Virus record (IMG/VR): IMGVR_UViG_3300032233_001500 | Span: 12,767-76,766 of that record | Direction: 5' to 3' (one strand) | Source of the DNA: a virus | Taxonomy: Duplodnaviria > Caudoviricetes | Length of the DNA: 64,000 bases | Shown: in pieces, positions 1-64,000 of the stretch | Layout: each line of letters starts with the position of its first letter | How positions within the stretch are numbered: the stretch's first letter is position 1 | Program-made: the position numbers and the translations under genes | The notes under the pieces: generated by a model | What the model saw: only the letters and a program-made list of their open reading frames with translations | What the model was told of the DNA's origin: nothing | Databases searched by the model: none

Positions 1-427
1 TTGTTCCTGTTAAAGCAACACCGATTACAGCTGAGCTGTTAAAATTAAGAGTGAGGGAAGATTGAGTTACTGCAGTAACTTGGGCAAAAGTAGTATTAAT
101 TCCTGAAGGATATCCACTTTCAATTGCGGCATAATCTCCAACTACAAATGGATTTCCTTGATTTTCTGCAAAAGTTACAGTAGTTGATGCACCAGTGGTG
201 ATACCAGCAACTTGTTGTCTAGCAACCCTTTCTTTTAATACTGCAGATTCTCCAACAGCAAGATAAAAATCATTTGCTGTTGCAGCAGCAGAAGTACTTA
301 CGGTTGCAGGACTTCCTTGAGATGAAACTCTTAGATATCCACTCTTGAGTGGAATTGCCGCAGTGTTAACTACAGAACCAGAACCAGCAGTAATAACTCC
401 TACTGTTTGTACGACTTTAAACGCCAT
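1..427 (-). CDS. Conserved cyanophage-type small structural/hypothetical protein, 3' end runs off the window
   Basis: Read by hand: ATG at 427-425 preceded by GAGGAAG; MAFKVVQTVGVITAGSGSVVNTAAIPLKSGYLRVSS... stays open to base 1; CTAAATA late-promoter variant upstream; missing from the ORF track. Confidence 0.75.
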   Translation of the reverse strand, partial: MAFKVVQTVGVITAGSGSVVNTAAIPLKSGYLRVSSQGSPATVSTSAAATANDFYLAVGESAVLKERVARQQVAGITTGASTTVTFAENQGNPFVVGDYAAIESGYPSGINTTFAQVTAVTQSSLTLNFNSSAVIGVALTGT

Positions 428-465
428 CAATCTTCCTCTTGATTAATTTTCATACTTATAATAGT

Positions 466-472
466 TATTTAG
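466..472 (-). promoter_or_regulatory. Late promoter variant CTAAATA
   Basis: TATTTAG on + strand in the intergenic gap upstream of the 1..427 ORF. Confidence 0.5.
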
Positions 473-506
473 AATAATATAGGTTTTGTTTAGTTAAAAT
501 TAAAAA

Positions 507-3500
507 TCAAGACCAAGTACCAACAGCACTATGAGTACTAATACCCGCCACTGGTAATAGTTTAATATAAGCATCAAGAACACTCCAAGTAACAGGAGTA
601 TTTTGATCCTGACTAATCATAAAATTAACATTACCTGCTGTGCTTACATCAATAGTTCCGTATAGAGTAATGTGAGTAAATTGTGCCATATCACCTATGG
701 TATCCGCTGCAGTAATTGCTGCACCAACTGCATTGGTACTTGCCATTACAATTCCAGCAGTATAACCACCAAGAGTAGTAGTTTTATTAACTTGATATGT
801 GAAATTATGTTTTGCCACCGTCGCACCACCATTTAATGCTAAAGCATAACTAAGAACACCTGTTGTCTTGTTTGATTGTACATTAAACACCAATTCGTAT
901 TGATATCGTGTATTTGATGATACTCCAACACCATTTGTCAATCCAAATATACTTGTTAGTGTGTTTCTGGCACTCGGAAGTGAACGAGAACTACTTAGTG
1001 CATAAAAAAGTAGATTACCTCCTACACCACCATTAATAGTAACTTCTCCAGTTGAACTTGATATTGTAATTCCAACACCAGCAACAATAGAAGTTACAAT
1101 ACCAGTTAGATTAGTTCCAGAACCATTGTAAGAAGTTGCAGTAACGACACCAGTAAATACTCCACCATCATTAACCTGAAGTTGAGCAGCAGTTACAATT
1201 CCAACAGTGATATTTGGAGAACCCGTAAGTCCTTGCGATGTTGATGATATTCCAGCAGTTGATGCATATCCTGCAATTGTGGAGATACCGGATGAAGTAG
1301 AATATCCAGCCCTGGTTGCATAAGTAGCAATCCCCGCAGATGTAGAATATCCAGCAATCGTTGCATAAGTCGCAATACCAGCACTTGTGGAATAACCAGC
1401 CGTTACTGCATAAGTCGCAATCCCCGCAACAGGTGCATAAGTTGTTGTGACTGTTGTGATACCAGACCCAAATCCATTTGAATATGAAATTGTAACTCCA
1501 GCACCTGCATAAATTTTATTAACAATTGAGGGTTTATTCAGAATGGATGCAACACCAACATTTGAATTCCAATCACTATTGACTTGAGCAGTTCCATTAA
1601 TCGTAACTCGTCCTGTTGAACCTGATACCGAAATACCACCAGTACCAGCAAGAATAGAAGTAACAATACCAGTTAGATTTACACCATTACCAGTATAAGA
1701 AGTTGCAGATACAACTCCAACATTGATTCCAAGTGCTGATGTATTTCCATTAGTGAGTACTGAATTTAAATCCTGTGTTCCAGTTGCATTAATTGTAACT
1801 GTACCAATTCCATTCACAGGAGATACTGAAACTCCAGTTCCTCCAATAATTTTATTAACAATTGTTGGTTTGTTTAGAATTGCAGTAACACCAGTGGTAG
1901 CATTCCAATCAGAATTAAGTTGTGTTCTTGGTCCAGGAATTTGGTCATAATGAACTCCATTATGAATTAACAAATCTCCATCTTGAAGCGATAGAGTTCC
2001 GTTTAAACCAAAATTAGTTGTACCAACTCCAACTACTGTATATTCCCAACCTGCTTGTCCTGTTGCATCAGTAATTGGAGGAGTATTGGTTTCAACATTA
2101 TATGTTCCTTTATAGATAACAGCACCAACAATAGTTGGAGGTGTCTCCCAAGACATTACATAATTACCACCAACATTAGTTACCTTAAGGAACTTATCTG
2201 CAGTTCCTGCGGTTTGAGGTGGGAAATATGTTAATCTTGAGTTGTCGTAGAAAGTGATACCAGTAGTGCTGCCTGTACCAGCAAAGGATAATCCTTCAGT
2301 ATTAATTCTTAAATCTAATGTTTTTGCGATTGAACCAATCGGTGCATTATAAAATCTATACTCTGCGCTCTGTGCAGTATTTGTGAAGTTTTCTCTTGCA
2401 ACGACTTCTATATTGTTTGCTGCTAATCCACCAGCAAATCCTGTAGAACCCCATCCAACTGAACTATAACGACTTAAAATATCTCCTGATTGTGATGCAC
2501 TTGGAGATGCAGCAGTTCCACGACCAGCACGACTAACATAAGCAGGAAAAACACCAGTACCCCAAGCATCATTAGTGATACGACTTACTGCACCATCATT
2601 ACCAGTGATATGCAACATACCACCAGAGTTTACGATTGGTTGATATGCTCCATTAGTTGAACCAATAATACTCATTCCACCAATATCTCCCGCAGGAATA
2701 GTTGGAGGATAGAATTGAGTGCGTCCTGTGCGATCTGTATAAAATGCGGTTCTATTTACAGCATTTTCAACTCTAACTGAACGATTGAATATAACATCCG
2801 CAGTCGCACCAAGAGAACCAATATAAACATCACGAGTACTATCTTTAATCTGCAAGGTATTATCTCTCAATACCCATTCACCAACTTCTAAACCAGCACC
2901 ACCTTTGATGTAGAAATTACCTGCTTTTGCTCCAAGTGCTTGGTCGTTTCCTAATGTTTCGTCCTGAACGTAAATCGTACCAGTTCCAAACCAGACTTCT
3001 TTAAATCTTCTTGCAGGAGAACCCAAAGACCACTCATTAGTCGTGTATGGGAGAATGTCTGAGTGATTAACAATATTACCACCAGCACCAGCATTCAAAG
3101 TAATATCAACATCATTTCCAGTAAGTATTGACATCCCCGCATTGACGGTTGTACGAGCAAAAGTAATTATCTCATCTGTTACTGGAAGAGGTGCTCCTAC
3201 TGGAAAATTAATATCAGTAATAATAACCTTATTATATGCACCAGTGCCAATACCAATAATTTTACTTCCAACTGGAATTGCTGCACCAGCAATCACATCA
3301 TCTATCTGAAGTGTTGGTGTGGGAACTGATTGAAGTTCATAAACTGCATATGGAACACCAGTAATACCATAGGTTAAACCATAACTTCCAATACCTAAAT
3401 TTGCATAATTTCCGTGTTCAAGAACTACATTTAGATTTTCATTACCAATGTTAGCAACAATTGAAGAAATACCAGAAATAACAGAACCAACTGGAATGTT

Positions 3501-4958
3501 TACTGCAGCAACACTAATTTCATTTGTGGTTGTATTTCCACGGTCGGTGACTGTATCCAAAGTATCTGCATCCAAATCACCAACTAATACAAATTCTGCT
3601 TTGTTTGTTGTTGAATTCCAGGACAGAACTTTACCATCATAAGCACTTGAATTAGTTGCAAGTCCAACAACATCATCCAGGTATCTAAATTTTGTTTCAC
3701 CACCACCACCTAATGTGGAAAGTTGTTGTTGGATACGATTAATGAATAAACGATAATGATTTTGAAGTTGATCTAAAGTTACAAAGTTTTGATCAAGTGG
3801 TGTGAGTGGATCAGAGTTCTTTGTATTTGGTGGTTCATTTAGAAGTCCTTCTTTGATGACTTCTTGTACAACGACTTCTGGTTCAATACGAGAATATGTT
3901 TCTTTGATATAATCAATCTTCTTCTCAAGACGCTCAAGGTTCTCTTGAAGATTTCCAACAGGAATTTGTTCAATCTCTGCAAATACTTCTTCTTTGAGTT
4001 CTACAAGTTCTTGATGATTTTCTTTTAGGTATTCGTCTACATTTTCTAAACGAACATCATATTCTTTAATAGTTTCACCAAAATTTTTCAAATGTTGTTC
4101 ATTGATTACAACATCTGCTTTGATATTTGAGATTTCGGAAGAAACTTTGTTTTTAATATCCTCAACTTCTTCATCAATAGTATCAATTCTATTAGTTACA
4201 TTTGAAGAAATAGTCTCAAACTTTTCTTCAATGACTTCTTCAATAACTTGACGGTTTGAAGTATTTTCTTCTTGAATATTATTTTCAAGTTCTACAAATG
4301 CTTCGTGAAGAGATTGAATGATTTGTGAGTATTCTTCCAGTCTTTCATTTTCTTCAAAAACTTTCTTCTCTAAAGACTTGGAAAGTTTTTGGTATGTTTC
4401 TGAAGTATTTTGAACTTTACTTTGAGTTTCTTGAAGTTGATTATTGAAATACTCTAAGTTATTGTCAATGACTTCTGCAATATTATTGACTTGAGTATCT
4501 ATTTCTTCTCGGATACCAACAATATTTTCTTCTACAACTTCTTTTAACTCATCAAACTTTTCTCCAATACGAACTTCGTTTCTGGTTACTTGTTTTTTGT
4601 ATTTTGGTAATTCTTCTTCTACAAGGTCTTCAACAATTTCACTTAGATTAGAAACAGTTGTTTTAAACTCTCTTAGATCTTCTTTGTTTAATCCTTTTAC
4701 TTGATTTTGAAGTGACTTAAAGTTTTCATCAAGAACCATCAGTTGAGACAACATTGCGTTCTCAAGATCACTTCTACCCAACTTCTCAGACAATTGTTGA
4801 GATAGTTGTTCTACCTTTTCTGATAAAATATTAACTCTATCCAAATTATCACGAAAACGATCATAAGTTTCTGTGATATCAGAAGAAACCTCTGGAGAAT
4901 TAAAAACTCCAGAAGGTTCAGTTTTATTGAATAGGTCTGATGGTTTTTTAAGTGCCAC
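507..4958 (-). CDS. Virion structural protein: about 415-aa acidic coiled coil, GGGGE hinge, then Gly/Thr-rich fibre-like region
   Basis: 1483-aa ORF; E/K/L/Q-rich heptad-like N-terminus; DPLTPLDQNFVT...IQQQLSTLGGGGE motif; fibre-type repeats (NSDWN...ILNKP twice, AGIATYA repeats); late promoter upstream. Confidence 0.7.
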   Translation of the reverse strand: MALKKPSDLFNKTEPSGVFNSPEVSSDITETYDRFRDNLDRVNILSEKVEQLSQQLSEKLGRSDLENAMLSQLMVLDENFKSLQNQVKGLNKEDLREFKTTVSNLSEIVEDLVEEELPKYKKQVTRNEVRIGEKFDELKEVVEENIVGIREEIDTQVNNIAEVIDNNLEYFNNQLQETQSKVQNTSETYQKLSKSLEKKVFEENERLEEYSQIIQSLHEAFVELENNIQEENTSNRQVIEEVIEEKFETISSNVTNRIDTIDEEVEDIKNKVSSEISNIKADVVINEQHLKNFGETIKEYDVRLENVDEYLKENHQELVELKEEVFAEIEQIPVGNLQENLERLEKKIDYIKETYSRIEPEVVVQEVIKEGLLNEPPNTKNSDPLTPLDQNFVTLDQLQNHYRLFINRIQQQLSTLGGGGETKFRYLDDVVGLATNSSAYDGKVLSWNSTTNKAEFVLVGDLDADTLDTVTDRGNTTTNEISVAAVNIPVGSVISGISSIVANIGNENLNVVLEHGNYANLGIGSYGLTYGITGVPYAVYELQSVPTPTLQIDDVIAGAAIPVGSKIIGIGTGAYNKVIITDINFPVGAPLPVTDEIITFARTTVNAGMSILTGNDVDITLNAGAGGNIVNHSDILPYTTNEWSLGSPARRFKEVWFGTGTIYVQDETLGNDQALGAKAGNFYIKGGAGLEVGEWVLRDNTLQIKDSTRDVYIGSLGATADVIFNRSVRVENAVNRTAFYTDRTGRTQFYPPTIPAGDIGGMSIIGSTNGAYQPIVNSGGMLHITGNDGAVSRITNDAWGTGVFPAYVSRAGRGTAASPSASQSGDILSRYSSVGWGSTGFAGGLAANNIEVVARENFTNTAQSAEYRFYNAPIGSIAKTLDLRINTEGLSFAGTGSTTGITFYDNSRLTYFPPQTAGTADKFLKVTNVGGNYVMSWETPPTIVGAVIYKGTYNVETNTPPITDATGQAGWEYTVVGVGTTNFGLNGTLSLQDGDLLIHNGVHYDQIPGPRTQLNSDWNATTGVTAILNKPTIVNKIIGGTGVSVSPVNGIGTVTINATGTQDLNSVLTNGNTSALGINVGVVSATSYTGNGVNLTGIVTSILAGTGGISVSGSTGRVTINGTAQVNSDWNSNVGVASILNKPSIVNKIYAGAGVTISYSNGFGSGITTVTTTYAPVAGIATYAVTAGYSTSAGIATYATIAGYSTSAGIATYATRAGYSTSSGISTIAGYASTAGISSTSQGLTGSPNITVGIVTAAQLQVNDGGVFTGVVTATSYNGSGTNLTGIVTSIVAGVGITISSSTGEVTINGGVGGNLLFYALSSSRSLPSARNTLTSIFGLTNGVGVSSNTRYQYELVFNVQSNKTTGVLSYALALNGGATVAKHNFTYQVNKTTTLGGYTAGIVMASTNAVGAAITAADTIGDMAQFTHITLYGTIDVSTAGNVNFMISQDQNTPVTWSVLDAYIKLLPVAGISTHSAVGTWS
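1245..1430 (-). repeat. Degenerate 45-bp (15-aa) tandem repeat AGIATYAxxAGYSTS, about 4 copies
   Basis: Translation AGIATYAVTAGYSTS/AGIATYATIAGYSTS/AGIATYATRAGYSTS/SGISTIAGYAST. Confidence 0.85.
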
Positions 4959-4983
4959 TTATAAACTTGCTCACATATAATAA

Positions 4984-4991
4984 TATTTATT
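4984..4991 (-). promoter_or_regulatory. T4-type late promoter AATAAATA
   Basis: TATTTATT on + strand about 25 bp upstream of the 4958 start. Confidence 0.55.
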
Positions 4992-5009
4992 TCATTATAA
5001 AAAATGAGA

Positions 5010-5174
5010 TTATTCTTCTTCAGTATCTTGCGTTTGTCCGAACATTGATGCCGCCACAACTGGGCGGATTGTTTCAATGTTTTGTGCTGATTTTTGCATT
5101 AAAAGTTCCTTAATTTTATCACTCACTTCAGCAGCAGATTGATCAGAAACGATCATATCAATAAGGTCATCCAT
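5010..5174 (-). CDS. Small 54-aa acidic protein downstream of the portal gene (position of T4 prohead-core genes)
   Basis: Read by hand: MDDLIDMIVSDQSAAEVSDKIKELLMQKSAQNIETIRPVVAASMFGQTQDTEEE*; own TATAAATA promoter; below the ORF-track cutoff. Confidence 0.8.
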   Translation of the reverse strand: MDDLIDMIVSDQSAAEVSDKIKELLMQKSAQNIETIRPVVAASMFGQTQDTEEE

Positions 5175-5202
5175 AGTTTTAAATTCAGTGTTTACTTAAG
5201 AA

Positions 5203-5210
5203 TATTTATA
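5203..5210 (-). promoter_or_regulatory. T4 late promoter TATAAATA
   Basis: TATTTATA on + strand overlapping the gp20 stop codon. Confidence 0.7.
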
Positions 5211-6936
5211 TCCTGCCACCTTTGGGCATCTTGAGTTGGGGTGCTTTTTCATCAGGTGCCGTTTGAACAGCAGACAAACTTGCTTCGGGTGCTTGTGGTA
5301 CATCTCCGAGATTTGTTTGTTGATCTGGTGGTAGTTCTGTACCTGGTTGCATAGGAGGTTGTTGTCCAATAGGTAGTCCAGTCATCGGATCAACAGGTGG
5401 GGGAATAATTCCAGCTTCCTTCTCTTTTTCAATTTGTTGATCAATCTCCACAATTTGTCCATCAGTCTGTTTAAGAATATGTCTTCTTACATAATCAACT
5501 GAGAAATACTTACCAACATAAGGTTCAACGATATTTAATACATTTATTCTTTCATTCATCAACTCAGTTTCTTTGAGTTCTGCAAAATGATTGTCATAAA
5601 CATAATCGTATTGAATATGATCAGTAAGAACTTTCCAATCCTCTGGAGTTACAATATTTTTGAGGATTAGTTGTGTCCTCAACATATCATTGAATAGATG
5701 TGAAAATCTCTTTCTGAGACGACCTACAAACTTCGTAAATTTGATTTCATCTCTTAGAATTTCTGATGAACGACCAAGATTAAATCCACCTGCAGAATTC
5801 AATCTTGATTCTGGAACATTCAAAGATCTGTAAAGTTTTTTCTGGAAATAATCAATATCTGTAATTTCTCCAAGATTTTGACCACCGGGAAGAGTTGTAA
5901 TCTCAGTTCCTCTACCACCTTCTCTTCTTGGAAGCCAGAAATCTTCAAGCATCGCCATCATCTTGCGATCATCACGAATTTCTCCAGTGTTCGCATCGTA
6001 AACCAACTTGGTACGATAACGGGTCATAACCTCACGCAGATACTGTTCTGCTTTGATCTTGGGTAGATTACCTACGTCAATGTAGAAGATACGACGTTCT
6101 GGCGCACGAGAAAGTCTATAAATGACCAAACTATCCTCAATCATTCTTAGTTGATTGAGGGACTTGATGGCCTTATGTAGATATGAAAGAATAGTCTGTT
6201 TGTTGCGATCTACTAGACCAGAATGAACATAAGCAACAGAATCCCTTGCAATACTTACAGCATTTACGTTGGTTTTGAAGATTGCTGGTTGACCATAACC
6301 ACCAGTAGTTGCGTTTGGATCATACTGGAAGAATTCTTCTACTTCTGGACTATGAGTAAGTTGTTGAGTTCCTTTTGCTGCAGGACTGACGTATGTTGGA
6401 GAAAGTTGATTAGAATTCTTTTTAATTCTACGAATTAATTTAATTTTAAGTGGATCAATATACCTAAGTTCTTTAATTCCTTCTTGTGGCTTTTGAATAT
6501 CAATTACCTTATGGTAATAAATTCTTCCGTCAATATACCAGTTTCTTAAAATTTCGTGACACTTATTATCAAAATCCAATAATTCTTTGATATATTTGAA
6601 TTCTTTTCTGATTAATTCTTTTAACTTATCTGACGCAGGAAGATTTGATAGATCAATCTGTATTGGCGAATCGTTCTGGTCGGCTACAATTGCTTCATTA
6701 ATGACATCTTCAATTGCACTGTCAACTTCTGGATGAAGTGACATTTCTCTATATCTCTTAATTAAATCAAATTCTGATTTATATACACCTTCAATATCTA
6801 CATATTGCCCATAAAAACCACTAGAAACATAAAAGTCCGAAGAATCTTCGTGATTCTCCGGAATAGGGGAAACGATAGATTTTTTGGATTTATCGTTTCC
6901 CCCATCTTCTATTTTAAAACCAAATAATTTAGGCAT
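5206..6936 (-). CDS. gp20: Portal vertex protein of the head
   Basis: Motifs YLHKAIKSLNQLRMIEDSLVIYRLSRAPERRIFYIDVGNLPK and MLEDFWLPRREGGRGTEITTLPGG; synteny after gp19. Confidence 0.98.
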   Translation of the reverse strand: MPKLFGFKIEDGGNDKSKKSIVSPIPENHEDSSDFYVSSGFYGQYVDIEGVYKSEFDLIKRYREMSLHPEVDSAIEDVINEAIVADQNDSPIQIDLSNLPASDKLKELIRKEFKYIKELLDFDNKCHEILRNWYIDGRIYYHKVIDIQKPQEGIKELRYIDPLKIKLIRRIKKNSNQLSPTYVSPAAKGTQQLTHSPEVEEFFQYDPNATTGGYGQPAIFKTNVNAVSIARDSVAYVHSGLVDRNKQTILSYLHKAIKSLNQLRMIEDSLVIYRLSRAPERRIFYIDVGNLPKIKAEQYLREVMTRYRTKLVYDANTGEIRDDRKMMAMLEDFWLPRREGGRGTEITTLPGGQNLGEITDIDYFQKKLYRSLNVPESRLNSAGGFNLGRSSEILRDEIKFTKFVGRLRKRFSHLFNDMLRTQLILKNIVTPEDWKVLTDHIQYDYVYDNHFAELKETELMNERINVLNIVEPYVGKYFSVDYVRRHILKQTDGQIVEIDQQIEKEKEAGIIPPPVDPMTGLPIGQQPPMQPGTELPPDQQTNLGDVPQAPEASLSAVQTAPDEKAPQLKMPKGGRI

Positions 6937-6963
6937 TACTCAAAGTGTGACTGTAATATCTAC

Positions 6964-6971
6964 TATTTATA
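6964..6971 (-). promoter_or_regulatory. T4 late promoter TATAAATA
   Basis: TATTTATA on + strand between gp19 and gp20. Confidence 0.75.
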
Positions 6972-6974
6972 GAA

Positions 6975-7673
6975 CTACTGTGGGTTCAATACTTCAGGAT
7001 CAGTGTTGAGTTGGGTATTGCCTTGTGAATCAAGAGCATCCCACCACTGAACTTGGAGGTCTACAGTAAACTCTTCAATTTGATCAGTAGTATCATATGA
7101 AAGTGGAATTGCAGCTACTGAAGTTGGGAACAATCCATATAACTTATATGCCTTAAGAACAGGAATTTGATTTCCTGCAGTGGTCAATGTTGGATTGGTT
7201 ACACTTGAATTTGCAGAAGCAACTGACGATCTGCCGAATTGCTTTACGAGTGCATCTCTTTGATACTGAGCTGGATTGATTAAACCAGAATTATCATCGT
7301 GCTTGTTAATCGCATTCATCCATTTTTCAAATGCAGTTCTGATTGAGAAATCAACATCGTTGATAACTGTAATTGTCCAGGTATCAAATGTACGATCTCC
7401 AGCAATCTTGAGTTGTCTTCCTCTGAAAGGAACACTAATTGCTGCAATATTTGATGCAGGAAGATCTGCAGTTTTAATCATAAATCTAGAAAGTTCTGAA
7501 ACAGATCTACTAGCATCAGTTGTGTTTGCAGTTCCATCAGTACTGGTGGTTGCAAAAGTTGGGAATGTCAATTCAACTTCAAAAAGATTTGGTCTAGCTG
7601 CACCCCCGATTAATCTGGCTTTGAAATCTTCTAGAGTTCTAGAACTGAAACTTGGTGTGTTTGAAAATGCCAT
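6975..7673 (-). CDS. gp19: Tail tube protein
   Basis: GGAARPNLFEV, VPFRGRQLKIAGDRTFDTWTITVIND and IEEFTVDLQVQWW motifs; between gp18 and gp20. Confidence 0.97.
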   Translation of the reverse strand: MAFSNTPSFSSRTLEDFKARLIGGAARPNLFEVELTFPTFATTSTDGTANTTDASRSVSELSRFMIKTADLPASNIAAISVPFRGRQLKIAGDRTFDTWTITVINDVDFSIRTAFEKWMNAINKHDDNSGLINPAQYQRDALVKQFGRSSVASANSSVTNPTLTTAGNQIPVLKAYKLYGLFPTSVAAIPLSYDTTDQIEEFTVDLQVQWWDALDSQGNTQLNTDPEVLNPQ

Positions 7674-7714
7674 TGTTTTTTACCTCTATAGCGATTGATG
7701 TCTTAATTAAAAAG

Positions 7715-10126
7715 TTAAACAGTTCCAACAACTTCTTCAAAACTAACTCCAGTTCTATTTGCAACAAAAGTTAGTCCGATGAAATTGATTGACCTTGCTG
7801 GTTTAATGAAGATATCAGCCTTGAACTGATTTGAATCAATTACATCTGGGGTGTTATTTGACTCGTCGCAAACTACGAGGAAATCGGTAATACCTCTCTT
7901 AGCTTTAACATCACGAAGATATGGTTCAATGATATTAACAAAATTAGATCTTGTGATTACATCATTAAATTCAAATAACTGTGCTCTTGCAGCTCTTTCA
8001 ATTGTTTCTTCTAGAGTTAGGAACAATCTACGAACATTGATGCGATCAAATGCTGATGCATAAGAAAGTCCAGTTTTATCACCAAAGAGAATAATTCCTG
8101 CACCAGGCGAGAAGATAACTGGGTTAATTCTCTTAGGATAAAGAAGATCTCTTTGTGATTGTGATGGATTGTAAGCAAGTTTAATTGCATTATTAATAAT
8201 TCCTCTCTGAGCTCCTGCTGGAGAGAACCAAGGATAATTGTTGATTGAAGTTCTTGCCATCAATCCAGCAATATCTGCGTTCAACGCTACATATACGAAA
8301 GAATTATTAAATCTATCAAATGTATACTTATATCCACTATCAAATACTGCATAAGAACTTGAACTTAAAGCATCAAAATAATTAATGATATTTGAAGTTT
8401 GTGTATCACTGGAAGGTACGTTTACAACTCCATCTCTATGTGGAGAAAGGGTAACAACACAATCTTTTCTTGCTTCTGCAATTGCAATCAATGCATTTGC
8501 TTTTGCTTGTGATTCAAAAATAGTTGTTCCACCACTAGGTCCACCAATAATGAAATTGATTTTATATTCAGAAGGATTCATCAATAGGTTATAAGATGAA
8601 ATTACTTCCGAAAGTAGAGGAGACATTCCTGCAGTTCCAAGTGTTGCATAATCATTTCCATTTGTGAGACTGTATGATCTTGCACCAATTAAACCAAAAT
8701 TAACTCCCGATGCATTCTGTCCCCATGCAATGGAACCTCCACTATTTGGAGTATATCCATCTATAGTCGTGAATTTAGAAGATAGGAGACTATCTACTGC
8801 ACCACCATAAATGTATGCAGAGTTATTTGCAACATAGTTTTTATAATAAATGCTTTGGGAAGGACTTATTCTACCATCAAGAGCCTTAGAAAGACCTGTA
8901 AATTTCTCTAAGATATTTCCAGCAATTCCTGTGATTGAACCGGAATCATCTACTACTACAATATGAAGTTCATCATTTTTGCAAGTTCTGTCAGATGCAT
9001 ATTGTGAAGTTGATGGTTTTGGTGCAATATTTTTCCAATAAACTGTAGAATTTGTTAGACCTAAAGTTTGTTGATCGTACCAATCAGTTACAGCACTATT
9101 TGTTGGGGTTGGTTTCAAACCTTCTCCATTACTGAGAGTATTATCTCCCGCATTTCTTGTATAAGTAACAATGAAAGTTGTTGCTGCTAGTGAAACTGGT
9201 GATGATGAGTTTAGAATAATTTGTCCAGTACTTACTCCAACAACTCTTGCTTTATAGGATCCATTAATACTTTGGACCAAATCTCCAACTAAAACAGAAG
9301 TCAAGTCTGTGTAAGATGGGCAAGTAATTATTGTAGATCCAGATCCAATTGTCCCACTATTATCTAATCTAAATTTCTCCAGAGAAGTAGCAGTTCCAAC
9401 GTTATTGAAAACCTGCCAGTAATTAGTACCACCTACAACAGGAGATGGAATTTGATTTAACGAACTAGATGAATAAGCAATTTCTGTAGAAATTCCAGTG
9501 TCAGCATCGTATCTGCTAATAAGTTTAATATCAACGCTGCCTTGATTTACTTTAGTAACAATACCCTTTAAATAACCACCAAAGGTTTGTACTGTTCCAT
9601 CAGAGGCTGCATAGGAAGTAGTGATACTGCAAGTAAATCCATATCCAGCAAGAATTCCAAAAGTACCGATTGAAACTCTTTGATCAGCACCACCATCAAT
9701 TACGCAAACTTTTGCGCCATTTGACCAAGTTCCTGCTGTTTTGGAAGCCCATGTCCATCCAGTTGGAGACTGATAGTTATTGAAATAATCTTCATCCGAT
9801 TCAATAACAAAAGTCTGTGGAGAAGATACGTAAGAGTGAGCATTCTGGAGGTTAGTACCATTCGTTCTTATAACTCTTAGGGTTCCACCATATGAGAGAT
9901 AAGATGATGCTGCCATCCAATATTCGTATTGTGCATCAGTTGCTGATGGTTTTCCAAAATAGTTGATGAGATCCTGTTCTGTTTCAAGCAAAGTAGGAAC
10001 ATTGATTGGACCCTTTACAAATGGGCCGGCGATTGCCCCTACTTGATCATTAACTGCATCAATCCTTCCAACAGTTAGATCAACTTCTCTAATTTTAACG
10101 CCTGGTGATACTAAGTTTAGCGACAT
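7715..10126 (-). CDS. gp18: Tail sheath protein
   Basis: N-terminal LVSPGVKIREVDLT; C-terminal PWFSPAG...RINVRRLF...IKPARSINFIGLTFVA. Confidence 0.98.
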   Translation of the reverse strand: MSLNLVSPGVKIREVDLTVGRIDAVNDQVGAIAGPFVKGPINVPTLLETEQDLINYFGKPSATDAQYEYWMAASSYLSYGGTLRVIRTNGTNLQNAHSYVSSPQTFVIESDEDYFNNYQSPTGWTWASKTAGTWSNGAKVCVIDGGADQRVSIGTFGILAGYGFTCSITTSYAASDGTVQTFGGYLKGIVTKVNQGSVDIKLISRYDADTGISTEIAYSSSSLNQIPSPVVGGTNYWQVFNNVGTATSLEKFRLDNSGTIGSGSTIITCPSYTDLTSVLVGDLVQSINGSYKARVVGVSTGQIILNSSSPVSLAATTFIVTYTRNAGDNTLSNGEGLKPTPTNSAVTDWYDQQTLGLTNSTVYWKNIAPKPSTSQYASDRTCKNDELHIVVVDDSGSITGIAGNILEKFTGLSKALDGRISPSQSIYYKNYVANNSAYIYGGAVDSLLSSKFTTIDGYTPNSGGSIAWGQNASGVNFGLIGARSYSLTNGNDYATLGTAGMSPLLSEVISSYNLLMNPSEYKINFIIGGPSGGTTIFESQAKANALIAIAEARKDCVVTLSPHRDGVVNVPSSDTQTSNIINYFDALSSSSYAVFDSGYKYTFDRFNNSFVYVALNADIAGLMARTSINNYPWFSPAGAQRGIINNAIKLAYNPSQSQRDLLYPKRINPVIFSPGAGIILFGDKTGLSYASAFDRINVRRLFLTLEETIERAARAQLFEFNDVITRSNFVNIIEPYLRDVKAKRGITDFLVVCDESNNTPDVIDSNQFKADIFIKPARSINFIGLTFVANRTGVSFEEVVGTV

Positions 10127-10163
10127 GTCTTTCCCTCTAAAGAAGCTTCAACTTGACTAAATG

Positions 10164-10171
10164 TATTTATA
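10164..10171 (-). promoter_or_regulatory. T4 late promoter TATAAATA
   Basis: TATTTATA on + strand upstream of gp18. Confidence 0.75.
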
Positions 10172-10209
10172 AATTGCTAACCTTACATTGGGGAAACAAC
10201 CAGTGAACA

Positions 10210-10440
10210 TTACCAATCTGGGTATTCCCAATACACTTTGGAATCAATCTTCTTCCTATTCTCAGTAATTCTTTGTACCGTACATACTTTACATTCATAT
10301 GAATACGCAGATGGAATATCCCCTCTACCCTTACGAGTTAAATAAAAACCATCTAATAAATCCTTTATTTCTCCACAAACTCTACATTTTCTTTGCGTAA
10401 AAATTAAATGTTGTAATTGAATTTGTTGCTCAAAATCCAT
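10210..10440 (-). CDS. Small putative zinc-binding protein (CxxC...CxxC)
   Basis: 76 aa with CRVC and CKVC; abuts the gp17 stop. Confidence 0.7.
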   Translation of the reverse strand: MDFEQQIQLQHLIFTQRKCRVCGEIKDLLDGFYLTRKGRGDIPSAYSYECKVCTVQRITENRKKIDSKVYWEYPDW

Positions 10441-12090
10441 TTATCTGTAATCCCACATATATTGCATATCTCCATATTCATCTGTATGCCAACGGTCTCC
10501 ACTCTCATCCACAAAACTTTCTCCAGAATCTAATCCATCACTCATAAATCCAAACGGAGCCATGTCTTGTTCAATTTGATTTTTCTGTTCCTCATAAATT
10601 CTCTTACGGACATCATTGTCCGTCATTTCTTTAAAATAAGGCTGTGCAATTAACCAAGAAAAAATTACCAAGCACATTGCAAGGTCATCATTGCAACCAT
10701 CTTCTGCTTCAAATGAGTTTGCTTTTTGAATAAAAGTAGTTAATTCACTAATGGTCTCATAATCTTTTACGATTAACTTATCATCTTCAATAAGAGTTTT
10801 GAGGTTGAGACATCCAATCTTTTTAACAGTCTTGGACATTTTAACTCCCATTTGCGATTTCTTTCCAGAAAATCCCTGACCAACTAATTGACCAGCACGA
10901 CCTCTCATTGTACACATAAGGATATTGTCGTATTCCAAATCAAAATGGAGAATTTGTCCCACTTGTTCTCCAATATCGTTAACTTCTACTAAGACATAAG
11001 CTTTATTATATGCACTCGCTACATCTTTGATGATGCTTGGAAACAACATTGGTTTTATTTGATTATTCCTATATTTTGCAACCAAACGATATGGAAAGGT
11101 TGTAGTATCACACACAGCAAATGCTGAATAATCCTTTTCAACTCCACGAGCAACGTCAACTGTTACCACATAATTATGATCTTTTTGCGGTTCTTCATAA
11201 ACATCCAATCCAGCACTTCTTGTAATTGGATCATCATATACTAAGGATGTGAGTTTTGATGCAGATATAAGAGTATCAACAGAACCCAAAAATTCACAAA
11301 GGTGTTCTGCTTTAAATTGTTCTTCACTAGTATTTGCAATCGTCTGTTGTTTCCACTTCTCGTCTCTACCAGGAACCTCGGACCAGTGAACTGCAGTTGC
11401 AACAAATTGACTTTTACTCCTTTCAGCATCGTGCCACATTCTGTAGAAGTGGTTCATACCTTTAGGGGTAGAAACGATAATTACCTTTGTGTTTTTACCA
11501 GAAGAAATTGTAGGATAAACAGATGCAAAGAAGTCATCTGCAATGTGATTTGGAACGAACGCAAATTCGTCCAAAAAGATAATGTTGAATGACATACCAC
11601 GAACAGCAGATGCCGATGTGGATGCTGCAAGTATCTTAGATCCATTCTCAAGTTCTAACGAACCTTTGTTCCAAGATACAATACCCTGTTGCATCCACTT
11701 GGGTAAATTTTCATAAGATAACTGCAATCTACTTAAGATTTCTCTTGAAGTTGACGCTTTGTTTGCCAGAATACCAATATTTACATTGTCATTAAATAAA
11801 AGGTAGTGTAGTAGATAGGATACAACAGTGGTTGTTTTTCCAACCTGTCTAGGCATTTTGCAGATATTAAATCTGTTCTTATGGAAATTACTAATTAATT
11901 TTTCTTGAAATGGCCAGATGTCAAAATTTACCAATCCCTCATCAACGTTGACAATCTTGATGTATTTTTTAGTAAAATAGACAGGATCATTTTTACACTT
12001 GATAAATTCAAGTACCTGTTCTTCTGTAAATTCTACGGCTACGTTAGCCTTCTTTAAATTGGGATTACCAAGATATACCTGATCAGACAT
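10441..12090 (-). CDS. gp17: Terminase large subunit
   Basis: Walker A PRQVGKTT, Walker B IFLDEFAF, nuclease motifs DVARG and DDLAM; T4-like YLGNPNLK start. Confidence 0.98.
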   Translation of the reverse strand: MSDQVYLGNPNLKKANVAVEFTEEQVLEFIKCKNDPVYFTKKYIKIVNVDEGLVNFDIWPFQEKLISNFHKNRFNICKMPRQVGKTTTVVSYLLHYLLFNDNVNIGILANKASTSREILSRLQLSYENLPKWMQQGIVSWNKGSLELENGSKILAASTSASAVRGMSFNIIFLDEFAFVPNHIADDFFASVYPTISSGKNTKVIIVSTPKGMNHFYRMWHDAERSKSQFVATAVHWSEVPGRDEKWKQQTIANTSEEQFKAEHLCEFLGSVDTLISASKLTSLVYDDPITRSAGLDVYEEPQKDHNYVVTVDVARGVEKDYSAFAVCDTTTFPYRLVAKYRNNQIKPMLFPSIIKDVASAYNKAYVLVEVNDIGEQVGQILHFDLEYDNILMCTMRGRAGQLVGQGFSGKKSQMGVKMSKTVKKIGCLNLKTLIEDDKLIVKDYETISELTTFIQKANSFEAEDGCNDDLAMCLVIFSWLIAQPYFKEMTDNDVRKRIYEEQKNQIEQDMAPFGFMSDGLDSGESFVDESGDRWHTDEYGDMQYMWDYR

Positions 12091-12103
12091 AATTCAACTC
12101 AGT

Positions 12104-12295
12104 TCAAAAATTTTTTGATAAATTAGATACTACTTCCTGTTGTTGGAGAAAAAGTTTACAATAAGCTTTTGCAAAATCCTTTGCTTGATTTTCATTTAGT
12201 TTATCTATAAGTCTTACTTGTTGTTCATAAACAAGCATTTTATTAATATCTTCAAGTTTTATGTCATCAGGATTCATAGTTTTATTTTTGAACAA
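12104..12295 (-). CDS. NblA-like small helical protein (candidate phycobilisome-degradation adaptor)
   Basis: 57-63 aa; helix-loop-helix pattern with QAKDF and L...K positions that align by eye to cyanobacterial NblA; probable start at MNPDD. Confidence 0.5.
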   Translation of the reverse strand: MFKNKTMNPDDIKLEDINKMLVYEQQVRLIDKLNENQAKDFAKAYCKLFLQQQEVVSNLSKNF

Positions 12296-14309
12296 CTACA
12301 ATTGGTTTGGTTGGATCGGAGGGACTTGGATACCATTGCATTATTACTGCACCAGGGTACAATTTCTCAACTTGCAATTTAACTTCATCTTTGGATGGTC
12401 TCTTTTGAGTTGGGAAGAATAATTGAAGGTTCATCATCGGTCTACCTCTCCAAGAGAATAGTATAGTATAAACTGCTCCCGTAGATTGTAGTCTTTGATA
12501 GTCTTCTGTTGTTAGTTGTCCAGGATGAATTACTGAATCTGCAAGTTTTGCCATTGATCCTGGTGTTGATTTTAATGGCAAATCAACGCCAGCAGCTTTC
12601 TTCTTCTGGAGTTCTATTGCTTTTGGTCCAAGTTGTGCAGCAGCTGCAGGAGTTAATGCACCAGCCCCAGATGATTTTCTAACTTCAAAACTCAAACTTT
12701 CAGGCATATTTCCTGGATGAGTTGTTGCAATAGTAAATTTTTTAGGAGCCAAGTCTACTGGTACTGAGAACATTTTCCAATACTTGGTCCCATATTTACA
12801 TTCTGAAGCCTTTTCATCTTTTTGGCACATTGGACAATATCTATGTACCTCATCATGAAAATGAATTTTCTTTTCGTGTGTCTTTATATTATGTTTCCCC
12901 ATAGGATTATCCAAGTCATCTGTATCACTATAATCTGTATTTTCACTCTTAGTGCCCCAATTTGCAGCACCTTTTTTACGGCATTGGACAAGTGCTCCAG
13001 ATGCATATGCACTTGGCCAAACTTTAAAACGACTCTTTACCTTTTTGTAACATGCATCTTTTTCTCCAGCAGATTCATTGGTATCAACCATTTTTGCTTT
13101 ACCTTTTCTATCTGGATTTGGATCTTCTCTTCTCTTTCTTCTTGCAGCAGAATTTTCTTCTTCAGGAGACATTTCCGCAGACATTTTTGAAGAACCGCAC
13201 TTTGGTTTTGTATCTTGTCCAGGTTGTTTTGCACAAGGTTTCCCAGCATACTTACCGCCTAACTGGACCCATCCAGGTTTTCCATCGGAGGACTTACTCT
13301 TAGAAAACCAATCATGAAGGGAATAATCTCCAGACTTTCTTTCTTCTTCTACATTACTAAAACCTTTAAATTTTTCATCGGTTCCTTTAATGAGATCAAT
13401 AACTGTTGCAAAAAGAGTTCCATTTGCATCTAGAATTTCAGTATCTTCTTTTACGTCTTTAAATTTCTTATGTTCTTTCTTTGCACTCGCTTCCATCTTT
13501 TTGAGACGAGTATAATAATCTGGAATTTCATCAAGATGTTGAAGTGCAATATCAGTTGCAGTATCTTTATCTGTTACGTGTTCGTGTTCAATCTTGATAC
13601 CCATATCAAGTTGATTTTGAATAAATGATGCATCCAATCTATGTTTTTTTGCAATTTGATCCACTGAATAATGTGACTTCAATGCTTCAGTAAATTCAAC
13701 ATTTTCTTTTACTTTTTTCTTTTTTCCTTGACAATGTGCTCTCTGAGAAAATCCTTTAGGATGATCGCAATCTATGGATTTTTTATACTTTTCTGACCAC
13801 TCTTCTTTTGTAACCGCTTTTGCTTGTGGTGCAGTCTGTCCTTTACGATTTGTATTAGTTCTATCAGTACCTCTCCACCCCTGTACCTGAGATGCAGTTG
13901 CTTCTCCCTTTCTTGGACCTCTTGGTTTTAATTTAGTAATCTTTGGTCCAGTTGGTGCAACAGGAGTTTCTTTCTTTTTACCCAATCTTTCTTCTTTTGA
14001 ACGAAGTTTCTTTCCTCTATCTTCGTGTCTTCCAAGAACCGCTTCTTTTACTTCATCTTTAGTTTCACTTTCACCACTATCAATATAATCAGCAACAGTA
14101 TCAATATAATCAGCTGCTTTAGTGATCTTTGATTGAATCCAGGCTTCAAGTTCACCTTCACCTTTAAGATGTTGCATCAATCTAGAAATTGCTGCCTGAG
14201 TAGTTTTCAACTCAGATCTAGCCATAGAGAATTCATAATCCTCTTGGATTGAATCAATGATTTGAAGGTCAGAAAGAATTGACCACTCCTTGAAACTGAG
14301 TTTACTCAT
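12282..14309 (-). CDS. Modular 675-aa late protein built from short unrelated cassettes (one DUF5661-like: GIKIEHEH...ALQHLDEIPDYY)
   Basis: ORF track; CTAAATA upstream; cassettes separated by hydrophobic-x-Glu linkers; the DUF label is recalled, not searched. Confidence 0.7.
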   Translation of the reverse strand: MSKLSFKEWSILSDLQIIDSIQEDYEFSMARSELKTTQAAISRLMQHLKGEGELEAWIQSKITKAADYIDTVADYIDSGESETKDEVKEAVLGRHEDRGKKLRSKEERLGKKKETPVAPTGPKITKLKPRGPRKGEATASQVQGWRGTDRTNTNRKGQTAPQAKAVTKEEWSEKYKKSIDCDHPKGFSQRAHCQGKKKKVKENVEFTEALKSHYSVDQIAKKHRLDASFIQNQLDMGIKIEHEHVTDKDTATDIALQHLDEIPDYYTRLKKMEASAKKEHKKFKDVKEDTEILDANGTLFATVIDLIKGTDEKFKGFSNVEEERKSGDYSLHDWFSKSKSSDGKPGWVQLGGKYAGKPCAKQPGQDTKPKCGSSKMSAEMSPEEENSAARRKRREDPNPDRKGKAKMVDTNESAGEKDACYKKVKSRFKVWPSAYASGALVQCRKKGAANWGTKSENTDYSDTDDLDNPMGKHNIKTHEKKIHFHDEVHRYCPMCQKDEKASECKYGTKYWKMFSVPVDLAPKKFTIATTHPGNMPESLSFEVRKSSGAGALTPAAAAQLGPKAIELQKKKAAGVDLPLKSTPGSMAKLADSVIHPGQLTTEDYQRLQSTGAVYTILFSWRGRPMMNLQLFFPTQKRPSKDEVKLQVEKLYPGAVIMQWYPSPSDPTKPIVVVQK

Positions 14310-14333
14310 ATTTTTAGATTACTTCCTATCTTA

Positions 14334-14765
14334 TTATTTAGATGTATCTGGGTTCATACTACTTTTAAGAAACTTTTGAAGTTCTGAAGTTGAACCTACA
14401 AATACCGCATTATTGGTGACAGTAGTTGGACCACCTTTATCTTCTTTATGAATATCCTTCATCTTCTTCTGAAGATCTAAAAGTTTATCCGTAACATCAC
14501 CAACATTTTTAATAAGTTGTCCAGCAACTTCATATGCTCTTGGGCTATCGCTTTCTTGTGCCAGTTCAAGAATTCCATTGATCGCTTCTTGACCTTTTTC
14601 TACAAGAGAATACAAATTACCTCTTGTATACTCATAGTCTTTATCAATTTGACTTTGACTATCTTTTAATTTTTCAATAATATCATTTGGTTCTTTTTTA
14701 ACAATTTCTTTTTCCACAGAAGTTGTTTCAATCTCTAAAGCATTATCAATAGATTCAAAGTCCAT
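14334..14765 (-). CDS. gp16: Terminase small subunit (cyanophage gp16 type)
   Basis: DYEYTRGNLYSLVEKGQEA...PRAYEVAGQLIK...NNAVFVGSTSELQK; position after gp15. Confidence 0.85.
   Translation of the reverse strand: MDFESIDNALEIETTSVEKEIVKKEPNDIIEKLKDSQSQIDKDYEYTRGNLYSLVEKGQEAINGILELAQESDSPRAYEVAGQLIKNVGDVTDKLLDLQKKMKDIHKEDKGGPTTVTNNAVFVGSTSELQKFLKSSMNPDTSK
14335..14341 (-). promoter_or_regulatory. Late promoter variant CTAAATA
   Basis: TATTTAG overlapping the gp16 stop, upstream of the 675-aa gene. Confidence 0.5.
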
Positions 14766-15814
14766 TATACATCAGTCCCTTTTGTGTTACTATAAACTTT
14801 ACCGTCAGAATACTCATAACGATATTCACTAAATCCAAAGTCATCGTCAAGATTGATGAGGTCATTATCTAGTTGATTAATTACATTGACCGCAGTTCCT
14901 TCTGCATGAGTCGTAATTTCAGTTTTATCTTGACCTCTATTAACTAATAGAGTATTTCCATTAATTTGTTTAATATACATTGATTCATTATCAATTTGAA
15001 CATAAGACTCTGCGACTAATGATGTTGCATCAGAAACAGTAAATTCTGTAATTTCAGTTGAAATATCTTCTGTAATGGTGGTAGTTCCATCATTATTATA
15101 ATCTTTAAGTGATCTTGGTTCCGCAATATACCTAAGTTGTCTGGTAGAATTGGCTCTATCAGTAGTACTATAGTAATCAACTTGTACTTTCTTAATAAGT
15201 CCCTCATTCTGACCACCAGCAGGACCAAACAAGTAAGTTTTTGCTGTAAAATCTAAAGTATAAATTAAAGCCCTTCTTTCAGTATAGTCACCTTCATATT
15301 GATCGTCCATATTGATTCTCTCAAGAATCATTGGAATGTCTCTTTTTTCCCCAATTTCTTTTACCAAATCTACGGTAAGAGTAAATTGTGGTTGAAAATA
15401 TGGAAGAATTTGTTCTATGATTTGTAGAGCATCTTCATTTAATTTTGATAAAATTGAAAGCCTTATATGAATATTATAAGGCACAGGCATAAAAGTTTTT
15501 GTTAACTTATTATCAGTCGTCTCTAAAGATTTAAAAGTTTGTAGTGTAGATACTTTTCTACCTGGATCATAAGTAATTCCTGTCATCTCAAATGACATTC
15601 TTGGCAAAGTAATTGCAACTCTTTTTCTTAGATCTGGTACTTGTTCCAATCTTGCTAAGAATTTCTGAACTGGACCATAAGCAATAGGAACGGTGAGAAT
15701 ACTAAAATCTGTTGCGTCGTTCTTCTTATGTTTTATCTGAATATCATTAAAAAGAGTACCAAAAGATACAATGGTCTTTCTCAATATTTCGTGATAAAAA
15801 TAATGACCTAACAT
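14765..15814 (-). CDS. gp15: Tail sheath stabiliser/terminator with C-terminal extension
   Basis: MLGHYFYHEILRKTIVSFGTLFN, VPIAYGPVQKF, LPRMSFE, QIIEQILPYFQP. Confidence 0.95.
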   Translation of the reverse strand: MLGHYFYHEILRKTIVSFGTLFNDIQIKHKKNDATDFSILTVPIAYGPVQKFLARLEQVPDLRKRVAITLPRMSFEMTGITYDPGRKVSTLQTFKSLETTDNKLTKTFMPVPYNIHIRLSILSKLNEDALQIIEQILPYFQPQFTLTVDLVKEIGEKRDIPMILERINMDDQYEGDYTERRALIYTLDFTAKTYLFGPAGGQNEGLIKKVQVDYYSTTDRANSTRQLRYIAEPRSLKDYNNDGTTTITEDISTEITEFTVSDATSLVAESYVQIDNESMYIKQINGNTLLVNRGQDKTEITTHAEGTAVNVINQLDNDLINLDDDFGFSEYRYEYSDGKVYSNTKGTDV

Positions 15815-15843
15815 AATGTGAGTGTGGTTTTGATAGTATTAAT

Positions 15844-15850
15844 TATTTAG
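15844..15850 (-). promoter_or_regulatory. Late promoter variant CTAAATA
   Basis: TATTTAG overlapping the gp14 stop, upstream of gp15. Confidence 0.5.
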
Positions 15851-17250
15851 TATTCACCAAAAGGATTTTTTTCACTAAAACTTACAATTGAATCGGCCTC
15901 AAGTTCTATTTCTATATTTTGTGCAAATGCATCTAAGAACTCATTATTTTGTACAGAGGAAATTTTATAACTTGACGCTGCACCAACTAAAGCTTCTCCA
16001 AGTGCAAAACTTCCGTCTACAACAGAAACTTTAAGAACTCTAGTATTTGCATCCCAACTCTTAACATATGCAGTTGTTCCACTCTTAGTTCCCGTTACCA
16101 GTTCATTATAAGTATAATCACCAAATGTGACTGCAGTTGGATCAGTGAAAGAAATACTTGGTAAAGTAGTATAACCAGCACCAGCATTTGAATAACGAAC
16201 TGCAACAACAACTCCATTTGTGTTGACAAAGGTTTCTGCAATTGCTGATGTACTGGAAATTCCACCACTGAATGTGATTGTTGGAACTGTAGAATATCCA
16301 ACTCCACCACTAGAAATTGCAACAGGACCAAGAACACGTCTTGCAATTACTGCAGTAGCAATAGCACCAGATCCACTATTACTTAAAATAGTGACCGTTG
16401 GTGGTTGAGTATATCCATAACCAGGATTGGTAAGAAGTATTCTGTCAATTGATGACCCAGTTTGACCTGTACGACTGGTCATAATTGCAACAGCAGTTGC
16501 AGTTAATCCGCCAGGTCCAGCCGTAGATATTGCAACGGTTGGGGTAGACAGATATGCATATCCATCATTGATCAGATCAATATATTGAACAGAATATACA
16601 GAAGGATTTGAAGATGCATAAGAAACCGTAGCAATTGCAGTAGTTGCTGCAGTTCCTACCATTTGAATTGTATAAATGTTTCCAAGATCTTTAATGGACT
16701 CATTAATACTAATACCATCCATATCAACTTCTGGAACATCAATAATTTCATCTTCATATTCAAATCTTTCACATCTAAGTTCATAAACGTAAAGATTATT
16801 TAATTGGTAGAATGGTTGTTTACCCTCTACATATTTAATTTCAAATAAAGATTCATCAAGTGGGAAGAAAATCAAATCCCCTTCTTGTGGACGAGTTGCA
16901 ACTTTAATTTGATCAGCGGGCCATAACTTTAAAAGAGGAGAAATAAAATCATCATATCTTTCTTTTGAAATAATCAAATTAATTTCATCTTTACTTCTTA
17001 CACCAAACTTTGATAAAAGATCTCCATTTCCACTAAAACCCTGATAATTCATCAAGTATGCTTCAATTCTATAACTATCATCAAATCTTGAAGCGGTTAT
17101 TTCTTTGATGATACTATTTTCTCCTACAATTTTTCTAGGCATATAAAGAACATCTTGTCCATACATCTTCAACTGTTCGTTGATTAAGTCTTGGACAAGT
17201 CTTTGTTCGCTTGGCGATCCTTGTAAAAAGTAAGAATTGAGTGGAGACAT
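15847..17250 (-). CDS. gp14: Neck protein with inserted repeat region
   Basis: NSYFLQGSPSEQRLVQDLINEQLKMYG, RPQEGDLIFFP, YELRCERFEY, terminal SFSEKNPFGEY. Confidence 0.93.
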   Translation of the reverse strand: MSPLNSYFLQGSPSEQRLVQDLINEQLKMYGQDVLYMPRKIVGENSIIKEITASRFDDSYRIEAYLMNYQGFSGNGDLLSKFGVRSKDEINLIISKERYDDFISPLLKLWPADQIKVATRPQEGDLIFFPLDESLFEIKYVEGKQPFYQLNNLYVYELRCERFEYEDEIIDVPEVDMDGISINESIKDLGNIYTIQMVGTAATTAIATVSYASSNPSVYSVQYIDLINDGYAYLSTPTVAISTAGPGGLTATAVAIMTSRTGQTGSSIDRILLTNPGYGYTQPPTVTILSNSGSGAIATAVIARRVLGPVAISSGGVGYSTVPTITFSGGISSTSAIAETFVNTNGVVVAVRYSNAGAGYTTLPSISFTDPTAVTFGDYTYNELVTGTKSGTTAYVKSWDANTRVLKVSVVDGSFALGEALVGAASSYKISSVQNNEFLDAFAQNIEIELEADSIVSFSEKNPFGEY

Positions 17251-17251
17251 A

Positions 17252-18073
17252 TTATCCTATGAGATCCAATGGTGGTAGTTCGTATTCTGTCTTCAGTAAT
17301 CTATCGCATTCTTCTAAATCTTTCATTGCATCTTCATACATCTGTCTTCCATTAAGTTGAACTCCACCTGGAAGCAAAACTCCTTGGAACTTAATCATAT
17401 TTTGTCCCCACTGCCTCTTAATCAAAGCGGTGAGATATTTTTTAAGCCACCAATCATTATACAGAGTTGGTGTGTTTGATGGATCTAAAATTCTATAACA
17501 ATCTACGATTACATATTCATCTCCACCAACACTACCCCAGTCAATATCTAAGTAAAGTTTATGATTTTTCTTATTAAATCTAATTTGTGCAGTAGGATTG
17601 ATAAGAAAATCCAGATCTTCTAGATAAGTCTTTACCATTGCATAGTTTAGAATATCAAGCGCACCATAATAATAAACGTCATTCAAGAATAACTGATATT
17701 TGATATTAAAGAGACCATCAGAAATCGTACTTGCGTTAATTTTAAGTACGTTATTTACTCCAATGATTGTATCTGGGAGAGGAAGATAATTAACTCCTTC
17801 TACCCAAGTTGCAGAAGTTAATCCAGTTCCAACAATTGGTGCAGATGTGGAGGTGGTTACTCCTAGATGTATGGTGTCCTTCTGTGCCGGAGTAAGTTTA
17901 TGTTTTAGAAATACACGATCAATTCCATCATAATGTCTTTCGTGGAAATATTGAATTGCATCATCAATCAGATTATCAATCTGATCATCATCTACATTTA
18001 TTTCTAATACTGGTTTTCCAAGCTGTTTGAGGCAGTATTCTTTCAACTCCGCTCTACTGGCTGGTTGTGCCAT
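17252..18073 (-). CDS. gp13: Neck protein
   Basis: ELKEYCLKQLGKPVLEINVDDDQI, WLKKYLTALIKRQWGQN, LPGGVQLNG. Confidence 0.96.
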   Translation of the reverse strand: MAQPASRAELKEYCLKQLGKPVLEINVDDDQIDNLIDDAIQYFHERHYDGIDRVFLKHKLTPAQKDTIHLGVTTSTSAPIVGTGLTSATWVEGVNYLPLPDTIIGVNNVLKINASTISDGLFNIKYQLFLNDVYYYGALDILNYAMVKTYLEDLDFLINPTAQIRFNKKNHKLYLDIDWGSVGGDEYVIVDCYRILDPSNTPTLYNDWWLKKYLTALIKRQWGQNMIKFQGVLLPGGVQLNGRQMYEDAMKDLEECDRLLKTEYELPPLDLIG

Positions 18074-18105
18074 AAAAAAATACCCCTAGTCTTCTAGAGG
18101 TATTT
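18074..18105 (-). terminator. Intrinsic terminator after the tail-fibre gene
   Basis: Minus strand AAATACCTCTAG-AAGA-CTAGGGGTATTT followed by a T run. Confidence 0.7.
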
Positions 18106-18108
18106 ATA
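18101..18108 (-). promoter_or_regulatory. T4 late promoter TATAAATA
   Basis: TATTTATA on + strand upstream of gp13, overlapping the 5' arm of the terminator. Confidence 0.75.
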
Positions 18109-18124
18109 AATTATATCCAAGTTT

Positions 18125-21100
18125 TTATTTATTTTTTAGATCTTCAACTTCCTTACGAAGGATGTCAATTTGAACTTGTTGTTCTTTAATTGCTTCAATA
18201 AGTACAGCAACAATGTTTCCGTATGCAACACTCTTCATTCCAAGATTATCTTCGGAAACTATCTCTGGAATAACTTCTTCTACTTCTTGTGCAATTAATC
18301 CAACATGGATTTTTGTCTTGTCTTCCTGATCTTTTCTTGTGAAAGTAACACCATTCAGGCTAAGTACTTTTTCAAGACCATTTTGAATGATTTCAATATT
18401 ATCTTTAAGTCTAATATCAGAACTTGCAGTAACAGTACCTGCCATTGTAAGATTACCAGACATATCCATCTGCAATCTATTTGCAGATGCAGACCATCCA
18501 CCAATTCGGAGTACATTATCAGAATCTAGTCCCATATTAACTGCATAATTACCTGATCTATGGAATGACATAAATGCAGCGTTAGTACCTGTAGCATATG
18601 CCTGAAGTGGAGGAGAGCTTAAGGCACCTAAAGTTGTGCCTAGATTTGATTGGAAATTGATTGCATTGGTTACGGTATCTCCACCACGAGCAATTGCATA
18701 AGAACTATAATTACTACTGTCTACGAGTTTTTTCCAGGCTGCCCAAGTTGTAGTTGAACCACTTCTTTGCCAAATATTGCCGTTATCAGTAAATCCAAGT
18801 TGGTGAGATAAACCACCACTCCAATCTGTTGAACTTCCATATTGGCGGAAAGTCATCTCACCAAAATAAGTTCCACCATCACTTAAACTTTCTGTAGAAT
18901 TTGCTTTGAAGTCAAATACTACACCTTGATTTATAGTTTGTGGCGTAGTAACAGTATTCCTACTATCGGTTACTACAACTTGAGTTGCAGTAGAAGCATT
19001 ACCACTTAATGTTGCAGTAATCGTACCAGCACTAAAGTTACCAGAAGCATCACGAGCAACAATAGTTGATACGGTGTTTGCTGTTGCAGAGTTTAATCCA
19101 TCAAGTAAATCAGCATTTAAGTTTGTTACTAATGTAGTAGAAGAAACTGTGAGTGGTGCAGTTCCTGTGGATACTGTGGATGTCAATGTAGTTGCCGAAA
19201 GAGCTCCAACAAGTGTTAATGCTCCACCACCAGTTAGAGTAGCAGCAAGAGTTGTTCCACCATACCACTTAAATCCTGTTGAAGTAGTTTGGGTTCCAAA
19301 CCAAAGGAATCCAGATTCAATTCCCAATCCATAATCTGTAGTAGACCCAGTTACTCCACTATAAAGAGCAATCTTAAGTCCAGCACTTCTTGTCGTAAAT
19401 GCAGGGGCTGCAACACCAGTTGTACCAAAATCAATCCAGTTATTTGTTGCACCACTAAAGGTTAATTGTCCAGCAGTTGTTGAACCACCACCATTTAAAG
19501 TTGCTGTAGTATGAGTACCTGTTCCGTTACTAATATTACCACTAAAAGTAGCAGTAATAGTACCGGCACTGAAGTTACCCGAAGCATCACGAGCAACAAC
19601 AGTTGATACCGTGTTTGCAGTTGCTGTCAATAATCCATTATGATACTGAGCATTCAAGTTTGAAACTAAAGTTGTTGAGGTAACTGTTAGTGGTGATGTA
19701 CCTTGTGTAATATTGGAAATTAATTGAGTTCCAGTAACTGTTCCAGATGCAGTTGCATTACCAGTTTGATCAACATTGAATATATTGGTTGAACTTTGAT
19801 TCCTGAAGAATATTGATCCCGTATATTGCAGATAGAAGTTTGAATTATATGCTTGGAGTTTATATCCCTTTTCACCACTCCAAGTTCCACCAGTAGTAAG
19901 AACAATGTCTCCGTTTGCCCCTACCGTAACTGCGCCACTGGCTCCACTATTAAATGATACGGAACCAACGAATGTTGGAGTTGTAGTTAAGTTATAAACA
20001 CTACCATTACCAAGTAAAATTGCACCATTTGATGGAAGACCACTAAGTCCAGTACCACCACGAGAAATTGGAATATTGCCTGAAGTATTAGCAATATCCA
20101 AGTAGTAAGAAGCCGCATTACCGTTAAAGGTTGCAGCATCAATATCACCACCTTGAGCCAAGGTCTTAATGTACACTGACCCTGTGCCATCACCAGTTAT
20201 ACCAAATGTAGAACTCTTAAATTTAGCAACACCAAGAGTGGAGTATAAATCACCAGTAGCTAATACTCTATTTAAAGTTAACTGAACGTTTCCATAATAA
20301 GTATTAATTCCCACTCCACCTGATGCTAAATCTGCACTACTATAAGTAACACCAATTGGTTGAGTCGTACCAATTCCAACAGAACTTACTGCTTTACTCC
20401 AAGTCGAATCTCCCCTCAAAAATGTTTGATTATTTGCAGTTCCAGAAGCAAGTCTGGAGGGAACTAATATACCAGAGACAACGTTAGCAGCATCAATTGT
20501 ACTAGTTGCTAAAAGAGCCCAGTTGGAGAGAATAGATGACGATGTATTTACCGTAGCGTTATACGTAACATTTTGTTTTGTTAATGTCATAGTGCCGCCG
20601 GAATTGGCACTAGTTAAATCAACTGGATTATAAAGAAGTCCATTTGCAGATAGGATAGCATCAGCTTTAATCGAATGTAGTGTAAATGTATTGGTAGTTC
20701 TGGAACCAATGTAATAATAATTACCAGTTGTGACTCCAGTTGGTGTATTACCACTAACTTTTACTGGATCCCCCTGAGATAATCCATGATTTGCAAAAGT
20801 TAATTGATTTGTATCCGTATTTACCCCAACTCTTGTAAGTTTGTGAGTACCTGTACCACTAGAAGTGTAGTCTTTTTTAGTTACAAGAGCATATGTAGTA
20901 TAAAGTTCTACAGAAGTAACACCAACTCTCTTAATGTAATAAGTTTCAGCATCAAGTAAAGGTGTGAGAACATTTCCGCCTTGCGTGGAATAAACTACGG
21001 GATCTCCATCGGAGAAGGTATTAATACCAATTACAATTCTATCATTTATGAAGTCTACATTACCTCCAATACTTACATCTGTTGGAGAAAATGTTGATGT

Positions 21101-24100
21101 TAAAGCAACTCCTACGCTTATACTTGTAGAAATAGATCCCGCATTCCCGTCTTGAATATAGTCAGGTAAATTAGCGGATCCGGTAAATTTGTTATTATTT
21201 GTTAATGATAAGTATAATCTAGTTTCAACTGATCCAACTTTAGTAGTAAAGTTGGATCCACCAGTTCTACCTCCGATAGAAGCTGGATTATTCAATGTAA
21301 GCGTATCATTAACTGCGTAATAACGTCCACCAGTATTAATTGCAACATTGGAAACTGTACCAGCAGCGCTAACCGTAATTGTAGCTGTCATACTGGTCCC
21401 AATACCACTGGCAGAATCCAATTGAATTCCAGTGTAAATACCCGCAACCAAGTATCCAGAACCCCCTACAAGAGTGTTTAGAGACAATCCAACACCCCTT
21501 ACAAGACCCGTAGTACCATACCCAACATAAGTGGGTGCAGTAACAACACCGATAGCAGCACCAGCTGATACGGTACTAGTTACAACAGCTCCATTTGCAA
21601 AGTTATATACTGTATTATTATCAAGAATTAAATATTGACTATAAACATCACTAATCATAACCCAAGAATTTGACGGTTCAATAACAGTATCACCACTAAA
21701 TAAATTTGTGGCTGGTATTGTATTGACAAGATAAATTCTTCCCCCATCAGTGGATGATTTGAAGTAATTAACTGTTTTTGGTGGAATTAAGTCTGCATTA
21801 ATTTGTCCAATAGAATTGAGTTGCACAACTCCACCTGGAATAGCATTAGTCGTTAAATTTTTATCAATAAATGAACCAAGTCTGTTGTTGAGGAATGATC
21901 TAGTAGCCAATTGAGTTGGTACACGATAATCCTGTGGACCAGAAATTTCATTATCACCAAGTCCTGCATCGATTGAGAATTCCGTAATTGCTGTACCACC
22001 AGAAAGACTTAAACGAAGACTATCAAGCGTACCAATTGTAACAGTATTATTGAAAATAATATTACCGGTCCTATTATATGCCGTAATAAAATTACCAACC
22101 TTAAAGTCGCCAAGTTCGTTTGTACCAGTTGAGTATACACGGCCACCAAATTCGCCAACTTGTTCCCTACCATCTATCGATAAACCTCCATTTTGCGGTA
22201 ATGCATTATAATCTGTGCCGGAACCTGCATATTCCCACGCATGGGAATTTGCATTAATTATGGATGGTCTATGGAAATGGCAACGATAGTTTTCTGGTAG
22301 AGAAGAAATACCTGTAATAACTGTACCAGAATTTGTGGAATCTACTTTGAAATAAGTTGTATAGTAGGTGCTGAGACCAGCAACGTTACTGACTCCAATT
22401 GAAATTGGAGATGGACTGTGATCAATAATATCAAGATTTGTTGTTCCATTTGAAATCTGGAAGAATCTAAGATTTCCTCCAGAAGATTCTACAGAAACTA
22501 CCAATTGTCTCGTAGAATTGTTGTAAGTATATGCAAAACCAACTGCTGTTCCACCAACAACTGTTTGGGTAATTTGTCTTCCAGAAACAAATCGTGCAGT
22601 ACTTCCAACACCAGCAAGTGTCAAAGTCTGATAGTTGTTGTGAGTAGAAAGTACCGCCTTATTGAAAAAGTCTTGATTATTTTTTACAAATGTATTAATA
22701 CCTGTAGTTGATGATGTTAAATCAACAACTCTTGTTAGACTATCATCTTCTGTAAGTTTAAATGTATTTGAATTGATATATGAGATATAATACTGGTTGC
22801 CATTAACTAGTCCACCAATTATTCTTTGTGGTAAAGCTTGTTCATCTCCATAATAAATTACACTATCACCTGCACTAAATGGATGTGAAAGTGAAGTAAT
22901 AGTATCTAATGAAGTATCTACTGCAGTTGCAGCATTAACTTCCAGTGTTACTGTAAGTGGTTTGAAATTAGAAGTTCTGTCAATCAAATTATCATCAAAA
23001 AATCTTAGAACGTAAAGATCTTGATTGATTCTACCAAGACCAATAACTGTGAGAGTCTGTAATCCACCACTAGTGCCGGTCAAGGCAATTCTTCCACGAT
23101 CAAACCTAAAGGAATTTGAACTATATCCTTGAGATCTTAATGCATATAATCCAAAGTTAGTTGCAGAGTTTGTAATGGATAGATACCCACCAGATTGGCA
23201 TAATGATCCATATTTACAGAAAATTTGGAAACAAGAAACAACTTGAGCATAACCATCATTAATTGTGCGCCAACCAATGCCACCAAAAGAAGTCATTGTA
23301 AAGGTTGCAGCAACCATGGATTTACCAAATTCAGGTTGTGAGCCAGCTACAGGATTTTCACCTTCTTCCGGAATAATTGCTTGGTTCGGAGAAGAAACTT
23401 TAGAACCATCTACAAGAATACCATTTGCACCCAAGAATGATATAATAGAACAGTTTTGGATGTACGGTGATCTGGTGATGCTAGGTTTAGTGGTCTTAAC
23501 GGCATAACCAGTCCTACTTACGCTAGTATCTGAGGGATCATCAAAAGCTACAGCATAATCAAATGTATATTGTGGAACACCTGCAGCATCCGCATAATCC
23601 TTCATCGCAAATCCGGTTACATAACAACCATTTCTTACACGGAATAAATCTTTACCCGCATTCTGTGGTCGAATGATAGTATTTCTAAGGTTGTCTCCAA
23701 TAATTGCAATATCTTCATAGAGAATAATTGGATTATCTTCCAAATATTCACCAGCTTCACATATGATAGCAATTGGATTTGATTTAGACGTTGGGGATAC
23801 AATTGTTGGAGCTGCAGTTGATCCAATTCCAATAATACTTGTAATAACCCCGACCAGAGTTGCAATACTACTCAATACGTTTGCACATCCAGTAGTAGCA
23901 TAACCAACTGGATTTACAGAATCATCATAAGCAATAGTAAAATCATAAGTTTGATATACAGATGTTTGATATAAACCTACTGGACGAGTAATTGATGGAG
24001 AATAAGTAACGCCTTGACCAACAATTGTAGTGATAATTCCAACAAGAGTATTGATGTTACTTCTTACGTTTGCACATCCAGTAGTAGCATAACCAACTGG

Positions 24101-27100
24101 ATTTGCAGAAACATCATAAGCAATTGATAAATCTTTGACTTGTGCAGTAGATCCTACTCCAACTTGATAGGATACAGGAACTGTTATATTATTGATAATA
24201 TAACTAGAAATGCCAGCAATATATCTAAAAGAATCAACGGTTTCTACTTGTTCTCCAGTTACATAACTAGTACCGAGTCCACTCCAATATGAAACACCTG
24301 CGCCAACGGACTTATAATTACCACCGTACTTAACATCATATGCAAGAGCATCAACAATATATCCAACATCTCTAAGACATTTAGTTCTACTATAAGTTGG
24401 ATTGGACAATAATCCAGGATAAATTGCAGTTACATATCCTACAGCTTCTGCAGCAATATAATTTTTGTTTAGAATAAGTAATCTAGAAGCATCATCGTAT
24501 CTTCCGCCTGGATCTGCTAGTGGAACATTATTGATAATATATTTAGAAATATCTACAATATGAGTAAAGGAGTCAATAGTTTGGATTTTTTCACCATCAA
24601 CATAACTTGTACCGACACCACTATAATAAGATAAACCAGCTCCTACTGACTTAGAATTACCATTATAACTAAGGTCATAAGCAAGAGCATCTACAATATA
24701 CCCTACGTCTCTATAACATACATCTCTATAATAATTTGCATCCGTAGTAATTCCTGGATATGTTGCAGTTAAGAATCCTACAACTTCTTCTTGAATGAAT
24801 GTTCTGTTCTTAGTGAGTAGATCAGCAGCATCCAAAAATCTACCAGGAGGAAGAACAAATGATTCAAATGAAGCTAATTGTGCTGCTTTCTTAACTGATT
24901 TAACTGGTTTTGTTTTACCATCGTTTGTATCACTACCATTTGTCGCCGAAACATAAAGTCTATTTTCATACAAACCACCAGGGTTGGTAGTAAATCCAAG
25001 ATTACCAGAAGCATCAACTGCTAAAACTTGACCATCCTTACCTGCAGTTGGTGGTAAAGTTAATGTATAATTTGTAGCTACTCCAGTTTGGGAGAGTTTA
25101 AACGTTACTGTTTGATTTAATCCAGTATTGGTATTAACTCCAATAAAATTCAACGTTGAATTGATTCCAACTTGATTTGAATAGAAATTAGTAACATAAC
25201 CAGAACTGGATCGTATTGAATTTAATCCAGAAATATTTGAATTCTCTGGGTCAAGGGTTATACTTGCAGTACCAATAGTAAGAACTCCAGTTATTCTTGC
25301 ATTTCCAGTTACAATTAGATCGGTGGTTGCTCCACCAATAACAACATTTCCAAAAGTGGAAATTCCAGTATACTTGACATTTGTACCAGTAAGATTGGTG
25401 ATAATACCGGTTTGAACTTTCAATGTTGCAATACTTGCAACACCGGCATTGGTCATATCAAGATTGGATGATGTAACACTTGAAATATTACCACTTGCAA
25501 TTAAAGCCTGGGCAAAGGTGGAAATTCCCGTATATTGAATATTCTTACCAATCAAATTGGGAATTGTGCTGAGTCCGGTTGTTCCATCGGTAAATGTAAA
25601 ACTAGTTGTTTGAATACCCGAATTGAGTGCTGGAGTATTCAATGTTATTGAACTTGTACCAATAGAAACCACATAAGAATTGGCAGGAATATTTGTACCA
25701 GTTACTGCATATGAAGAATAAACTCCAAAAGTACTGACACCACTAATAATACTTGTGCCTGCTATTGATAATGTACCAGTATATGTAAAGGATAATCTAT
25801 CACTTGCTACAATTTTATTTGATATATTAAGTTGGTTTGCACTTAGAGTTGTTACTCCGGAAATAGATGCATCATTTCCAGATAAGATAATAGAAGAAAC
25901 GCCGACTGTAAGAATTCCACTTACTCTTGAATTTACGAGAGTACTACTGTTTAAAGTTGCTATTCCACTTACATATAATTGACTACCTATTCCAGAAGTA
26001 AAATATAACTCAGAAGCAACTAATCCAACACTGGAGATGGTAGTACCAATTCCAATATTAATATACGACGTGTCTACGGATAAAGAGCTTACAGTTAGAT
26101 TTCCAGTAACTATTCCACTGTTGATATAAGCTGTAGTAATAATACCCGTGTTTATTCTAGCTGTACTTATAGATCCTGTTGTAAAAATGCCCGCATTTAC
26201 AATCGCAGTATCTATAAAAGCAGTCGTAATAATACCTGCATTTACCAATAAAGTGTTTATAGTTGCAATTCCAATCGCATCAACATTAGTTGTATTTAAA
26301 GTTGTTATCGTTGCAACGCCACTAATATTGGAATTGGTTGATTTTAAAGTTGTTATCGTTGCAACACCACTTATATTAGTATAAGTAGAAGTTAAATTAG
26401 TAACTATTCCAGCATTAATATAAGCATTCTGAACAGTTTGTGTAGATATTATTGCATCTGTAATATTGGCTTGATTTAATGTAGTTACTCCACTTACGGA
26501 AGCACTTGTAAAAATACCAGAATTTGCCGTAACCGTGGTAAAAATTCCACGTCCTGCAGTAATGGTGCTTATATAAACATTTCCAAAGATTCCATTATCT
26601 ACATACAGAGTTGATATAGTACCAATTCCGGTAACATTGGAATTGGTGGAAGTTATAGTAGTAACTATTCCACTTTGAATGTAAGCGTTTTGAATAGTTG
26701 CCTGAGATGATCCTACATTCGTAATAATACCGCTATTAATATATGCATAATTTATAGACTCAATATTTACATTTGAATCGGTAACAAATTGTTTAGTAAT
26801 AGTGGCACTAGTAATTCCAACAGTACCAATTGTACCTCTAGTAATAGTGGCACTAGTAATTCCAGCGGTTGTAATGCCTGCATTATCAATAGTAGCATTA
26901 TTTACAAGTAATGATACCGCTGCAGCATTATTTGTATTTAAAACATCAACGTTAATTTGACCAGATAATAAATCCGTAAAAGAAAAGTCTGTAGCAAATC
27001 CTGAATTAGAAAATACAAAAGTTATTGGTCTAGTAAAAGTAAATGATGTTGCACCAGAAGTATTAAGACCAGTATTTGTAACAATTCTATTTACACCAAT

Positions 27101-27895
27101 GCTATAAATTGTCGTTATTCCAACTGTACCACCAACATAATCTACATAGTCACCGACTTGTAAAGAAGTTGTAGTGACTCCAGTAATTGCAGTTGTACCA
27201 ATTCCAGCAGAAGTGCCCGTTCTAGTAGTAATACCTAGAGTACTACTAGAAGCCTGAGAAATGGTTACAGTACCATTACTTGATGTGGAAAGTCCTGTAA
27301 TCGTAGTATTATTTAAAACTCCATTACCACTAACAGAATCTCCAACATTTAGTGGAGCAGTAGTCATCAATGTCGCTATTCCAACAATGACTGTTCCGTT
27401 ACTGGTTAAGAAGTTGCCAGTTGCTGATATAGTAAAGTCTATAGTTGCTGGATTAATAAATACAGTCCCCAATCCCAAAGAGGTTACTGTAGTAGTAGGA
27501 TCAATATACGTACCACTTACGGCATAACCAACTCTAATATTATTTGTTGCAATACCGATAATTTTTGTATTCGGGGTTCCAGTAATAATACCAGATCTTG
27601 TTACTGGGCCCTGATATGTTACTGTTAAACTTCTTGCGTTAATACTTCCCTGTATATCTGTATCACCAATTACTTGGAATTCTTTTGTTAAAGAACTAGT
27701 TCCAATACCTACACCAGATTTGTTTATAATTTGTTGAGTCGCTGCAGTACCAACTAGAGGCCATCCTCCCGGAGTAACTCCATCATGTACTATTGCTACA
27801 TTTTTTGATGTATCAACTGTTAATTCTGCTAATGCTCCAGTGAAAACCGAATGTTCTGCACTTGATCCTCTTCTTAGCTGTACCTGCTTCGTCAT
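18125..27895 (-). CDS. Long tail fibre/receptor-binding protein with Mtd_N-like start, beta-helix, phycobiliprotein-like inserts and C-terminal intramolecular chaperone (peptidase S74-like)
   Basis: MTKQVQLRRGSSAEH...HDGVTPGG start; IICEAGEYLEDNP...IIGDNLRNTII beta-helix entry; SDIRLKDNI...GLIAQEV...VAYGNIVAVLIEAIKEQQ end. Confidence 0.9.
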   Translation of the reverse strand: MTKQVQLRRGSSAEHSVFTGALAELTVDTSKNVAIVHDGVTPGGWPLVGTAATQQIINKSGVGIGTSSLTKEFQVIGDTDIQGSINARSLTVTYQGPVTRSGIITGTPNTKIIGIATNNIRVGYAVSGTYIDPTTTVTSLGLGTVFINPATIDFTISATGNFLTSNGTVIVGIATLMTTAPLNVGDSVSGNGVLNNTTITGLSTSSNGTVTISQASSSTLGITTRTGTSAGIGTTAITGVTTTSLQVGDYVDYVGGTVGITTIYSIGVNRIVTNTGLNTSGATSFTFTRPITFVFSNSGFATDFSFTDLLSGQINVDVLNTNNAAAVSLLVNNATIDNAGITTAGITSATITRGTIGTVGITSATITKQFVTDSNVNIESINYAYINSGIITNVGSSQATIQNAYIQSGIVTTITSTNSNVTGIGTISTLYVDNGIFGNVYISTITAGRGIFTTVTANSGIFTSASVSGVTTLNQANITDAIISTQTVQNAYINAGIVTNLTSTYTNISGVATITTLKSTNSNISGVATITTLNTTNVDAIGIATINTLLVNAGIITTAFIDTAIVNAGIFTTGSISTARINTGIITTAYINSGIVTGNLTVSSLSVDTSYINIGIGTTISSVGLVASELYFTSGIGSQLYVSGIATLNSSTLVNSRVSGILTVGVSSIILSGNDASISGVTTLSANQLNISNKIVASDRLSFTYTGTLSIAGTSIISGVSTFGVYSSYAVTGTNIPANSYVVSIGTSSITLNTPALNSGIQTTSFTFTDGTTGLSTIPNLIGKNIQYTGISTFAQALIASGNISSVTSSNLDMTNAGVASIATLKVQTGIITNLTGTNVKYTGISTFGNVVIGGATTDLIVTGNARITGVLTIGTASITLDPENSNISGLNSIRSSSGYVTNFYSNQVGINSTLNFIGVNTNTGLNQTVTFKLSQTGVATNYTLTLPPTAGKDGQVLAVDASGNLGFTTNPGGLYENRLYVSATNGSDTNDGKTKPVKSVKKAAQLASFESFVLPPGRFLDAADLLTKNRTFIQEEVVGFLTATYPGITTDANYYRDVCYRDVGYIVDALAYDLSYNGNSKSVGAGLSYYSGVGTSYVDGEKIQTIDSFTHIVDISKYIINNVPLADPGGRYDDASRLLILNKNYIAAEAVGYVTAIYPGLLSNPTYSRTKCLRDVGYIVDALAYDVKYGGNYKSVGAGVSYWSGLGTSYVTGEQVETVDSFRYIAGISSYIINNITVPVSYQVGVGSTAQVKDLSIAYDVSANPVGYATTGCANVRSNINTLVGIITTIVGQGVTYSPSITRPVGLYQTSVYQTYDFTIAYDDSVNPVGYATTGCANVLSSIATLVGVITSIIGIGSTAAPTIVSPTSKSNPIAIICEAGEYLEDNPIILYEDIAIIGDNLRNTIIRPQNAGKDLFRVRNGCYVTGFAMKDYADAAGVPQYTFDYAVAFDDPSDTSVSRTGYAVKTTKPSITRSPYIQNCSIISFLGANGILVDGSKVSSPNQAIIPEEGENPVAGSQPEFGKSMVAATFTMTSFGGIGWRTINDGYAQVVSCFQIFCKYGSLCQSGGYLSITNSATNFGLYALRSQGYSSNSFRFDRGRIALTGTSGGLQTLTVIGLGRINQDLYVLRFFDDNLIDRTSNFKPLTVTLEVNAATAVDTSLDTITSLSHPFSAGDSVIYYGDEQALPQRIIGGLVNGNQYYISYINSNTFKLTEDDSLTRVVDLTSSTTGINTFVKNNQDFFNKAVLSTHNNYQTLTLAGVGSTARFVSGRQITQTVVGGTAVGFAYTYNNSTRQLVVSVESSGGNLRFFQISNGTTNLDIIDHSPSPISIGVSNVAGLSTYYTTYFKVDSTNSGTVITGISSLPENYRCHFHRPSIINANSHAWEYAGSGTDYNALPQNGGLSIDGREQVGEFGGRVYSTGTNELGDFKVGNFITAYNRTGNIIFNNTVTIGTLDSLRLSLSGGTAITEFSIDAGLGDNEISGPQDYRVPTQLATRSFLNNRLGSFIDKNLTTNAIPGGVVQLNSIGQINADLIPPKTVNYFKSSTDGGRIYLVNTIPATNLFSGDTVIEPSNSWVMISDVYSQYLILDNNTVYNFANGAVVTSTVSAGAAIGVVTAPTYVGYGTTGLVRGVGLSLNTLVGGSGYLVAGIYTGIQLDSASGIGTSMTATITVSAAGTVSNVAINTGGRYYAVNDTLTLNNPASIGGRTGGSNFTTKVGSVETRLYLSLTNNNKFTGSANLPDYIQDGNAGSISTSISVGVALTSTFSPTDVSIGGNVDFINDRIVIGINTFSDGDPVVYSTQGGNVLTPLLDAETYYIKRVGVTSVELYTTYALVTKKDYTSSGTGTHKLTRVGVNTDTNQLTFANHGLSQGDPVKVSGNTPTGVTTGNYYYIGSRTTNTFTLHSIKADAILSANGLLYNPVDLTSANSGGTMTLTKQNVTYNATVNTSSSILSNWALLATSTIDAANVVSGILVPSRLASGTANNQTFLRGDSTWSKAVSSVGIGTTQPIGVTYSSADLASGGVGINTYYGNVQLTLNRVLATGDLYSTLGVAKFKSSTFGITGDGTGSVYIKTLAQGGDIDAATFNGNAASYYLDIANTSGNIPISRGGTGLSGLPSNGAILLGNGSVYNLTTTPTFVGSVSFNSGASGAVTVGANGDIVLTTGGTWSGEKGYKLQAYNSNFYLQYTGSIFFRNQSSTNIFNVDQTGNATASGTVTGTQLISNITQGTSPLTVTSTTLVSNLNAQYHNGLLTATANTVSTVVARDASGNFSAGTITATFSGNISNGTGTHTTATLNGGGSTTAGQLTFSGATNNWIDFGTTGVAAPAFTTRSAGLKIALYSGVTGSTTDYGLGIESGFLWFGTQTTSTGFKWYGGTTLAATLTGGGALTLVGALSATTLTSTVSTGTAPLTVSSTTLVTNLNADLLDGLNSATANTVSTIVARDASGNFSAGTITATLSGNASTATQVVVTDSRNTVTTPQTINQGVVFDFKANSTESLSDGGTYFGEMTFRQYGSSTDWSGGLSHQLGFTDNGNIWQRSGSTTTWAAWKKLVDSSNYSSYAIARGGDTVTNAINFQSNLGTTLGALSSPPLQAYATGTNAAFMSFHRSGNYAVNMGLDSDNVLRIGGWSASANRLQMDMSGNLTMAGTVTASSDIRLKDNIEIIQNGLEKVLSLNGVTFTRKDQEDKTKIHVGLIAQEVEEVIPEIVSEDNLGMKSVAYGNIVAVLIEAIKEQQVQIDILRKEVEDLKNK

Positions 27896-27932
27896 CTTGC
27901 GACTTCACTCAAACGGCTATTTTCTTCTGATT

Positions 27933-27940
27933 TATTTATG
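27933..27940 (-). promoter_or_regulatory. Late promoter CATAAATA
   Basis: TATTTATG on + strand upstream of the tail-fibre gene. Confidence 0.55.
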
Positions 27941-27947
27941 ATATAAA

Positions 27948-30900
27948 TTAAATGATGATAACGTAAGATCTCGGTATTTGATATGGATTGTTGACTGTAA
28001 TACCAGAAATCGCAGAAATACGAACAGTACCAATTCCAATGTATGGTTTTCTTGCATAAGATTGGAATGCAGCAGAGAAACCAAAGAGGGATCCGGAAGC
28101 TTTGTATGGTTTTGAATGACTTTTTGATGAAGAACCAAGAATTGTAATTGATCCCGTTGCTTTTGGAGCTGGTACAAATTTGATATTGGGATATAGAAGT
28201 TGACCGGAAAGTTGAATTGTTCCAATTCCAGAAATAGAAACTCTTGAAAGTTTTCTAGTTGTTGAAATTCCCGAAAGCCTAACAGTACCAATTCCAGAAA
28301 TTCTGACAATATGATTAATTTTGGTAGATGAAATACCGGAGATAGTATAGAGTACTGAGGTAGTAACTGGTTTTTTGGTAGAAGATTTTGCAGAACCAGA
28401 AAGAATTGTAATAGAACCAGAACCTTTATAGGAACGAATATCCTTATAACTACCAGAAGATATTTCAAAGATAGTTCCAATGCCAGCATAAGACTTAGTT
28501 TTCTTAATATTGATTGCACTTCCAGAAAGTATGACTGTGCCTGCAATACCAACATAAGAACGAGAAACTCTCTTGGAAGTAATTGCAGATCCAAATATTG
28601 TAAAGAGTTGCGTATTTTCTGGAGAATTTGCAATAAACTTAACTCTTGCAGCATCAACGTAATCAACTGATACTGTTGAATCTACAGTATCATAAACATT
28701 ATCAGAAGTATGGGTTATAAATTTGAATAATCCAGTTGCAGAAACTGCAGACTGCACTTGTATTGTAACTGAACCACTAATTGCAAACGTACCGATACCA
28801 ACATCAGAACTAGTTTTCTGAAGATTATTATAAGTTCCAGAAATATTAAAGAGTTGCGTATTTTCTGTCGGATTGGAAACTTTATATACAGAACTACTTC
28901 CGGAGAAGTTATAAAGTATTGTATTAGTTCTAGAAATTCTAGCAAATGAATTTGCGGAACCAGAAAGTTCTGTAATAGTTCCAGATCCTCTATAGGCATG
29001 AATCTGTTTCTTAATAGAATTGGATTGTTCAATAACAATACTAGTCAATCCTACATAACGTCTAGTTTGTTTAAATATCGAAAGAGTTTGGGTTTGATCA
29101 ATATTAACTGTTCCAGAACCAACCCCAGTAAATACTGAGATTTTTCTTGTTGAAGAAATTCCAGTTATTACTGCGGTGCCAACTCCAATATAAGTTCTTC
29201 TTACATAACTTTCATTACCTCTTCCAGAAACTTTGAATAATCCATTCTTAGAAATATATGGAATATTTGCTCTATAAAAGGTAAGTTGTGTATCATCGTT
29301 AATTCTGATGGTCCCAATACCAGAACCTGCAGGTAAACCACCACCGGGATCTGGATATCTATTGGAATGATCAATACTTCCACCATAAAGTTGAATACCA
29401 GTAGTCCCAACACCAATATTCTTATCTTTACCGTAATGTGGAATAATCTTGACATTAGGGAATACAGTATCTTTTCCTGAAATTTGAATAATTCCAGGAA
29501 TACCTTGGAAACGTTTGTTATATTTCTCAGTTCCAGTTCCACCAATTATGAAGAGTTGAGTAGTTTCTCCAGATTGAGTTACAAACTTCTCTATATTGGT
29601 TCCGGAAAGTCTAATAGTTCCAAGACCAACGTTAGACTTAATTGATTTGAGGTTGTTATAAGAACCAGAAATCGTAAAGAGTTCCGTATTCTCTGGTGGA
29701 TTTGGAGCGAATTTTTCTACAACTCTACCCGAAATTATAAAGAGTTGTGTACTTTGTGGTTGTTTAACAACCTTAACATAAATGTTTCCACCCGAAAGTC
29801 TAATAGTTCCAAGACCAACATATGAATTTGTCCTCCTCTCTATATTGGTTCCGGAAAGTCTAATAGTTCCAAGACCAACGTTAGACTTAATTGATTTGAG
29901 GTTGTTATAAGAACCAGAAATCGTAAAGAGTTGAGTATTCTCTGGTGGATTTGGAGAGAATTTCTCTGCAGCTCTGCCAGAAATTGCAAAAAGTTGTGTA
30001 CTTTGTGGTTGTTTAACAACCTTAACATAAATGTTTCCACCCGAAAGTCTAATAGTTCCAAGACCAACATAAGAATCTAAAATTCTTTGATTCCCTTGAC
30101 TGTAAAGTTGAATACCGGTAGTTCCAACACCAATATTCTTATCTTTACCATAATGAGGAATAATCCTTACATCTGGGAATATTATATCTTTTCCAGATAT
30201 CTTAATTCCTGGTTGACCAGATGCAATATGAGTATAAACCGATATAACCCTCGAAGAACCTTGGCCACTAAAATATGCAGAGCCAAATGGAAGTATTGTC
30301 TGAGTGGCACCGAATCCAACTAATAATCCAAAATCCTCTGGAGTTGGAATTTGAGTTATTAATCCATAGTTTTCACTGATAGTTACTGCAACACCTACAG
30401 ATCCGTAGTCATTGATATCATAATAAAGAATACTTGACTTATCATATACATAACTTCTGCTTTCACTCTTGATTCCAACTTCGAATAGAGTACCCGAACC
30501 AACATAACCAGGTTGGTAACTTACTTTTGATGATCCACTAAATGTTGCCGTACCAAGACCAACATTGGACTTAGTTGATTTAAGGTTACTATAAGAACCA
30601 GAAATTCTGAAGAGTTCTGTATTTTCTGGTGGATTTGCAACCTTCTTAATATTTGAAGCCGAACCAGAGATACCGAACAACTGAATGTTCTCTGGTGGAT
30701 TTGAGGTTTTAGATACTATTGCACTAGACAACCCGACATAATATTGATCAACAGTAACACCATTATCCTGTGCAAATGATATTATTTGGGAATTAAATGT
30801 TATGCCTCTTGGTATGGTATAAACACCAAGTCGGAGTGTACCAGAAGATACGTATGGTCTTAAAGTCCTATCTAATCCATGACCAATTTCGAATACTGTA

Positions 30901-31199
30901 CCAAAACCGACCCAATTACTACCTTGAACTTTTCCTGCAGTTCCAAAGGTAACGAATGTTCCTCTCACTAGATTTGATTTTACTATCGCTGTAGACTGGG
31001 TTCCCGAAACATTGATAGAACCAAATGGAATTTGTGAGGAACTAACATTAATACTATAAAAATCATCTGCAATAGTAGGTGTTGAACTTAATGTACCTAC
31101 GCCAAAATCGTCTGTAGCCGTTACGGCAGAAGATATAGTACCATAGTCCTCCGTAGAGTAAATATCGCGTATGGTAATATCGTAGACGTAAATGGCCAT
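27948..31199 (-). CDS. Repeat-rich Gly/Ser/Thr virion structural protein
   Basis: 1083 aa; many PPENTQLFxISG and YVGLGTIRLSG repeats; lies in the late structural block. Confidence 0.75.
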   Translation of the reverse strand: MAIYVYDITIRDIYSTEDYGTISSAVTATDDFGVGTLSSTPTIADDFYSINVSSSQIPFGSINVSGTQSTAIVKSNLVRGTFVTFGTAGKVQGSNWVGFGTVFEIGHGLDRTLRPYVSSGTLRLGVYTIPRGITFNSQIISFAQDNGVTVDQYYVGLSSAIVSKTSNPPENIQLFGISGSASNIKKVANPPENTELFRISGSYSNLKSTKSNVGLGTATFSGSSKVSYQPGYVGSGTLFEVGIKSESRSYVYDKSSILYYDINDYGSVGVAVTISENYGLITQIPTPEDFGLLVGFGATQTILPFGSAYFSGQGSSRVISVYTHIASGQPGIKISGKDIIFPDVRIIPHYGKDKNIGVGTTGIQLYSQGNQRILDSYVGLGTIRLSGGNIYVKVVKQPQSTQLFAISGRAAEKFSPNPPENTQLFTISGSYNNLKSIKSNVGLGTIRLSGTNIERRTNSYVGLGTIRLSGGNIYVKVVKQPQSTQLFIISGRVVEKFAPNPPENTELFTISGSYNNLKSIKSNVGLGTIRLSGTNIEKFVTQSGETTQLFIIGGTGTEKYNKRFQGIPGIIQISGKDTVFPNVKIIPHYGKDKNIGVGTTGIQLYGGSIDHSNRYPDPGGGLPAGSGIGTIRINDDTQLTFYRANIPYISKNGLFKVSGRGNESYVRRTYIGVGTAVITGISSTRKISVFTGVGSGTVNIDQTQTLSIFKQTRRYVGLTSIVIEQSNSIKKQIHAYRGSGTITELSGSANSFARISRTNTILYNFSGSSSVYKVSNPTENTQLFNISGTYNNLQKTSSDVGIGTFAISGSVTIQVQSAVSATGLFKFITHTSDNVYDTVDSTVSVDYVDAARVKFIANSPENTQLFTIFGSAITSKRVSRSYVGIAGTVILSGSAINIKKTKSYAGIGTIFEISSGSYKDIRSYKGSGSITILSGSAKSSTKKPVTTSVLYTISGISSTKINHIVRISGIGTVRLSGISTTRKLSRVSISGIGTIQLSGQLLYPNIKFVPAPKATGSITILGSSSKSHSKPYKASGSLFGFSAAFQSYARKPYIGIGTVRISAISGITVNNPYQIPRSYVIII
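29589..30070. repeat. Near-identical tandem duplication with a 249-bp (83-aa) period
   Basis: ctctatattggttccggaaagtctaatagttccaagaccaacgttagac... starts at 29589 and again at 29838. Confidence 0.9.
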
Positions 31200-31234
31200 T
31201 TTCTTTTGTTATATCAAAAATTAGAAATAATCAT

Positions 31235-31270
31235 AAAAAGGGGACCGCTCCATAAAGAAGACAATCCCCC
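31235..31270 (-). terminator. Probable intrinsic terminator
   Basis: Minus strand GGGGATTG...CGGTCCCC stem followed by TTTTT, between the 31303 and 31199 genes. Confidence 0.5.
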
Positions 31271-31302
31271 GTTCATAACAAATATTCTACTTTTAGATAG
31301 AA

Positions 31303-32310
31303 TTAATCAAGGGCAACGTTCAATGTGATTTTAATCTGGTCACCGTTGTTTTGAATTGCGTATGGTCCATTTGTAAATCTTTCAGCATACATAATGTTGC
31401 TGTATAGAGTACAAGTATTTAATCCAGATGTCACATTTAATGTTGGACTTAATGAAGGAGTTGTATAGAACTCATTATTATTAGGAACAGAGAATACTGT
31501 ATATGGAGCTGATGTATGAGTTGTATTACCTGTACCAGCAGCAATATAGAGGACATCTCCAGCAACTAGTCCGTGATTACTAACAACACCTTTAGAGAAA
31601 CGGAAATCGACACTAGGGTCGGTAGCAACCTGAATGTTATCAATAAGTGCCTTATCAAGATAAACAACTTTCAAAGCTCTATCAATACCAACTACTTTAG
31701 TTCCTGTTTGAATTCCGGCATTACCACTAACTACTTGTCCCAAAGTAATATCATCAACAGAAAGTGAACTATTGATAGTAATATAATAATTACCAACAAT
31801 GCCAATAGTTGGGAAAGTGTTATCTCCTTTACCCACCGTAGTACCAATACCAATTGTAGCTGCATTAACTACACCTTGAACTGCAACAGGCATGTTAGTT
31901 GCTCTTGTTACATAATAACCGTAAATATTACCAGCAGCTCCAGTAAATGTAAAAGTTTGTTCTGGGTAAGTAGCAGTTGTTCCACCACCAACTTGAGCAA
32001 TGGTCCAACGAGAACCGTTGAGAAGAATACCAGTTTGTGATGTATATGTTTGATCCGACCTATTACTTACACAATATGGATAACCCGTAGTAGGAACATA
32101 TCCATAAGCATTGGTATTACCAATACCATAAGGTTCGTAATATGCACTCGCAGATGGGACATCACTTTCTGCTGGTGTGGTATTACTTGTAAAAAGTTTT
32201 AGAACTAAGTTTCTTGGAGACTGGTCCGAAAGTGACGCAGTGTGATTGTTTTGAGCAACCAAGTATCTGAGTGACTCAAGTTCTCCAATATCTGGAACTA
32301 ATAGTGCCAT
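31303..32310 (-). CDS. Cyanophage virion structural protein
   Basis: 335 aa; MALLVPDIGELESLRYL...YAERFTNGPYAIQNNGDQIKITLNVALD; TATAAATA upstream. Confidence 0.75.
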   Translation of the reverse strand: MALLVPDIGELESLRYLVAQNNHTASLSDQSPRNLVLKLFTSNTTPAESDVPSASAYYEPYGIGNTNAYGYVPTTGYPYCVSNRSDQTYTSQTGILLNGSRWTIAQVGGGTTATYPEQTFTFTGAAGNIYGYYVTRATNMPVAVQGVVNAATIGIGTTVGKGDNTFPTIGIVGNYYITINSSLSVDDITLGQVVSGNAGIQTGTKVVGIDRALKVVYLDKALIDNIQVATDPSVDFRFSKGVVSNHGLVAGDVLYIAAGTGNTTHTSAPYTVFSVPNNNEFYTTPSLSPTLNVTSGLNTCTLYSNIMYAERFTNGPYAIQNNGDQIKITLNVALD

Positions 32311-32350
32311 TTAAACAACTCCCCGACAGGTTCTATTTGATAACTAATTC

Positions 32351-32358
32351 TATTTATA
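32351..32358 (-). promoter_or_regulatory. T4 late promoter TATAAATA
   Basis: TATTTATA on + strand overlapping the stop of the 32354 ORF. Confidence 0.7.
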
Positions 32359-33031
32359 ATTTTAATTTCAAAGAGATTAAAAACCTTTGTATGTTATTTA
32401 CTGCTATAACATCAAAGGTAAAAATGTCTCCCGCTAATACTGTAGTATCCCAGTTATTTAGTACATCATCTTTAATTTTTCTAGAATTAAACATCTGTGG
32501 ATATGCACCACCAATTATAGAAGTAAAAGCAGGAAAGTCATTATAATTAGATTTTTTAATATCTATTGTTAAATCACCTTGTTGATCCGAAAATACTGTT
32601 AAAGATTCTATTATACCACTTACATCAAGAGTAACAGAACCCTTGTTTCCTGCAAGCATATTGAAAGAACCGCTATCTACGATATAATTAATTGTCCTAG
32701 TAAGATCTGCTGTAGTAGCAAGAGCAATAATAAAAACATTATCCGTCAACGCAGGTGCATTAGTGAAGATAATGTGACTATTGGAAATTATAAAATCTTG
32801 GATAGGTTGAAGTATAACATCATTCAAACTTACAATTAATTGTTGCTCATTGATAGGATAATATGCATCCCCAGTTGCAGAAAGTCCAAAAGTATGTGCA
32901 ATTCCAGTAAACTGAGAATTTATACTATCAAGAATTATATTGCTATATTGAATTGATTTTGTAGCTACTTGATAATTGACATCAATTGAAAATGGACTGG
33001 GATCATTTAATGTTACTAAGTAATCTGTCAT
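32354..33031 (-). CDS. Structural/baseplate-associated hypothetical protein
   Basis: 225 aa; LDSINSQFTG...QLIVSLNDVILQP module also recurring in gp7. Confidence 0.7.
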   Translation of the reverse strand: MTDYLVTLNDPSPFSIDVNYQVATKSIQYSNIILDSINSQFTGIAHTFGLSATGDAYYPINEQQLIVSLNDVILQPIQDFIISNSHIIFTNAPALTDNVFIIALATTADLTRTINYIVDSGSFNMLAGNKGSVTLDVSGIIESLTVFSDQQGDLTIDIKKSNYNDFPAFTSIIGGAYPQMFNSRKIKDDVLNNWDTTVLAGDIFTFDVIAVNNIQRFLISLKLKL

Positions 33032-33363
33032 TACGATACTCCTGGTGTTACTAGAACATTTCCTTGTACTGCCCTGGTCCTATAATCATTCGGTGAAATG
33101 AGAATAACATCATAAACATATCTACCACCTTCTATTTCACTTGTAGAAGTATATGGCATTGATACTGTAACTTTTCCGTTCAATCTATCTGTAAAACTTA
33201 AAGTTAATGGATATGAAGTAGAAGATATTGGATGTTTTCTAATGGAAGAAATACCAGTGTATCCAGTTAAATTCAAAGGTAAATTATTTTGATTCTTGAT
33301 AGTAAATGTGGCTTGAAAGTCAACGCCTTGTTCAAGAACTAAGTTTACGTTTCTTGCCGCCAT
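33031..33363 (-). CDS. Small beta-sandwich-type virion adaptor protein
   Basis: 110 aa; NLVLEQGVDFQATF...GRYVYDVIL...RAVQGNVLVTPGV, a pattern common in phage structural genes. Confidence 0.7.
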   Translation of the reverse strand: MAARNVNLVLEQGVDFQATFTIKNQNNLPLNLTGYTGISSIRKHPISSTSYPLTLSFTDRLNGKVTVSMPYTSTSEIEGGRYVYDVILISPNDYRTRAVQGNVLVTPGVS

Positions 33364-33385
33364 TATTAGAGCCCGTCTTTCTAGT

Positions 33386-33393
33386 TATTTATG
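33386..33393 (-). promoter_or_regulatory. Late promoter CATAAATA
   Basis: TATTTATG on + strand overlapping the stop of the 33389 ORF. Confidence 0.55.
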
Positions 33394-33631
33394 AATTAGT
33401 TTCCAATTTGGATAAAATAAGTTTCATCATATCCTTTAATTCATTTACATCACCTTTCAATGAATCAATTTCAGATACTTGCGTTTTCAATTTATTCATT
33501 TCATCAATTTCTTTGAGTTTCATTTCTTTCAATTCCATATATTTTTCAAATTCTGTATCAGAACAATTTACAATCGCTCCCGTCATTGGATCTCTATACA
33601 ATCCAGGATTATTTTCTACAGGAATTTTCAT
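33389..33631 (-). CDS. Small hypothetical protein with coiled-coil C-terminus
   Basis: 80 aa, IPVENNPGLYRDPMTGAIVN; tightly packed after the DUF4815-like gene. Confidence 0.75.
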   Translation of the reverse strand: MKIPVENNPGLYRDPMTGAIVNCSDTEFEKYMELKEMKLKEIDEMNKLKTQVSEIDSLKGDVNELKDMMKLILSKLETNS

Positions 33632-33635
33632 AGTC

Positions 33636-36600
33636 TTATGCAGTTGCGATAACTCTAAGATTTTTTATTTGTGGGACAAATGATGAATTTGTACCAGTCA
33701 TATGAATTTTAATTTGGAAAAGAGTAAATTGTGGCAATTTATTTGCAGTAAATTCATAGGATCCAAAATCAATTACGCTATTAGATGATGTTACCAATCT
33801 ATCTGGTTTACCATTATTATTAGCTGGATTTACAACATTTCCATTTATATCAAGATTATCATATCCTGGGAAAGGTTGCCATAATGCAGAAGAAATATCT
33901 ACTCCATCAGGTCTTACAGTTCTATAAAGAACTCTAATATCTGAAGTTGAGTGTCTATAAGCGTCAAACAATACTTTTAATGTATCTGATGCTTTTTCTA
34001 ACTGTACAATTCTAGTAATATAAACTGCTGCAGTGGGATCGCCAGATAATAGATTTACTCTATAATCGGTTGCATAATTAGTAATTGGAGAATTAATTCT
34101 ATTTGAAACTGTAATTAAACTGACTCTATGTAAATCTATGATAGGACTTACTTTTGGATCAGTGGTATTCATAACAACTTCCATAGTAAATGATTTATTA
34201 CCAGGATAGTTTGTTAGATTTGTAAGTTCATTGACTTTTGAACAAATTATTCTTGGAGAAGAAAGATAATTATTTGAATTTAAAGAAATATCTTCAAATC
34301 CTTGGTCAATGAATGGGGTTATACTACTATTTGGTGTTGATCCAGAAAATGTTCTAATCTGTGCATTGATTGAAGTACCTTCTGGCAATAATGTTTGTAT
34401 ATTTGGTCTTACTATATTAAATGGAATATTTTGTGTTGCTCTAGGTCCTACACCAACAAGTCGTACAACATCGTAAGAACCACAAGATTTACTTTGTCTA
34501 AAATAGAGTTCTGGTAAACTTACATTCGTTGATGTTCTATCTGTTCCATTTTTAGTCATATCAAGTTTAATTGTATATGCATCCAATTCTATTGGATAAG
34601 TACTCAAATCAGTTCTAGAGAAATTATGTGTTGTATTAATTCTTCTCAATGAAACTCCATTTAATTCATATTTGTATATTGGATCTCCAGATGAATATGA
34701 ATTTGCAAAGGTTCCGTCTATTTTTCTTGTAATTCCAGATAATACGTAACCACTAATAGTTGTATACCCAACAACCTCAGAACCAACTAAAACATATCCA
34801 GTATTAGCTGCACTTACTGGTTGATTTTCAAAACTAGTGAATATTCCAACAGAAGATACAGTTATTCCTGAAGTAGATGAAGAATTTAAATCTGCATTAA
34901 GAGTTTCTGGTTTTTGGTCTGGTTTAATTCCAGAAAGAGTTACATTATCATTACTTGAATACATTCCGTGATTGGTATGAGATACACGGAAATGTAATCC
35001 ATCTCGAATTGTACTGACAGATGTTATTGTAGATACTCCCAAAGTCGTTGTTCCTGCAGAACCAACATAATATAGATAACCAGAAGAATTAACTATTGGA
35101 TTTCCTTGAACGTTTGTTATCAATAATGAACTAAATTTATCAATTACGCCTACAGTATTTGGAATTGATAGAATTAAACTATTTCCCAAATTATCAGTAT
35201 CTGAACCATAATTTACAGTAAACGTATCACCATAAGTGTACCCAGTACCCCCAACAGAAACTGTTGCCGCTATAGCTACGCCATTCTGAACACTAAGATT
35301 TACTTTTGCACCAGATCCATTTCCACTTAGAGTTACCAAACTAATATTGGAATAAGTTCTAAATCCAGCAGTGAATCCAGCTCCTGCAGAAGAAAGAATT
35401 AATGTACTATTAATTCCAATTGATCCAGAAACACTTTGAACAGATCCTTGGAATAGGGAATTATTCAACTGCAATACTGTGGCTCCATTTGTCAAATCAC
35501 TAACTTGAGTAGATGTAAGACTATTTGCAATACCTACTATAAGTCTTCTGGAATAGGTATCCAGAGGATTAACTCCTAGAGTAACAACTTGTCTATTACC
35601 GATATTGAGATCTGGGTTATAAAATCTAACTGAACTTGCACCAGTATAGAAATTTGCTCTATAAAGAGTCATTTTCAAATCTTCTAGCTGACTTGGATCC
35701 CAAGTTGCACCATTTTGTGATTTAAATAGTGAACCTAACAGTGGTTGTTGAGAAACAATAATTTTTTGGGCTTCAATTTTATTAACAGTAGTTACATCTT
35801 CTTCACCCATTCTCGAAATGAATACTCTATACTCGTCCGATGCAGAAAGGAGAACAACTGCATACTGTTTGCTACCTTGTAAGTAAACTGGTGATTCAAA
35901 GGTAAATGTAGTTGCTAGAGATCCATCTGACGAAGTGTTAACTTTAGATGGATCCAGAACTACTTCACCAAAAGGCAAAATTGTCTGTGTGGGGAATCCA
36001 GTTGATAAGGTTCTCAATTGCATTGTAATTGGAAGACCTTTAGTATCTTTTGTAGAGAAAAATACATCACATTTTGTAATAAAAACACCATTTGTATCCG
36101 GAACTTCAAATGATTCTGCCAATGGATCTACCCACCTAGTCTGAACAGTAGATCTATCAATCCTGGAGGTACTTGCAACAGTTTCCGTTTTTGTGTTGGA
36201 AATTGTTTTTTCATCTGTTTTAATGGATCTTTCTATTTGTGCATTTCGGATACGGAGAGTTGTCTCCTCTATATTTTGTAAAGTACCTGCAGAAGTGAAT
36301 TTTGTTTCTGCAGTACTATCAGTTGCACCAGAAATAGTAATGTTTGTGCTGCTGGTTGTTAATGTAAAAGTTTTTTCTCCTGTAGTGAATTTTGGAGTTG
36401 ATGTAAGTTTTGGATCTGGAAGGAACAATGATCCTACCAAAGTACCAGAAACATCAGTAATCAATCTTAGATTTGATATTGTAGCTACAGCCCCACTAGA
36501 TTTGCCAACAAGTTTCATTCCACTTACAACATATCCATAAAATGTAGAAGCAACTTGTAGTTCTAAACTAGCTGTATCAACATTTAATATTGATGATGTA

Positions 36601-39600
36601 CTCGAATATACACTAGGCATACTTTCCGTTGGATTGTATGGATTTTCTACAAAAACTTCAATAGCTTGGTTATATGGACCATATTTGTGATTTGATGAAG
36701 CCAATCTAAATGAAATTGATGCAGACCCTAGATTACCAACAATATTTTCACCAACAGTAAATGTCCCAGAATTCATTGTCACTTCCAATAATTTTGGAAC
36801 AATGTAAGGATTTACATTGATATTATCAAAAAATCCATATAATTGTGTTTTTGGTTTTAATCTTTTAGCAACAAATTCAATATTTCTAGATCTCATTGTG
36901 TGAATGAGATCATTAGAGACTACTTTATTTCCCAGATTTACTGAATCATATTTTTCAGAAACTTTATATTGAATTCCCTCTCTAGATTGTTTTTGGGTAG
37001 TTAGTGTTGTTACATTATTGAAATTGGTATAAGTATCTTTAAAACTAGTTACCGTTGCTTCCTCAGCCCATTGGCCACGAGGTCTTCTTCTATCAAAATT
37101 ACCAGTTCTATATGTAGATTGTCCTGTCTGTTCAGTAGAGACTAATATGGATCCCATATTATTTCTACCAATCTCTTGTTTTCCGGTCCAGGTAGTTTCC
37201 CAAGAACCCCAATCAATTGGAGAAAGTCCAGTATTAGAGTCTACTCCCAATTGTTGAATAGCTGTGTTATAAGAACCTTCTTCGTCTACGGTTTTTTTCG
37301 AAAGAGATGTTTCAATCCAAGTATCACTAGAAGGACTTAAATTAATTACACCAATCCAATTTACAACATTAAATGGATTTACATTTTCGGTTCTTGTTGC
37401 AAATTTATTTTGCAAAAATACGGTATCAGTATATTTTAAGCAAAGTACATCACCAACTTTAACGCTATTTGGACTTCCCAGTTGAGTTACGAATCTATAA
37501 TCAGCATCTGGATTTGATACGGAGTTTATTCCACTAACAACCTCGGAACCCAATAGAAGATCTATCCCAGCAGTATATGGTTGTGGTCTCAGGGTTCCAT
37601 TGGTGGTATCTATACTACAATTAAAATCTGGATTCGATATATCTCCATTTAAAGTAGATTTGAAGTTATCTACGAAGAAACCAGATTTGAATTTATTCAA
37701 ACCAGTAACCGAATCCCTTATAGTCAAGTTTTTTGTATCAGTTTCTAACAAAGAAAGGGAAGTATATTTTTCAACATTTTGCAATCTATCTTCCAACTTG
37801 GAAATATCTTGCATTCTATATCTTTTATGTGAAGAAAGTTGGACGGAAATGCTATCCGCAAAATGTACATAAGGTGGTAATGTAAATGTACCAATTTCCA
37901 AAGCTGTTTCAATATTATCTGGTAATTTTGGTGTTAGGGATGGAGTCCCCTTATTTACAAAAAATTGTCCGTTTTGATTTACATATAATCTATCAATCCT
38001 TCCAAGATAGTATGAATAGGATAATATAATTTGACTATCTTTAGAAATAATATGTGGAGTATTGTTTGTGGTGGAATCATACTTTCTTCCATAATATTCA
38101 AAAGGAGAATATGGATTTGTTGAAGAATTGTATGGCAATACCCTAGGTCTAAGGTCAATGACATCTGTTGCAAGTAAAGAATCCACTTCCAAAACATCTT
38201 GACTAATTCTGTCTTGATCGAAAGAAGTTACAGCTACAAAATCACCAGAATCACTAGAATCGATAGTATAATTTTGGTAGATTATTGTCAATCTTCTACT
38301 TGGTGCAGTTACTCCTTCTTTTCTCTTTAGGTAAGAATAGTCAGCAATTTCGGAAGTAGATCCACTATAGAATATAAAATCATTTTTAATATCTCTATCA
38401 CCATTTGTAAATAAAACTACAGTTCCAGATACTTTAGATTCTTGGAAAATAACTTTTTCGCCAGGAATGAAAATATTTTCATTTGAATAGATGAAGGTAA
38501 CCGTATTTGTGGTATTATTTGATATCAATAATCCTACGGCATTACTAGATTGGCCAATTATTAATTCTCCATTTATTGAATTGAGAATATTGGTATTTAA
38601 ATTTGTAAGTTGTAATTTTGGTAATTCTGGATCACTCGATGTTGAAGATTCGAAAACGCTAAGAACTCTCAGAACATCAGGAACATTCAAACATATTTGA
38701 TTATCTTGAACTCTAGTTCCATAGATACTACTATATGTCAATCCATCATTTAATGATGTACTTCCAGTACCAGAAGTAACTTTAGATGATAAATTAACCG
38801 ACAAAACATTTGCTCTTTGGAAAGTTTTCTTTCTTGTTTTTAAATTTTTCTTTCTTAGAGTAGCTGTTAATGTAACATTTGAATCACTAGATTTATTTAA
38901 ATTTGATAGAATAATAGTTCTAGGATCTCCTGTTGGTTTCGAAATATTCTGAGATGTCAATGGTTGTATAGTGCCATCAGAATATACTAGATTAAATCCT
39001 TCTATAGAATATGGTTCTATACTATAATTACTATCGGTTTCTAGAGTTTTGGTCGCAGAATATGAACTAACAGTACTAATTCCATAAGATTTTCTGACAA
39101 CTAACTCCGAACTAGTTAGATCTAATGAGGAAATATAATTTTTTTCGTATTCCGCATACAAATAAGAATCTTTATTATTAAGTATTTGTGGAACAACTAT
39201 AGACATTCCAGTAACCGTTATGGAAGAACTTGGTAAACTTCCACTATTAACACCAACTACGGACGTTGTTGCAGCCAGAGTTATAGTTTTTGCAGTTGTA
39301 TTGACGTTCGTTACTATATTATAAGTAGGTAGAGTTTCCACTGGTTTTGTGTAAGCTACAATATCTCCAGTAGAAATACCAGCACCAAAATTATTATAAG
39401 AATTGGTAACAATTCCAGATGAATTTATTGAAAATGTTGATCCAGTAGGAGCTAAATTTAAATATCCATTTAAAACAACGTCTGCAGTAAATGTATTTGT
39501 GACGCCAACCACTTGACAAATATCTTGTAATGAATAATCACGTACTGACGTTATGATTCTGGAATTCAATTCTCCATTTATTTTTATTGTTTCATTTTGG

Positions 39601-41147
39601 GAAAAAGTTCCAGAAACTTGATATAAAACTAATTGATTACTATTTGAAACACTTTTAGATAAGTATCCATATGCACTACTATTTTGTCCCTCAATAAAAG
39701 CAGGAGCATTTAAAGTAATAGTAGAATTTAAATTCACATAGGTATATGTTTGGATATCAAATAAAGACAGATTAAATACGCTGCTTGAATTTGTATAGAT
39801 TGAATTTTCTATTCTTAGATCATATGATCTAGCAAGACCAATTTCCAATCCAGAAGAACTTCCAGGAGTTACCGTTCTTGCAGAGAATAGTTTTACAGTA
39901 GTTCCATACCCAATAGTTAATGGGCCATAAACATTATTGACTTGAAGTTGATTTCCAAGAGAAAAAGATATGTAAGAATTATTTGAAGTATCTGTAGTTC
40001 TTGGTTTTTCTAAATCTAAATTTATTGTATTAAGAGTTTCTACTTCATAACCACGGACATATGCCTTTCCTGGAGATATTTGTACAGACAATAACTCTTT
40101 AGAGGGGACATTGCCTTGTTTTGTTAATTGATTTGAAATATATACGCCATTATTTCCTACTCCATCATTCAATGATTCTTTTATCTCAACCTTAAATGGA
40201 AGAACATAATAATCCCCAGCTTCATCATAAGTTCTTCTTGCTAACTCATTTCTAATTAAATTTGGAGAATCATCTCCAGGTTTTGGGAAAACTTGCTTAA
40301 CACCGTCAACCAATCTCATTAATTCAATGAAATTTTCATCATTGAAATCGGTAAGAGATTTTTTAACCAAAGATGCCGATATTTTTAATCTATCTGCACC
40401 AGGAGCTGCAAAGTTGGAAAATCCTCTAGCATTATCATATAAATCTGGATTCTCTTGAGAAGCAACAGCAATGGTTTCATCTATAGACAATCCAACCCTA
40501 TATGAAGGTAAATTTGTATATTGATCTAAAATTAAAGATTGTGTAAATACATCAACAAAAAATCCTCTAATAAAGTATACACCTGTTTCAATTTTAGCGG
40601 AGGAACCAGTTGCAGCAGATTTGGATATAATTGTTGTTGCAAAAGTGGAATTTGATTTTATTGTAGACAATGAATATGAAATATCAGTAAGAGTTATTAA
40701 ATTCTCACCATCTACAAATGTTTTTGTTGAAAAATCATTTTCACTGGCACTTATATACTTTACATATAAAGTATAGTTACCTCTTTCGGATTGGTCACTA
40801 GTTATATAATTTTCTACCTTTGCAGTAACCCCACTCGTTTCACCCTTAATTATACTACCTACAATACTATCAATATAATAAGATACCGAAATTCCCAAAT
40901 GACTTGGATCTATTTGTATGCACGAATATTCTGGATCATATGCAATATTTCCTGGGATAACAACAGATCCCTCTTTGAAAAAATGTTTACCAAACTTTTC
41001 AACTTGATTTTGTAATATAGATTGTAGAGTCGTAAGTTCTCTAGCTTGGATTGGAGTTCCTGGTTTAAATAATACTCTTTGATAATTTTTTGTTACATCA
41101 AAATCATCAAAATATGGAGATGTATTTAGATTGGTATTTTGTGCCAT
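33636..41147 (-). CDS. Large virion structural protein, DUF4815/VrlC-like
   Basis: 2503 aa; NLNTSPYFDDF...VLFKPGTPIQARELTTLQSILQNQ, APGADRLKI, KFKSGFFVDNF, DPLAESF motifs. Confidence 0.9.
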   Translation of the reverse strand: MAQNTNLNTSPYFDDFDVTKNYQRVLFKPGTPIQARELTTLQSILQNQVEKFGKHFFKEGSVVIPGNIAYDPEYSCIQIDPSHLGISVSYYIDSIVGSIIKGETSGVTAKVENYITSDQSERGNYTLYVKYISASENDFSTKTFVDGENLITLTDISYSLSTIKSNSTFATTIISKSAATGSSAKIETGVYFIRGFFVDVFTQSLILDQYTNLPSYRVGLSIDETIAVASQENPDLYDNARGFSNFAAPGADRLKISASLVKKSLTDFNDENFIELMRLVDGVKQVFPKPGDDSPNLIRNELARRTYDEAGDYYVLPFKVEIKESLNDGVGNNGVYISNQLTKQGNVPSKELLSVQISPGKAYVRGYEVETLNTINLDLEKPRTTDTSNNSYISFSLGNQLQVNNVYGPLTIGYGTTVKLFSARTVTPGSSSGLEIGLARSYDLRIENSIYTNSSSVFNLSLFDIQTYTYVNLNSTITLNAPAFIEGQNSSAYGYLSKSVSNSNQLVLYQVSGTFSQNETIKINGELNSRIITSVRDYSLQDICQVVGVTNTFTADVVLNGYLNLAPTGSTFSINSSGIVTNSYNNFGAGISTGDIVAYTKPVETLPTYNIVTNVNTTAKTITLAATTSVVGVNSGSLPSSSITVTGMSIVVPQILNNKDSYLYAEYEKNYISSLDLTSSELVVRKSYGISTVSSYSATKTLETDSNYSIEPYSIEGFNLVYSDGTIQPLTSQNISKPTGDPRTIILSNLNKSSDSNVTLTATLRKKNLKTRKKTFQRANVLSVNLSSKVTSGTGSTSLNDGLTYSSIYGTRVQDNQICLNVPDVLRVLSVFESSTSSDPELPKLQLTNLNTNILNSINGELIIGQSSNAVGLLISNNTTNTVTFIYSNENIFIPGEKVIFQESKVSGTVVLFTNGDRDIKNDFIFYSGSTSEIADYSYLKRKEGVTAPSRRLTIIYQNYTIDSSDSGDFVAVTSFDQDRISQDVLEVDSLLATDVIDLRPRVLPYNSSTNPYSPFEYYGRKYDSTTNNTPHIISKDSQIILSYSYYLGRIDRLYVNQNGQFFVNKGTPSLTPKLPDNIETALEIGTFTLPPYVHFADSISVQLSSHKRYRMQDISKLEDRLQNVEKYTSLSLLETDTKNLTIRDSVTGLNKFKSGFFVDNFKSTLNGDISNPDFNCSIDTTNGTLRPQPYTAGIDLLLGSEVVSGINSVSNPDADYRFVTQLGSPNSVKVGDVLCLKYTDTVFLQNKFATRTENVNPFNVVNWIGVINLSPSSDTWIETSLSKKTVDEEGSYNTAIQQLGVDSNTGLSPIDWGSWETTWTGKQEIGRNNMGSILVSTEQTGQSTYRTGNFDRRRPRGQWAEEATVTSFKDTYTNFNNVTTLTTQKQSREGIQYKVSEKYDSVNLGNKVVSNDLIHTMRSRNIEFVAKRLKPKTQLYGFFDNINVNPYIVPKLLEVTMNSGTFTVGENIVGNLGSASISFRLASSNHKYGPYNQAIEVFVENPYNPTESMPSVYSSTSSILNVDTASLELQVASTFYGYVVSGMKLVGKSSGAVATISNLRLITDVSGTLVGSLFLPDPKLTSTPKFTTGEKTFTLTTSSTNITISGATDSTAETKFTSAGTLQNIEETTLRIRNAQIERSIKTDEKTISNTKTETVASTSRIDRSTVQTRWVDPLAESFEVPDTNGVFITKCDVFFSTKDTKGLPITMQLRTLSTGFPTQTILPFGEVVLDPSKVNTSSDGSLATTFTFESPVYLQGSKQYAVVLLSASDEYRVFISRMGEEDVTTVNKIEAQKIIVSQQPLLGSLFKSQNGATWDPSQLEDLKMTLYRANFYTGASSVRFYNPDLNIGNRQVVTLGVNPLDTYSRRLIVGIANSLTSTQVSDLTNGATVLQLNNSLFQGSVQSVSGSIGINSTLILSSAGAGFTAGFRTYSNISLVTLSGNGSGAKVNLSVQNGVAIAATVSVGGTGYTYGDTFTVNYGSDTDNLGNSLILSIPNTVGVIDKFSSLLITNVQGNPIVNSSGYLYYVGSAGTTTLGVSTITSVSTIRDGLHFRVSHTNHGMYSSNDNVTLSGIKPDQKPETLNADLNSSSTSGITVSSVGIFTSFENQPVSAANTGYVLVGSEVVGYTTISGYVLSGITRKIDGTFANSYSSGDPIYKYELNGVSLRRINTTHNFSRTDLSTYPIELDAYTIKLDMTKNGTDRTSTNVSLPELYFRQSKSCGSYDVVRLVGVGPRATQNIPFNIVRPNIQTLLPEGTSINAQIRTFSGSTPNSSITPFIDQGFEDISLNSNNYLSSPRIICSKVNELTNLTNYPGNKSFTMEVVMNTTDPKVSPIIDLHRVSLITVSNRINSPITNYATDYRVNLLSGDPTAAVYITRIVQLEKASDTLKVLFDAYRHSTSDIRVLYRTVRPDGVDISSALWQPFPGYDNLDINGNVVNPANNNGKPDRLVTSSNSVIDFGSYEFTANKLPQFTLFQIKIHMTGTNSSFVPQIKNLRVIATA

Positions 41148-41153
41148 TTTGAT

Positions 41154-42749
41154 TTAGAACTCCAGGACAATTTTAATATCTTCTTTTTGACTCGCAGATC
41201 TAGGAATTGGAACTCTGTTATCTATGTAGATGATATCTCCAGATTTTTTGTTATATTCAGCAGAAGAAATTCCAGCAGAAAAATTGAGACCCAATGAATA
41301 ACTAGTATTATTTATTGTGGTAGAAATACCATTAAAATTTGTATTGATGGATAAAGCAGGACCAACAATTGAGGAACAATTAATTGTTAATCCATATCCA
41401 ACATCTGGATTGGATGTAAATGGAACTATCTTATATCCAGTTGCACTTGAAGCAGCTCCTGCAGTTTGATAATACTTCAGAACTCCAGTAACTGGATCCC
41501 AAGATGCAACAAATCCAATTGCAGTAGAACCAAATCCGACATTTTGAGTAATTTTTGAATCTAAAGCATAAGTTGTATTTGTAGTAACTCCAGATAACTT
41601 TAATCCAGGCAATCCACTGACAACAGAGGTATTCAATAATTGATTATTACTTCCGAGTATAGTTGGATTTCTCATAATTCCAACCCTAGCAAAATCATTA
41701 CTTAAAATAATATCGGGATTTTGCGAATCTGTTGCATATCTTGAATATAAAAGAACTCTATAAGCTCCCAATTCTCTATAAATGTTATATCCATGGCCAC
41801 CTTTTGGTGGAATTATAACTTTGAATTGTGCCTGAGAGGTACTGCCAACTCCGGTATTGTTTAATTTACTTATTACTCCATTGAGTTCTGATCCAGGAGC
41901 TCCTGGATAAAATTGTATTGTTCCAAATGTATAATCTTTTCCACCATCAGTAACAAAAACTTCAGATACTTTTCCAAATGAATCAATTGTTATTGTTGCT
42001 TTTCCTCCTGTACCATCACCAAGAATTGGGACATTTGAAAAAGAAGTAGATAATGGTTGGTAATTTGAACCTCTATTATCAATCAAAACTACTTCAATTT
42101 TTCCGTCAATAGCATTATTTTTTAGTGAAATGCTTTCACCACTCACTCCCCAATCATTTGGAACTGGTATATAATCAATTGAATCAAATTTAATAATTTC
42201 CGATGGTTTAATTGTATAAAGATATTTCCAAATATATCCATCTCCACTAGTTCCAGCAGTTCTTGGTTCCAAATCAACAAACGTTGGTTGATCGTATGAA
42301 GGCCTTCCTTTTGGATTTTCTGGGTCAGTTCCATTATTTAAACAAATATAAACACGAAAATCTTCATTAACCACATAATAATTACATTCATATAAACCAG
42401 TCTGGCCAGTTACTGGTGTTGGGTTGTAAACACTATAATCGTGTCTGTACATTTCATAAGCATTTCCAGCAACCCAGGTAACTTTTCTAGCCAATCTTCT
42501 GACACTATCAGAAGATATTTGTTGCATAGCAATAATACTTTCTTTTATTTGACTCTCTTCTTTAAATCCATCCAAAGGTGGTGGTGTAATAGTTGCCCAA
42601 GTTGGAGATCCACCAGCTTCCAGACTCAGTGCATTTGGCAATCCAATGAAAGTATAATAAGTATTTGATGTATCAGCCGCTCCGGTAACACTTTTTACAA
42701 AGTTTTCGGCATTTAGTATTCTAAACTGATCTGATATGATAGCAGGCAT
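41154..42749 (-). CDS. gp8: Baseplate wedge subunit
   Basis: MPAIISDQFRILNA, YYVVNEDFRVYICL, DGYIWKYLYTI, IPPKGGHG, SGDIIYIDNR. Confidence 0.92.
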   Translation of the reverse strand: MPAIISDQFRILNAENFVKSVTGAADTSNTYYTFIGLPNALSLEAGGSPTWATITPPPLDGFKEESQIKESIIAMQQISSDSVRRLARKVTWVAGNAYEMYRHDYSVYNPTPVTGQTGLYECNYYVVNEDFRVYICLNNGTDPENPKGRPSYDQPTFVDLEPRTAGTSGDGYIWKYLYTIKPSEIIKFDSIDYIPVPNDWGVSGESISLKNNAIDGKIEVVLIDNRGSNYQPLSTSFSNVPILGDGTGGKATITIDSFGKVSEVFVTDGGKDYTFGTIQFYPGAPGSELNGVISKLNNTGVGSTSQAQFKVIIPPKGGHGYNIYRELGAYRVLLYSRYATDSQNPDIILSNDFARVGIMRNPTILGSNNQLLNTSVVSGLPGLKLSGVTTNTTYALDSKITQNVGFGSTAIGFVASWDPVTGVLKYYQTAGAASSATGYKIVPFTSNPDVGYGLTINCSSIVGPALSINTNFNGISTTINNTSYSLGLNFSAGISSAEYNKKSGDIIYIDNRVPIPRSASQKEDIKIVLEF

Positions 42750-42771
42750 TTTAAATTTATACTTTTCCTTT

Positions 42772-42778
42772 TATTTAG
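42772..42778 (-). promoter_or_regulatory. Late promoter variant CTAAATA
   Basis: TATTTAG overlapping the gp7 stop, upstream of gp8. Confidence 0.5.
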
Positions 42779-45700
42779 TTACTTAATAGACCCTTTGTTC
42801 TAATAACTTTAGGTGAAGTAGTTATTCCAGATAATCCGCCATCGTTATAAACACTAAAACTTTGTGGAATTCCTAAAGATCTATTTTGATAATCATAAAT
42901 TACACCCCAACTATATCTACCATAAAATCCACTAGTATTGATACCAGTATTATTTGATCCTCTAGCATAAACTTGAACATAATTTTCTGTTGAGGATTTT
43001 GGAGCAAAATTGCAAGTAACTGTTACTATTCCAAGAACGGCATTTCCAGAAGTTACACTTTCCACTTTATAAACACCATCAATAAATGAAACAGCCGTAC
43101 CAACTTTTGAATTTGGGTAATTTGACATCCCCCCAAGAGTAGTTGTAATTCCTGTCAATGCGTGACCAACAGCAACATTACTATCTTTAATAATGAAATA
43201 ATCCCCTACCTGCATCTGAGGGTATAATACGCCAAAAGAATTCAATGAAGAATATCCAATACCAAGTCCATTGTCATAATATTCAGATTTTAAGACAAAC
43301 TCTATTTTTGGAGTAGTTGTTCCAATTCCTGGTGTTCCAGTTACAAAAGTAGTAACTCCTATAATAGTACCAAAATCACCTTTTGCTTTTATTGATTTAA
43401 TTGTTTCCTTTTTAAATACATCTTGTTCAATAATAAATGGAGGAGGAGAATTTTGATCATATCCAAATCCACCATCAGTCATAACTATTGAAGTTACTAT
43501 TCCACCAGAAACAAAAGCTGTTCCTGTTGCTTGGTGATATACTGGAGTTGATAATACACAAGTACCTCCATATCCAACAAAAACGTAAGTTCCATCATAT
43601 CCCAAAGAAGGAAGGCTTATTACATCTTTTATTAGATTCAATTGATTGGTACTCCTGTATATCCAATTACTGAGATCAAAAGAATAATAAAGGTCTCCAG
43701 TAGAAGTTATTGCTACATAAAGTCCATCAGTATAGTCTATAGTTGTAAAATTAACAGAAACATTTGTAGTAATCAGAGTATACGTGGATTTGGAACTAGA
43801 TATCGCAACAACTCCACTATTTCCTACTATAATAAATTTATTATTGACATATACTACTTTATTAAGATCACTGCCGGTGAATGATTGTTCAATATCCCAG
43901 ATTAAACCATTACTAGAAGTAAGTACAGTTCCATATTTACCAACAGCAACGAAGTATCCTGATGTTTGAGTGGAAGAGAAATCAACACTATTCAAATCAT
44001 TCAAAGTCTGAGAATATCTACTTCTAAAATAATCCGTTCCTATACCCATTCCTGCAAATATAGATCCTCCTGTACCAACGGTAACAAAGGTATCATATGA
44101 ATTTCCATAAGCAACATCAGTTAAAGTTCCATTGTATGAAGTCAAATTCTTACCAATAGGTCCAAGACCAGGCAATATTATTTCTTCATAAAGAGGAATT
44201 TGCGACCAAGAAGATATTGTAGAAGAATAACCGGTAGATTTTGTAACAAAAGCAGAACTACCAACAGATACTAACATTGATGTAGTTCCTAATCCAACAG
44301 AAGTAATTGCATTAAAGTTTATGGTAGATCCATATCCCAAAGAAGAACTAATCCAATTTTGACCATCAATACTTGTTACTAAAGCTGAAGAATTACCTAC
44401 TCCAACAAATAGATTTGAATATGAAATTGCATTTATTTGATAAGTGGTTGGAATTCCATTAGAATACTGCCAATTGTATATTGGATCTTTTCTCTTTATA
44501 TAAGATTTTGAAAATACAATTTTTGGAGAAGATGTGTAAGCATATCCAACTCCAGGATAAGTTATAATTGGGTTATAAACTGTGGATGCCGAAGATACTA
44601 CACTTAATCCATATGCACCATCAATATCTTTATTTTCAGTAATCAAAATTTCACATAGATCCTCACCTAATCCATCCACATCAGTAAATATTGGATAAGC
44701 ATTATCCACATAAACTTGTATATCTGTGGGTGTAACTGGTTTGATGAGAGTTGCAGTGGGTTTTATGGTACTCTTTAAAGTAGGTCTCTCTTTTGAGTAT
44801 AAAACTCCATTAATAACTTTATCATTTGTTTGTTTTTTATAAGATAACGGTCTAATATCAGTATTATCAGTATTAATACCAACACTACTATATGGGAATG
44901 TTTTAAATGAATCAGCAGTAGTTAGATTTTTAATTACTCTACCGAGTTGGTCAGTATCATAGACATTAGTAATATTTTTCCCAATTACTATTTCATCACC
45001 GACCTTTATTAGTTGTGGTGGATCTACCAGAACAACATCGAGAGAAGATCCTCTATAGTAAAGGATTGTGCAACTAGAATTTGGTTTTGGAGCCTCAGTA
45101 AATACAATTCTAGTTCCTTGTATAGAATATGCATAATTTGGAACTTGTAATATATCATTTACAAAAATTATAAAATTATTAGAAATATCCAAATCCGAAC
45201 CATCTAAGGTTTTAAGTCCTAGAGGTTGTATTACTCCATCAATATTTACATTTAAATCAAATTTCCTTTTACCTCCATCAAATTGATTGGAAATATTTTC
45301 AAAAATAAGAAATTGCCCTAGATAGAAACCAGAGAATTTATCCGTTTCGACCTCTTGGACTGTAAGTGTAAATGTACTAAATGCCGCACCAACTGATGGA
45401 TTAGTAGTAATTCCTGGAGCATATAAGGTATCACCAGATTTATATCCAGTACCAGGATCATCGATATAAAATCCAATGACACTAGAACCTTGTCCAACTG
45501 ATACTGAAATTTTAGCTCCTTGACCAACTCCAGATGCTCCCGTATAAGAAACACCAATATTACTATATGATGTAGGTATTCCAATTACAACATCTGGAAC
45601 TGAGGTTGTAGTGTATCCAGAACCAGGATTAACAATTGTCAATCCAGTGATTGTACCACTAGTCCCAACTATTGCTGTTATGCTAGCTCCAGATCCAATT

Positions 45701-48700
45701 GGAGATATTACATTTATTGATGGAATACTACCATATCCAAATCCAGAACCAATGAGAGTTATATTTGAGATTGTACCCGCAGCGGATACTGTTACCGTTG
45801 CAGCTGCACCAATTAATGGTTGATATCCAAATCCTGTGTTAACGGATACTTTTGAAATTTTACCTCCTTTTGGAGCACCAGAAATAAATTTAATAATATT
45901 CTGAGCCGATCCTTCTATAATATAATCGGAACCAGGAACTTGAAGTATATTATTAATTAGTATAATGGGATTATTATTAATTTCTGTTGGCGAATTTACA
46001 CCGTTATAAAGAGTTTGTGTTGTGGATCCATTTGAAAATAGTGTAAATTCAGTAGAAGCTGTTCCAGTAAAAGCTAGAGATATATCATCTAAAATAATAT
46101 TTTTATCTAGAGGTTGAGAAGCATTTAATTGTCTTGAGAATACTCTACCAGAAAAACTGGATGAAGTTTCCATTCCGACTGGACCTATAGGTCCATATGG
46201 AGGAGTAGTGAAATAAATTACATCTCCCAAGATATTATAGTTACCTCCCATAACTGTGCAAGAAGAGGATACGATATGTGTTCCTGCTAATGTGCCTAAT
46301 GATCCTCTATCAACTTCAACAGCATTTGAAGAAGAAATTCCAATAGTTTTTACCGTCAAATATTCATTGTCAATATTAATGATATCATTAGATCTCAATG
46401 AAGATATTCCAGATGAGATATTAATTATTGTAGTTGAAGCGCTAGAAACTGAAGAAGCTAAAGAAACATTTAATGATTTTCTATAAAGAGGAGATTGAAT
46501 AATTCCATCTATAGATATCAAAGTACTTGCATTGGAGTTTTTGTACTCGAAAGAATGATATCCAGTGCCAAGACCAGAAAGTGGTAGAAATATACTTGTG
46601 GATAACCCAGATACTTTAAATTCATTATCATTTAATTTATATACAAACAAACTTGTTGGCAATATTTTAGTACCTAGTTCCAAAGGAGAAACTTTAATAG
46701 TATCTGTTGGAGAAGATCCCCCAATGTATGTTCCAGAAATTGAAACCACTGACGTAGTTGCATATCCAGAACCACCAGTTACCACAGAAACATCTGATAT
46801 AAATCCATTACTATCTCTGGAAATATTGAATATTGCTCCACCAGAACCAGATTCGGGAACATTTGAATATGATCCATTTGCTTGACTTGGAATTTGGGTT
46901 GGAGCTGTAGATGATACTTTAAAAGATAACGTATTTGTCGGATTAGTTCCACCCAAATAAGTACCAGCTATGGAAACCGTATCTCCAACTGCAAAATTAG
47001 ATCCACCATTGAGAAGAACAATGGAGGTTGATATAGGTTGTCCAGTTGTTATTGAGTAAGAAATTAAAACATTAAATGTAGCTATTCCAACTCCATTTGT
47101 TCCATTTACAGAAGGATAAAGTTTAAAAGATGGTCCAACCGGAGATAAAGTAGTTGATATACCAGTTATTGACGTAGAAATGGAAACACTGTAACCATTT
47201 TCAAAAATAGCCGTACCTTTGTAATTAGAAACACTGATTAGAGTTGAAGTTATACCAGTTACATATGATGTAGTTGCTATTCCAATTGGACTTCCATTTC
47301 CATAATTATAAATTAATTCCTGACCTGTCTGATAGTTATGATTTGGAATTGTAAACTTGTTGTTTATAATATCAATCTTACTGGATGAAGATGCATCAAA
47401 TGTATGTTTGAATAAGGAAGTACCTTTATTAGTCAATTTAAACGTAGATAATCCTACTACTATGCCTCCCTCAGATAATGATGGATATGTAATTATTGGT
47501 GCATAACTTGTACCAAGTCCGATTATTGTGGTAATAATTCCAACATAATTACTAATTGATGTCCTAACATCAGCACAATCGGTAGTACCATAACTTTCTG
47601 TTGGAATTGCAGAAAGGCTTCCAGTCAAAATGGCAGTTGTGAGTATTCCAACTAGATTTGATACGTTAGTTTGTACATTTGAACAAGATGATGGCGAAGT
47701 ATTAAATCCAGTTATAGGATCTGGAACAATTGTCAAATCTTTTACATTTAATTGATTAGTAAGAGCTTGATTAATGTAATCCCTTGCAGATTTAAATGCA
47801 TAGACAGATTGTAATTCTTCACCAACTAAACCACTTGTTAAAGCTACTCCAGCACCAGTGAAATATTTTTTGGTTGCATAGATGATATGTTGATTTGAAC
47901 CAAAAGCAACATCCTCTGCGATAGAGTCAACAATATAACCTAGGTCTCGGTAACACTTATTTCCACCCGTTGTATAAGTCCCTACGTTAACTGATGGAAG
48001 TCCAGTAGTAGATCCTACACTAATGACAGATGTGACTATTCCAACTAAAGTTGAAATGGTATTTTGTACGTCTGTACAAGCAGAGGTATTTGTATTAGCG
48101 ATATTTCCACCACCACCTGCATATGTTGAAGGTCCAACGGAAACAGTAAGATCTTTAATTGTGAGATTGTTGGTAATTGCCAACTTCATTAAGTTTCTTG
48201 CTTGTGTAAAAGCATAGATGGATTGAGTTTCCTCACCTACCAATCCATTAGAAATAGGTACTCCATTATTAAAATATTGAAGAACAAATTGTCTAGAATA
48301 ATTATTACCGCCAGTAAATATGTCGGTAGAAACTGCATCAATAAAATATCCAAGATCTCTCTTACATTTTGACTGAGTAGTTGATATTCCAGTGTACACT
48401 CCAACTGTATTTGACCAAGAAGTGTTAATGATTTCAGTTTTATTTTGTTGAATTAGACGGTATGCATCATAATATCTTGATCTAGAGTTTGTTTGAAGAT
48501 CGCCTGGGAAATAAAAATCGGAAAATCCAATAGCAACAGAAGCTAAAGATTTATCTAAAATTTCACGACGATTTGCAACTATTAGATTTCTTGCGTCCTT
48601 GTAACGATAAAGATTAATATTTAATGGATCTTGGATCAAACTTAGATTGAATTGTTGCGAAACAGATGTTTGATAAAGAGTAGGTGGAGTTTGATTATTG

Positions 48701-51700
48701 ACAATATATTGTGCAAGAAATCTTACATAATTATATGCGAACAGAGTTTGCTCACTTTCATTTGCAACATAAGATATTCCAGCATTCCAATAAGCTAGAC
48801 CGGCTTCGACTGATTTATCATTAGAATTATATTTAATGTCGTGCGATAGTGCATCCACAATATATCCAACGTCTCTTTTGCAAGTAGTTGCACTATATGT
48901 TGTGCTCAATCCAATAGTTGGGTAATTATATTCTACAAATGCAACTACTTCCTCTTTTATAAATTCTTTATTTAAATCAATCAAATTAGAAGCATCCAAA
49001 AATCTTCCGATTAAATTAGAATCGGAAGAACCAGTAAACTGATTACTAATATCATCAATATTTACTGTTTTATTTGTTTTATTTAAAACATATGAAAGTA
49101 GAGGAATCGAGCTATAAAGATATACTTTTTCGATAGAATCATCTGGCAATAACTCATCTTCATAAACTTCTGCAAAATTATTTCTAGTTAACATTGAATT
49201 TTCATTGTCAATATTAACAATAGTTGATGAACTATTTGCATTCAAATTAATTTTCATACTGGTAGATTTTCCACTACCGACTTCATTTTGAGATGGTTTG
49301 GAATAAATTATCAAATCCGAAAATTCTTTAAATCCAGATGGATGAATAATAGATCTTACAGATTCTCTCCAAGTATCATAAGGTATCTCGCCTTTAACTG
49401 AATATGCAAATTTTTGATAATAGAAGTTATCAGATAATCTTTGTTGGAAGTCATTTAAAATACCAACCGAATTGTCAAGTAATCCAATTTTATCTCTAGA
49501 AACTCCCAGAGTAGCATTTAAATTAAAAACATTAAGAAACTCAATGGTTCCTTTTATATTTGAACGTTCTCCAACTAAAATGTCACCAGTAGTAAGGATG
49601 CCAACAGAATCATTAACACGCAATAGATTCAAATTATTATCCCAACCATTTTCCATTACAAATGCACTAAATTTTTGATTTGTAGAGTAAACTTTCTCTT
49701 TAGATAAGTAACTTACATTGTCATTCAAAATCATTTCAAATGATGCAACATCATTTTTATTAACTACTGTCCCATAATTGAAAGTGGAGTCATATGTTCC
49801 AAATGTTGACGTGTTAATTCCAGATATATCGTATGTAACCGTATTGTTATACGCACTGATATCAACAACAGTAAAATAACTGTAATCATAGTCGGCAGAA
49901 TTGAAATTAAGATAATTATTGGAGATAGAATCTGATGTCAATCTACAATTTTCGATAAAAATTTTGTCTCCAACAGCAAAAGGAAAATTAAATGCTGTCA
50001 AACCAAATCCACTAGATATGAATTTATCTTCTACAAGTTCTAATATACAAGTGTTTGTAAGTAAATTTACTGTGATATTGAAAATTTCGTATCCATTTGA
50101 ATTTCTAGTTGGAAGTATTTCCAAAGGTCCACTTAAACCGGTTACATTTTTATCAACATTTACATTGACTACAGAACCACCAGAGATTGAACAGGACAAT
50201 TGAATTTCTGGATAATCTTTTACAACTAGTACTGGATTTGAATTATATCTATTACCACCAGTAATAATTCCAATATAATCTATAGTTCTTATATCTTTAA
50301 GTGCAATTATACCTGGAGTGGCGAGAGTGGGCGAAAGAGTTGGGTCAGTGGGATAATCAAATCCATCTTTTATTCGTTCTAAAGTTTTGACTTTTCCAAC
50401 ACTATTAGATAATACTTTTACAACAGCATTTTTACCTCTAACTGTTTCTATAGAAGTTACATAAGGTAATTTTGTATATCCTTTACCTGCATAATTAACT
50501 TTTAATCTTTTAATGCCCCCAAAAGCATTAAAAGATTTAGTAGAATACGTAAAGTTGGATAAAGATAAGTTATAAGTTTCATCATATGACAGGGATTTAT
50601 TATTTTGTATTGAAAATGTCGTATCGCCCAATACCGTAACTACATAAGTATCATTTAATGAATTTTGTTTAGTTGAAATTTTATTAGCACCAATAACTAA
50701 ATTATCGGAAGAAATTTGATTCTTTTCTGTTCCAACCAATCCTTTTGTTAATAAATTATAATAAAAACTAGTTGGAAGATGTGAATTGGAAAAATCTATA
50801 GTAACATATGCATTAGTATTACCCGGTAATATAGTCCCCCTATCTATTGCAAATCCATCATCAACAGTCCCTACTATCTCAATTCTCTTCGCAAAATTAT
50901 TGTCATAGAAAAATTCCAAATTCATATTCAATAAACTTGAATCTGAAAGATCAAAATTTACTATATTTCCTTGGAATATTTTTATGGGAGGATTTATGAA
51001 ATATAAACTTTGATTACTCCCACCAGTTGAAGTTAAATTAATGTAATTTGAAATTTTAATGTCAGAGTAATTGTTACACAATTTTATATACTTGTCACTA
51101 ATTTTTAATACATAATAAACTCCATAATTAGTTAATCCACCAATTGGATTACTAGAAATATAAACTACTTTATCACCCGTTTTTATTTCATAGAGATAAT
51201 TTGAAATATCGATCTGATCATTGCTCACCGAAACGTTAGAATTATTAAAAGAAATTTGATTCAAAAGTACTTTCCTATTAACAGAATCGTATATTACTTT
51301 TATTTGTTGAGTATCGTTTGTATTTACTTGTAGATCAATAGTATCATTACTTACCAATCCATGATTAGTTTTTGTAGTAAAAATTCCGACTGATTGTGAA
51401 ACTTTTCCGGTAATTTTTGCATTGGTTGTAACTAAAGAATGTGCATATCCAATTACTCCAAATGCTTCTGTCAAATTCCAAAACTCTAAAGAATTTAATT
51501 GAGTTCCTATTCCAGAACTTGTAGTAAATCCTAAAGTAGATAGTCCCACATAATCTTTACCCAAATTAACTGCATAGACATTTTGACCTTTTTGCAGTTT
51601 GAAGGAAACCCCAGATCCTACATTATTTACTACAAGAGAAGTTCCACCAATACCACAATCATAAATTAATGATTGACCAGTAAAGAATTTGTGATTGGGT

Positions 51701-54700
51701 ACATAAATGCTTCTTGTTGGGATAAATCTAATTTGTGTTGATGATGTACCGATGCCAGTAATTGTTCTAGTAACTCCGTCAGTACCGGTTCCAACAGTAC
51801 TTTTTGGATCAAAAAATGTTGTAGTATTTTCAAAAGTTACATCTTTAATTTGTTCATTTATTTTGAACTCAAATTTTGTTGGCAATAATATAACATTTTC
51901 AAGGCTACGGGTATGTGGTGAAGGATTTGAGAATCTATTAACATAAAGTCTAGAATTTTCTTCTGATACTCCAGTTACCAATAAAGTTTCAGTTGAAATA
52001 CCAATAAAATCATTTACTTCAAAACCAGTTATATCCTTAACAGTTATAAAAGTTGATACTCCAGTAATTGAAACAGATGGAATATCATTGGATAACTCTA
52101 CAGTTTTATTTTTAACAGAAATATATTGTATCCCTTCAAGAATAGAAGAAGTTATAGTAGAAATTCCAGATATTAAAACTGGTTGTTTATCTATTAATGA
52201 GTGTGGACTACTCGTTTTTGCCAATATAGTTGAATTTTTGGTAATAAAATTCACATCAGTAATATTACTACTCACAAGAGAATAATTTGTTATACCGACT
52301 CCAATAAGTTCCGATACTACTATATTTGCAGGACTTCCACCCGTGCCATCTCTATTGAGAATCATTCTGTCATTAATTTGATAATTTTCACCTGGAGAAA
52401 ATACAAATGTTTCTGGAGCTGAAGCAGTTTGCAATTCCGAAACTCTAAATTCTTGTTTGGAAGTATCCGATACTTTATCAATTAAGTCATATGAAGAACT
52501 TGAGGAATTTAAATAGTATGAACTTACATTCCTACTTAACTGACTTGAAAAAATATCCAGATCTTGATTAAATTTTGGAAGGAAATTCTCTGTAATTGGA
52601 ACATCTTTAAAATAATTACCAATAATGTACGGGAAAGCTGGTGTTGAATTATAATTTGAATCTACGGATATTGTATAAAAATAAGCATAAGTTCCATCAG
52701 GATATTGTGGAGTTACACAAAATCTTCCATTATATTCATCTAGATCTCCAGATGCATTGTAAATATAATCAGATATAAAATATCCCGCTTGTTGCAATTG
52801 TGGTCTAATAAGAGGATCGTTTTCCTTATTAATTACATAACTAGAAACCATTCTCTTAACACCACCAGTTCCATCCGAATTGGTATATCCATATGGACCA
52901 TAAATTGGATTTCCATCATAAGCAAACCCAAGAATGGGTGAGTGATTTGGTGTTCCAAAAGAATTTTCTAAATTATTATTTGTAAAATTATCTAATTTTT
53001 TATATCTTAATTTTTTGGGGATGTAGAAATTAGTAAACTGTAATTCCAGATTTGGATTTTTATTTGGGTATAAAACTCCATCGTCATCACTTGAAATAAT
53101 ATTTGATGATTTAACTACTTGATTTATACTCCAATTAGTTACGTTCGCTAAGAATTTAGCCCCAGTCCCGCGATTTGTTAAACTTAATGTTGTATTTGAA
53201 GATGCATATCCAACTCCACCATTAGAAACATTTATTGAAGTTAAAGATCCATCACTAGATACTGTTGGAATTATTTTTGCATAACTTCCAACTCCTTCAA
53301 TGGTTATGTCAGAATCTTGCCTGTATCCATTACCTTTATTGACAATTTTGACATCTACGATTGATCCATTAAGTACAATTGGTTTTAAAATTGCCTGAGA
53401 TGTAACACTAGAAATCCCAACATCAGGTCTTCTATGGAAATTAATTATATCAGCACACCCATACCCAGAACCAGAATTTTCCAAATAAACATCTGTAATT
53501 TTACCCAATATAACTGGGTCCAAAACAGGAGCAATTGCAGTAGTAGATCCAATAGAAATTGATTCTACACTAATTTGAATTGGTGGATAAGAAATTATAT
53601 GAGTTCCTACTCCAAGACTAGAAAATGAAACGTAATTTTTATTTAAATAATTTTGATTACTTATACTTGCACCAATACCTGCCGAAGATAATTTAAATTT
53701 ATTGGAATCAATTACTGTAATATAATAACTAGTAGATGTAGATAACCCAGAAATTGGTGCATTTGTTGTGGAGTAATTAACCAATTCTCCACTATTAAAT
53801 CCATGATTTATGGCAAAAAAGTAAGAATCAAAAGTGTTTATTCCAACAGTTTTATTATCTGCAGAAAGTACTGATGGAACTTTTATAACTCTATTTGAGT
53901 ATCCTTGTCCAGAATTTTTAACATATACTTCTGTAATTGTATTTTTATTTTTTAAACTTTCAAAATAATGAAATCCAGAAGAGATGAATGGGAAACTTAT
54001 AGCATTTGTTTGTGATATTGCATCCGAATTGGTTTTATATATTTTTACCAAATTTGTACTAGGATTTACAATACCAATAAAATAATGGGAACCATCTATC
54101 AATCCATCTATATTTGGGTTTTCATTTGCATTGTAGATTATTTCTTCATAGTTATTAAAAGAAATTCTATCTAAAAATTGTATGGTATTGTTTATAGTAT
54201 CTACATTTAATTGTGCATTAAATCCATTAGAAACTCTAGATTTTACAAAATTACTTTCTAAAACACATCCACTCCCATTTCCACCAGAAATAGTAATCTT
54301 GGGTTTCTCTGCATATCCAATTCCAGGGGAAATTACATTTATTTTTTTAACATCTCCAATAACAATTGGAAACACTTTTGCCCCAGAACCGGCATTATCA
54401 ATAATACTAATCGTTGGTCTATTAATAACATCATAACCATCGCCACTGTCAGTTACTTTAACTTCTGACAATTTTCCATAAAATACACTTTCATCAAAAA
54501 CAGTAGGAGATAGTATTTCTACGCCATTGACCAAAATTCCTATTGATTTATTAGCTGTAGTTCTTTGATTTAAATCATCAAATTCAGTATATTTTTTATT
54601 AAAGTTAAATTTCTTAAGGAGTTTTTGATTTTTTAATACTTTATTTTGATATCCATTTTTAATTACAGTAGCACTAGAAATGCCAGAAGATGATATTTGA

Positions 54701-56622
54701 ATATATTTCTTAGAAAAAATATCAGATTTACTAAAAGATAATGAAATATTATTTGGAGTTAAATTGGTAACGTAATATAATCCAGTGGATATCCCAGAAG
54801 TATCATTGGATGATGGAGAATAATAGACAGATTCTCCAGTTGTAAAAGTATGATTGGTGCAAGTAAATGCACTAGTTCCACCGATACCAGAAATATTTTG
54901 TTGATTATTAGTGGAAAATATGGTGTAATTTGGTAATCCGGTAGAGGTCACATAAAAATATTCTTCATTTGAATCAATATAAGTATTTTGAACTCCGCTT
55001 GGTATAGAACTTAATTGATTTAAATAATTTAAACCATTCAAATAATGATTTGCTTTATATATTTTCTTAACTACTTTTTTGGAAAATGTTGGGTCAAATG
55101 CGGAATCTAAAATTTGTACGTCAATACTATTGGAAAGTTGATTAGTTCCACCATTATAATTAATATTAACTACAGTGGCATTGAAAGTACTCCCAAGATT
55201 GTCTTCAATATATAAATTTTCCTGCAAATCAAAATATACGTAATCAAATAAGATTATTCTATATTTGTATAAACTAATTGAATTTATTTGAGATATATTA
55301 TGATTTGTTGGGATATTATAAATCCAACTATTAAATTCATTTTTATTACCCAAATCTTTGCCAAATCCGGATAATTTAATGGTGTCACCTACCACCATAT
55401 TAGAAGTGTTTGATGTATCAATGTCATTTATTACGTTCACAATTCTAAATCGTACTTCGGATGTATTTCCAGTCCCGATGTAACTATATGCAAATTTTTC
55501 TTCCTTTACATCTAATCCAAAATCCAATTCATTAGTTACCCCAGTAACTCCTAAAAATTGATTAACAGTTTTGTCAGTATATTGGATATGGATGAAATCT
55601 GAATTTTTTGGTTGAACAATAATTGTTCCAGATTCCGAAAACCCAACAGTAGAATCAACTAAAATGTTATTGGATCCAACTGAAACTGTTTCTAGAATTT
55701 TAGTTTTACCAGATACTTGAAAATTTCCAGTAAATGAAGTGGAGTCTAATGATATTTCATAAAATTCTTTTTGATTTATGGGTCTATATTCAACATTATA
55801 GATTGATGCACTTGCTGTACCAACTCCAGTAATATTTTGATATAAGAAATTACCTTTAATATTGGTAGCATCACCACCAGAGATTTTTTCTACAAGTATA
55901 TTTTTTGTGGTAAAGTATGAGTTGGAAGATGGTATTAATGAAAAATCTTGCGGTTTTATAATTTCAATATCTTTTCCATAAAGAATTTTGAATAATAACT
56001 TATAAGATTTATCAGTACCTTTAGATGAATAAAATGATCTAATACTAGTTAAAACATTTTCGATAGATACAGATTCATTAAAATCTCTTCCCTCAAAACC
56101 AGGTAAAAATTCTGATTTGAATTTATCAAAAAATTCTATTAAAAATAAATTACTTAAATTAGTTACTGTTGAACTAGATGTGTGTTCACTTGATGAAGAA
56201 GATGAAAAATTTAAGAATTTGGAATTATCAAGAGATTTAATAGAGTCAATGCCACTAAATCCCCTTAAACATCCAACAAAACTAGTATTTGTCTTGGATG
56301 TATATGTAATAATCTCATCATCTATTTTTAATAATCCATATTTCTCTGGCCAACTTTTAGTTGATGCAACATTAATTGTCGAATCAAAAGATAAAACATC
56401 GGATGTAAGAGTTGTCGAAGAATTTAAGTTATCGTTATTAAATTGTTCAATAGTTTTATATTTGTTTATATTATTTGCTAAGTCTAACGTGCCAGATTGA
56501 ACCTCCAAAGAGAGGTAATAACTCTTTAAGAATTGCACAAACAGAGGATATTCCTCATTAATGAATTCTGGAATTTGGGATTCAATAATAGAATCAATTT
56601 TAACTCTTTTGATCTCTGACAT
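42775..56622 (-). CDS. gp7: Giant baseplate wedge initiator protein (4615 aa) with multiple inserted domains
   Basis: Between gp6 and gp8; SQIPEFINEEYPLFVQFLKSYY, IRSFYSSKGTDKSYKLLFKILYG, HSPILGFAYDGNPIYGPYG, IIHPSGFKEF. Confidence 0.85.
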   Translation of the reverse strand: MSEIKRVKIDSIIESQIPEFINEEYPLFVQFLKSYYLSLEVQSGTLDLANNINKYKTIEQFNNDNLNSSTTLTSDVLSFDSTINVASTKSWPEKYGLLKIDDEIITYTSKTNTSFVGCLRGFSGIDSIKSLDNSKFLNFSSSSSSEHTSSSTVTNLSNLFLIEFFDKFKSEFLPGFEGRDFNESVSIENVLTSIRSFYSSKGTDKSYKLLFKILYGKDIEIIKPQDFSLIPSSNSYFTTKNILVEKISGGDATNIKGNFLYQNITGVGTASASIYNVEYRPINQKEFYEISLDSTSFTGNFQVSGKTKILETVSVGSNNILVDSTVGFSESGTIIVQPKNSDFIHIQYTDKTVNQFLGVTGVTNELDFGLDVKEEKFAYSYIGTGNTSEVRFRIVNVINDIDTSNTSNMVVGDTIKLSGFGKDLGNKNEFNSWIYNIPTNHNISQINSISLYKYRIILFDYVYFDLQENLYIEDNLGSTFNATVVNINYNGGTNQLSNSIDVQILDSAFDPTFSKKVVKKIYKANHYLNGLNYLNQLSSIPSGVQNTYIDSNEEYFYVTSTGLPNYTIFSTNNQQNISGIGGTSAFTCTNHTFTTGESVYYSPSSNDTSGISTGLYYVTNLTPNNISLSFSKSDIFSKKYIQISSSGISSATVIKNGYQNKVLKNQKLLKKFNFNKKYTEFDDLNQRTTANKSIGILVNGVEILSPTVFDESVFYGKLSEVKVTDSGDGYDVINRPTISIIDNAGSGAKVFPIVIGDVKKINVISPGIGYAEKPKITISGGNGSGCVLESNFVKSRVSNGFNAQLNVDTINNTIQFLDRISFNNYEEIIYNANENPNIDGLIDGSHYFIGIVNPSTNLVKIYKTNSDAISQTNAISFPFISSGFHYFESLKNKNTITEVYVKNSGQGYSNRVIKVPSVLSADNKTVGINTFDSYFFAINHGFNSGELVNYSTTNAPISGLSTSTSYYITVIDSNKFKLSSAGIGASISNQNYLNKNYVSFSSLGVGTHIISYPPIQISVESISIGSTTAIAPVLDPVILGKITDVYLENSGSGYGCADIINFHRRPDVGISSVTSQAILKPIVLNGSIVDVKIVNKGNGYRQDSDITIEGVGSYAKIIPTVSSDGSLTSINVSNGGVGYASSNTTLSLTNRGTGAKFLANVTNWSINQVVKSSNIISSDDDGVLYPNKNPNLELQFTNFYIPKKLRYKKLDNFTNNNLENSFGTPNHSPILGFAYDGNPIYGPYGYTNSDGTGGVKRMVSSYVINKENDPLIRPQLQQAGYFISDYIYNASGDLDEYNGRFCVTPQYPDGTYAYFYTISVDSNYNSTPAFPYIIGNYFKDVPITENFLPKFNQDLDIFSSQLSRNVSSYYLNSSSSSYDLIDKVSDTSKQEFRVSELQTASAPETFVFSPGENYQINDRMILNRDGTGGSPANIVVSELIGVGITNYSLVSSNITDVNFITKNSTILAKTSSPHSLIDKQPVLISGISTITSSILEGIQYISVKNKTVELSNDIPSVSITGVSTFITVKDITGFEVNDFIGISTETLLVTGVSEENSRLYVNRFSNPSPHTRSLENVILLPTKFEFKINEQIKDVTFENTTTFFDPKSTVGTGTDGVTRTITGIGTSSTQIRFIPTRSIYVPNHKFFTGQSLIYDCGIGGTSLVVNNVGSGVSFKLQKGQNVYAVNLGKDYVGLSTLGFTTSSGIGTQLNSLEFWNLTEAFGVIGYAHSLVTTNAKITGKVSQSVGIFTTKTNHGLVSNDTIDLQVNTNDTQQIKVIYDSVNRKVLLNQISFNNSNVSVSNDQIDISNYLYEIKTGDKVVYISSNPIGGLTNYGVYYVLKISDKYIKLCNNYSDIKISNYINLTSTGGSNQSLYFINPPIKIFQGNIVNFDLSDSSLLNMNLEFFYDNNFAKRIEIVGTVDDGFAIDRGTILPGNTNAYVTIDFSNSHLPTSFYYNLLTKGLVGTEKNQISSDNLVIGANKISTKQNSLNDTYVVTVLGDTTFSIQNNKSLSYDETYNLSLSNFTYSTKSFNAFGGIKRLKVNYAGKGYTKLPYVTSIETVRGKNAVVKVLSNSVGKVKTLERIKDGFDYPTDPTLSPTLATPGIIALKDIRTIDYIGIITGGNRYNSNPVLVVKDYPEIQLSCSISGGSVVNVNVDKNVTGLSGPLEILPTRNSNGYEIFNITVNLLTNTCILELVEDKFISSGFGLTAFNFPFAVGDKIFIENCRLTSDSISNNYLNFNSADYDYSYFTVVDISAYNNTVTYDISGINTSTFGTYDSTFNYGTVVNKNDVASFEMILNDNVSYLSKEKVYSTNQKFSAFVMENGWDNNLNLLRVNDSVGILTTGDILVGERSNIKGTIEFLNVFNLNATLGVSRDKIGLLDNSVGILNDFQQRLSDNFYYQKFAYSVKGEIPYDTWRESVRSIIHPSGFKEFSDLIIYSKPSQNEVGSGKSTSMKINLNANSSSTIVNIDNENSMLTRNNFAEVYEDELLPDDSIEKVYLYSSIPLLSYVLNKTNKTVNIDDISNQFTGSSDSNLIGRFLDASNLIDLNKEFIKEEVVAFVEYNYPTIGLSTTYSATTCKRDVGYIVDALSHDIKYNSNDKSVEAGLAYWNAGISYVANESEQTLFAYNYVRFLAQYIVNNQTPPTLYQTSVSQQFNLSLIQDPLNINLYRYKDARNLIVANRREILDKSLASVAIGFSDFYFPGDLQTNSRSRYYDAYRLIQQNKTEIINTSWSNTVGVYTGISTTQSKCKRDLGYFIDAVSTDIFTGGNNYSRQFVLQYFNNGVPISNGLVGEETQSIYAFTQARNLMKLAITNNLTIKDLTVSVGPSTYAGGGGNIANTNTSACTDVQNTISTLVGIVTSVISVGSTTGLPSVNVGTYTTGGNKCYRDLGYIVDSIAEDVAFGSNQHIIYATKKYFTGAGVALTSGLVGEELQSVYAFKSARDYINQALTNQLNVKDLTIVPDPITGFNTSPSSCSNVQTNVSNLVGILTTAILTGSLSAIPTESYGTTDCADVRTSISNYVGIITTIIGLGTSYAPIITYPSLSEGGIVVGLSTFKLTNKGTSLFKHTFDASSSSKIDIINNKFTIPNHNYQTGQELIYNYGNGSPIGIATTSYVTGITSTLISVSNYKGTAIFENGYSVSISTSITGISTTLSPVGPSFKLYPSVNGTNGVGIATFNVLISYSITTGQPISTSIVLLNGGSNFAVGDTVSIAGTYLGGTNPTNTLSFKVSSTAPTQIPSQANGSYSNVPESGSGGAIFNISRDSNGFISDVSVVTGGSGYATTSVVSISGTYIGGSSPTDTIKVSPLELGTKILPTSLFVYKLNDNEFKVSGLSTSIFLPLSGLGTGYHSFEYKNSNASTLISIDGIIQSPLYRKSLNVSLASSVSSASTTIINISSGISSLRSNDIINIDNEYLTVKTIGISSSNAVEVDRGSLGTLAGTHIVSSSCTVMGGNYNILGDVIYFTTPPYGPIGPVGMETSSSFSGRVFSRQLNASQPLDKNIILDDISLAFTGTASTEFTLFSNGSTTQTLYNGVNSPTEINNNPIILINNILQVPGSDYIIEGSAQNIIKFISGAPKGGKISKVSVNTGFGYQPLIGAAATVTVSAAGTISNITLIGSGFGYGSIPSINVISPIGSGASITAIVGTSGTITGLTIVNPGSGYTTTSVPDVVIGIPTSYSNIGVSYTGASGVGQGAKISVSVGQGSSVIGFYIDDPGTGYKSGDTLYAPGITTNPSVGAAFSTFTLTVQEVETDKFSGFYLGQFLIFENISNQFDGGKRKFDLNVNIDGVIQPLGLKTLDGSDLDISNNFIIFVNDILQVPNYAYSIQGTRIVFTEAPKPNSSCTILYYRGSSLDVVLVDPPQLIKVGDEIVIGKNITNVYDTDQLGRVIKNLTTADSFKTFPYSSVGINTDNTDIRPLSYKKQTNDKVINGVLYSKERPTLKSTIKPTATLIKPVTPTDIQVYVDNAYPIFTDVDGLGEDLCEILITENKDIDGAYGLSVVSSASTVYNPIITYPGVGYAYTSSPKIVFSKSYIKRKDPIYNWQYSNGIPTTYQINAISYSNLFVGVGNSSALVTSIDGQNWISSSLGYGSTINFNAITSVGLGTTSMLVSVGSSAFVTKSTGYSSTISSWSQIPLYEEIILPGLGPIGKNLTSYNGTLTDVAYGNSYDTFVTVGTGGSIFAGMGIGTDYFRSRYSQTLNDLNSVDFSSTQTSGYFVAVGKYGTVLTSSNGLIWDIEQSFTGSDLNKVVYVNNKFIIVGNSGVVAISSSKSTYTLITTNVSVNFTTIDYTDGLYVAITSTGDLYYSFDLSNWIYRSTNQLNLIKDVISLPSLGYDGTYVFVGYGGTCVLSTPVYHQATGTAFVSGGIVTSIVMTDGGFGYDQNSPPPFIIEQDVFKKETIKSIKAKGDFGTIIGVTTFVTGTPGIGTTTPKIEFVLKSEYYDNGLGIGYSSLNSFGVLYPQMQVGDYFIIKDSNVAVGHALTGITTTLGGMSNYPNSKVGTAVSFIDGVYKVESVTSGNAVLGIVTVTCNFAPKSSTENYVQVYARGSNNTGINTSGFYGRYSWGVIYDYQNRSLGIPQSFSVYNDGGLSGITTSPKVIRTKGLLSN

Positions 56623-56623
56623 T

Positions 56624-58510
56624 TTATCTCGTGTACTTTCCGTTTAGGTAACTTGATGTTGGGACAAACTGCGTAGCAGAAACATTTTCACCAGAAGTAA
56701 TAATATCTTCTATTGTATTTACCACAGATTTTTGAACGTCAACTTGAAGATAAAGTTCTTTCAATCCAACAATATCATTTGATTCTGGAGCAGCTTGAAC
56801 TTCTATTATTTCAGTTATTAATGATGTCCCTATTATTTTTACAACATCTAAATCAATTTGTGCTGTAGTATAATCAATTTTTCCTGCATAACTCTTGATA
56901 ATGACTGGTAAATTATTTTCAAGTTTGAAGAAGAATATTTTTCCAGTCTTATAATCGGAATTTGGTAAGTCTGACATATAAACAGTTTCAGTCACGCCAT
57001 CAATTGTAAATCCAGTAGACTTTACAGAATAACCTTCTGTTTTTGGGTGAATTTTGTTACCAAAACAGAAAGAATATGTTGCAAATTTATTAAACTCTGG
57101 AGGAATATCTCTCCTCATTTTAATTTTGGTTATGTTTGAAGTAATTGATTTATCAGTATCATCTATCAAAGAAGTCACTTTACTATATTTAAATCTACCT
57201 CCAAAACTATTGATATCACTTGATTTTGAATACCCAGTAAGAGTATTTAATACTTTACTTCTTACCAATTCTGGATTATTAGAAAAGTTAGCATTATAAT
57301 AAACTGTTGTATCAATTTCAATGAAAAGATAATTCAAATCAATAATTTCTGGTTTTATTCCTGCAATAGAATATTGTTTCAAAGATCTAATAATATCTTG
57401 TTTTGTAATCTGTGAAAGGAAAGTACCGTTTCTTGGTTTTATAGCAATAAAAACTTTTCCATATTGTGGGGGATCCAATTCTTCCCCACCATATGCAGTC
57501 ACCGAATCAACGTTATCGTAAATATATGGAATTATACCTTTGTAATCATTGGAAGTAACTGCGCGATACTGGGATGCATAAACTCTAGGTGCAAGATATT
57601 TAATTGAATCAATTGATTCTATGTCTCCACCATTTTGCGATTTTGTCTGAGTTAATATTAATGAAATGCCAGTGGTAACAGTTTTTCCACTATTATCTTT
57701 TAATATACCAGAGAATGTAAAATTGGAGGCTCCATTGCCCATGGAACCATTTGTGACAATATAAGAAACTTCTATTTTACTTCCACCAGCTGGTTTCTTT
57801 CCAATTATTCCATCACCAAAAAGAATTTGATATTTTTCATTTTCAATTTCTTGAACTAAGAAAAATCTAGTGTCTGCAGTTGCATTTAAGATATTGTCAT
57901 AAGTATTATAAATTTCCGTAGTCTGATTCGTTACTTTTACACGAATTGTACTTGTATCAATATTTGTATTTGGAAGTATAAATTTTTGATTTGTTTGTGA
58001 AGAGTCTACCGTAAAAGTATTTGTTAAATATACTCCCTCATAGATGTCCAGATTCTCAAATGTAGCGATTGAGTTAGTAACAGGAACAGTTGTATCATCG
58101 GGAATGGAGAAAATATAATTACCATTCGAGACTGCACCAAGAGCAACTTGTCCTGCAGATAGTTTTAACGTTCTTACTAATGTTGTATTTTGATTTTGAT
58201 AAGCAGTTAAATCAACAGTAAAAGTTATTTTTGATACTGCAGATTTTCTAGATCTAGGTACGTAACCAATATTTCTAGCGAGAGATACAACGTTTTCTCT
58301 GAGAGTTGCACTATCCAAAAATACTTCATTCACGACCATGTTCGTGTTGAATGAAGTGATGTAACTATTATAAGCCAACAAATCAATCAATACAGCAAAA
58401 TTAGATCCTTCAAAGTCAAAATCAGTAAAATTACTGTTTGATCTGAGATAATCTTTAATCTGTGTCTTTAGATCAGTAAAGTCTAAATTTGTGAATTGAT
58501 TGAGTGACAT
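56624..58510 (-). CDS. gp6: Baseplate wedge subunit
   Basis: FTDFDFEGSNFAVLIDLLAYN, FLDSATLRENVVSLARNIGYVPRS, APRVYASQYRAVT, YGKVFIAIKP. Confidence 0.97.
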   Translation of the reverse strand: MSLNQFTNLDFTDLKTQIKDYLRSNSNFTDFDFEGSNFAVLIDLLAYNSYITSFNTNMVVNEVFLDSATLRENVVSLARNIGYVPRSRKSAVSKITFTVDLTAYQNQNTTLVRTLKLSAGQVALGAVSNGNYIFSIPDDTTVPVTNSIATFENLDIYEGVYLTNTFTVDSSQTNQKFILPNTNIDTSTIRVKVTNQTTEIYNTYDNILNATADTRFFLVQEIENEKYQILFGDGIIGKKPAGGSKIEVSYIVTNGSMGNGASNFTFSGILKDNSGKTVTTGISLILTQTKSQNGGDIESIDSIKYLAPRVYASQYRAVTSNDYKGIIPYIYDNVDSVTAYGGEELDPPQYGKVFIAIKPRNGTFLSQITKQDIIRSLKQYSIAGIKPEIIDLNYLFIEIDTTVYYNANFSNNPELVRSKVLNTLTGYSKSSDINSFGGRFKYSKVTSLIDDTDKSITSNITKIKMRRDIPPEFNKFATYSFCFGNKIHPKTEGYSVKSTGFTIDGVTETVYMSDLPNSDYKTGKIFFFKLENNLPVIIKSYAGKIDYTTAQIDLDVVKIIGTSLITEIIEVQAAPESNDIVGLKELYLQVDVQKSVVNTIEDIITSGENVSATQFVPTSSYLNGKYTR

Positions 58511-58908
58511 TAGATCCTAGAAGGTTGTAGTATAAAGTCTACCGTCTGTGCAGGAAATGGTAATCCTATGACATTATAAGAAATGCGAATATTCAAATCA
58601 TTTGATTCTGGTGGGTAAGTAACAGATATCGTTGAAATGGATATTCTTGGTTCAAAGTTTTTTAAAACTGTATTAATTTCACTCTCCAATCTAAGTGACA
58701 TCTCTGGAGTTTGAAGTTCAAAGATGGAATTATCTACTGAAGTTCCAAGAAGTTCATTAAAAACTCTTTCGCCGAGTCTTGTTCGTACTAGATTAATTAC
58801 AGATTTTTTAATTGCATCTGCATCATTAATACTCAAAATATCATTAGTCACCGGATTTCTCACAAATGATAAACTAATATCTTTAAATTTGCGAGAAATC
58901 GTAGCCAT
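58510..58908 (-). CDS. gp25: Baseplate wedge/sheath-initiator subunit
   Basis: FKDISLSFVRNPVTND, IKKSVINLVRTRLGERVF, FEPRI; 1-bp overlap with gp6. Confidence 0.95.
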   Translation of the reverse strand: MATISRKFKDISLSFVRNPVTNDILSINDADAIKKSVINLVRTRLGERVFNELLGTSVDNSIFELQTPEMSLRLESEINTVLKNFEPRISISTISVTYPPESNDLNIRISYNVIGLPFPAQTVDFILQPSRI

Positions 58909-58923
58909 TACTCAAACTAAGGG

Positions 58924-58931
58924 TATTTATT
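58924..58931 (-). promoter_or_regulatory. T4-type late promoter AATAAATA
   Basis: TATTTATT on + strand upstream of gp25. Confidence 0.6.
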
Positions 58932-58948
58932 ATATGTATAAGACCTTT

Positions 58949-59188
58949 TTACCACTTTTTACCGTAAGTTGGTTCAGTACCATAGTCCCAATCATCATAA
59001 TCTTCATCATTACGAATCTTCTCGTGAAGGTCTGTCTGCTTCTTTAAGTCATGTTTGGGTGCAATGTCGTGCATCACCTCTTGAATGACCCTTGTAGACG
59101 GTGTGGCACCATAATCCGTGACCAATTTGGATGTACCCCACATCTGATGCATGTAATCTGAATTGCGATCAACTGGTAAATTTGACAT
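58949..59188 (-). CDS. Hypothetical protein
   Basis: 79 aa with AGGAG ribosome-binding site; acidic DEDYDDWDYG end. Confidence 0.8.
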   Translation of the reverse strand: MSNLPVDRNSDYMHQMWGTSKLVTDYGATPSTRVIQEVMHDIAPKHDLKKQTDLHEKIRNDEDYDDWDYGTEPTYGKKW

Positions 59189-59194
59189 GTTTAG

Positions 59195-59239
59195 CTCCTG
59201 ATTGTAAAAATCAGAACTTTTTAAGGGGTTGCTATCCCT
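59195..59239 (-). promoter_or_regulatory. Two-hairpin leader; the second hairpin pairs with the Shine-Dalgarno of the 79-aa ORF
   Basis: TTCTGATT-TTTAC-AATCAGGA stem covers AGGA of the AGGAG site; upstream AGGG-N8-CCCT hairpin. Confidence 0.45.
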
Positions 59240-59699
59240 ATTCAGTCTTCTTCGTTACCATTTCATAGTCATCACCAAGAATTTCTTTTAGATATTCTTC
59301 GCTCCAGTAATTATAATATTCCGTCTTTGATAATTCTTTTCTGACTTTACTCAATTTTTTCTTTGATTGACACAAAATTAAGTTATATTTTTTATTATTT
59401 GTCTGTATTCCATTAATAAAAGTCTCTCTGGATGCACAATCCTCAAAGAAACTATAATAAGGGAACTTTTCGTTATAATATTCTACCCATTTTTGAACTC
59501 TATCAAGTCTCCAAAAATCCTCTACAATAAAAATGATGACATCATGACCTGGTTCAGGCACAATGTCATCAATTGGAGTTTCTACAATTAGAGATCTTGA
59601 CTTGGAAGCATAAGGACAGACAGAATATCCACCCAATTGTTCATGCTCTTTGGATACTTCTGCGATCCATTCTTGAATGTATGCTTCCTTCTCAGTCAT
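59238..59699 (-). CDS. Hypothetical protein (WI...LGGYSVCPYA motif)
   Basis: 153-aa ORF in frame with the packed neighbours. Confidence 0.75.
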   Translation of the reverse strand: MTEKEAYIQEWIAEVSKEHEQLGGYSVCPYASKSRSLIVETPIDDIVPEPGHDVIIFIVEDFWRLDRVQKWVEYYNEKFPYYSFFEDCASRETFINGIQTNNKKYNLILCQSKKKLSKVRKELSKTEYYNYWSEEYLKEILGDDYEMVTKKTE

Positions 59700-59702
59700 A
59701 AA

Positions 59703-59849
59703 TCACCCAGCAGCAAGTGGCGAGAATTGACTTGGTTCTGGTTCAGATACGGTTCCTGCTTGTTCTGCAACATTATAACCGAATACTTGTGCATCTTCTG
59801 GTGCAGGAGGTGCAGCAAGTGGCGATAGTGTTGGATCTGAGTCTGCCAT
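59703..59849 (-). CDS. 48-aa Pro/Ala-rich acidic peptide
   Basis: Read by hand: MADSDPTLSPLAAPPAPEDAQVFGYNVAEQAGTVSEPEPSQFSPLAAG*; CTAAATA upstream. Confidence 0.6.
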   Translation of the reverse strand: MADSDPTLSPLAAPPAPEDAQVFGYNVAEQAGTVSEPEPSQFSPLAAG

Positions 59850-59871
59850 AATTTTAACTCTATTTTTAAAT

Positions 59872-59878
59872 TATTTAG
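59872..59878 (-). promoter_or_regulatory. Late promoter variant CTAAATA
   Basis: TATTTAG upstream of the 48-aa ORF. Confidence 0.45.
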
Positions 59879-59881
59879 ACG

Positions 59882-60025
59882 TTATTTACCTTGACCACGA
59901 TAACGCTTACGAGCTTTATTACGACTCGTTGCAGCATACTTGGTATGGGCTCCAGTACCTTGAAGAGTTTTCTTTGGTTTGGATTCAATAACAACTTTAC
60001 TACTTAAAGATTTTTTTACAGCCAT
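59882..60025 (-). CDS. 47-aa basic peptide ending in KRYRGQGK
   Basis: Read by hand: MAVKKSLSSKVVIESKPKKTLQGTGAHTKYAATSRNKARKRYRGQGK*; GAGG site upstream. Confidence 0.75.
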   Translation of the reverse strand: MAVKKSLSSKVVIESKPKKTLQGTGAHTKYAATSRNKARKRYRGQGK

Positions 60026-60131
60026 TTTAAATACCTCAACTTTTGGTTTTCTTTTCGCGCCGAATTTTATTCTTCAAACGCGCCATAACATAAGATTTCT
60101 AGGGGTTCCGAAGAACCCCATTTAATTCAGA

Positions 60132-60884
60132 TCACAGAATACGAGTCTTCTCGTGACCAACGCGAATCTTTGGATCACACCAGATCTCAAATCCTGCTGC
60201 TTTTGCATCCAGACAGAACGATACGTCTTCTCCACACATATCTTGAACTTCTCCGGAATCAAAGACTTGCATCTTCGGAGCAAACCAAGGATACTCAAGA
60301 GATTCAAAGACACCTTTCTTAATCAATACCCAACCAAAACCAGTATAGTCTACGGTAAAGGGTTTACGACGTTTCTGCATCGTCTCACCAGTTTCATGAT
60401 TCATGACTCCACCATTATTCTTGAAGTCATCCTCTTCCAACCAGTGTGCAACCGAAGTCGTCTGACCATCTTCAGTCATATACCAACCAGCTGCAATGTC
60501 TTTATCCATTGCAACAAGACGATAGAACTTCTCGGTATCAAATACGATATCATTATCAATCCAGAGTTGATAATCGTAATTCAGTTTACCATCCCAGGGT
60601 ACTTGTTTTGGTCCACGAAGAACATTCGCACCAAGTACTTTGCATCGTGCAAAGTTGACCATGGAAGAATAGTCCTGTGAAATTTGAATTGATGCACCAA
60701 CTTGGACTAAATCAAAACAAAGTTGAACAAATGCTTTGAGAAAAATATAAGAACACCCACGACCTGGAAGACAGAAGATGATTGATTTGCCTCGGATAGC
60801 TTCCTTTGCAGCCTCAATATCAAATTCATCCTCACTCTTTTTCGGAGTCGGAGCATTCGCTTTAATCGTAAATCCTTTAGACAT
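60132..60884 (-). CDS. Glycosyltransferase-like protein (GT-A fold)
   Basis: IIFCLPGR, NFARC, DxD motif in QLWIDNDIVF, TGFGWVLIKKGVFE, CGEDVSFC, VGHEK. Confidence 0.75.
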   Translation of the reverse strand: MSKGFTIKANAPTPKKSEDEFDIEAAKEAIRGKSIIFCLPGRGCSYIFLKAFVQLCFDLVQVGASIQISQDYSSMVNFARCKVLGANVLRGPKQVPWDGKLNYDYQLWIDNDIVFDTEKFYRLVAMDKDIAAGWYMTEDGQTTSVAHWLEEDDFKNNGGVMNHETGETMQKRRKPFTVDYTGFGWVLIKKGVFESLEYPWFAPKMQVFDSGEVQDMCGEDVSFCLDAKAAGFEIWCDPKIRVGHEKTRIL

Positions 60885-60929
60885 AAAATTTAGAATTGCA
60901 ACGTTGTTATTCTACCACTACAAGTCAAT

Positions 60930-61097
60930 TCATGCAATGGTTTCTGGTGTATTTAGAGTGTAGGAGACAACCGAATATCTTAGATCTTCTTCAAGAGTAC
61001 AATACTCTTTGATTATCCCCATCTTATGTTTTAGATCAGGTTCATTTACATTTTCTGCAACGACCTGACCATCTACAAGTATATTATACACATTCAT
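60930..61097 (-). CDS. Hypothetical protein
   Basis: Track ORF 60930..61112; likelier start MNVYNILV at 61097, overlapping the upstream ORF. Confidence 0.6.
   Translation of the reverse strand: MNVYNILVDGQVVAENVNEPDLKHKMGIIKEYCTLEEDLRYSVVSYTLNTPETIA
60950..60956 (-). promoter_or_regulatory. Late promoter variant CTAAATA
   Basis: TATTTAG about 65 bp upstream of the glycosyltransferase-like gene. Confidence 0.4.
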
Positions 61098-61233
61098 CTT
61101 CAATTTTAGCAAGTAGGTCCTCTATTTCATTTCTGAGAGAATGATTAATTACAAGAATCTTATCTTGCTCCAATCTATGTTGAATACATTCAAGAAGTAA
61201 ATCTTTTTCGTAGTGATCTATATTTAATTGCAT
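61084..61233 (-). CDS. 49-aa hypothetical protein
   Basis: Read by hand: MQLNIDHYEKDLLLECIQHRLEQDKILVINHSLRNEIEDLLAKIEDECV*; AAGGA site upstream. Confidence 0.65.
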   Translation of the reverse strand: MQLNIDHYEKDLLLECIQHRLEQDKILVINHSLRNEIEDLLAKIEDECV

Positions 61234-61272
61234 TTCCTTACAAAGTTTAATCTTCAAACATTATATATGAAT

Positions 61273-61392
61273 TTATTTCTTTTTCCGTTTGTTACTTGCA
61301 TTTTTCTGTGCGGTTGATCTACACTGTCCAGTCGCTTTTCTCTTATCTCCATTTCCGAAGGTCGGATTCTTTTTTGGTTTCTTTGGTGCCAT
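61273..61392 (-). CDS. 39-aa highly basic peptide
   Basis: MAPKKPKKNPTFGNGDKRKATGQCRSTAQKNASNKRKKK*, the 3' part of track ORF 61273..61566; the upstream extension crosses GC-rich, non-coding-looking DNA. Confidence 0.55.
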   Translation of the reverse strand: MAPKKPKKNPTFGNGDKRKATGQCRSTAQKNASNKRKKK

Positions 61393-61579
61393 GTGAGTAC
61401 TGGGAGTAAGTGGACCTGGCCAGAGATTTATGGCCGGCAAAAATTTTTTGAAACGAGTTGAATATTTACAGCGCTTTTTGTCACCTCTGTAGGTTAGGGA
61501 CTTAAGCGTTTTTATAACGGTACGCGGGGACGCGACGGACGCCCCACACGCCAAAACACTGCTCAAACTGCGAGAGATT

Positions 61580-61611
61580 AGGGGTGGATTTGAGTGTATT
61601 CGTCCACCCCT
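61580..61611. terminator. GC-rich hairpin, probable terminator at the early/late junction
   Basis: AGGGGTGGA-N14-TCCACCCCT perfect 9-bp inverted repeat 13 bp below the 61625 ORF stop. Confidence 0.55.
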
Positions 61612-61624
61612 TATTCGTTATACT

Positions 61625-61810
61625 TTAGGTGACAATCTGTGCGTGTTTGTCATTCATTTTACCACGGTTAGTGTTAGTCCGCAACCCTTTAGTTTGTGTC
61701 AACCAGAGATGAGACTTCCGAGGTTTCGCTGTAGGCAACACCGTGTACTTAATGTTACCCTGAACGTCTGCAATCATCAGATCAAGTTTAGTTGCGGTTG
61801 CGATGTTCAT
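61625..61810 (-). CDS. Early-region hypothetical protein
   Basis: 61-aa ORF, basic C-terminus. Confidence 0.6.
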   Translation of the reverse strand: MNIATATKLDLMIADVQGNIKYTVLPTAKPRKSHLWLTQTKGLRTNTNRGKMNDKHAQIVT

Positions 61811-61848
61811 AAGAATGTGAAGAGAAGTGTGTAGGTCTTAAGTGTGAA

Positions 61849-62046
61849 TCAATCGGTGACAGTTTCCTCCAGAATAATATCACCTTCCTCATTCATAATG
61901 ATATGAAACCACTCCCCTTCTTCTTCTCCGTTTGTATACATTTCCACTGTGTCATTGACGAACTTAACATAACCTTCCATCAGGTCATTTTCACCTTCCT
62001 CGTTATAAACAAAACCAGAGGAAAGAAGAGTAGGAAGAAGAGACAT
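61849..62046 (-). CDS. Early-region acidic hypothetical protein
   Basis: 65 aa, Glu-rich. Confidence 0.65.
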   Translation of the reverse strand: MSLLPTLLSSGFVYNEEGENDLMEGYVKFVNDTVEMYTNGEEEGEWFHIIMNEEGDIILEETVTD

Positions 62047-62084
62047 TTGAAGAAGAAGTAGGAGGACTTAAGTGATAACGAAGA

Positions 62085-62336
62085 TCAGAGATCTTTCAAC
62101 ATTTCGTTAATCTCAAAATGATTAACTTTCTTAGAGTTCCATTTCACACCGTCAGGAGTTTCCTTTGAACCACACTCCCAGAGACCTGCAATCACATCAT
62201 CATAAGACTTACACTCCTGTGCAAAGTTATAAAGACCCTCATCATTTTGAATCCACAGAGATACATTCCAGGTCTCATAATTGGTCCACCCATTGTAACC
62301 TTTGTCAGTGATGTCAGTTTGATAGGAGACGGTCAT
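62085..62336 (-). CDS. Early-region protein of the NGWTNYETW type
   Basis: GYNGWTNYETWNVSLWIQNDEGLY motif; first ORF below the promoter element at about 62380-62440. Confidence 0.8.
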   Translation of the reverse strand: MTVSYQTDITDKGYNGWTNYETWNVSLWIQNDEGLYNFAQECKSYDDVIAGLWECGSKETPDGVKWNSKKVNHFEINEMLKDL

Positions 62337-62382
62337 TGTAGATTCTGAGAGTGTGTTTGGAGGTCATCCCCTCCACTTCCTT

Positions 62383-62441
62383 AAGATACCCGATTCTGAC
62401 CCTCCAAAACCATACTGTGTGCCACTAATACAACTGTCCAC
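62383..62441 (-). promoter_or_regulatory. Putative early promoter: TATCTT -10-like box plus upstream GTGGACAGTT-N5-AGTGGCACAC element
   Basis: Sequence directly upstream of the 62336 ORF; no clear -35. Confidence 0.5.
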
Positions 62442-62502
62442 TATTCTCTCAGTTCTTACTTTTCTGTGGTACAATCACGAATAGTTTGTTCTTGAGTTGC
62501 TC

Positions 62503-62953
62503 ATAAGAACTCTAGAGTAAGCTAAGCTCTCATCCCCCTTATGCAACCCCACAGAGTTATTATAAGGCTTTTAGAGAGTTATGGCAACTCTGAGATGTTT
62601 TCTCCTTAGAGTGCTCATAAGTCCTTAGAGTTCTTATGAGTTTTCCACAGCTTTTTCCACAGGTAAGTATAAAGTTTTCCACAGCCTTATGTGATAAGAA
62701 CTCAGTGGCAATCTGAGATCTTGTGATAACCTGTGGAAAACTTTTGGTCTTATGTGTTTGGAACTGCCAGAGGGGGAAACAGCTGATTTCAGAGGATTTC
62801 AGAGGTCTCGGTGTACTTTTGCGTGGGGGTCTTATGTATTTTTTTGAGTCCGGTGGAGTTTTTATGTGGACCCGGTTGCCATTTTGAGCGGTCGTGTGAT
62901 AGAATGCCCGCTTAGATCACAAGAACTCAGAGGGTTTTTGAGCATAAGAACTC
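62503..62953. repeat. Dispersed ATAAGAACTC repeats (3 forward, 1 reverse) plus a tandem GATTTCAGAG x2
   Basis: Copies at 62503, 62694, 62944 and reverse at 62628; tandem 10-mer at 62785-62804. Confidence 0.8.
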
Positions 62954-63081
62954 AAAGAACTTCAAGACCTTAAACATACTCATAAACCCTCATTAACTTA
63001 CATTTAACAAAAGAGATAGAAAAGGCAACTATATTTTTTTAGCCATTTTTAATTGATACTTTTTCCACAGCTTTTTCCACA
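62641..63081. promoter_or_regulatory. Cluster of six DnaA-box-like 9-mers TTTTCCACA (candidate origin or DnaA-binding locus)
   Basis: Forward at 62641, 62653, 62675, 63061, 63073; reverse (TGTGGAAAA) at 62732. Confidence 0.65.
62876..62905 (+). promoter_or_regulatory. Sigma70-type promoter on the + (non-coding) strand
   Basis: TTGCCA-N18-TAGAAT with extended -10 TGn. Confidence 0.6.
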
Positions 63082-63104
63082 GCAGTATCAAAAACCATCA
63101 AAAA

Positions 63105-63230
63105 TCACGGATCATAACTCTCTACTTCTGTTCCCCCATAAGAGCAATCATCCCATTGAATATCCCACTCAATGGTATCATTTTGTTCTTGTATTTCTGA
63201 AGAGAAAAATGTTACGTCTTCGTCATTCAT
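63105..63230 (-). CDS. 41-aa very acidic peptide
   Basis: Read by hand: MNDEDVTFFSSEIQEQNDTIEWDIQWDDCSYGGTEVESYDP*; ATGA overlap with the upstream stop. Confidence 0.65.
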   Translation of the reverse strand: MNDEDVTFFSSEIQEQNDTIEWDIQWDDCSYGGTEVESYDP

Positions 63231-63439
63231 TTGTTCTTCCTCTTGAGGTTATATTCACCGAGATTTTCTACATAAACCTCATTGACTGTTTCATTACCTT
63301 TGAGTTCCAAAAGTTCAGACCATTTCCACTCATTCGGACTGACGCAGTTTGATGTATCTACGGTGAAATCTAATGTAACTCTGTACCTTGTAACTTTGTT
63401 CGTTGACGTTGTGTTGAGTGACATAAGAATGGTGTCCAT
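63227..63439 (-). CDS. Early-region hypothetical protein
   Basis: 70 aa, RYRVTLDFTVD...PNEWKWSELLEL; strong sigma70 promoter upstream. Confidence 0.75.
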   Translation of the reverse strand: MDTILMSLNTTSTNKVTRYRVTLDFTVDTSNCVSPNEWKWSELLELKGNETVNEVYVENLGEYNLKRKNK

Positions 63440-63462
63440 TGTTGAATGAAAACTACATTAGT

Positions 63463-63491
63463 ATTTTATACTTTTTCGTTGTTATTGTCAA
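63463..63491 (-). promoter_or_regulatory. Near-consensus sigma70 early promoter
   Basis: TTGACA-N17-TAAAAT, embedded in the 3' end of the 63466 ORF. Confidence 0.75.
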
Positions 63492-63609
63492 CTGAATTGT
63501 GATACTTTTCTAACACAGTTGATGTGATTGTTTCAGTGAAATAATCAGTGATTTCTTGATACATAATGTTCATTGTTTGATCATCATAATCATCAGTCCA
63601 ATTTGTCAT
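63466..63609 (-). CDS. 47-aa acidic peptide
   Basis: Read by hand: MTNWTDDYDDQTMNIMYQEITDYFTETITSTVLEKYHNSVDNNNEKV*. Confidence 0.55.
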   Translation of the reverse strand: MTNWTDDYDDQTMNIMYQEITDYFTETITSTVLEKYHNSVDNNNEKV

Positions 63610-63614
63610 TAGAA

Positions 63615-63779
63615 TCAGAACTCCATCGGTTCCAGATTTTCAATTCCCAGAACCTGAGCAATTAGTGGAGATTCGGCATAAGTGAATCCAACAGAATCAG
63701 CAGCCATACTATCAAGAACCTTCAGCAAATCGTTTCCAGTTTGTGCGCGATCAAACAGGATTTGTTGTTCGGTGGTCAT
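63615..63779 (-). CDS. 54-aa hypothetical protein
   Basis: Read by hand: MTTEQQILFDRAQTGNDLLKVLDSMAADSVGFTYAESPLIAQVLGIENLEPMEF*. Confidence 0.65.
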   Translation of the reverse strand: MTTEQQILFDRAQTGNDLLKVLDSMAADSVGFTYAESPLIAQVLGIENLEPMEF

Positions 63780-63880
63780 AACGAAAAGAGAAAAAGTGTA
63801 GTGTGAAAAATGAAACCTTTTAACGTCTTATTTCAGGACGGAGTGTCATTGAATCAGTGAATCGCGGTTTAGATTGTTCA

Positions 63881-64000
63881 TCAGTCGTTTGTTGGGTGGT
63901 TTACAATTTGATCTTCAATTTGATTGGCAAGTTCATTCATCCATTCACGATCTTCGTCCTCTTCGTATTGTGCATTGTCCCGCACAATTTGTAACAGGAA
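63881..64000 (-). CDS. Acidic hypothetical protein, 5' end outside the window
   Basis: ...FLLQIVRDNAQYEEDEDREWMNELANQIEDQIVNHPTND*. Confidence 0.6.
   Translation of the reverse strand, partial: FLLQIVRDNAQYEEDEDREWMNELANQIEDQIVNHPTND

Follow-up and report, generated by a model that had tools for sequence, protein, structure and literature searches.

Phycobiliprotein-like modules with a conserved bilin-attachment motif in tail-fibre and baseplate-type phage proteins

In this study, a helical module carried in tandem by giant structural proteins of a marine tailed phage of cyanobacteria is confirmed, by its sequence, its fold and its attachment motif, to be genuinely related to phycobiliproteins, the light-harvesting pigment proteins of the host. 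The window, i.e. the whole 64,000-nucleotide stretch that was analysed (positions 12,767 to 76,766 of IMG/VR record IMGVR_UViG_3300032233_001500; Duplodnaviria, Caudoviricetes), holds two copies in a tail-fibre gene and three further copies in a 4615-aa baseplate-type ORF (42775-56622), and the Cys-x-Arg-Asp (C-x-R-D) motif is invariant in all five (Table 1). A preliminary description, made from the DNA letters alone, had placed two phycobiliprotein-like stretches in the fibre and had suggested that the baseplate protein carries the same module. Both stretches do lie in the minus-strand ORF 18125-27895, with their Cys codons where that description put them, and the module is indeed common to the two proteins.

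Table 1. Modules, short helices and flanks of the two module-bearing ORFs (window coordinates)
Feature	Position	Strand	Evidence or remark
Giant tail-fibre gene, 3256 aa	18125..27895	minus	ORF list and translation; holds modules 1 and 2
Upstream flank (aa 981-1008), motif earlier called beta-helix cap start	24872..24955	minus	Precedes first module directly; kept in 8 orthologous fibres
Module 1, phycobiliprotein-like (aa 1019-1129), C-x-R-D Cys codon 24716-24718	24509..24841	minus	phmmer self-match iE 4.9e-40 and alignments
Module 2, phycobiliprotein-like (aa 1132-1245), C-x-R-D Cys codon 24377-24379	24161..24502	minus	AlphaFold2 model, Foldseek, VIA-align, PDB profile matches
Short helix repeat 1 (aa 1258-1295), H-like, Cys at head (codon 24074-24076)	24011..24124	minus	Translation
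Short helix repeat 2 (aa 1321-1358), H-like, Cys at head (codon 23885-23887)	23822..23935	minus	Translation
Downstream flank (aa 1375-1660), presumed beta-helix domain	22916..23773	minus	75-88% identity among orthologues whatever the module number
Module copy 3 (aa 2540-2652 of baseplate-type ORF 42775-56622)	48667..49005	minus	phmmer iE 1.5e-30; alignment
Module copy 4 (aa 2716-2827 of baseplate-type ORF 42775-56622)	48142..48477	minus	phmmer iE 1.7e-9; alignment
Module copy 5 (aa 2857-2961 of baseplate-type ORF 42775-56622)	47740..48054	minus	phmmer iE 3.2e-10; alignment

A module cassette in the tail fibre

The fibre ORF has a fibre-type N-terminus, as indicated by Pfam family PF18454 (Mtd_N) at aa 5-41 (E = 8.7e-10), and a C-terminal chaperone domain, PF13884 (Peptidase_S74), at aa 3159-3213 (E = 1.3e-16). 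PHROG tail-fibre families also match this ORF (phrog_5342, tail fibre, E = 4.5e-192). Its two modules are helical, each about 112 aa long, and share 57-59% identity. In orthologous fibres the same conserved flanks enclose 1, 2, 3 or 7 modules, and this variation between constant flanks implies that the module is a discrete cassette, in agreement with the inserted module proposed in the preliminary description. Of the two short helix repeats in the fibre, the second is kept in all eight orthologous fibres, directly ahead of the downstream flank, and the first appears as one long helix in a low-confidence model (see below). For module copy 5 of the baseplate-type ORF, the flanking sequence holds an H-like helix in place of the N-terminal helices.

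The downstream flank is presumed to be a beta-helix domain. The upstream motif weakly resembles the N-terminal start of lacto-N-biosidase, a beta-helix glycosidase (E = 0.39-0.86). No Pfam beta-helix family was matched by the downstream flank region at E ≤ 1, and no PDB sequence was matched by aa 1370-1700 of the fibre or by a profile of eight orthologues of this flank. The AlphaFold2 model of the insert and its flanks (aa 961-1660, 8-row alignment) had a mean pLDDT of 35.8, which is too poor to judge the fold.

Sequence relationship to phycobiliproteins

When a profile of 52 module copies was compared with 177,635 PDB sequences, 39 matches were obtained, all of them phycobiliproteins (best E = 0.0022). 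In the HMM alignment the Cys, Arg and Asp of the module fall on Cys84, Arg86 and Asp87 of CpcA, which bears out the likeness to the alpha-phycocyanin motif noticed earlier. The phycobiliprotein family PF00502 was the commonest weak Pfam match (7 of 52 copies, best E = 5e-4), and a relative with 19 copies has a faint precomputed match to it; module 2 of the window had no Pfam match at E ≤ 10. In NCBIfam, the sole match was phycocyanin alpha (TIGR01338, E = 5.6e-4), with scores of 13.6-19.9 bits against a cut-off of 269, so that the curated family cut-off was not reached. The resemblance is thus beyond chance, with one family surfacing in all three collections, at E-values that are marginal (about 1e-3) and carried mainly by some 20 residues around the motif. 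An ESM Atlas feature search returned only DUF6273 matches with low recognition and was uninformative. No paper describing this module family was found in the literature.

The motif is strongly conserved. Across 1647 copies from 150 proteins, the Cys of C-x-R-D is present in 96%, the Arg in 95% and the Asp in 99%. Jumbo phages without psbA yield the same values: they keep the Cys in 95% of 77 copies and encode their own bilin synthesis genes; loss of the Cys, named in the preliminary description as evidence against its view, is not what these phages show. Some further residues, for example an Asp 14 residues past the Cys, are invariant in the module and absent from phycobiliproteins.

Predicted fold

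Structure prediction gave a fold that matches phycobiliproteins. The template-free AlphaFold2 model of module 2 (pLDDT 86.8) consists of six helices, and its top 50 Foldseek matches are all phycobiliproteins, with TM-scores up to 0.75 and E-values of 0.04-0.3. Aligned by VIA-align to residues 36-148 of phycoerythrin beta, the model gave Z 11.8 (rmsd 2.3 Å, 107 of 114 residues), a score to be read with the caveat that helical models may reach Z 11-13 without homology. In an independent structure search of 48,161 chains, ten bilin-binding globins ranked first (Z 9.2-10.8), including photocobilin, phycobiliproteins and ApcE, and ordinary sensor globins reached about 8.

As modelled, the module is a truncated and not a whole phycobiliprotein, in which helices B to G are kept. 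The structural alignment begins at subunit residue 34-36, hence the N-terminal X and Y helices, which make the alpha-beta monomer of phycobiliproteins, are missing; the modules abut one another or a flank, leaving no space for the approximately 35 extra residues. At the other end, the model stops at about residue 148 of the subunit, and helix H would at best be a separate short helix. A short conserved helix, with the Cys absent there, comes after each module in the arrays of jumbo phages, and in the fibre two short H-like helices come after the two modules.

Distribution of the module, bilin genes and CpeT

Among 50,697 isolate records the module was detected in cyanophages only, and one narrow peptide pattern searched against 185,579 species genomes gave no confirmed cellular relative. 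Relatives contain up to 35 modules, and module-bearing proteins in relatives adjoin portal and major capsid genes. Giant proteins of the psbA-less jumbo phages are filled with the module, and these phages encode heme oxygenase and bilin reductase. All six viral contigs longer than 200 kb with a bilin reductase carry 6-11 modules and none of them has psbA; two of the six are complete genomes (322 and 383 kb). Module, heme oxygenase and bilin reductase also occur together in the genomes G001 and G002. In the jumbo-phage relatives the two bilin genes are in the same genome as the module and not adjacent to it (about 150 kb apart in G002).

The idea that bilin genes always accompany the module was rejected, as the two are separable in both directions. 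Heme oxygenase and bilin reductase are present and the module absent in P-SSM2 and P-SSM5, and bilin genes without the module were also seen in Pelagibacter phage Mosig and in near-complete contigs (two counted, among them one of 164 kb that is 98% complete). Conversely, the module is found in several isolates that lack bilin genes. No correlation of the module with bilin reductase was observed in cyanophage isolates, and the record from which the window was taken (76.8 kb, 38% complete) gave no bilin reductase match.

Most cyanomyoviruses carry the lyase gene cpeT, and in 18 cyanomyovirus isolates the number of modules tracks this gene: all 12 isolates with CpeT hold 3-9 modules, and the six without it hold 0, 0, 1, 1, 1 and 4. 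No CpeT match was found in 4 of 16 module-bearing isolates, nor in a complete jumbo genome, so that a strict dependence of the module on CpeT is rejected and the quantitative association stands. The Cys site known for lyases of the CpeT type is a different one.

Possible function

With homology, fold, conservation of the motif, behaviour as a cassette and distribution established, we assign a probability of about one half to the reading that a truncated bilin-binding globin cassette places pigment on the virion, most likely for light-dependent adsorption. The modules would be truncated domains of the phycobiliprotein/BBAG lineage (helices B-G, residues 36-148) that retain the Cys-x-Arg-Asp site at which phycobiliproteins attach and hold bilin. 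They would form a cassette of variable copy number between two conserved fibre parts and be reused in the baseplate protein. During infection each module would take up a bilin on its Cys, supplied by the host or, in jumbo phages, made by a heme oxygenase and a bilin reductase that the phage itself encodes. Attachment might be spontaneous, as in BBAG proteins, or aided by CpeT, the lyase of the phage. Fibre and baseplate of the completed virion would then both be pigmented, and photoprotection of the particle would be the second option for the use of this pigment.

Adsorption only in the light, independent of host photosynthesis, has been known for some cyanophages since 1979 and 2010, and light-sensitive tail fibres were proposed as its cause and never identified (PMC6628666). 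The putative bilin on the virion could account for such light-only attachment in some cyanophages. According to published phenotypes (PMC6628666), the light-dependent adsorbers P-HM2 and S-PM2 have 6 and 9 modules and the dark adsorbers P-SSM2 and P-SSP7 have none; this correlation draws on four or five phages, and phylogeny confounds it. The idea of a light switch is weakened by the photochemical inertness of BBAGs and of most phycobiliproteins (PMC10151467). We consider it rather unlikely that the modules of the mature virion hold covalent bilin and provide the phage with a photoreceptor of its own, absorbed light shifting the conformation of fibre or baseplate so that adsorption takes place only in light, with the same family as the missing acceptor for CpeT and for the bilin genes of psbA-less jumbo phages.

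A possible, though less likely, explanation of the modules is that their fold, taken over from an ancestor of phycobiliprotein type, now binds no pigment and serves only as a stiff helical spacer or decoration by which the length and geometry of the fibre are set. The Cys, Arg and Asp would then be kept for folding, for binding a metal or another small ligand, or for module-module contacts. A freely varying copy number, from 1 to 7 among orthologous fibres and as high as 35 in relatives, is as expected of a spacer, and the missing X and Y helices, the invariant residues particular to the module and the isolates that have it with neither phage bilin genes nor CpeT are consistent with the same view. 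On the other hand, a pure spacer is not expected to retain precisely the residues of the bilin site, all three of them, in about 96% of the 1647 divergent copies. A spacer role would also leave unexplained why the module is confined to cyanophages among isolates and why jumbo phages with bilin synthesis of their own have it.

It is improbable that the module acts in the infected cell and not in the virion, as a sink or carrier for bilins from degraded phycobilisomes or as a decoy for host lyases, its location in structural proteins being incidental. Cyanophages do carry other phycobilisome-directed genes, and the relation between module number and cpeT would fit. But the modules lie mid-protein, and the proteins are clearly marked as virion components by Mtd_N, the S74 chaperone domain and PHROG tail-fibre families; in relatives the modules are found beside the genes for portal and major capsid protein, and psbA-less jumbo phages have them too. 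A generic helical bundle that bears C-x-R-D by chance or convergence is hardly credible: although sequence E-values of just about 1e-3, Foldseek E-values of 0.04-0.3 and the similar Z-scores attainable by helical bundles would allow it, one family and no other surfaces in four independent libraries (PDB sequences, Pfam, NCBIfam, and structures searched in two ways), and sequence and structure alignments run in the same register and put the motif on the attachment site.

Related systems and significance

The closest known systems share only part of these features. Like the alpha and beta subunits of phycobiliproteins (PF00502; phycocyanin, phycoerythrin and allophycocyanin), the module has a globin-like helix arrangement over residues 36-148 and a Lys-Cys-x-Arg-Asp-x-Gly-Tyr stretch at the Cys84 bilin site, whereas it has about 112 aa instead of 160-177 and is a tandem internal domain of giant virion proteins, not a free antenna subunit. 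The ApcE core-membrane linker likewise has a phycobiliprotein-type domain (PDB 4xxi, Z 10.4) within a large protein of several domains, but that domain is single-copy and belongs to a phycobilisome scaffold protein. The bilin of ApcE is attached at a different Cys.

BBAG proteins are phycobiliprotein paralogues outside light harvesting (Rockwell et al., 2023; PMC10151467). C-x-R-D is the bilin-attachment motif of phycobiliproteins, BBAG-1 and BBAG-3, and the latter two attach bilin without a lyase (PMC10151467). Compared by description only, BBAGs resemble the phage modules in having C-x-R-D and in occurring in genomes with heme oxygenase and bilin reductase, as in jumbo phages. They are free-standing cellular proteins clustered with bilin reductase, whereas the modules lie in structural proteins, far from the bilin genes. 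The globin domain of photocobilin/photoglobin (PDB 8j2y and 8j2w), the top match of the search independent of Foldseek (Z 10.8 over 100 residues), is a bilin-binding, light-sensing module within a larger protein; in contrast to the phage modules, that lineage binds biliverdin without C-x-R-D (PMC10151467) and is fused to a B12-binding domain, with an identity of 12%.

Cassettes of heme oxygenase and bilin reductase occur in phages with predicted heterotrophic hosts, and their purpose was stated to be unknown (PMC11480375). The present view of phycobiliprotein history leads back to globins of heterotrophic bacteria (PMC10151467). A domain that binds pigment, sited on the virion parts that trigger infection, would be one candidate answer to three puzzles, namely light-only adsorption, the bilin gene cassettes of phages with predicted heterotrophic hosts, and cpeT. 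If this is true, it would represent the first pigment-bearing phage particle and would add a phage branch to phycobiliprotein history. If the domains prove to be colourless, they would still be a clear case in which phages have built giant fibres with a reused antenna fold of host type.

Phycobiliprotein-like modules in the tail fibre and baseplate-type proteins

The window covers structural genes of a T4-like cyanophage, and its minus strand carries every large gene; the virus record containing it is 76.8 kb in length, with an estimated completeness of 38%. One 3256-aa ORF has an Mtd_N fibre domain at its start, a Peptidase_S74 intramolecular chaperone at its end and matches to tail-fibre PHROGs. 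The two phycobiliprotein-like stretches quoted in the preliminary description of this fibre were both found in its translation, and their Cys codons lie exactly where they had been placed. They belong to two adjacent modules with a mutual identity of 57-59%. The same description had assigned the module to the baseplate as well as to the fibre, and a search of the window indeed revealed three further modules in a 4615-aa baseplate-type ORF, in addition to the two copies in the fibre ORF. All five copies keep the Cys, an Arg at +2, an Asp at +3, a Gly-Tyr pair and two more Asp residues.

Coordinates of the modules and associated features in the window
Feature	Window position	Strand	Fibre residues (aa)	Remarks
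Tail-fibre ORF, 3256 aa	18125-27895	minus		module cassette inside
Fibre module 1		minus	1019-1129	about 112 aa; Cys codon 24716-24718
Fibre module 2		minus	1132-1245	about 112 aa; Cys codon 24377-24379
Short helix repeat, first copy			1258-1295	Cys at head, codon 24074-24076
Short helix repeat, second copy			1321-1358	Cys at head, codon 23885-23887
Weak partial match	22298-22405		1831-1866	second half of module; iE 0.032
Baseplate-type ORF, 4615 aa	42775-56622			three further modules

The fibre modules are followed by two short helix repeats. The Cys heading each of them is cyanophage-specific, because the equivalent helices of jumbo-phage arrays lack it. In the baseplate-type ORF, the third module has lost its N-terminal helices and has an H-like helix at its start instead, and two additional H-like helices come after it. 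The weak partial match lies far downstream of the fibre cassette and may be a degenerate fragment or a chance similarity.

In orthologous fibres from viral contigs, the flank upstream of the cassette (aa 981-1008) is conserved and stops just ahead of the first module, and the downstream flank (aa 1375-1660) shows 75-88% identity. Between these flanks we found one module in locus L008, two in the window and L001, three in L013, L014, L024 and L039, and seven in L069. Such variation within conserved flanks identifies the module as a discrete insert, as had been proposed from the sequence of the window. The two flanks are putative halves of a beta-helix cap. The motif in the upstream flank has a weak likeness to the start of a beta-helix glycosidase; for the downstream flank, neither Pfam nor PDB sequence searches with the flank and with a profile of eight orthologues matched any beta-helix family or structure.

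Relationship between the module and phycobiliproteins

The profile search and structure prediction suggested at the outset were both carried out, and both point to phycobiliproteins. Viral contigs yielded 576 confirmed relatives of the module, and a profile was built from an alignment of 52 copies. Against 177,635 distinct PDB sequences, this profile had 39 matches, all of them phycobiliproteins (best E-value 0.0022), and module positions 3-58 were aligned with CpcA residues 40-103, which places the Cys, Arg and Asp of the module on Cys84, Arg86 and Asp87. When the whole fibre region of eight orthologues was used as a profile, nearly all PDB matches were again phycobiliproteins, at two distinct module positions; the other three were weak matches to alpha-glucosidases (E about 0.6). 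In a Pfam search of the 52 copies, PF00502 was the most frequent weak match (7 of 52, best E 5e-4), and the sole match among 18,950 NCBIfam models was phycocyanin alpha (E 5.6e-4, far under the family cut-off).

A template-free AlphaFold2 model of fibre module 2 was confident (pLDDT 86.8) and contained six helices. Among the matches listed in a Foldseek search of the PDB (about 40, to rank 48), all were phycobiliproteins or phycobiliprotein-based proteins, with TM scores up to 0.75 and E-values of 0.04-0.3. Alignment of the Foldseek matches with VIA-align superposed 107 of 114 residues on residues 36-148 of phycoerythrin beta (Z 11.8, rmsd 2.3 Å). Used independently of Foldseek on 48,161 representative chains, VIA-align returned bilin-binding globins (photocobilins, phycobiliproteins and ApcE) as the top ten (Z 9.2-10.8), and ordinary sensor globins scored about 8. 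Each of these sequence and structure lines is marginal singly, but jointly they agree on one family and one register. We conclude that the module belongs, in truncated form, to the globin lineage of phycobiliproteins and their paralogues, the bilin biosynthesis-associated globins (BBAGs): it has helices B to G and lacks the X/Y helices. Any equivalent of helix H would be the short helix that comes next.

Distribution of the module family

The module family occurs widely, both among cyanomyoviruses and among jumbo phages that make bilin. By tblastn, the module was detected in 385 of 50,697 isolate phage records. One of the 385 is a 'Marine virus' record, and all others are titled Synechococcus or Prochlorococcus phage or cyanophage. 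With a query from a jumbo phage, all 58 isolate records matched were cyanophages. The family is large in metagenomes and includes giant proteins with up to about 35 tandem copies, whose periods are about 110, 140 or 160 aa; arrays with longer periods have their own short helix after every module. Many of these giants come from jumbo phages of 250-570 kb without psbA, and the capsid protein of these phages has its nearest counterparts in Sinorhizobium, Vibrio and Pseudomonas jumbo phages.

Bilin genes and adsorption phenotype

Bilin cassettes have been reported in phages thought to infect heterotrophs, where their purpose was called unknown (PMC11480375). In two jumbo genomes (G001 and G002), we found heme oxygenase adjoining a ferredoxin-dependent bilin reductase. 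The module is present in 12 of 31 reductase-bearing viral contigs. Among the 12 are all six that exceed 200 kb, including two complete genomes (322 and 383 kb); psbA was found in none of the 16 contigs tested. A universal link between bilin cassette and module was rejected, as the cassette occurs without the module in Pelagibacter phage Mosig and in two near-complete contigs. At the G002 locus (L086:4641-11601; IMG/VR 3300032236_001613), there is a 26-nt overlap between the genes for heme oxygenase and bilin reductase. Upstream of this pair lies an Hsp20 gene, and immediately after it come curli-secretion genes (CsgF-like and CsgG-like) and two ORFs, one with a FecR domain and one with a PA14 domain. 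Curli-type secretion genes are uncommon in phages, and their presence hints at a Gram-negative host for G002.

The beta-153 bilin site is the one served by CpeT-type lyases. In 18 complete cyanomyovirus genomes, we counted module matches and determined which genomes carry CpeT, bilin reductase and heme oxygenase. The 12 genomes with CpeT have 3-9 module matches each, versus 0, 0, 1, 1, 1 and 4 in the six without it (Mann-Whitney p 0.004, n=18, uncorrected for phylogeny). No relation was observed between module number and bilin reductase in these genomes (p 0.43). The only module-free isolates of the 18, the 252-kb Prochlorococcus myoviruses P-SSM2 (AY939844.2) and P-SSM5 (HQ632825.1), have heme oxygenase and bilin reductase and no CpeT match.

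Module counts of four phages were compared with published adsorption phenotypes (Liu et al. 2019, PMC6628666). The cyanomyovirus P-HM2 (six module matches) does not adsorb in the dark, and P-HM1 was reported to behave likewise; adsorption of the cyanomyovirus S-PM2 (nine matches) is light-dependent, independently of host photosynthesis. The cyanomyovirus P-SSM2 and the podovirus P-SSP7, both without module matches, adsorb in the dark. Module presence fits the phenotype in all four, which with n=4 is an anecdote and not a test. The same study considered light-sensitive tail fibres a possible cause of light-dependent adsorption. Dim red light is reportedly ineffective for adsorption of this kind.

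Possible role of the module

Here, we showed that this phage has, in its fibre and baseplate proteins, a domain related to phycobiliproteins that is arranged as a variable cassette and whose bilin-site motif is intact; we found no paper describing this domain. The C-x-R-D sequence is the bilin attachment motif of phycobiliproteins and of BBAG-1/3, and BBAGs attach bilin without a lyase (Rockwell et al. 2023, PMC10151467). Over 1647 module copies, drawn from the best 150 of 1353 representative proteins, its Cys, Arg and Asp are conserved in 96%, 95% and 99%, respectively. The main rival explanation is that the fold has been reused structurally, with no pigment. On the reading that we propose, the module would bind bilin, and the bound pigment may serve light-dependent adsorption or photoprotection.

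Follow-up and report, generated by a model that had tools for sequence, protein, structure and literature searches.

How does a domain resembling a phycobiliprotein come to lie in the baseplate protein of a virus, and does it hold a pigment there? The question is raised by a stretch of 64,000 nt (the window, positions 12,767-76,766 of IMG/VR record IMGVR_UViG_3300032233_001500, a Caudoviricetes virus), in which an initial annotation had pointed to three phycobiliprotein-like segments within a protein that it called gp7. We asked whether these segments are related to phycobiliproteins (PBPs), whether their putative bilin site is maintained, and what that site may hold.

The giant gp7 and its three domains

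The open reading frame of 4,615 residues is gp7, as judged by gene order and by its N-terminus. Its neighbors are gp25-like, gp6-like and gp8-like genes in T4 order, matching the wedge-subunit families phrog_261/43, phrog_219 and phrog_438; phrog_2885 ("baseplate wedge subunit") spans residues 5-2541 with E = 0, and the N-terminus scores 26.2 bits against PF23786 (Baseplate_wedge), whose cut-off is 27. The same PBP-like domain is present in the gp7 of cyanophage P-HM2, a protein of 4,458 aa whose annotation reads baseplate wedge initiator.

The motif C-x-R-D occurs at exactly three sites in the protein, at residues 2581, 2753 and 2890 (Table 1). Translation recovered all three cysteine codons listed in the initial annotation, together with every peptide that it quoted, and its interval of 47515-49005 is delimited by the opening A/B helix of copy 1 and the final Cys-headed helix in the block of three domains. 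The repeats are genuine by BLAST, with 34% identity between copies A and B (E = 5e-13) and 45% between copies B and C (E = 3e-25).

The three copies appear to be nested. Domain 3 is contiguous and complete, while the helix pair at residues 2672-2699 has no E helix of its own adjoining it; by helix bookkeeping, this pair would begin domain 2, which the insertion of domain 3 would have interrupted, although some loose VIA alignments lay it on the X/Y helices of PBPs instead. A second cysteine heads a helix at Cys2849 (domain 3), Cys2980 and Cys3016. The Cys2980-headed helix is probably helix H of domain 2, and the Cys3016-headed helix would then close the nested block as helix H of domain 1.

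Table 1. Positions of the gp7 features and of the tail-fiber copies in the window
Feature	Position	Strand	Evidence
Two further copies of the domain, in the tail-fiber ORF 18125-27895 (3,256 aa)	24170..24844	-	HMM, 106.5 and 103.2 bits
Giant gp7-like baseplate wedge ORF, 4,615 aa	42775..56622	-	ORF list and translation (P0001)
Cys3016-headed helix (C-A-D-V-R...)	47515..47577	-	44% identity to Cys2849 helix; model helix 493-512; Cys invariant in 27 homologues
Cys2980-headed helix (C-S-N-V-Q...)	47623..47685	-	44% identity to Cys2849 helix; model helix 457-476
Domain 2 helices E (Cys2890-x-R-D), F, G, residues 2885-2954	47761..47970	-	HMM match 2847-2963; 45% identity to domain 3; model helices 361-383, 387-394, 412-430
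Cys2890 codon (Cys84-equivalent, domain 2)	47953..47955	-	invariant in 27 homologues
Domain 3, residues 2711-2869, contiguous and complete: A/B, E (Cys2753-x-R-D), F, G, long loop, Cys2849-headed helix H	48016..48492	-	AF2, Foldseek, VIA, PF00502, hhalign
Cys2753 codon (Cys84-equivalent, domain 3)	48364..48366	-	aligned on PBP Cys82/84
A/B-type helix pair, residues 2672-2699, no own E helix adjoining	48526..48609	-	model helices 148-175; 50% identity to domain 3 A helix
Domain 1 core, residues 2540-2643, helices A/B, E (Cys2581-x-R-D), F, G	48694..49005	-	HMM match 2539-2648; model helices 16-42, 54-74, 78-89, 99-119
Cys2581 codon (Cys84-equivalent, domain 1)	48880..48882	-	translation

Homology to phycobiliproteins

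We searched a 45-copy profile of the domain against 177,635 PDB sequences and obtained 85 matches at E≤10, of which the best 60 are all PBPs; the top match has E = 1.5e-4 and places the phage cysteine on Cys84 (a narrower profile gave 6.9e-4). Aligned by hhalign with 10 Synechococcus PBPs, the domain reaches a probability of 95.1% (E = 3.4e-8) over 91 columns through helix G. PF00502, matched by 13 of 45 copies (best E = 1.3e-6), is the sole Pfam family with matches in two or more copies. Among the three copies in the window, taken as single sequences, domain 3 scores 14.7 bits on PF00502 (E = 0.03-0.04; cut-off 22.2), domains 1 and 2 gave no match to this family, and a phmmer search of the PDB with the 550-residue region returned no match. 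At the profile level, the likeness to PBPs is far above chance.

The predicted structures agree. The AF2 model of domain 3 (pLDDT 91.9) retrieved only PBPs among its best 50 Foldseek matches, with TMq of 0.72-0.80. By VIA, a 120-residue model of this domain reached Z = 12.1, and the best 10 chains were PBP, ApcE or photocobilin (Z = 8.7-12.1); the first non-PBP chain was colicin S4 (Z = 8.2), and generic globins did not exceed 7.8. In the 550-residue model of all three domains, positions 187-344 superimpose on residues 31-177 of a PBP beta chain with Z = 16.9 and an rmsd of 2.1 Å over 135 residues. The models therefore predict a globin-like PBP fold (helices A, B, E, F', F, G and H), as the initial annotation had supposed.

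The correspondence has limits. Sequence likeness is confined to helices A/B-G, and the sequence alignments and tight structural alignments all begin at PBP residue 31-39. Because the matches begin at about residue 31, the canonical X/Y helices, which in PBPs form the alpha-beta monomer, are essentially missing, as had been proposed; only loose alignments (rmsd 3-4 Å) lay a neighboring A/B-type helix pair on X/Y. The phage domain is thus not a canonical PBP subunit. In addition, its B-E loop, which in PBPs covers the bilin, is shorter by about 8-11 residues. The phycocyanin strings that the initial annotation had quoted agree with PDB sequences in HMMER alignments (alpha-PC, and PEC beta with ...P...CIRDLGF), and the ungapped register that it drew between copy 1 and the beta chain, L-D-x-x-N-x-[IL]-x-x-N-x-x-x-I...P, holds. 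Together, the profile searches, hhalign and the structural comparisons confirm that the three gp7 domains are homologous to PBPs. The best explanation is that the module descends from a PBP, most like a beta subunit, and lacks the X/Y dimerization helices.

The ligand site and its possible occupants

In PBPs, Cys84 carries the bilin, while Arg86 and Asp87 hold the chromophore. The phage site comprises the equivalents of Cys84, Arg86, Asp87 and Lys83 and an invariant tyrosine that is phage-specific. The equivalents of Cys84, Arg86 and Asp87 are intact in all three gp7 copies, as first described, and the site is 96-100% conserved across homologues: over about 1,400-1,470 copies in 151 proteins, Cys is kept in 97%, Arg in 96%, Asp in 99% and Tyr70 in 99%. 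In the 27 copies without the cysteine, conservation is lower at the other site residues (Arg 59%, Asp 63%, Lys39 26%, Tyr70 70%), whereas the fold residues are unchanged (Asp54 100%, GGN the same). Since the site residues relax jointly when the cysteine is lost and the fold residues do not, the Cys/Arg/Asp/Tyr cluster points to one working ligand site. Asp54, Tyr70 and Asn60, invariant in the phage domains, lack an evident equivalent in PBPs, and the site could therefore have taken on another role.

All 31 extended units keep the second cysteine, which is absent from a large subfamily of the repeat proteins. By range arithmetic on the structural alignment, it lies 19 residues before the aligned C-terminus, the position of beta-PC Cys153 and beta-PE Cys158; a mini-profile of its helix found no significant placement at the beta153 region of 10 PBPs. 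In the modeled structure, the second cysteine of the gp7 subfamily would sit at the beta-Cys153/155 position.

What, then, does the site hold? We tentatively favor, at not quite an even chance, the reading that distal gp7 contains three cyanophage-specific, PBP-derived modules with a working ligand site, whose cysteines receive a thioether-linked bilin. As virions assemble in the bilin-rich host cytoplasm, the cysteines would acquire PEB or PCB, either autocatalytically or with the help of a lyase from host or phage, for instance CpeT, and the baseplate and fiber proteins would thereby carry chromophores. Bilin attachment, like any role in light-dependent adsorption, is something that we infer. 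It is unlikely, though worth stating, that the full extension of this reading holds, in which T4-like marine cyanophage virions bear covalent bilins on baseplate and fiber, CpeT is the dedicated attachment enzyme, and the resulting photoreceptor gates adsorption.

Adsorption depends on light in P-HM1, P-HM2 and S-PM2, whereas P-SSM2 and P-SSP7 adsorb in the dark (PMC6628666); such gating would explain the light dependence. The first three phages carry the domain, and the latter two are without it. The domain is restricted to cyanophages, to which all 396 positive records among 50,697 phage records belong. A low-sensitivity pattern scan of 185,579 cellular species gave one locus, on a 194-kb contig that is binned with a Synechococcus MAG and looks like a phage genome. 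Among cyanophage genomes, a CpeT-family gene accompanies the domain in 17 of 17 positive genomes and occurs in 0 of 6 negative ones, and in Syn1, S-RSM4 and S-PM2 it lies 0.7-1.5 kb upstream of a giant domain-bearing gene. Only cpeT tracks the domain among cyanophages; pebS and ho1 do not, and P-SSM2 has both of these genes and no domain. The S-type lyase family PF09367 had no match in 23 cyanophage genomes, and no CpeT, Fe_bilin_red or Heme_oxygenase gene was found in the 76.8-kb record of our virus, which is about 38% complete. In most of these phages, cpeT is present while the other genes of the host operon are missing, and the role of phage cpeT "remains unresolved" (PMC3037559).

We considered whether the co-occurrence with cpeT and the match to adsorption behavior could count as independent evidence, and rejected this. 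The three marine domain-negative phages cluster together on the portal (gp20) tree, in a single clade whose sister group comprises all positives; S-CRM01 branches outside, and one gain explains both patterns. Because each reduces to a single transition on this tree, they are weak, phylogenetically confounded evidence.

A possible, if somewhat doubtful, alternative is that a captured host PBP gene was exapted as a chromophore-free helical building block, its Cys/Arg/Asp/Tyr cluster now serving protein-protein contacts, such as packing between domains or chains, or a disulfide that forms once the cell has lysed. The module is repeated 2-31 times in virion proteins of 2,000-8,000 aa, with up to 31 tandem copies per giant protein and the look of beads on a string, and it occurs both in gp7 and in the tail fiber (the ORF at 18125-27895 matches phrog_5342, "tail fiber protein"), much as Ig-like and collagen-like modules do. 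The shortened B-E loop and the new invariant residues absent from PBPs also suit a structural role, as does our literature search, in which no description of pigmented or fluorescent cyanophage virions came up, nor any of virion peptides modified with bilin. Packing alone, however, hardly explains why a lone cysteine is kept in 97% of copies along with the residues that hold a bilin, and the joint relaxation on Cys loss, with fold residues steady, points to a ligand site rather than a scaffold. An intradomain disulfide is also unlikely, because PBP geometry separates Cys84 widely from Cys153.

It is distinctly less probable that the ligand is not a bilin, the site binding a metal ion, a small molecule or a different tetrapyrrole instead, or that the site works as a redox-sensitive thiol. 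Its behavior as a functional unit in the 27 Cys-less copies fits such a ligand, Asp54, Tyr70 and Asn60 are invariant residues peculiar to the phage domains, and the nearest non-PBP relatives include the bilin/B12 photoreceptor domains of photocobilins and haem globin sensors, indicating that the fold accepts different ligands; yet one Cys with Arg and Asp is atypical of a metal site, and the residues kept are precisely those that contact the bilin in PBPs. Very improbable, and largely refuted, is a generic helical bundle resembling PBPs by chance or convergence: the window's single sequences do fall short of the Pfam cut-off or match nothing, and helical bundles commonly give middling structural Z, but the best 60 of the 85 PDB matches are PBPs, hhalign concurs, the Z of the three-domain model is well above that of generic globins, and the motif falls in register on helix E.

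If the preferred reading of bilin-carrying modules is true, the virion, with bilin-binding domains of its own, would be the first one known to carry a photopigment. With PBP-derived domains that keep intact attachment residues, pigment carriage and light sensing by the virion are now directly testable, and so are two old cyanophage puzzles, one of them the retention of phage cpeT. With or without pigment, the domains clearly illustrate how a light-harvesting protein of the host has been recast as a structural component of the organelle by which a virus attaches.

Relation to known systems

Our literature search found no prior description of these phage domains, and public annotation of the proteins reads only "tail protein", "structural protein" or "hypothetical". 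It is instructive to compare them with four known systems. T4 gp7 likewise begins with a wedge domain, and its gene lies in the order gp25-gp6-gp7-gp8; it has about 1,030 residues and no PBP-like domains, while cyanophage gp7 reaches 4,400-7,300 aa with PBP-like, YHYH and other inserts.

PBP subunits (PF00502) share the globin-like helices A/B-H (Z = 12-17, rmsd 2.1-2.4 Å), K-C-x-R-D-x-G-Y on helix E in register with Cys84/Arg86/Asp87, and G-G at the end of that helix; the second Cys of the phage module, at the start of helix H, may correspond to Cys153/158 of beta chains. The closest are PE and PC beta chains by structure, and alpha-PC and phycoerythrocyanin beta by sequence. PBPs are free proteins of 160-180 aa in the antenna, whereas the phage module is virus-encoded, repeated within far larger baseplate and fiber proteins, has a putative bilin only, and differs in its missing X/Y helices, shorter B-E loop and, for the window's copies, scores below the Pfam cut-off.

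ApcE (LCM) also embeds a PBP fold in a large multidomain protein (Z = 9.8-11.1) and binds its bilin autocatalytically; its PBP domain is single, with a loop insertion and the cysteine elsewhere, and belongs to the phycobilisome core, whereas the phage domain is repeated, apparently nested, in a virion protein. Finally, the bilin-binding globin domain of photocobilins (PDB 8j2y, 8j2w; Z = 8.7-10.7) is a PBP-like fold that serves non-cyanobacteria as a photoreceptor module rather than in light harvesting; it differs in its identity of 4-9%, in showing no C-x-R-D register, in its fusion to a B12 domain, and in being cellular rather than viral.

The gp7 ORF and the repeat family

The 4,615-aa ORF that carries the domains is gp7, because Pfam Baseplate_wedge matches at the N-terminus with 26.2 bits (slightly below the cut-off of 27), a match to phrog_2885 ('baseplate wedge subunit') spans residues 5-2541, and gp25-like, gp6-like and gp8-like wedge genes flank it in T4 order. 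The source record, at 76.8 kb, is ~38% complete (IMG/VR). As the initial annotation had given them, there are exactly three codons in gp7 for the Cys of C-x-R-D, the bilin-attachment motif of phycobiliproteins (PBPs), at residues 2581, 2753 and 2890. At the level of sequence the three segments are true repeats, with 34% identity between A and B (E 5e-13) and 45% between B and C (E 3e-25). Elsewhere in gp7, the phrog_460 module looks like a decoration or Ig-like module common to neck and baseplate proteins.

Positions of the gp7 ORF, the additional domain copies and other features in the window
Feature	Position (nt)	Strand	Remarks
467-aa ORF	15847-17250	-	strong phrog_460 match, E 4e-127
Two additional domain copies	24170-24844		in 3,256-aa tail-fibre ORF
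2,503-aa ORF	33636-41147	-	adjoins gp8; matches only unknown-function families (phrog_358, E 0)
gp7-like ORF, 4,615 aa	42775-56622	-	contains whole block of PBP-like domains
phrog_460 module	45568-45834	-	gp7 C-terminal part, residues 3597-3685; repeated module common to 'head closure Hc2' family phrog_460
YHYH domain (PF14240, E 1.2e-26)	52663-52971	-	gp7 residues 1218-1320, far upstream of PBP-like block

With the 550-aa repeat region as query, 850 proteins were matched at E≤0.001 among 1.8 billion representative proteins; the majority are 1,000-8,000 aa long, with up to 31 matched stretches each. In PHROGs, the region falls into families labelled 'short tail fiber', 'tail fiber' and 'virion structural protein'. 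Iterating an HMM on the 150 best-matching proteins yielded ~1,470 domain copies, with conservation of 97% for the Cys, 96% for the Arg at +2, 99% each for the Asp and for a later Asp and Tyr, and 68-82% for G-G-N. A tblastn search with one copy found the domain in 396 of 50,697 phage records, all from Synechococcus or Prochlorococcus phages, and the named matches in a viral structure library are from Synechococcus phages or uncultured Caudovirales, annotated as tail or structural proteins only. Among 185,579 species genomes, a single scan of low sensitivity detected one locus only, at 55% identity, on the 194-kb contig JBJBBP010000001.1 ('MAG: Synechococcus sp.', 193,981 bp), which probably represents the genome of a cyanomyovirus wrongly binned with a Synechococcus MAG. 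Our literature search found no published description of these domains, and phmmer against the PDB found no solved structure with a close relative.

Homology to phycobiliproteins and predicted fold

The evidence that single sequences give for homology to PBPs is weak: the Pfam Phycobilisome family, PF00502, matches one of the window's copies at E 0.03-0.04 and the other two not at all. At the profile level, the evidence is clear. The 177,635 distinct sequences of the PDB, searched in full with an alignment of 45 copies (A1), gave 85 matches at E≤10. The 60 of these 85 that were listed are all PBPs (best E 1.5e-4); in the alignment the phage Cys falls on Cys84, and the first helices align with PBP residues 33-62. 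No Pfam family other than PF00502 matches more than a single copy among the 45; PF00502 matches 13 (best E 1.3e-6). When a 31-copy alignment was compared by hhalign with ten PBP genes from one Synechococcus genome, the probability was 95.1% (E 3.4e-8) over 91 columns, spanning helices A-G.

AlphaFold2, run on A1 without templates, predicted the fold with a pLDDT of 91.9 and a pTM of 0.85. All of the 50 best Foldseek matches in the PDB are PBPs, with TMq 0.72-0.80 and a probability of 0.85-1.00, at E values of just ~0.03. A second, independent structural aligner, applied to 48,161 representative chains, gave its ten highest ranks to PBPs, ApcE and photocobilins (Z 8.7-12.1, the best superposing 116 of 120 residues at 2.4 Å), followed by colicin S4 (Z 8.2), with generic globin sensors at Z≤7.8. 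The observation made in the initial annotation is correct, and the PBP homology and fold are well supported.

The model of the 550-aa block (pLDDT 79, pTM 0.72) contains three A/B pairs and three each of helices E, F, G and H. Its residues 187-344 superpose on PBP beta 31-177 (Z 16.9, rmsd 2.1 Å over 135 residues), so the Cys-headed helix after each core (C-T-D-V-Q...) is, in the model, helix H. The helices run in the order AB1 E1 F1 G1, AB2, AB3 E3 F3 G3 H3, E2 F2 G2 H2, H1, from which we infer that the domains are properly nested: the B-E loop of a second domain would accommodate one complete domain, and the G-H loop of the third would hold both. The pairing of YKDARNLIVANRREIL with KCYRD, proposed earlier from sequence, is consistent with this predicted order. 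In some loose structural alignments AB2 was placed on the PBP X/Y helices instead.

Every H helix in the gp7 subfamily starts with a Cys, which the alignment ranges place 19 residues ahead of the aligned C-terminus. This Cys is conserved in all 31 extended units, and its motif matches C-x-R-D one to one in number in gp7 (P0001), in the homologous proteins P0002 and P0004, and in others. On structural grounds only, this residue may be the counterpart of phycocyanin beta Cys153 and phycoerythrin beta Cys158; when a mini-profile of its helix was searched against PBPs, the beta Cys153 region was not retrieved. The H-helix Cys is missing from a large subfamily whose proteins have 15-31 copies each. 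Among metagenomic homologues of 4,254-6,382 aa, P0009, P0011, P0013 and P0017 have 18-31 C-x-R-D copies and no Cys-headed H helix, and the termini of P0025, from the same many-copy class, show a resemblance (36% identity) to the tail-fibre protein of P-SSM2/P-SSM5.

The cysteine site, bilin genes and the relation to phycobiliprotein subunits

We compared 1,386 full copies that have the C-x-R-D Cys with 27 that do not. Because the site residues drop in copies without the Cys, while Asp54 and G-G-N do not, the Cys-centred cluster behaves as one unit, apart from the fold, in the pattern expected of a ligand site. In PBPs, the equivalents of these conserved residues attach and hold the bilin. It is reasonable to infer tentatively, at slightly below an even chance, that the phage domains bind bilin. 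Degenerate copies in two IMG/VR relatives (L048:989-1348 and L067:500-865) now read W-K-S-G or C-K-E-D at C-x-R-D and retain the remaining fold signature; they are natural 'site-dead' controls.

Conservation of site and fold residues in copies with and without the Cys
Residue	With Cys	Without Cys
Lys39	58%	26%
Arg42	97%	59%
Asp43	100%	63%
Asp54	99%	100%
Tyr70	100%	70%
E/Q at position 83	94%	52%
G-G-N	same	same

Among 23 cyanophage genomes, a CpeT-family gene is present in 17 of 17 that carry the domain (in two of them picked up only with relaxed thresholds, at the conserved position) and in 0 of 6 that lack it; pebS and ho1 do not track the domain in cyanophage genomes. In Syn1, S-RSM4 and S-PM2, a giant 'short tail fiber' gene that carries the domain has cpeT 0.7-1.5 kb upstream of it. 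Adsorption occurs only in light in P-HM1, P-HM2 and S-PM2, and in the dark in P-SSM2 and P-SSP7 (PMC6628666); the first three carry 5, 5 and 9 domain copies, respectively, and the last two none. In a portal-protein tree, P-SSM2, S-SM2 and S-SSM7, the marine phages without the domain, group in a single clade whose sister group comprises all the positives; S-CRM01, also negative, falls outside. A single gain on this tree accounts for all the cpeT and adsorption correlations, which are therefore phylogenetically confounded and serve as leads rather than as evidence. The freshwater phage AS-1 also shows light-dependent adsorption.

Between cpeT and the giant gene, directly upstream of the latter, Syn1 (20572-21144) and S-PM2 (165307-165888) carry a 2OG-Fe(II) oxygenase gene (T4-like GC 104), whose product could be a protein-modifying partner. 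In the S-PM2 record AJ630128, 16 GenBank tRNA features (168556-173383) lie within the stop-free 3,779-aa ORF S-PM2p218, and their coordinates look displaced.

The canonical X/Y helices are absent from the phage domains, as the initial annotation proposed, and in this the domains differ from canonical PBP subunits. For this reason they are not PBP subunits; they form a divergent viral branch of the superfamily.
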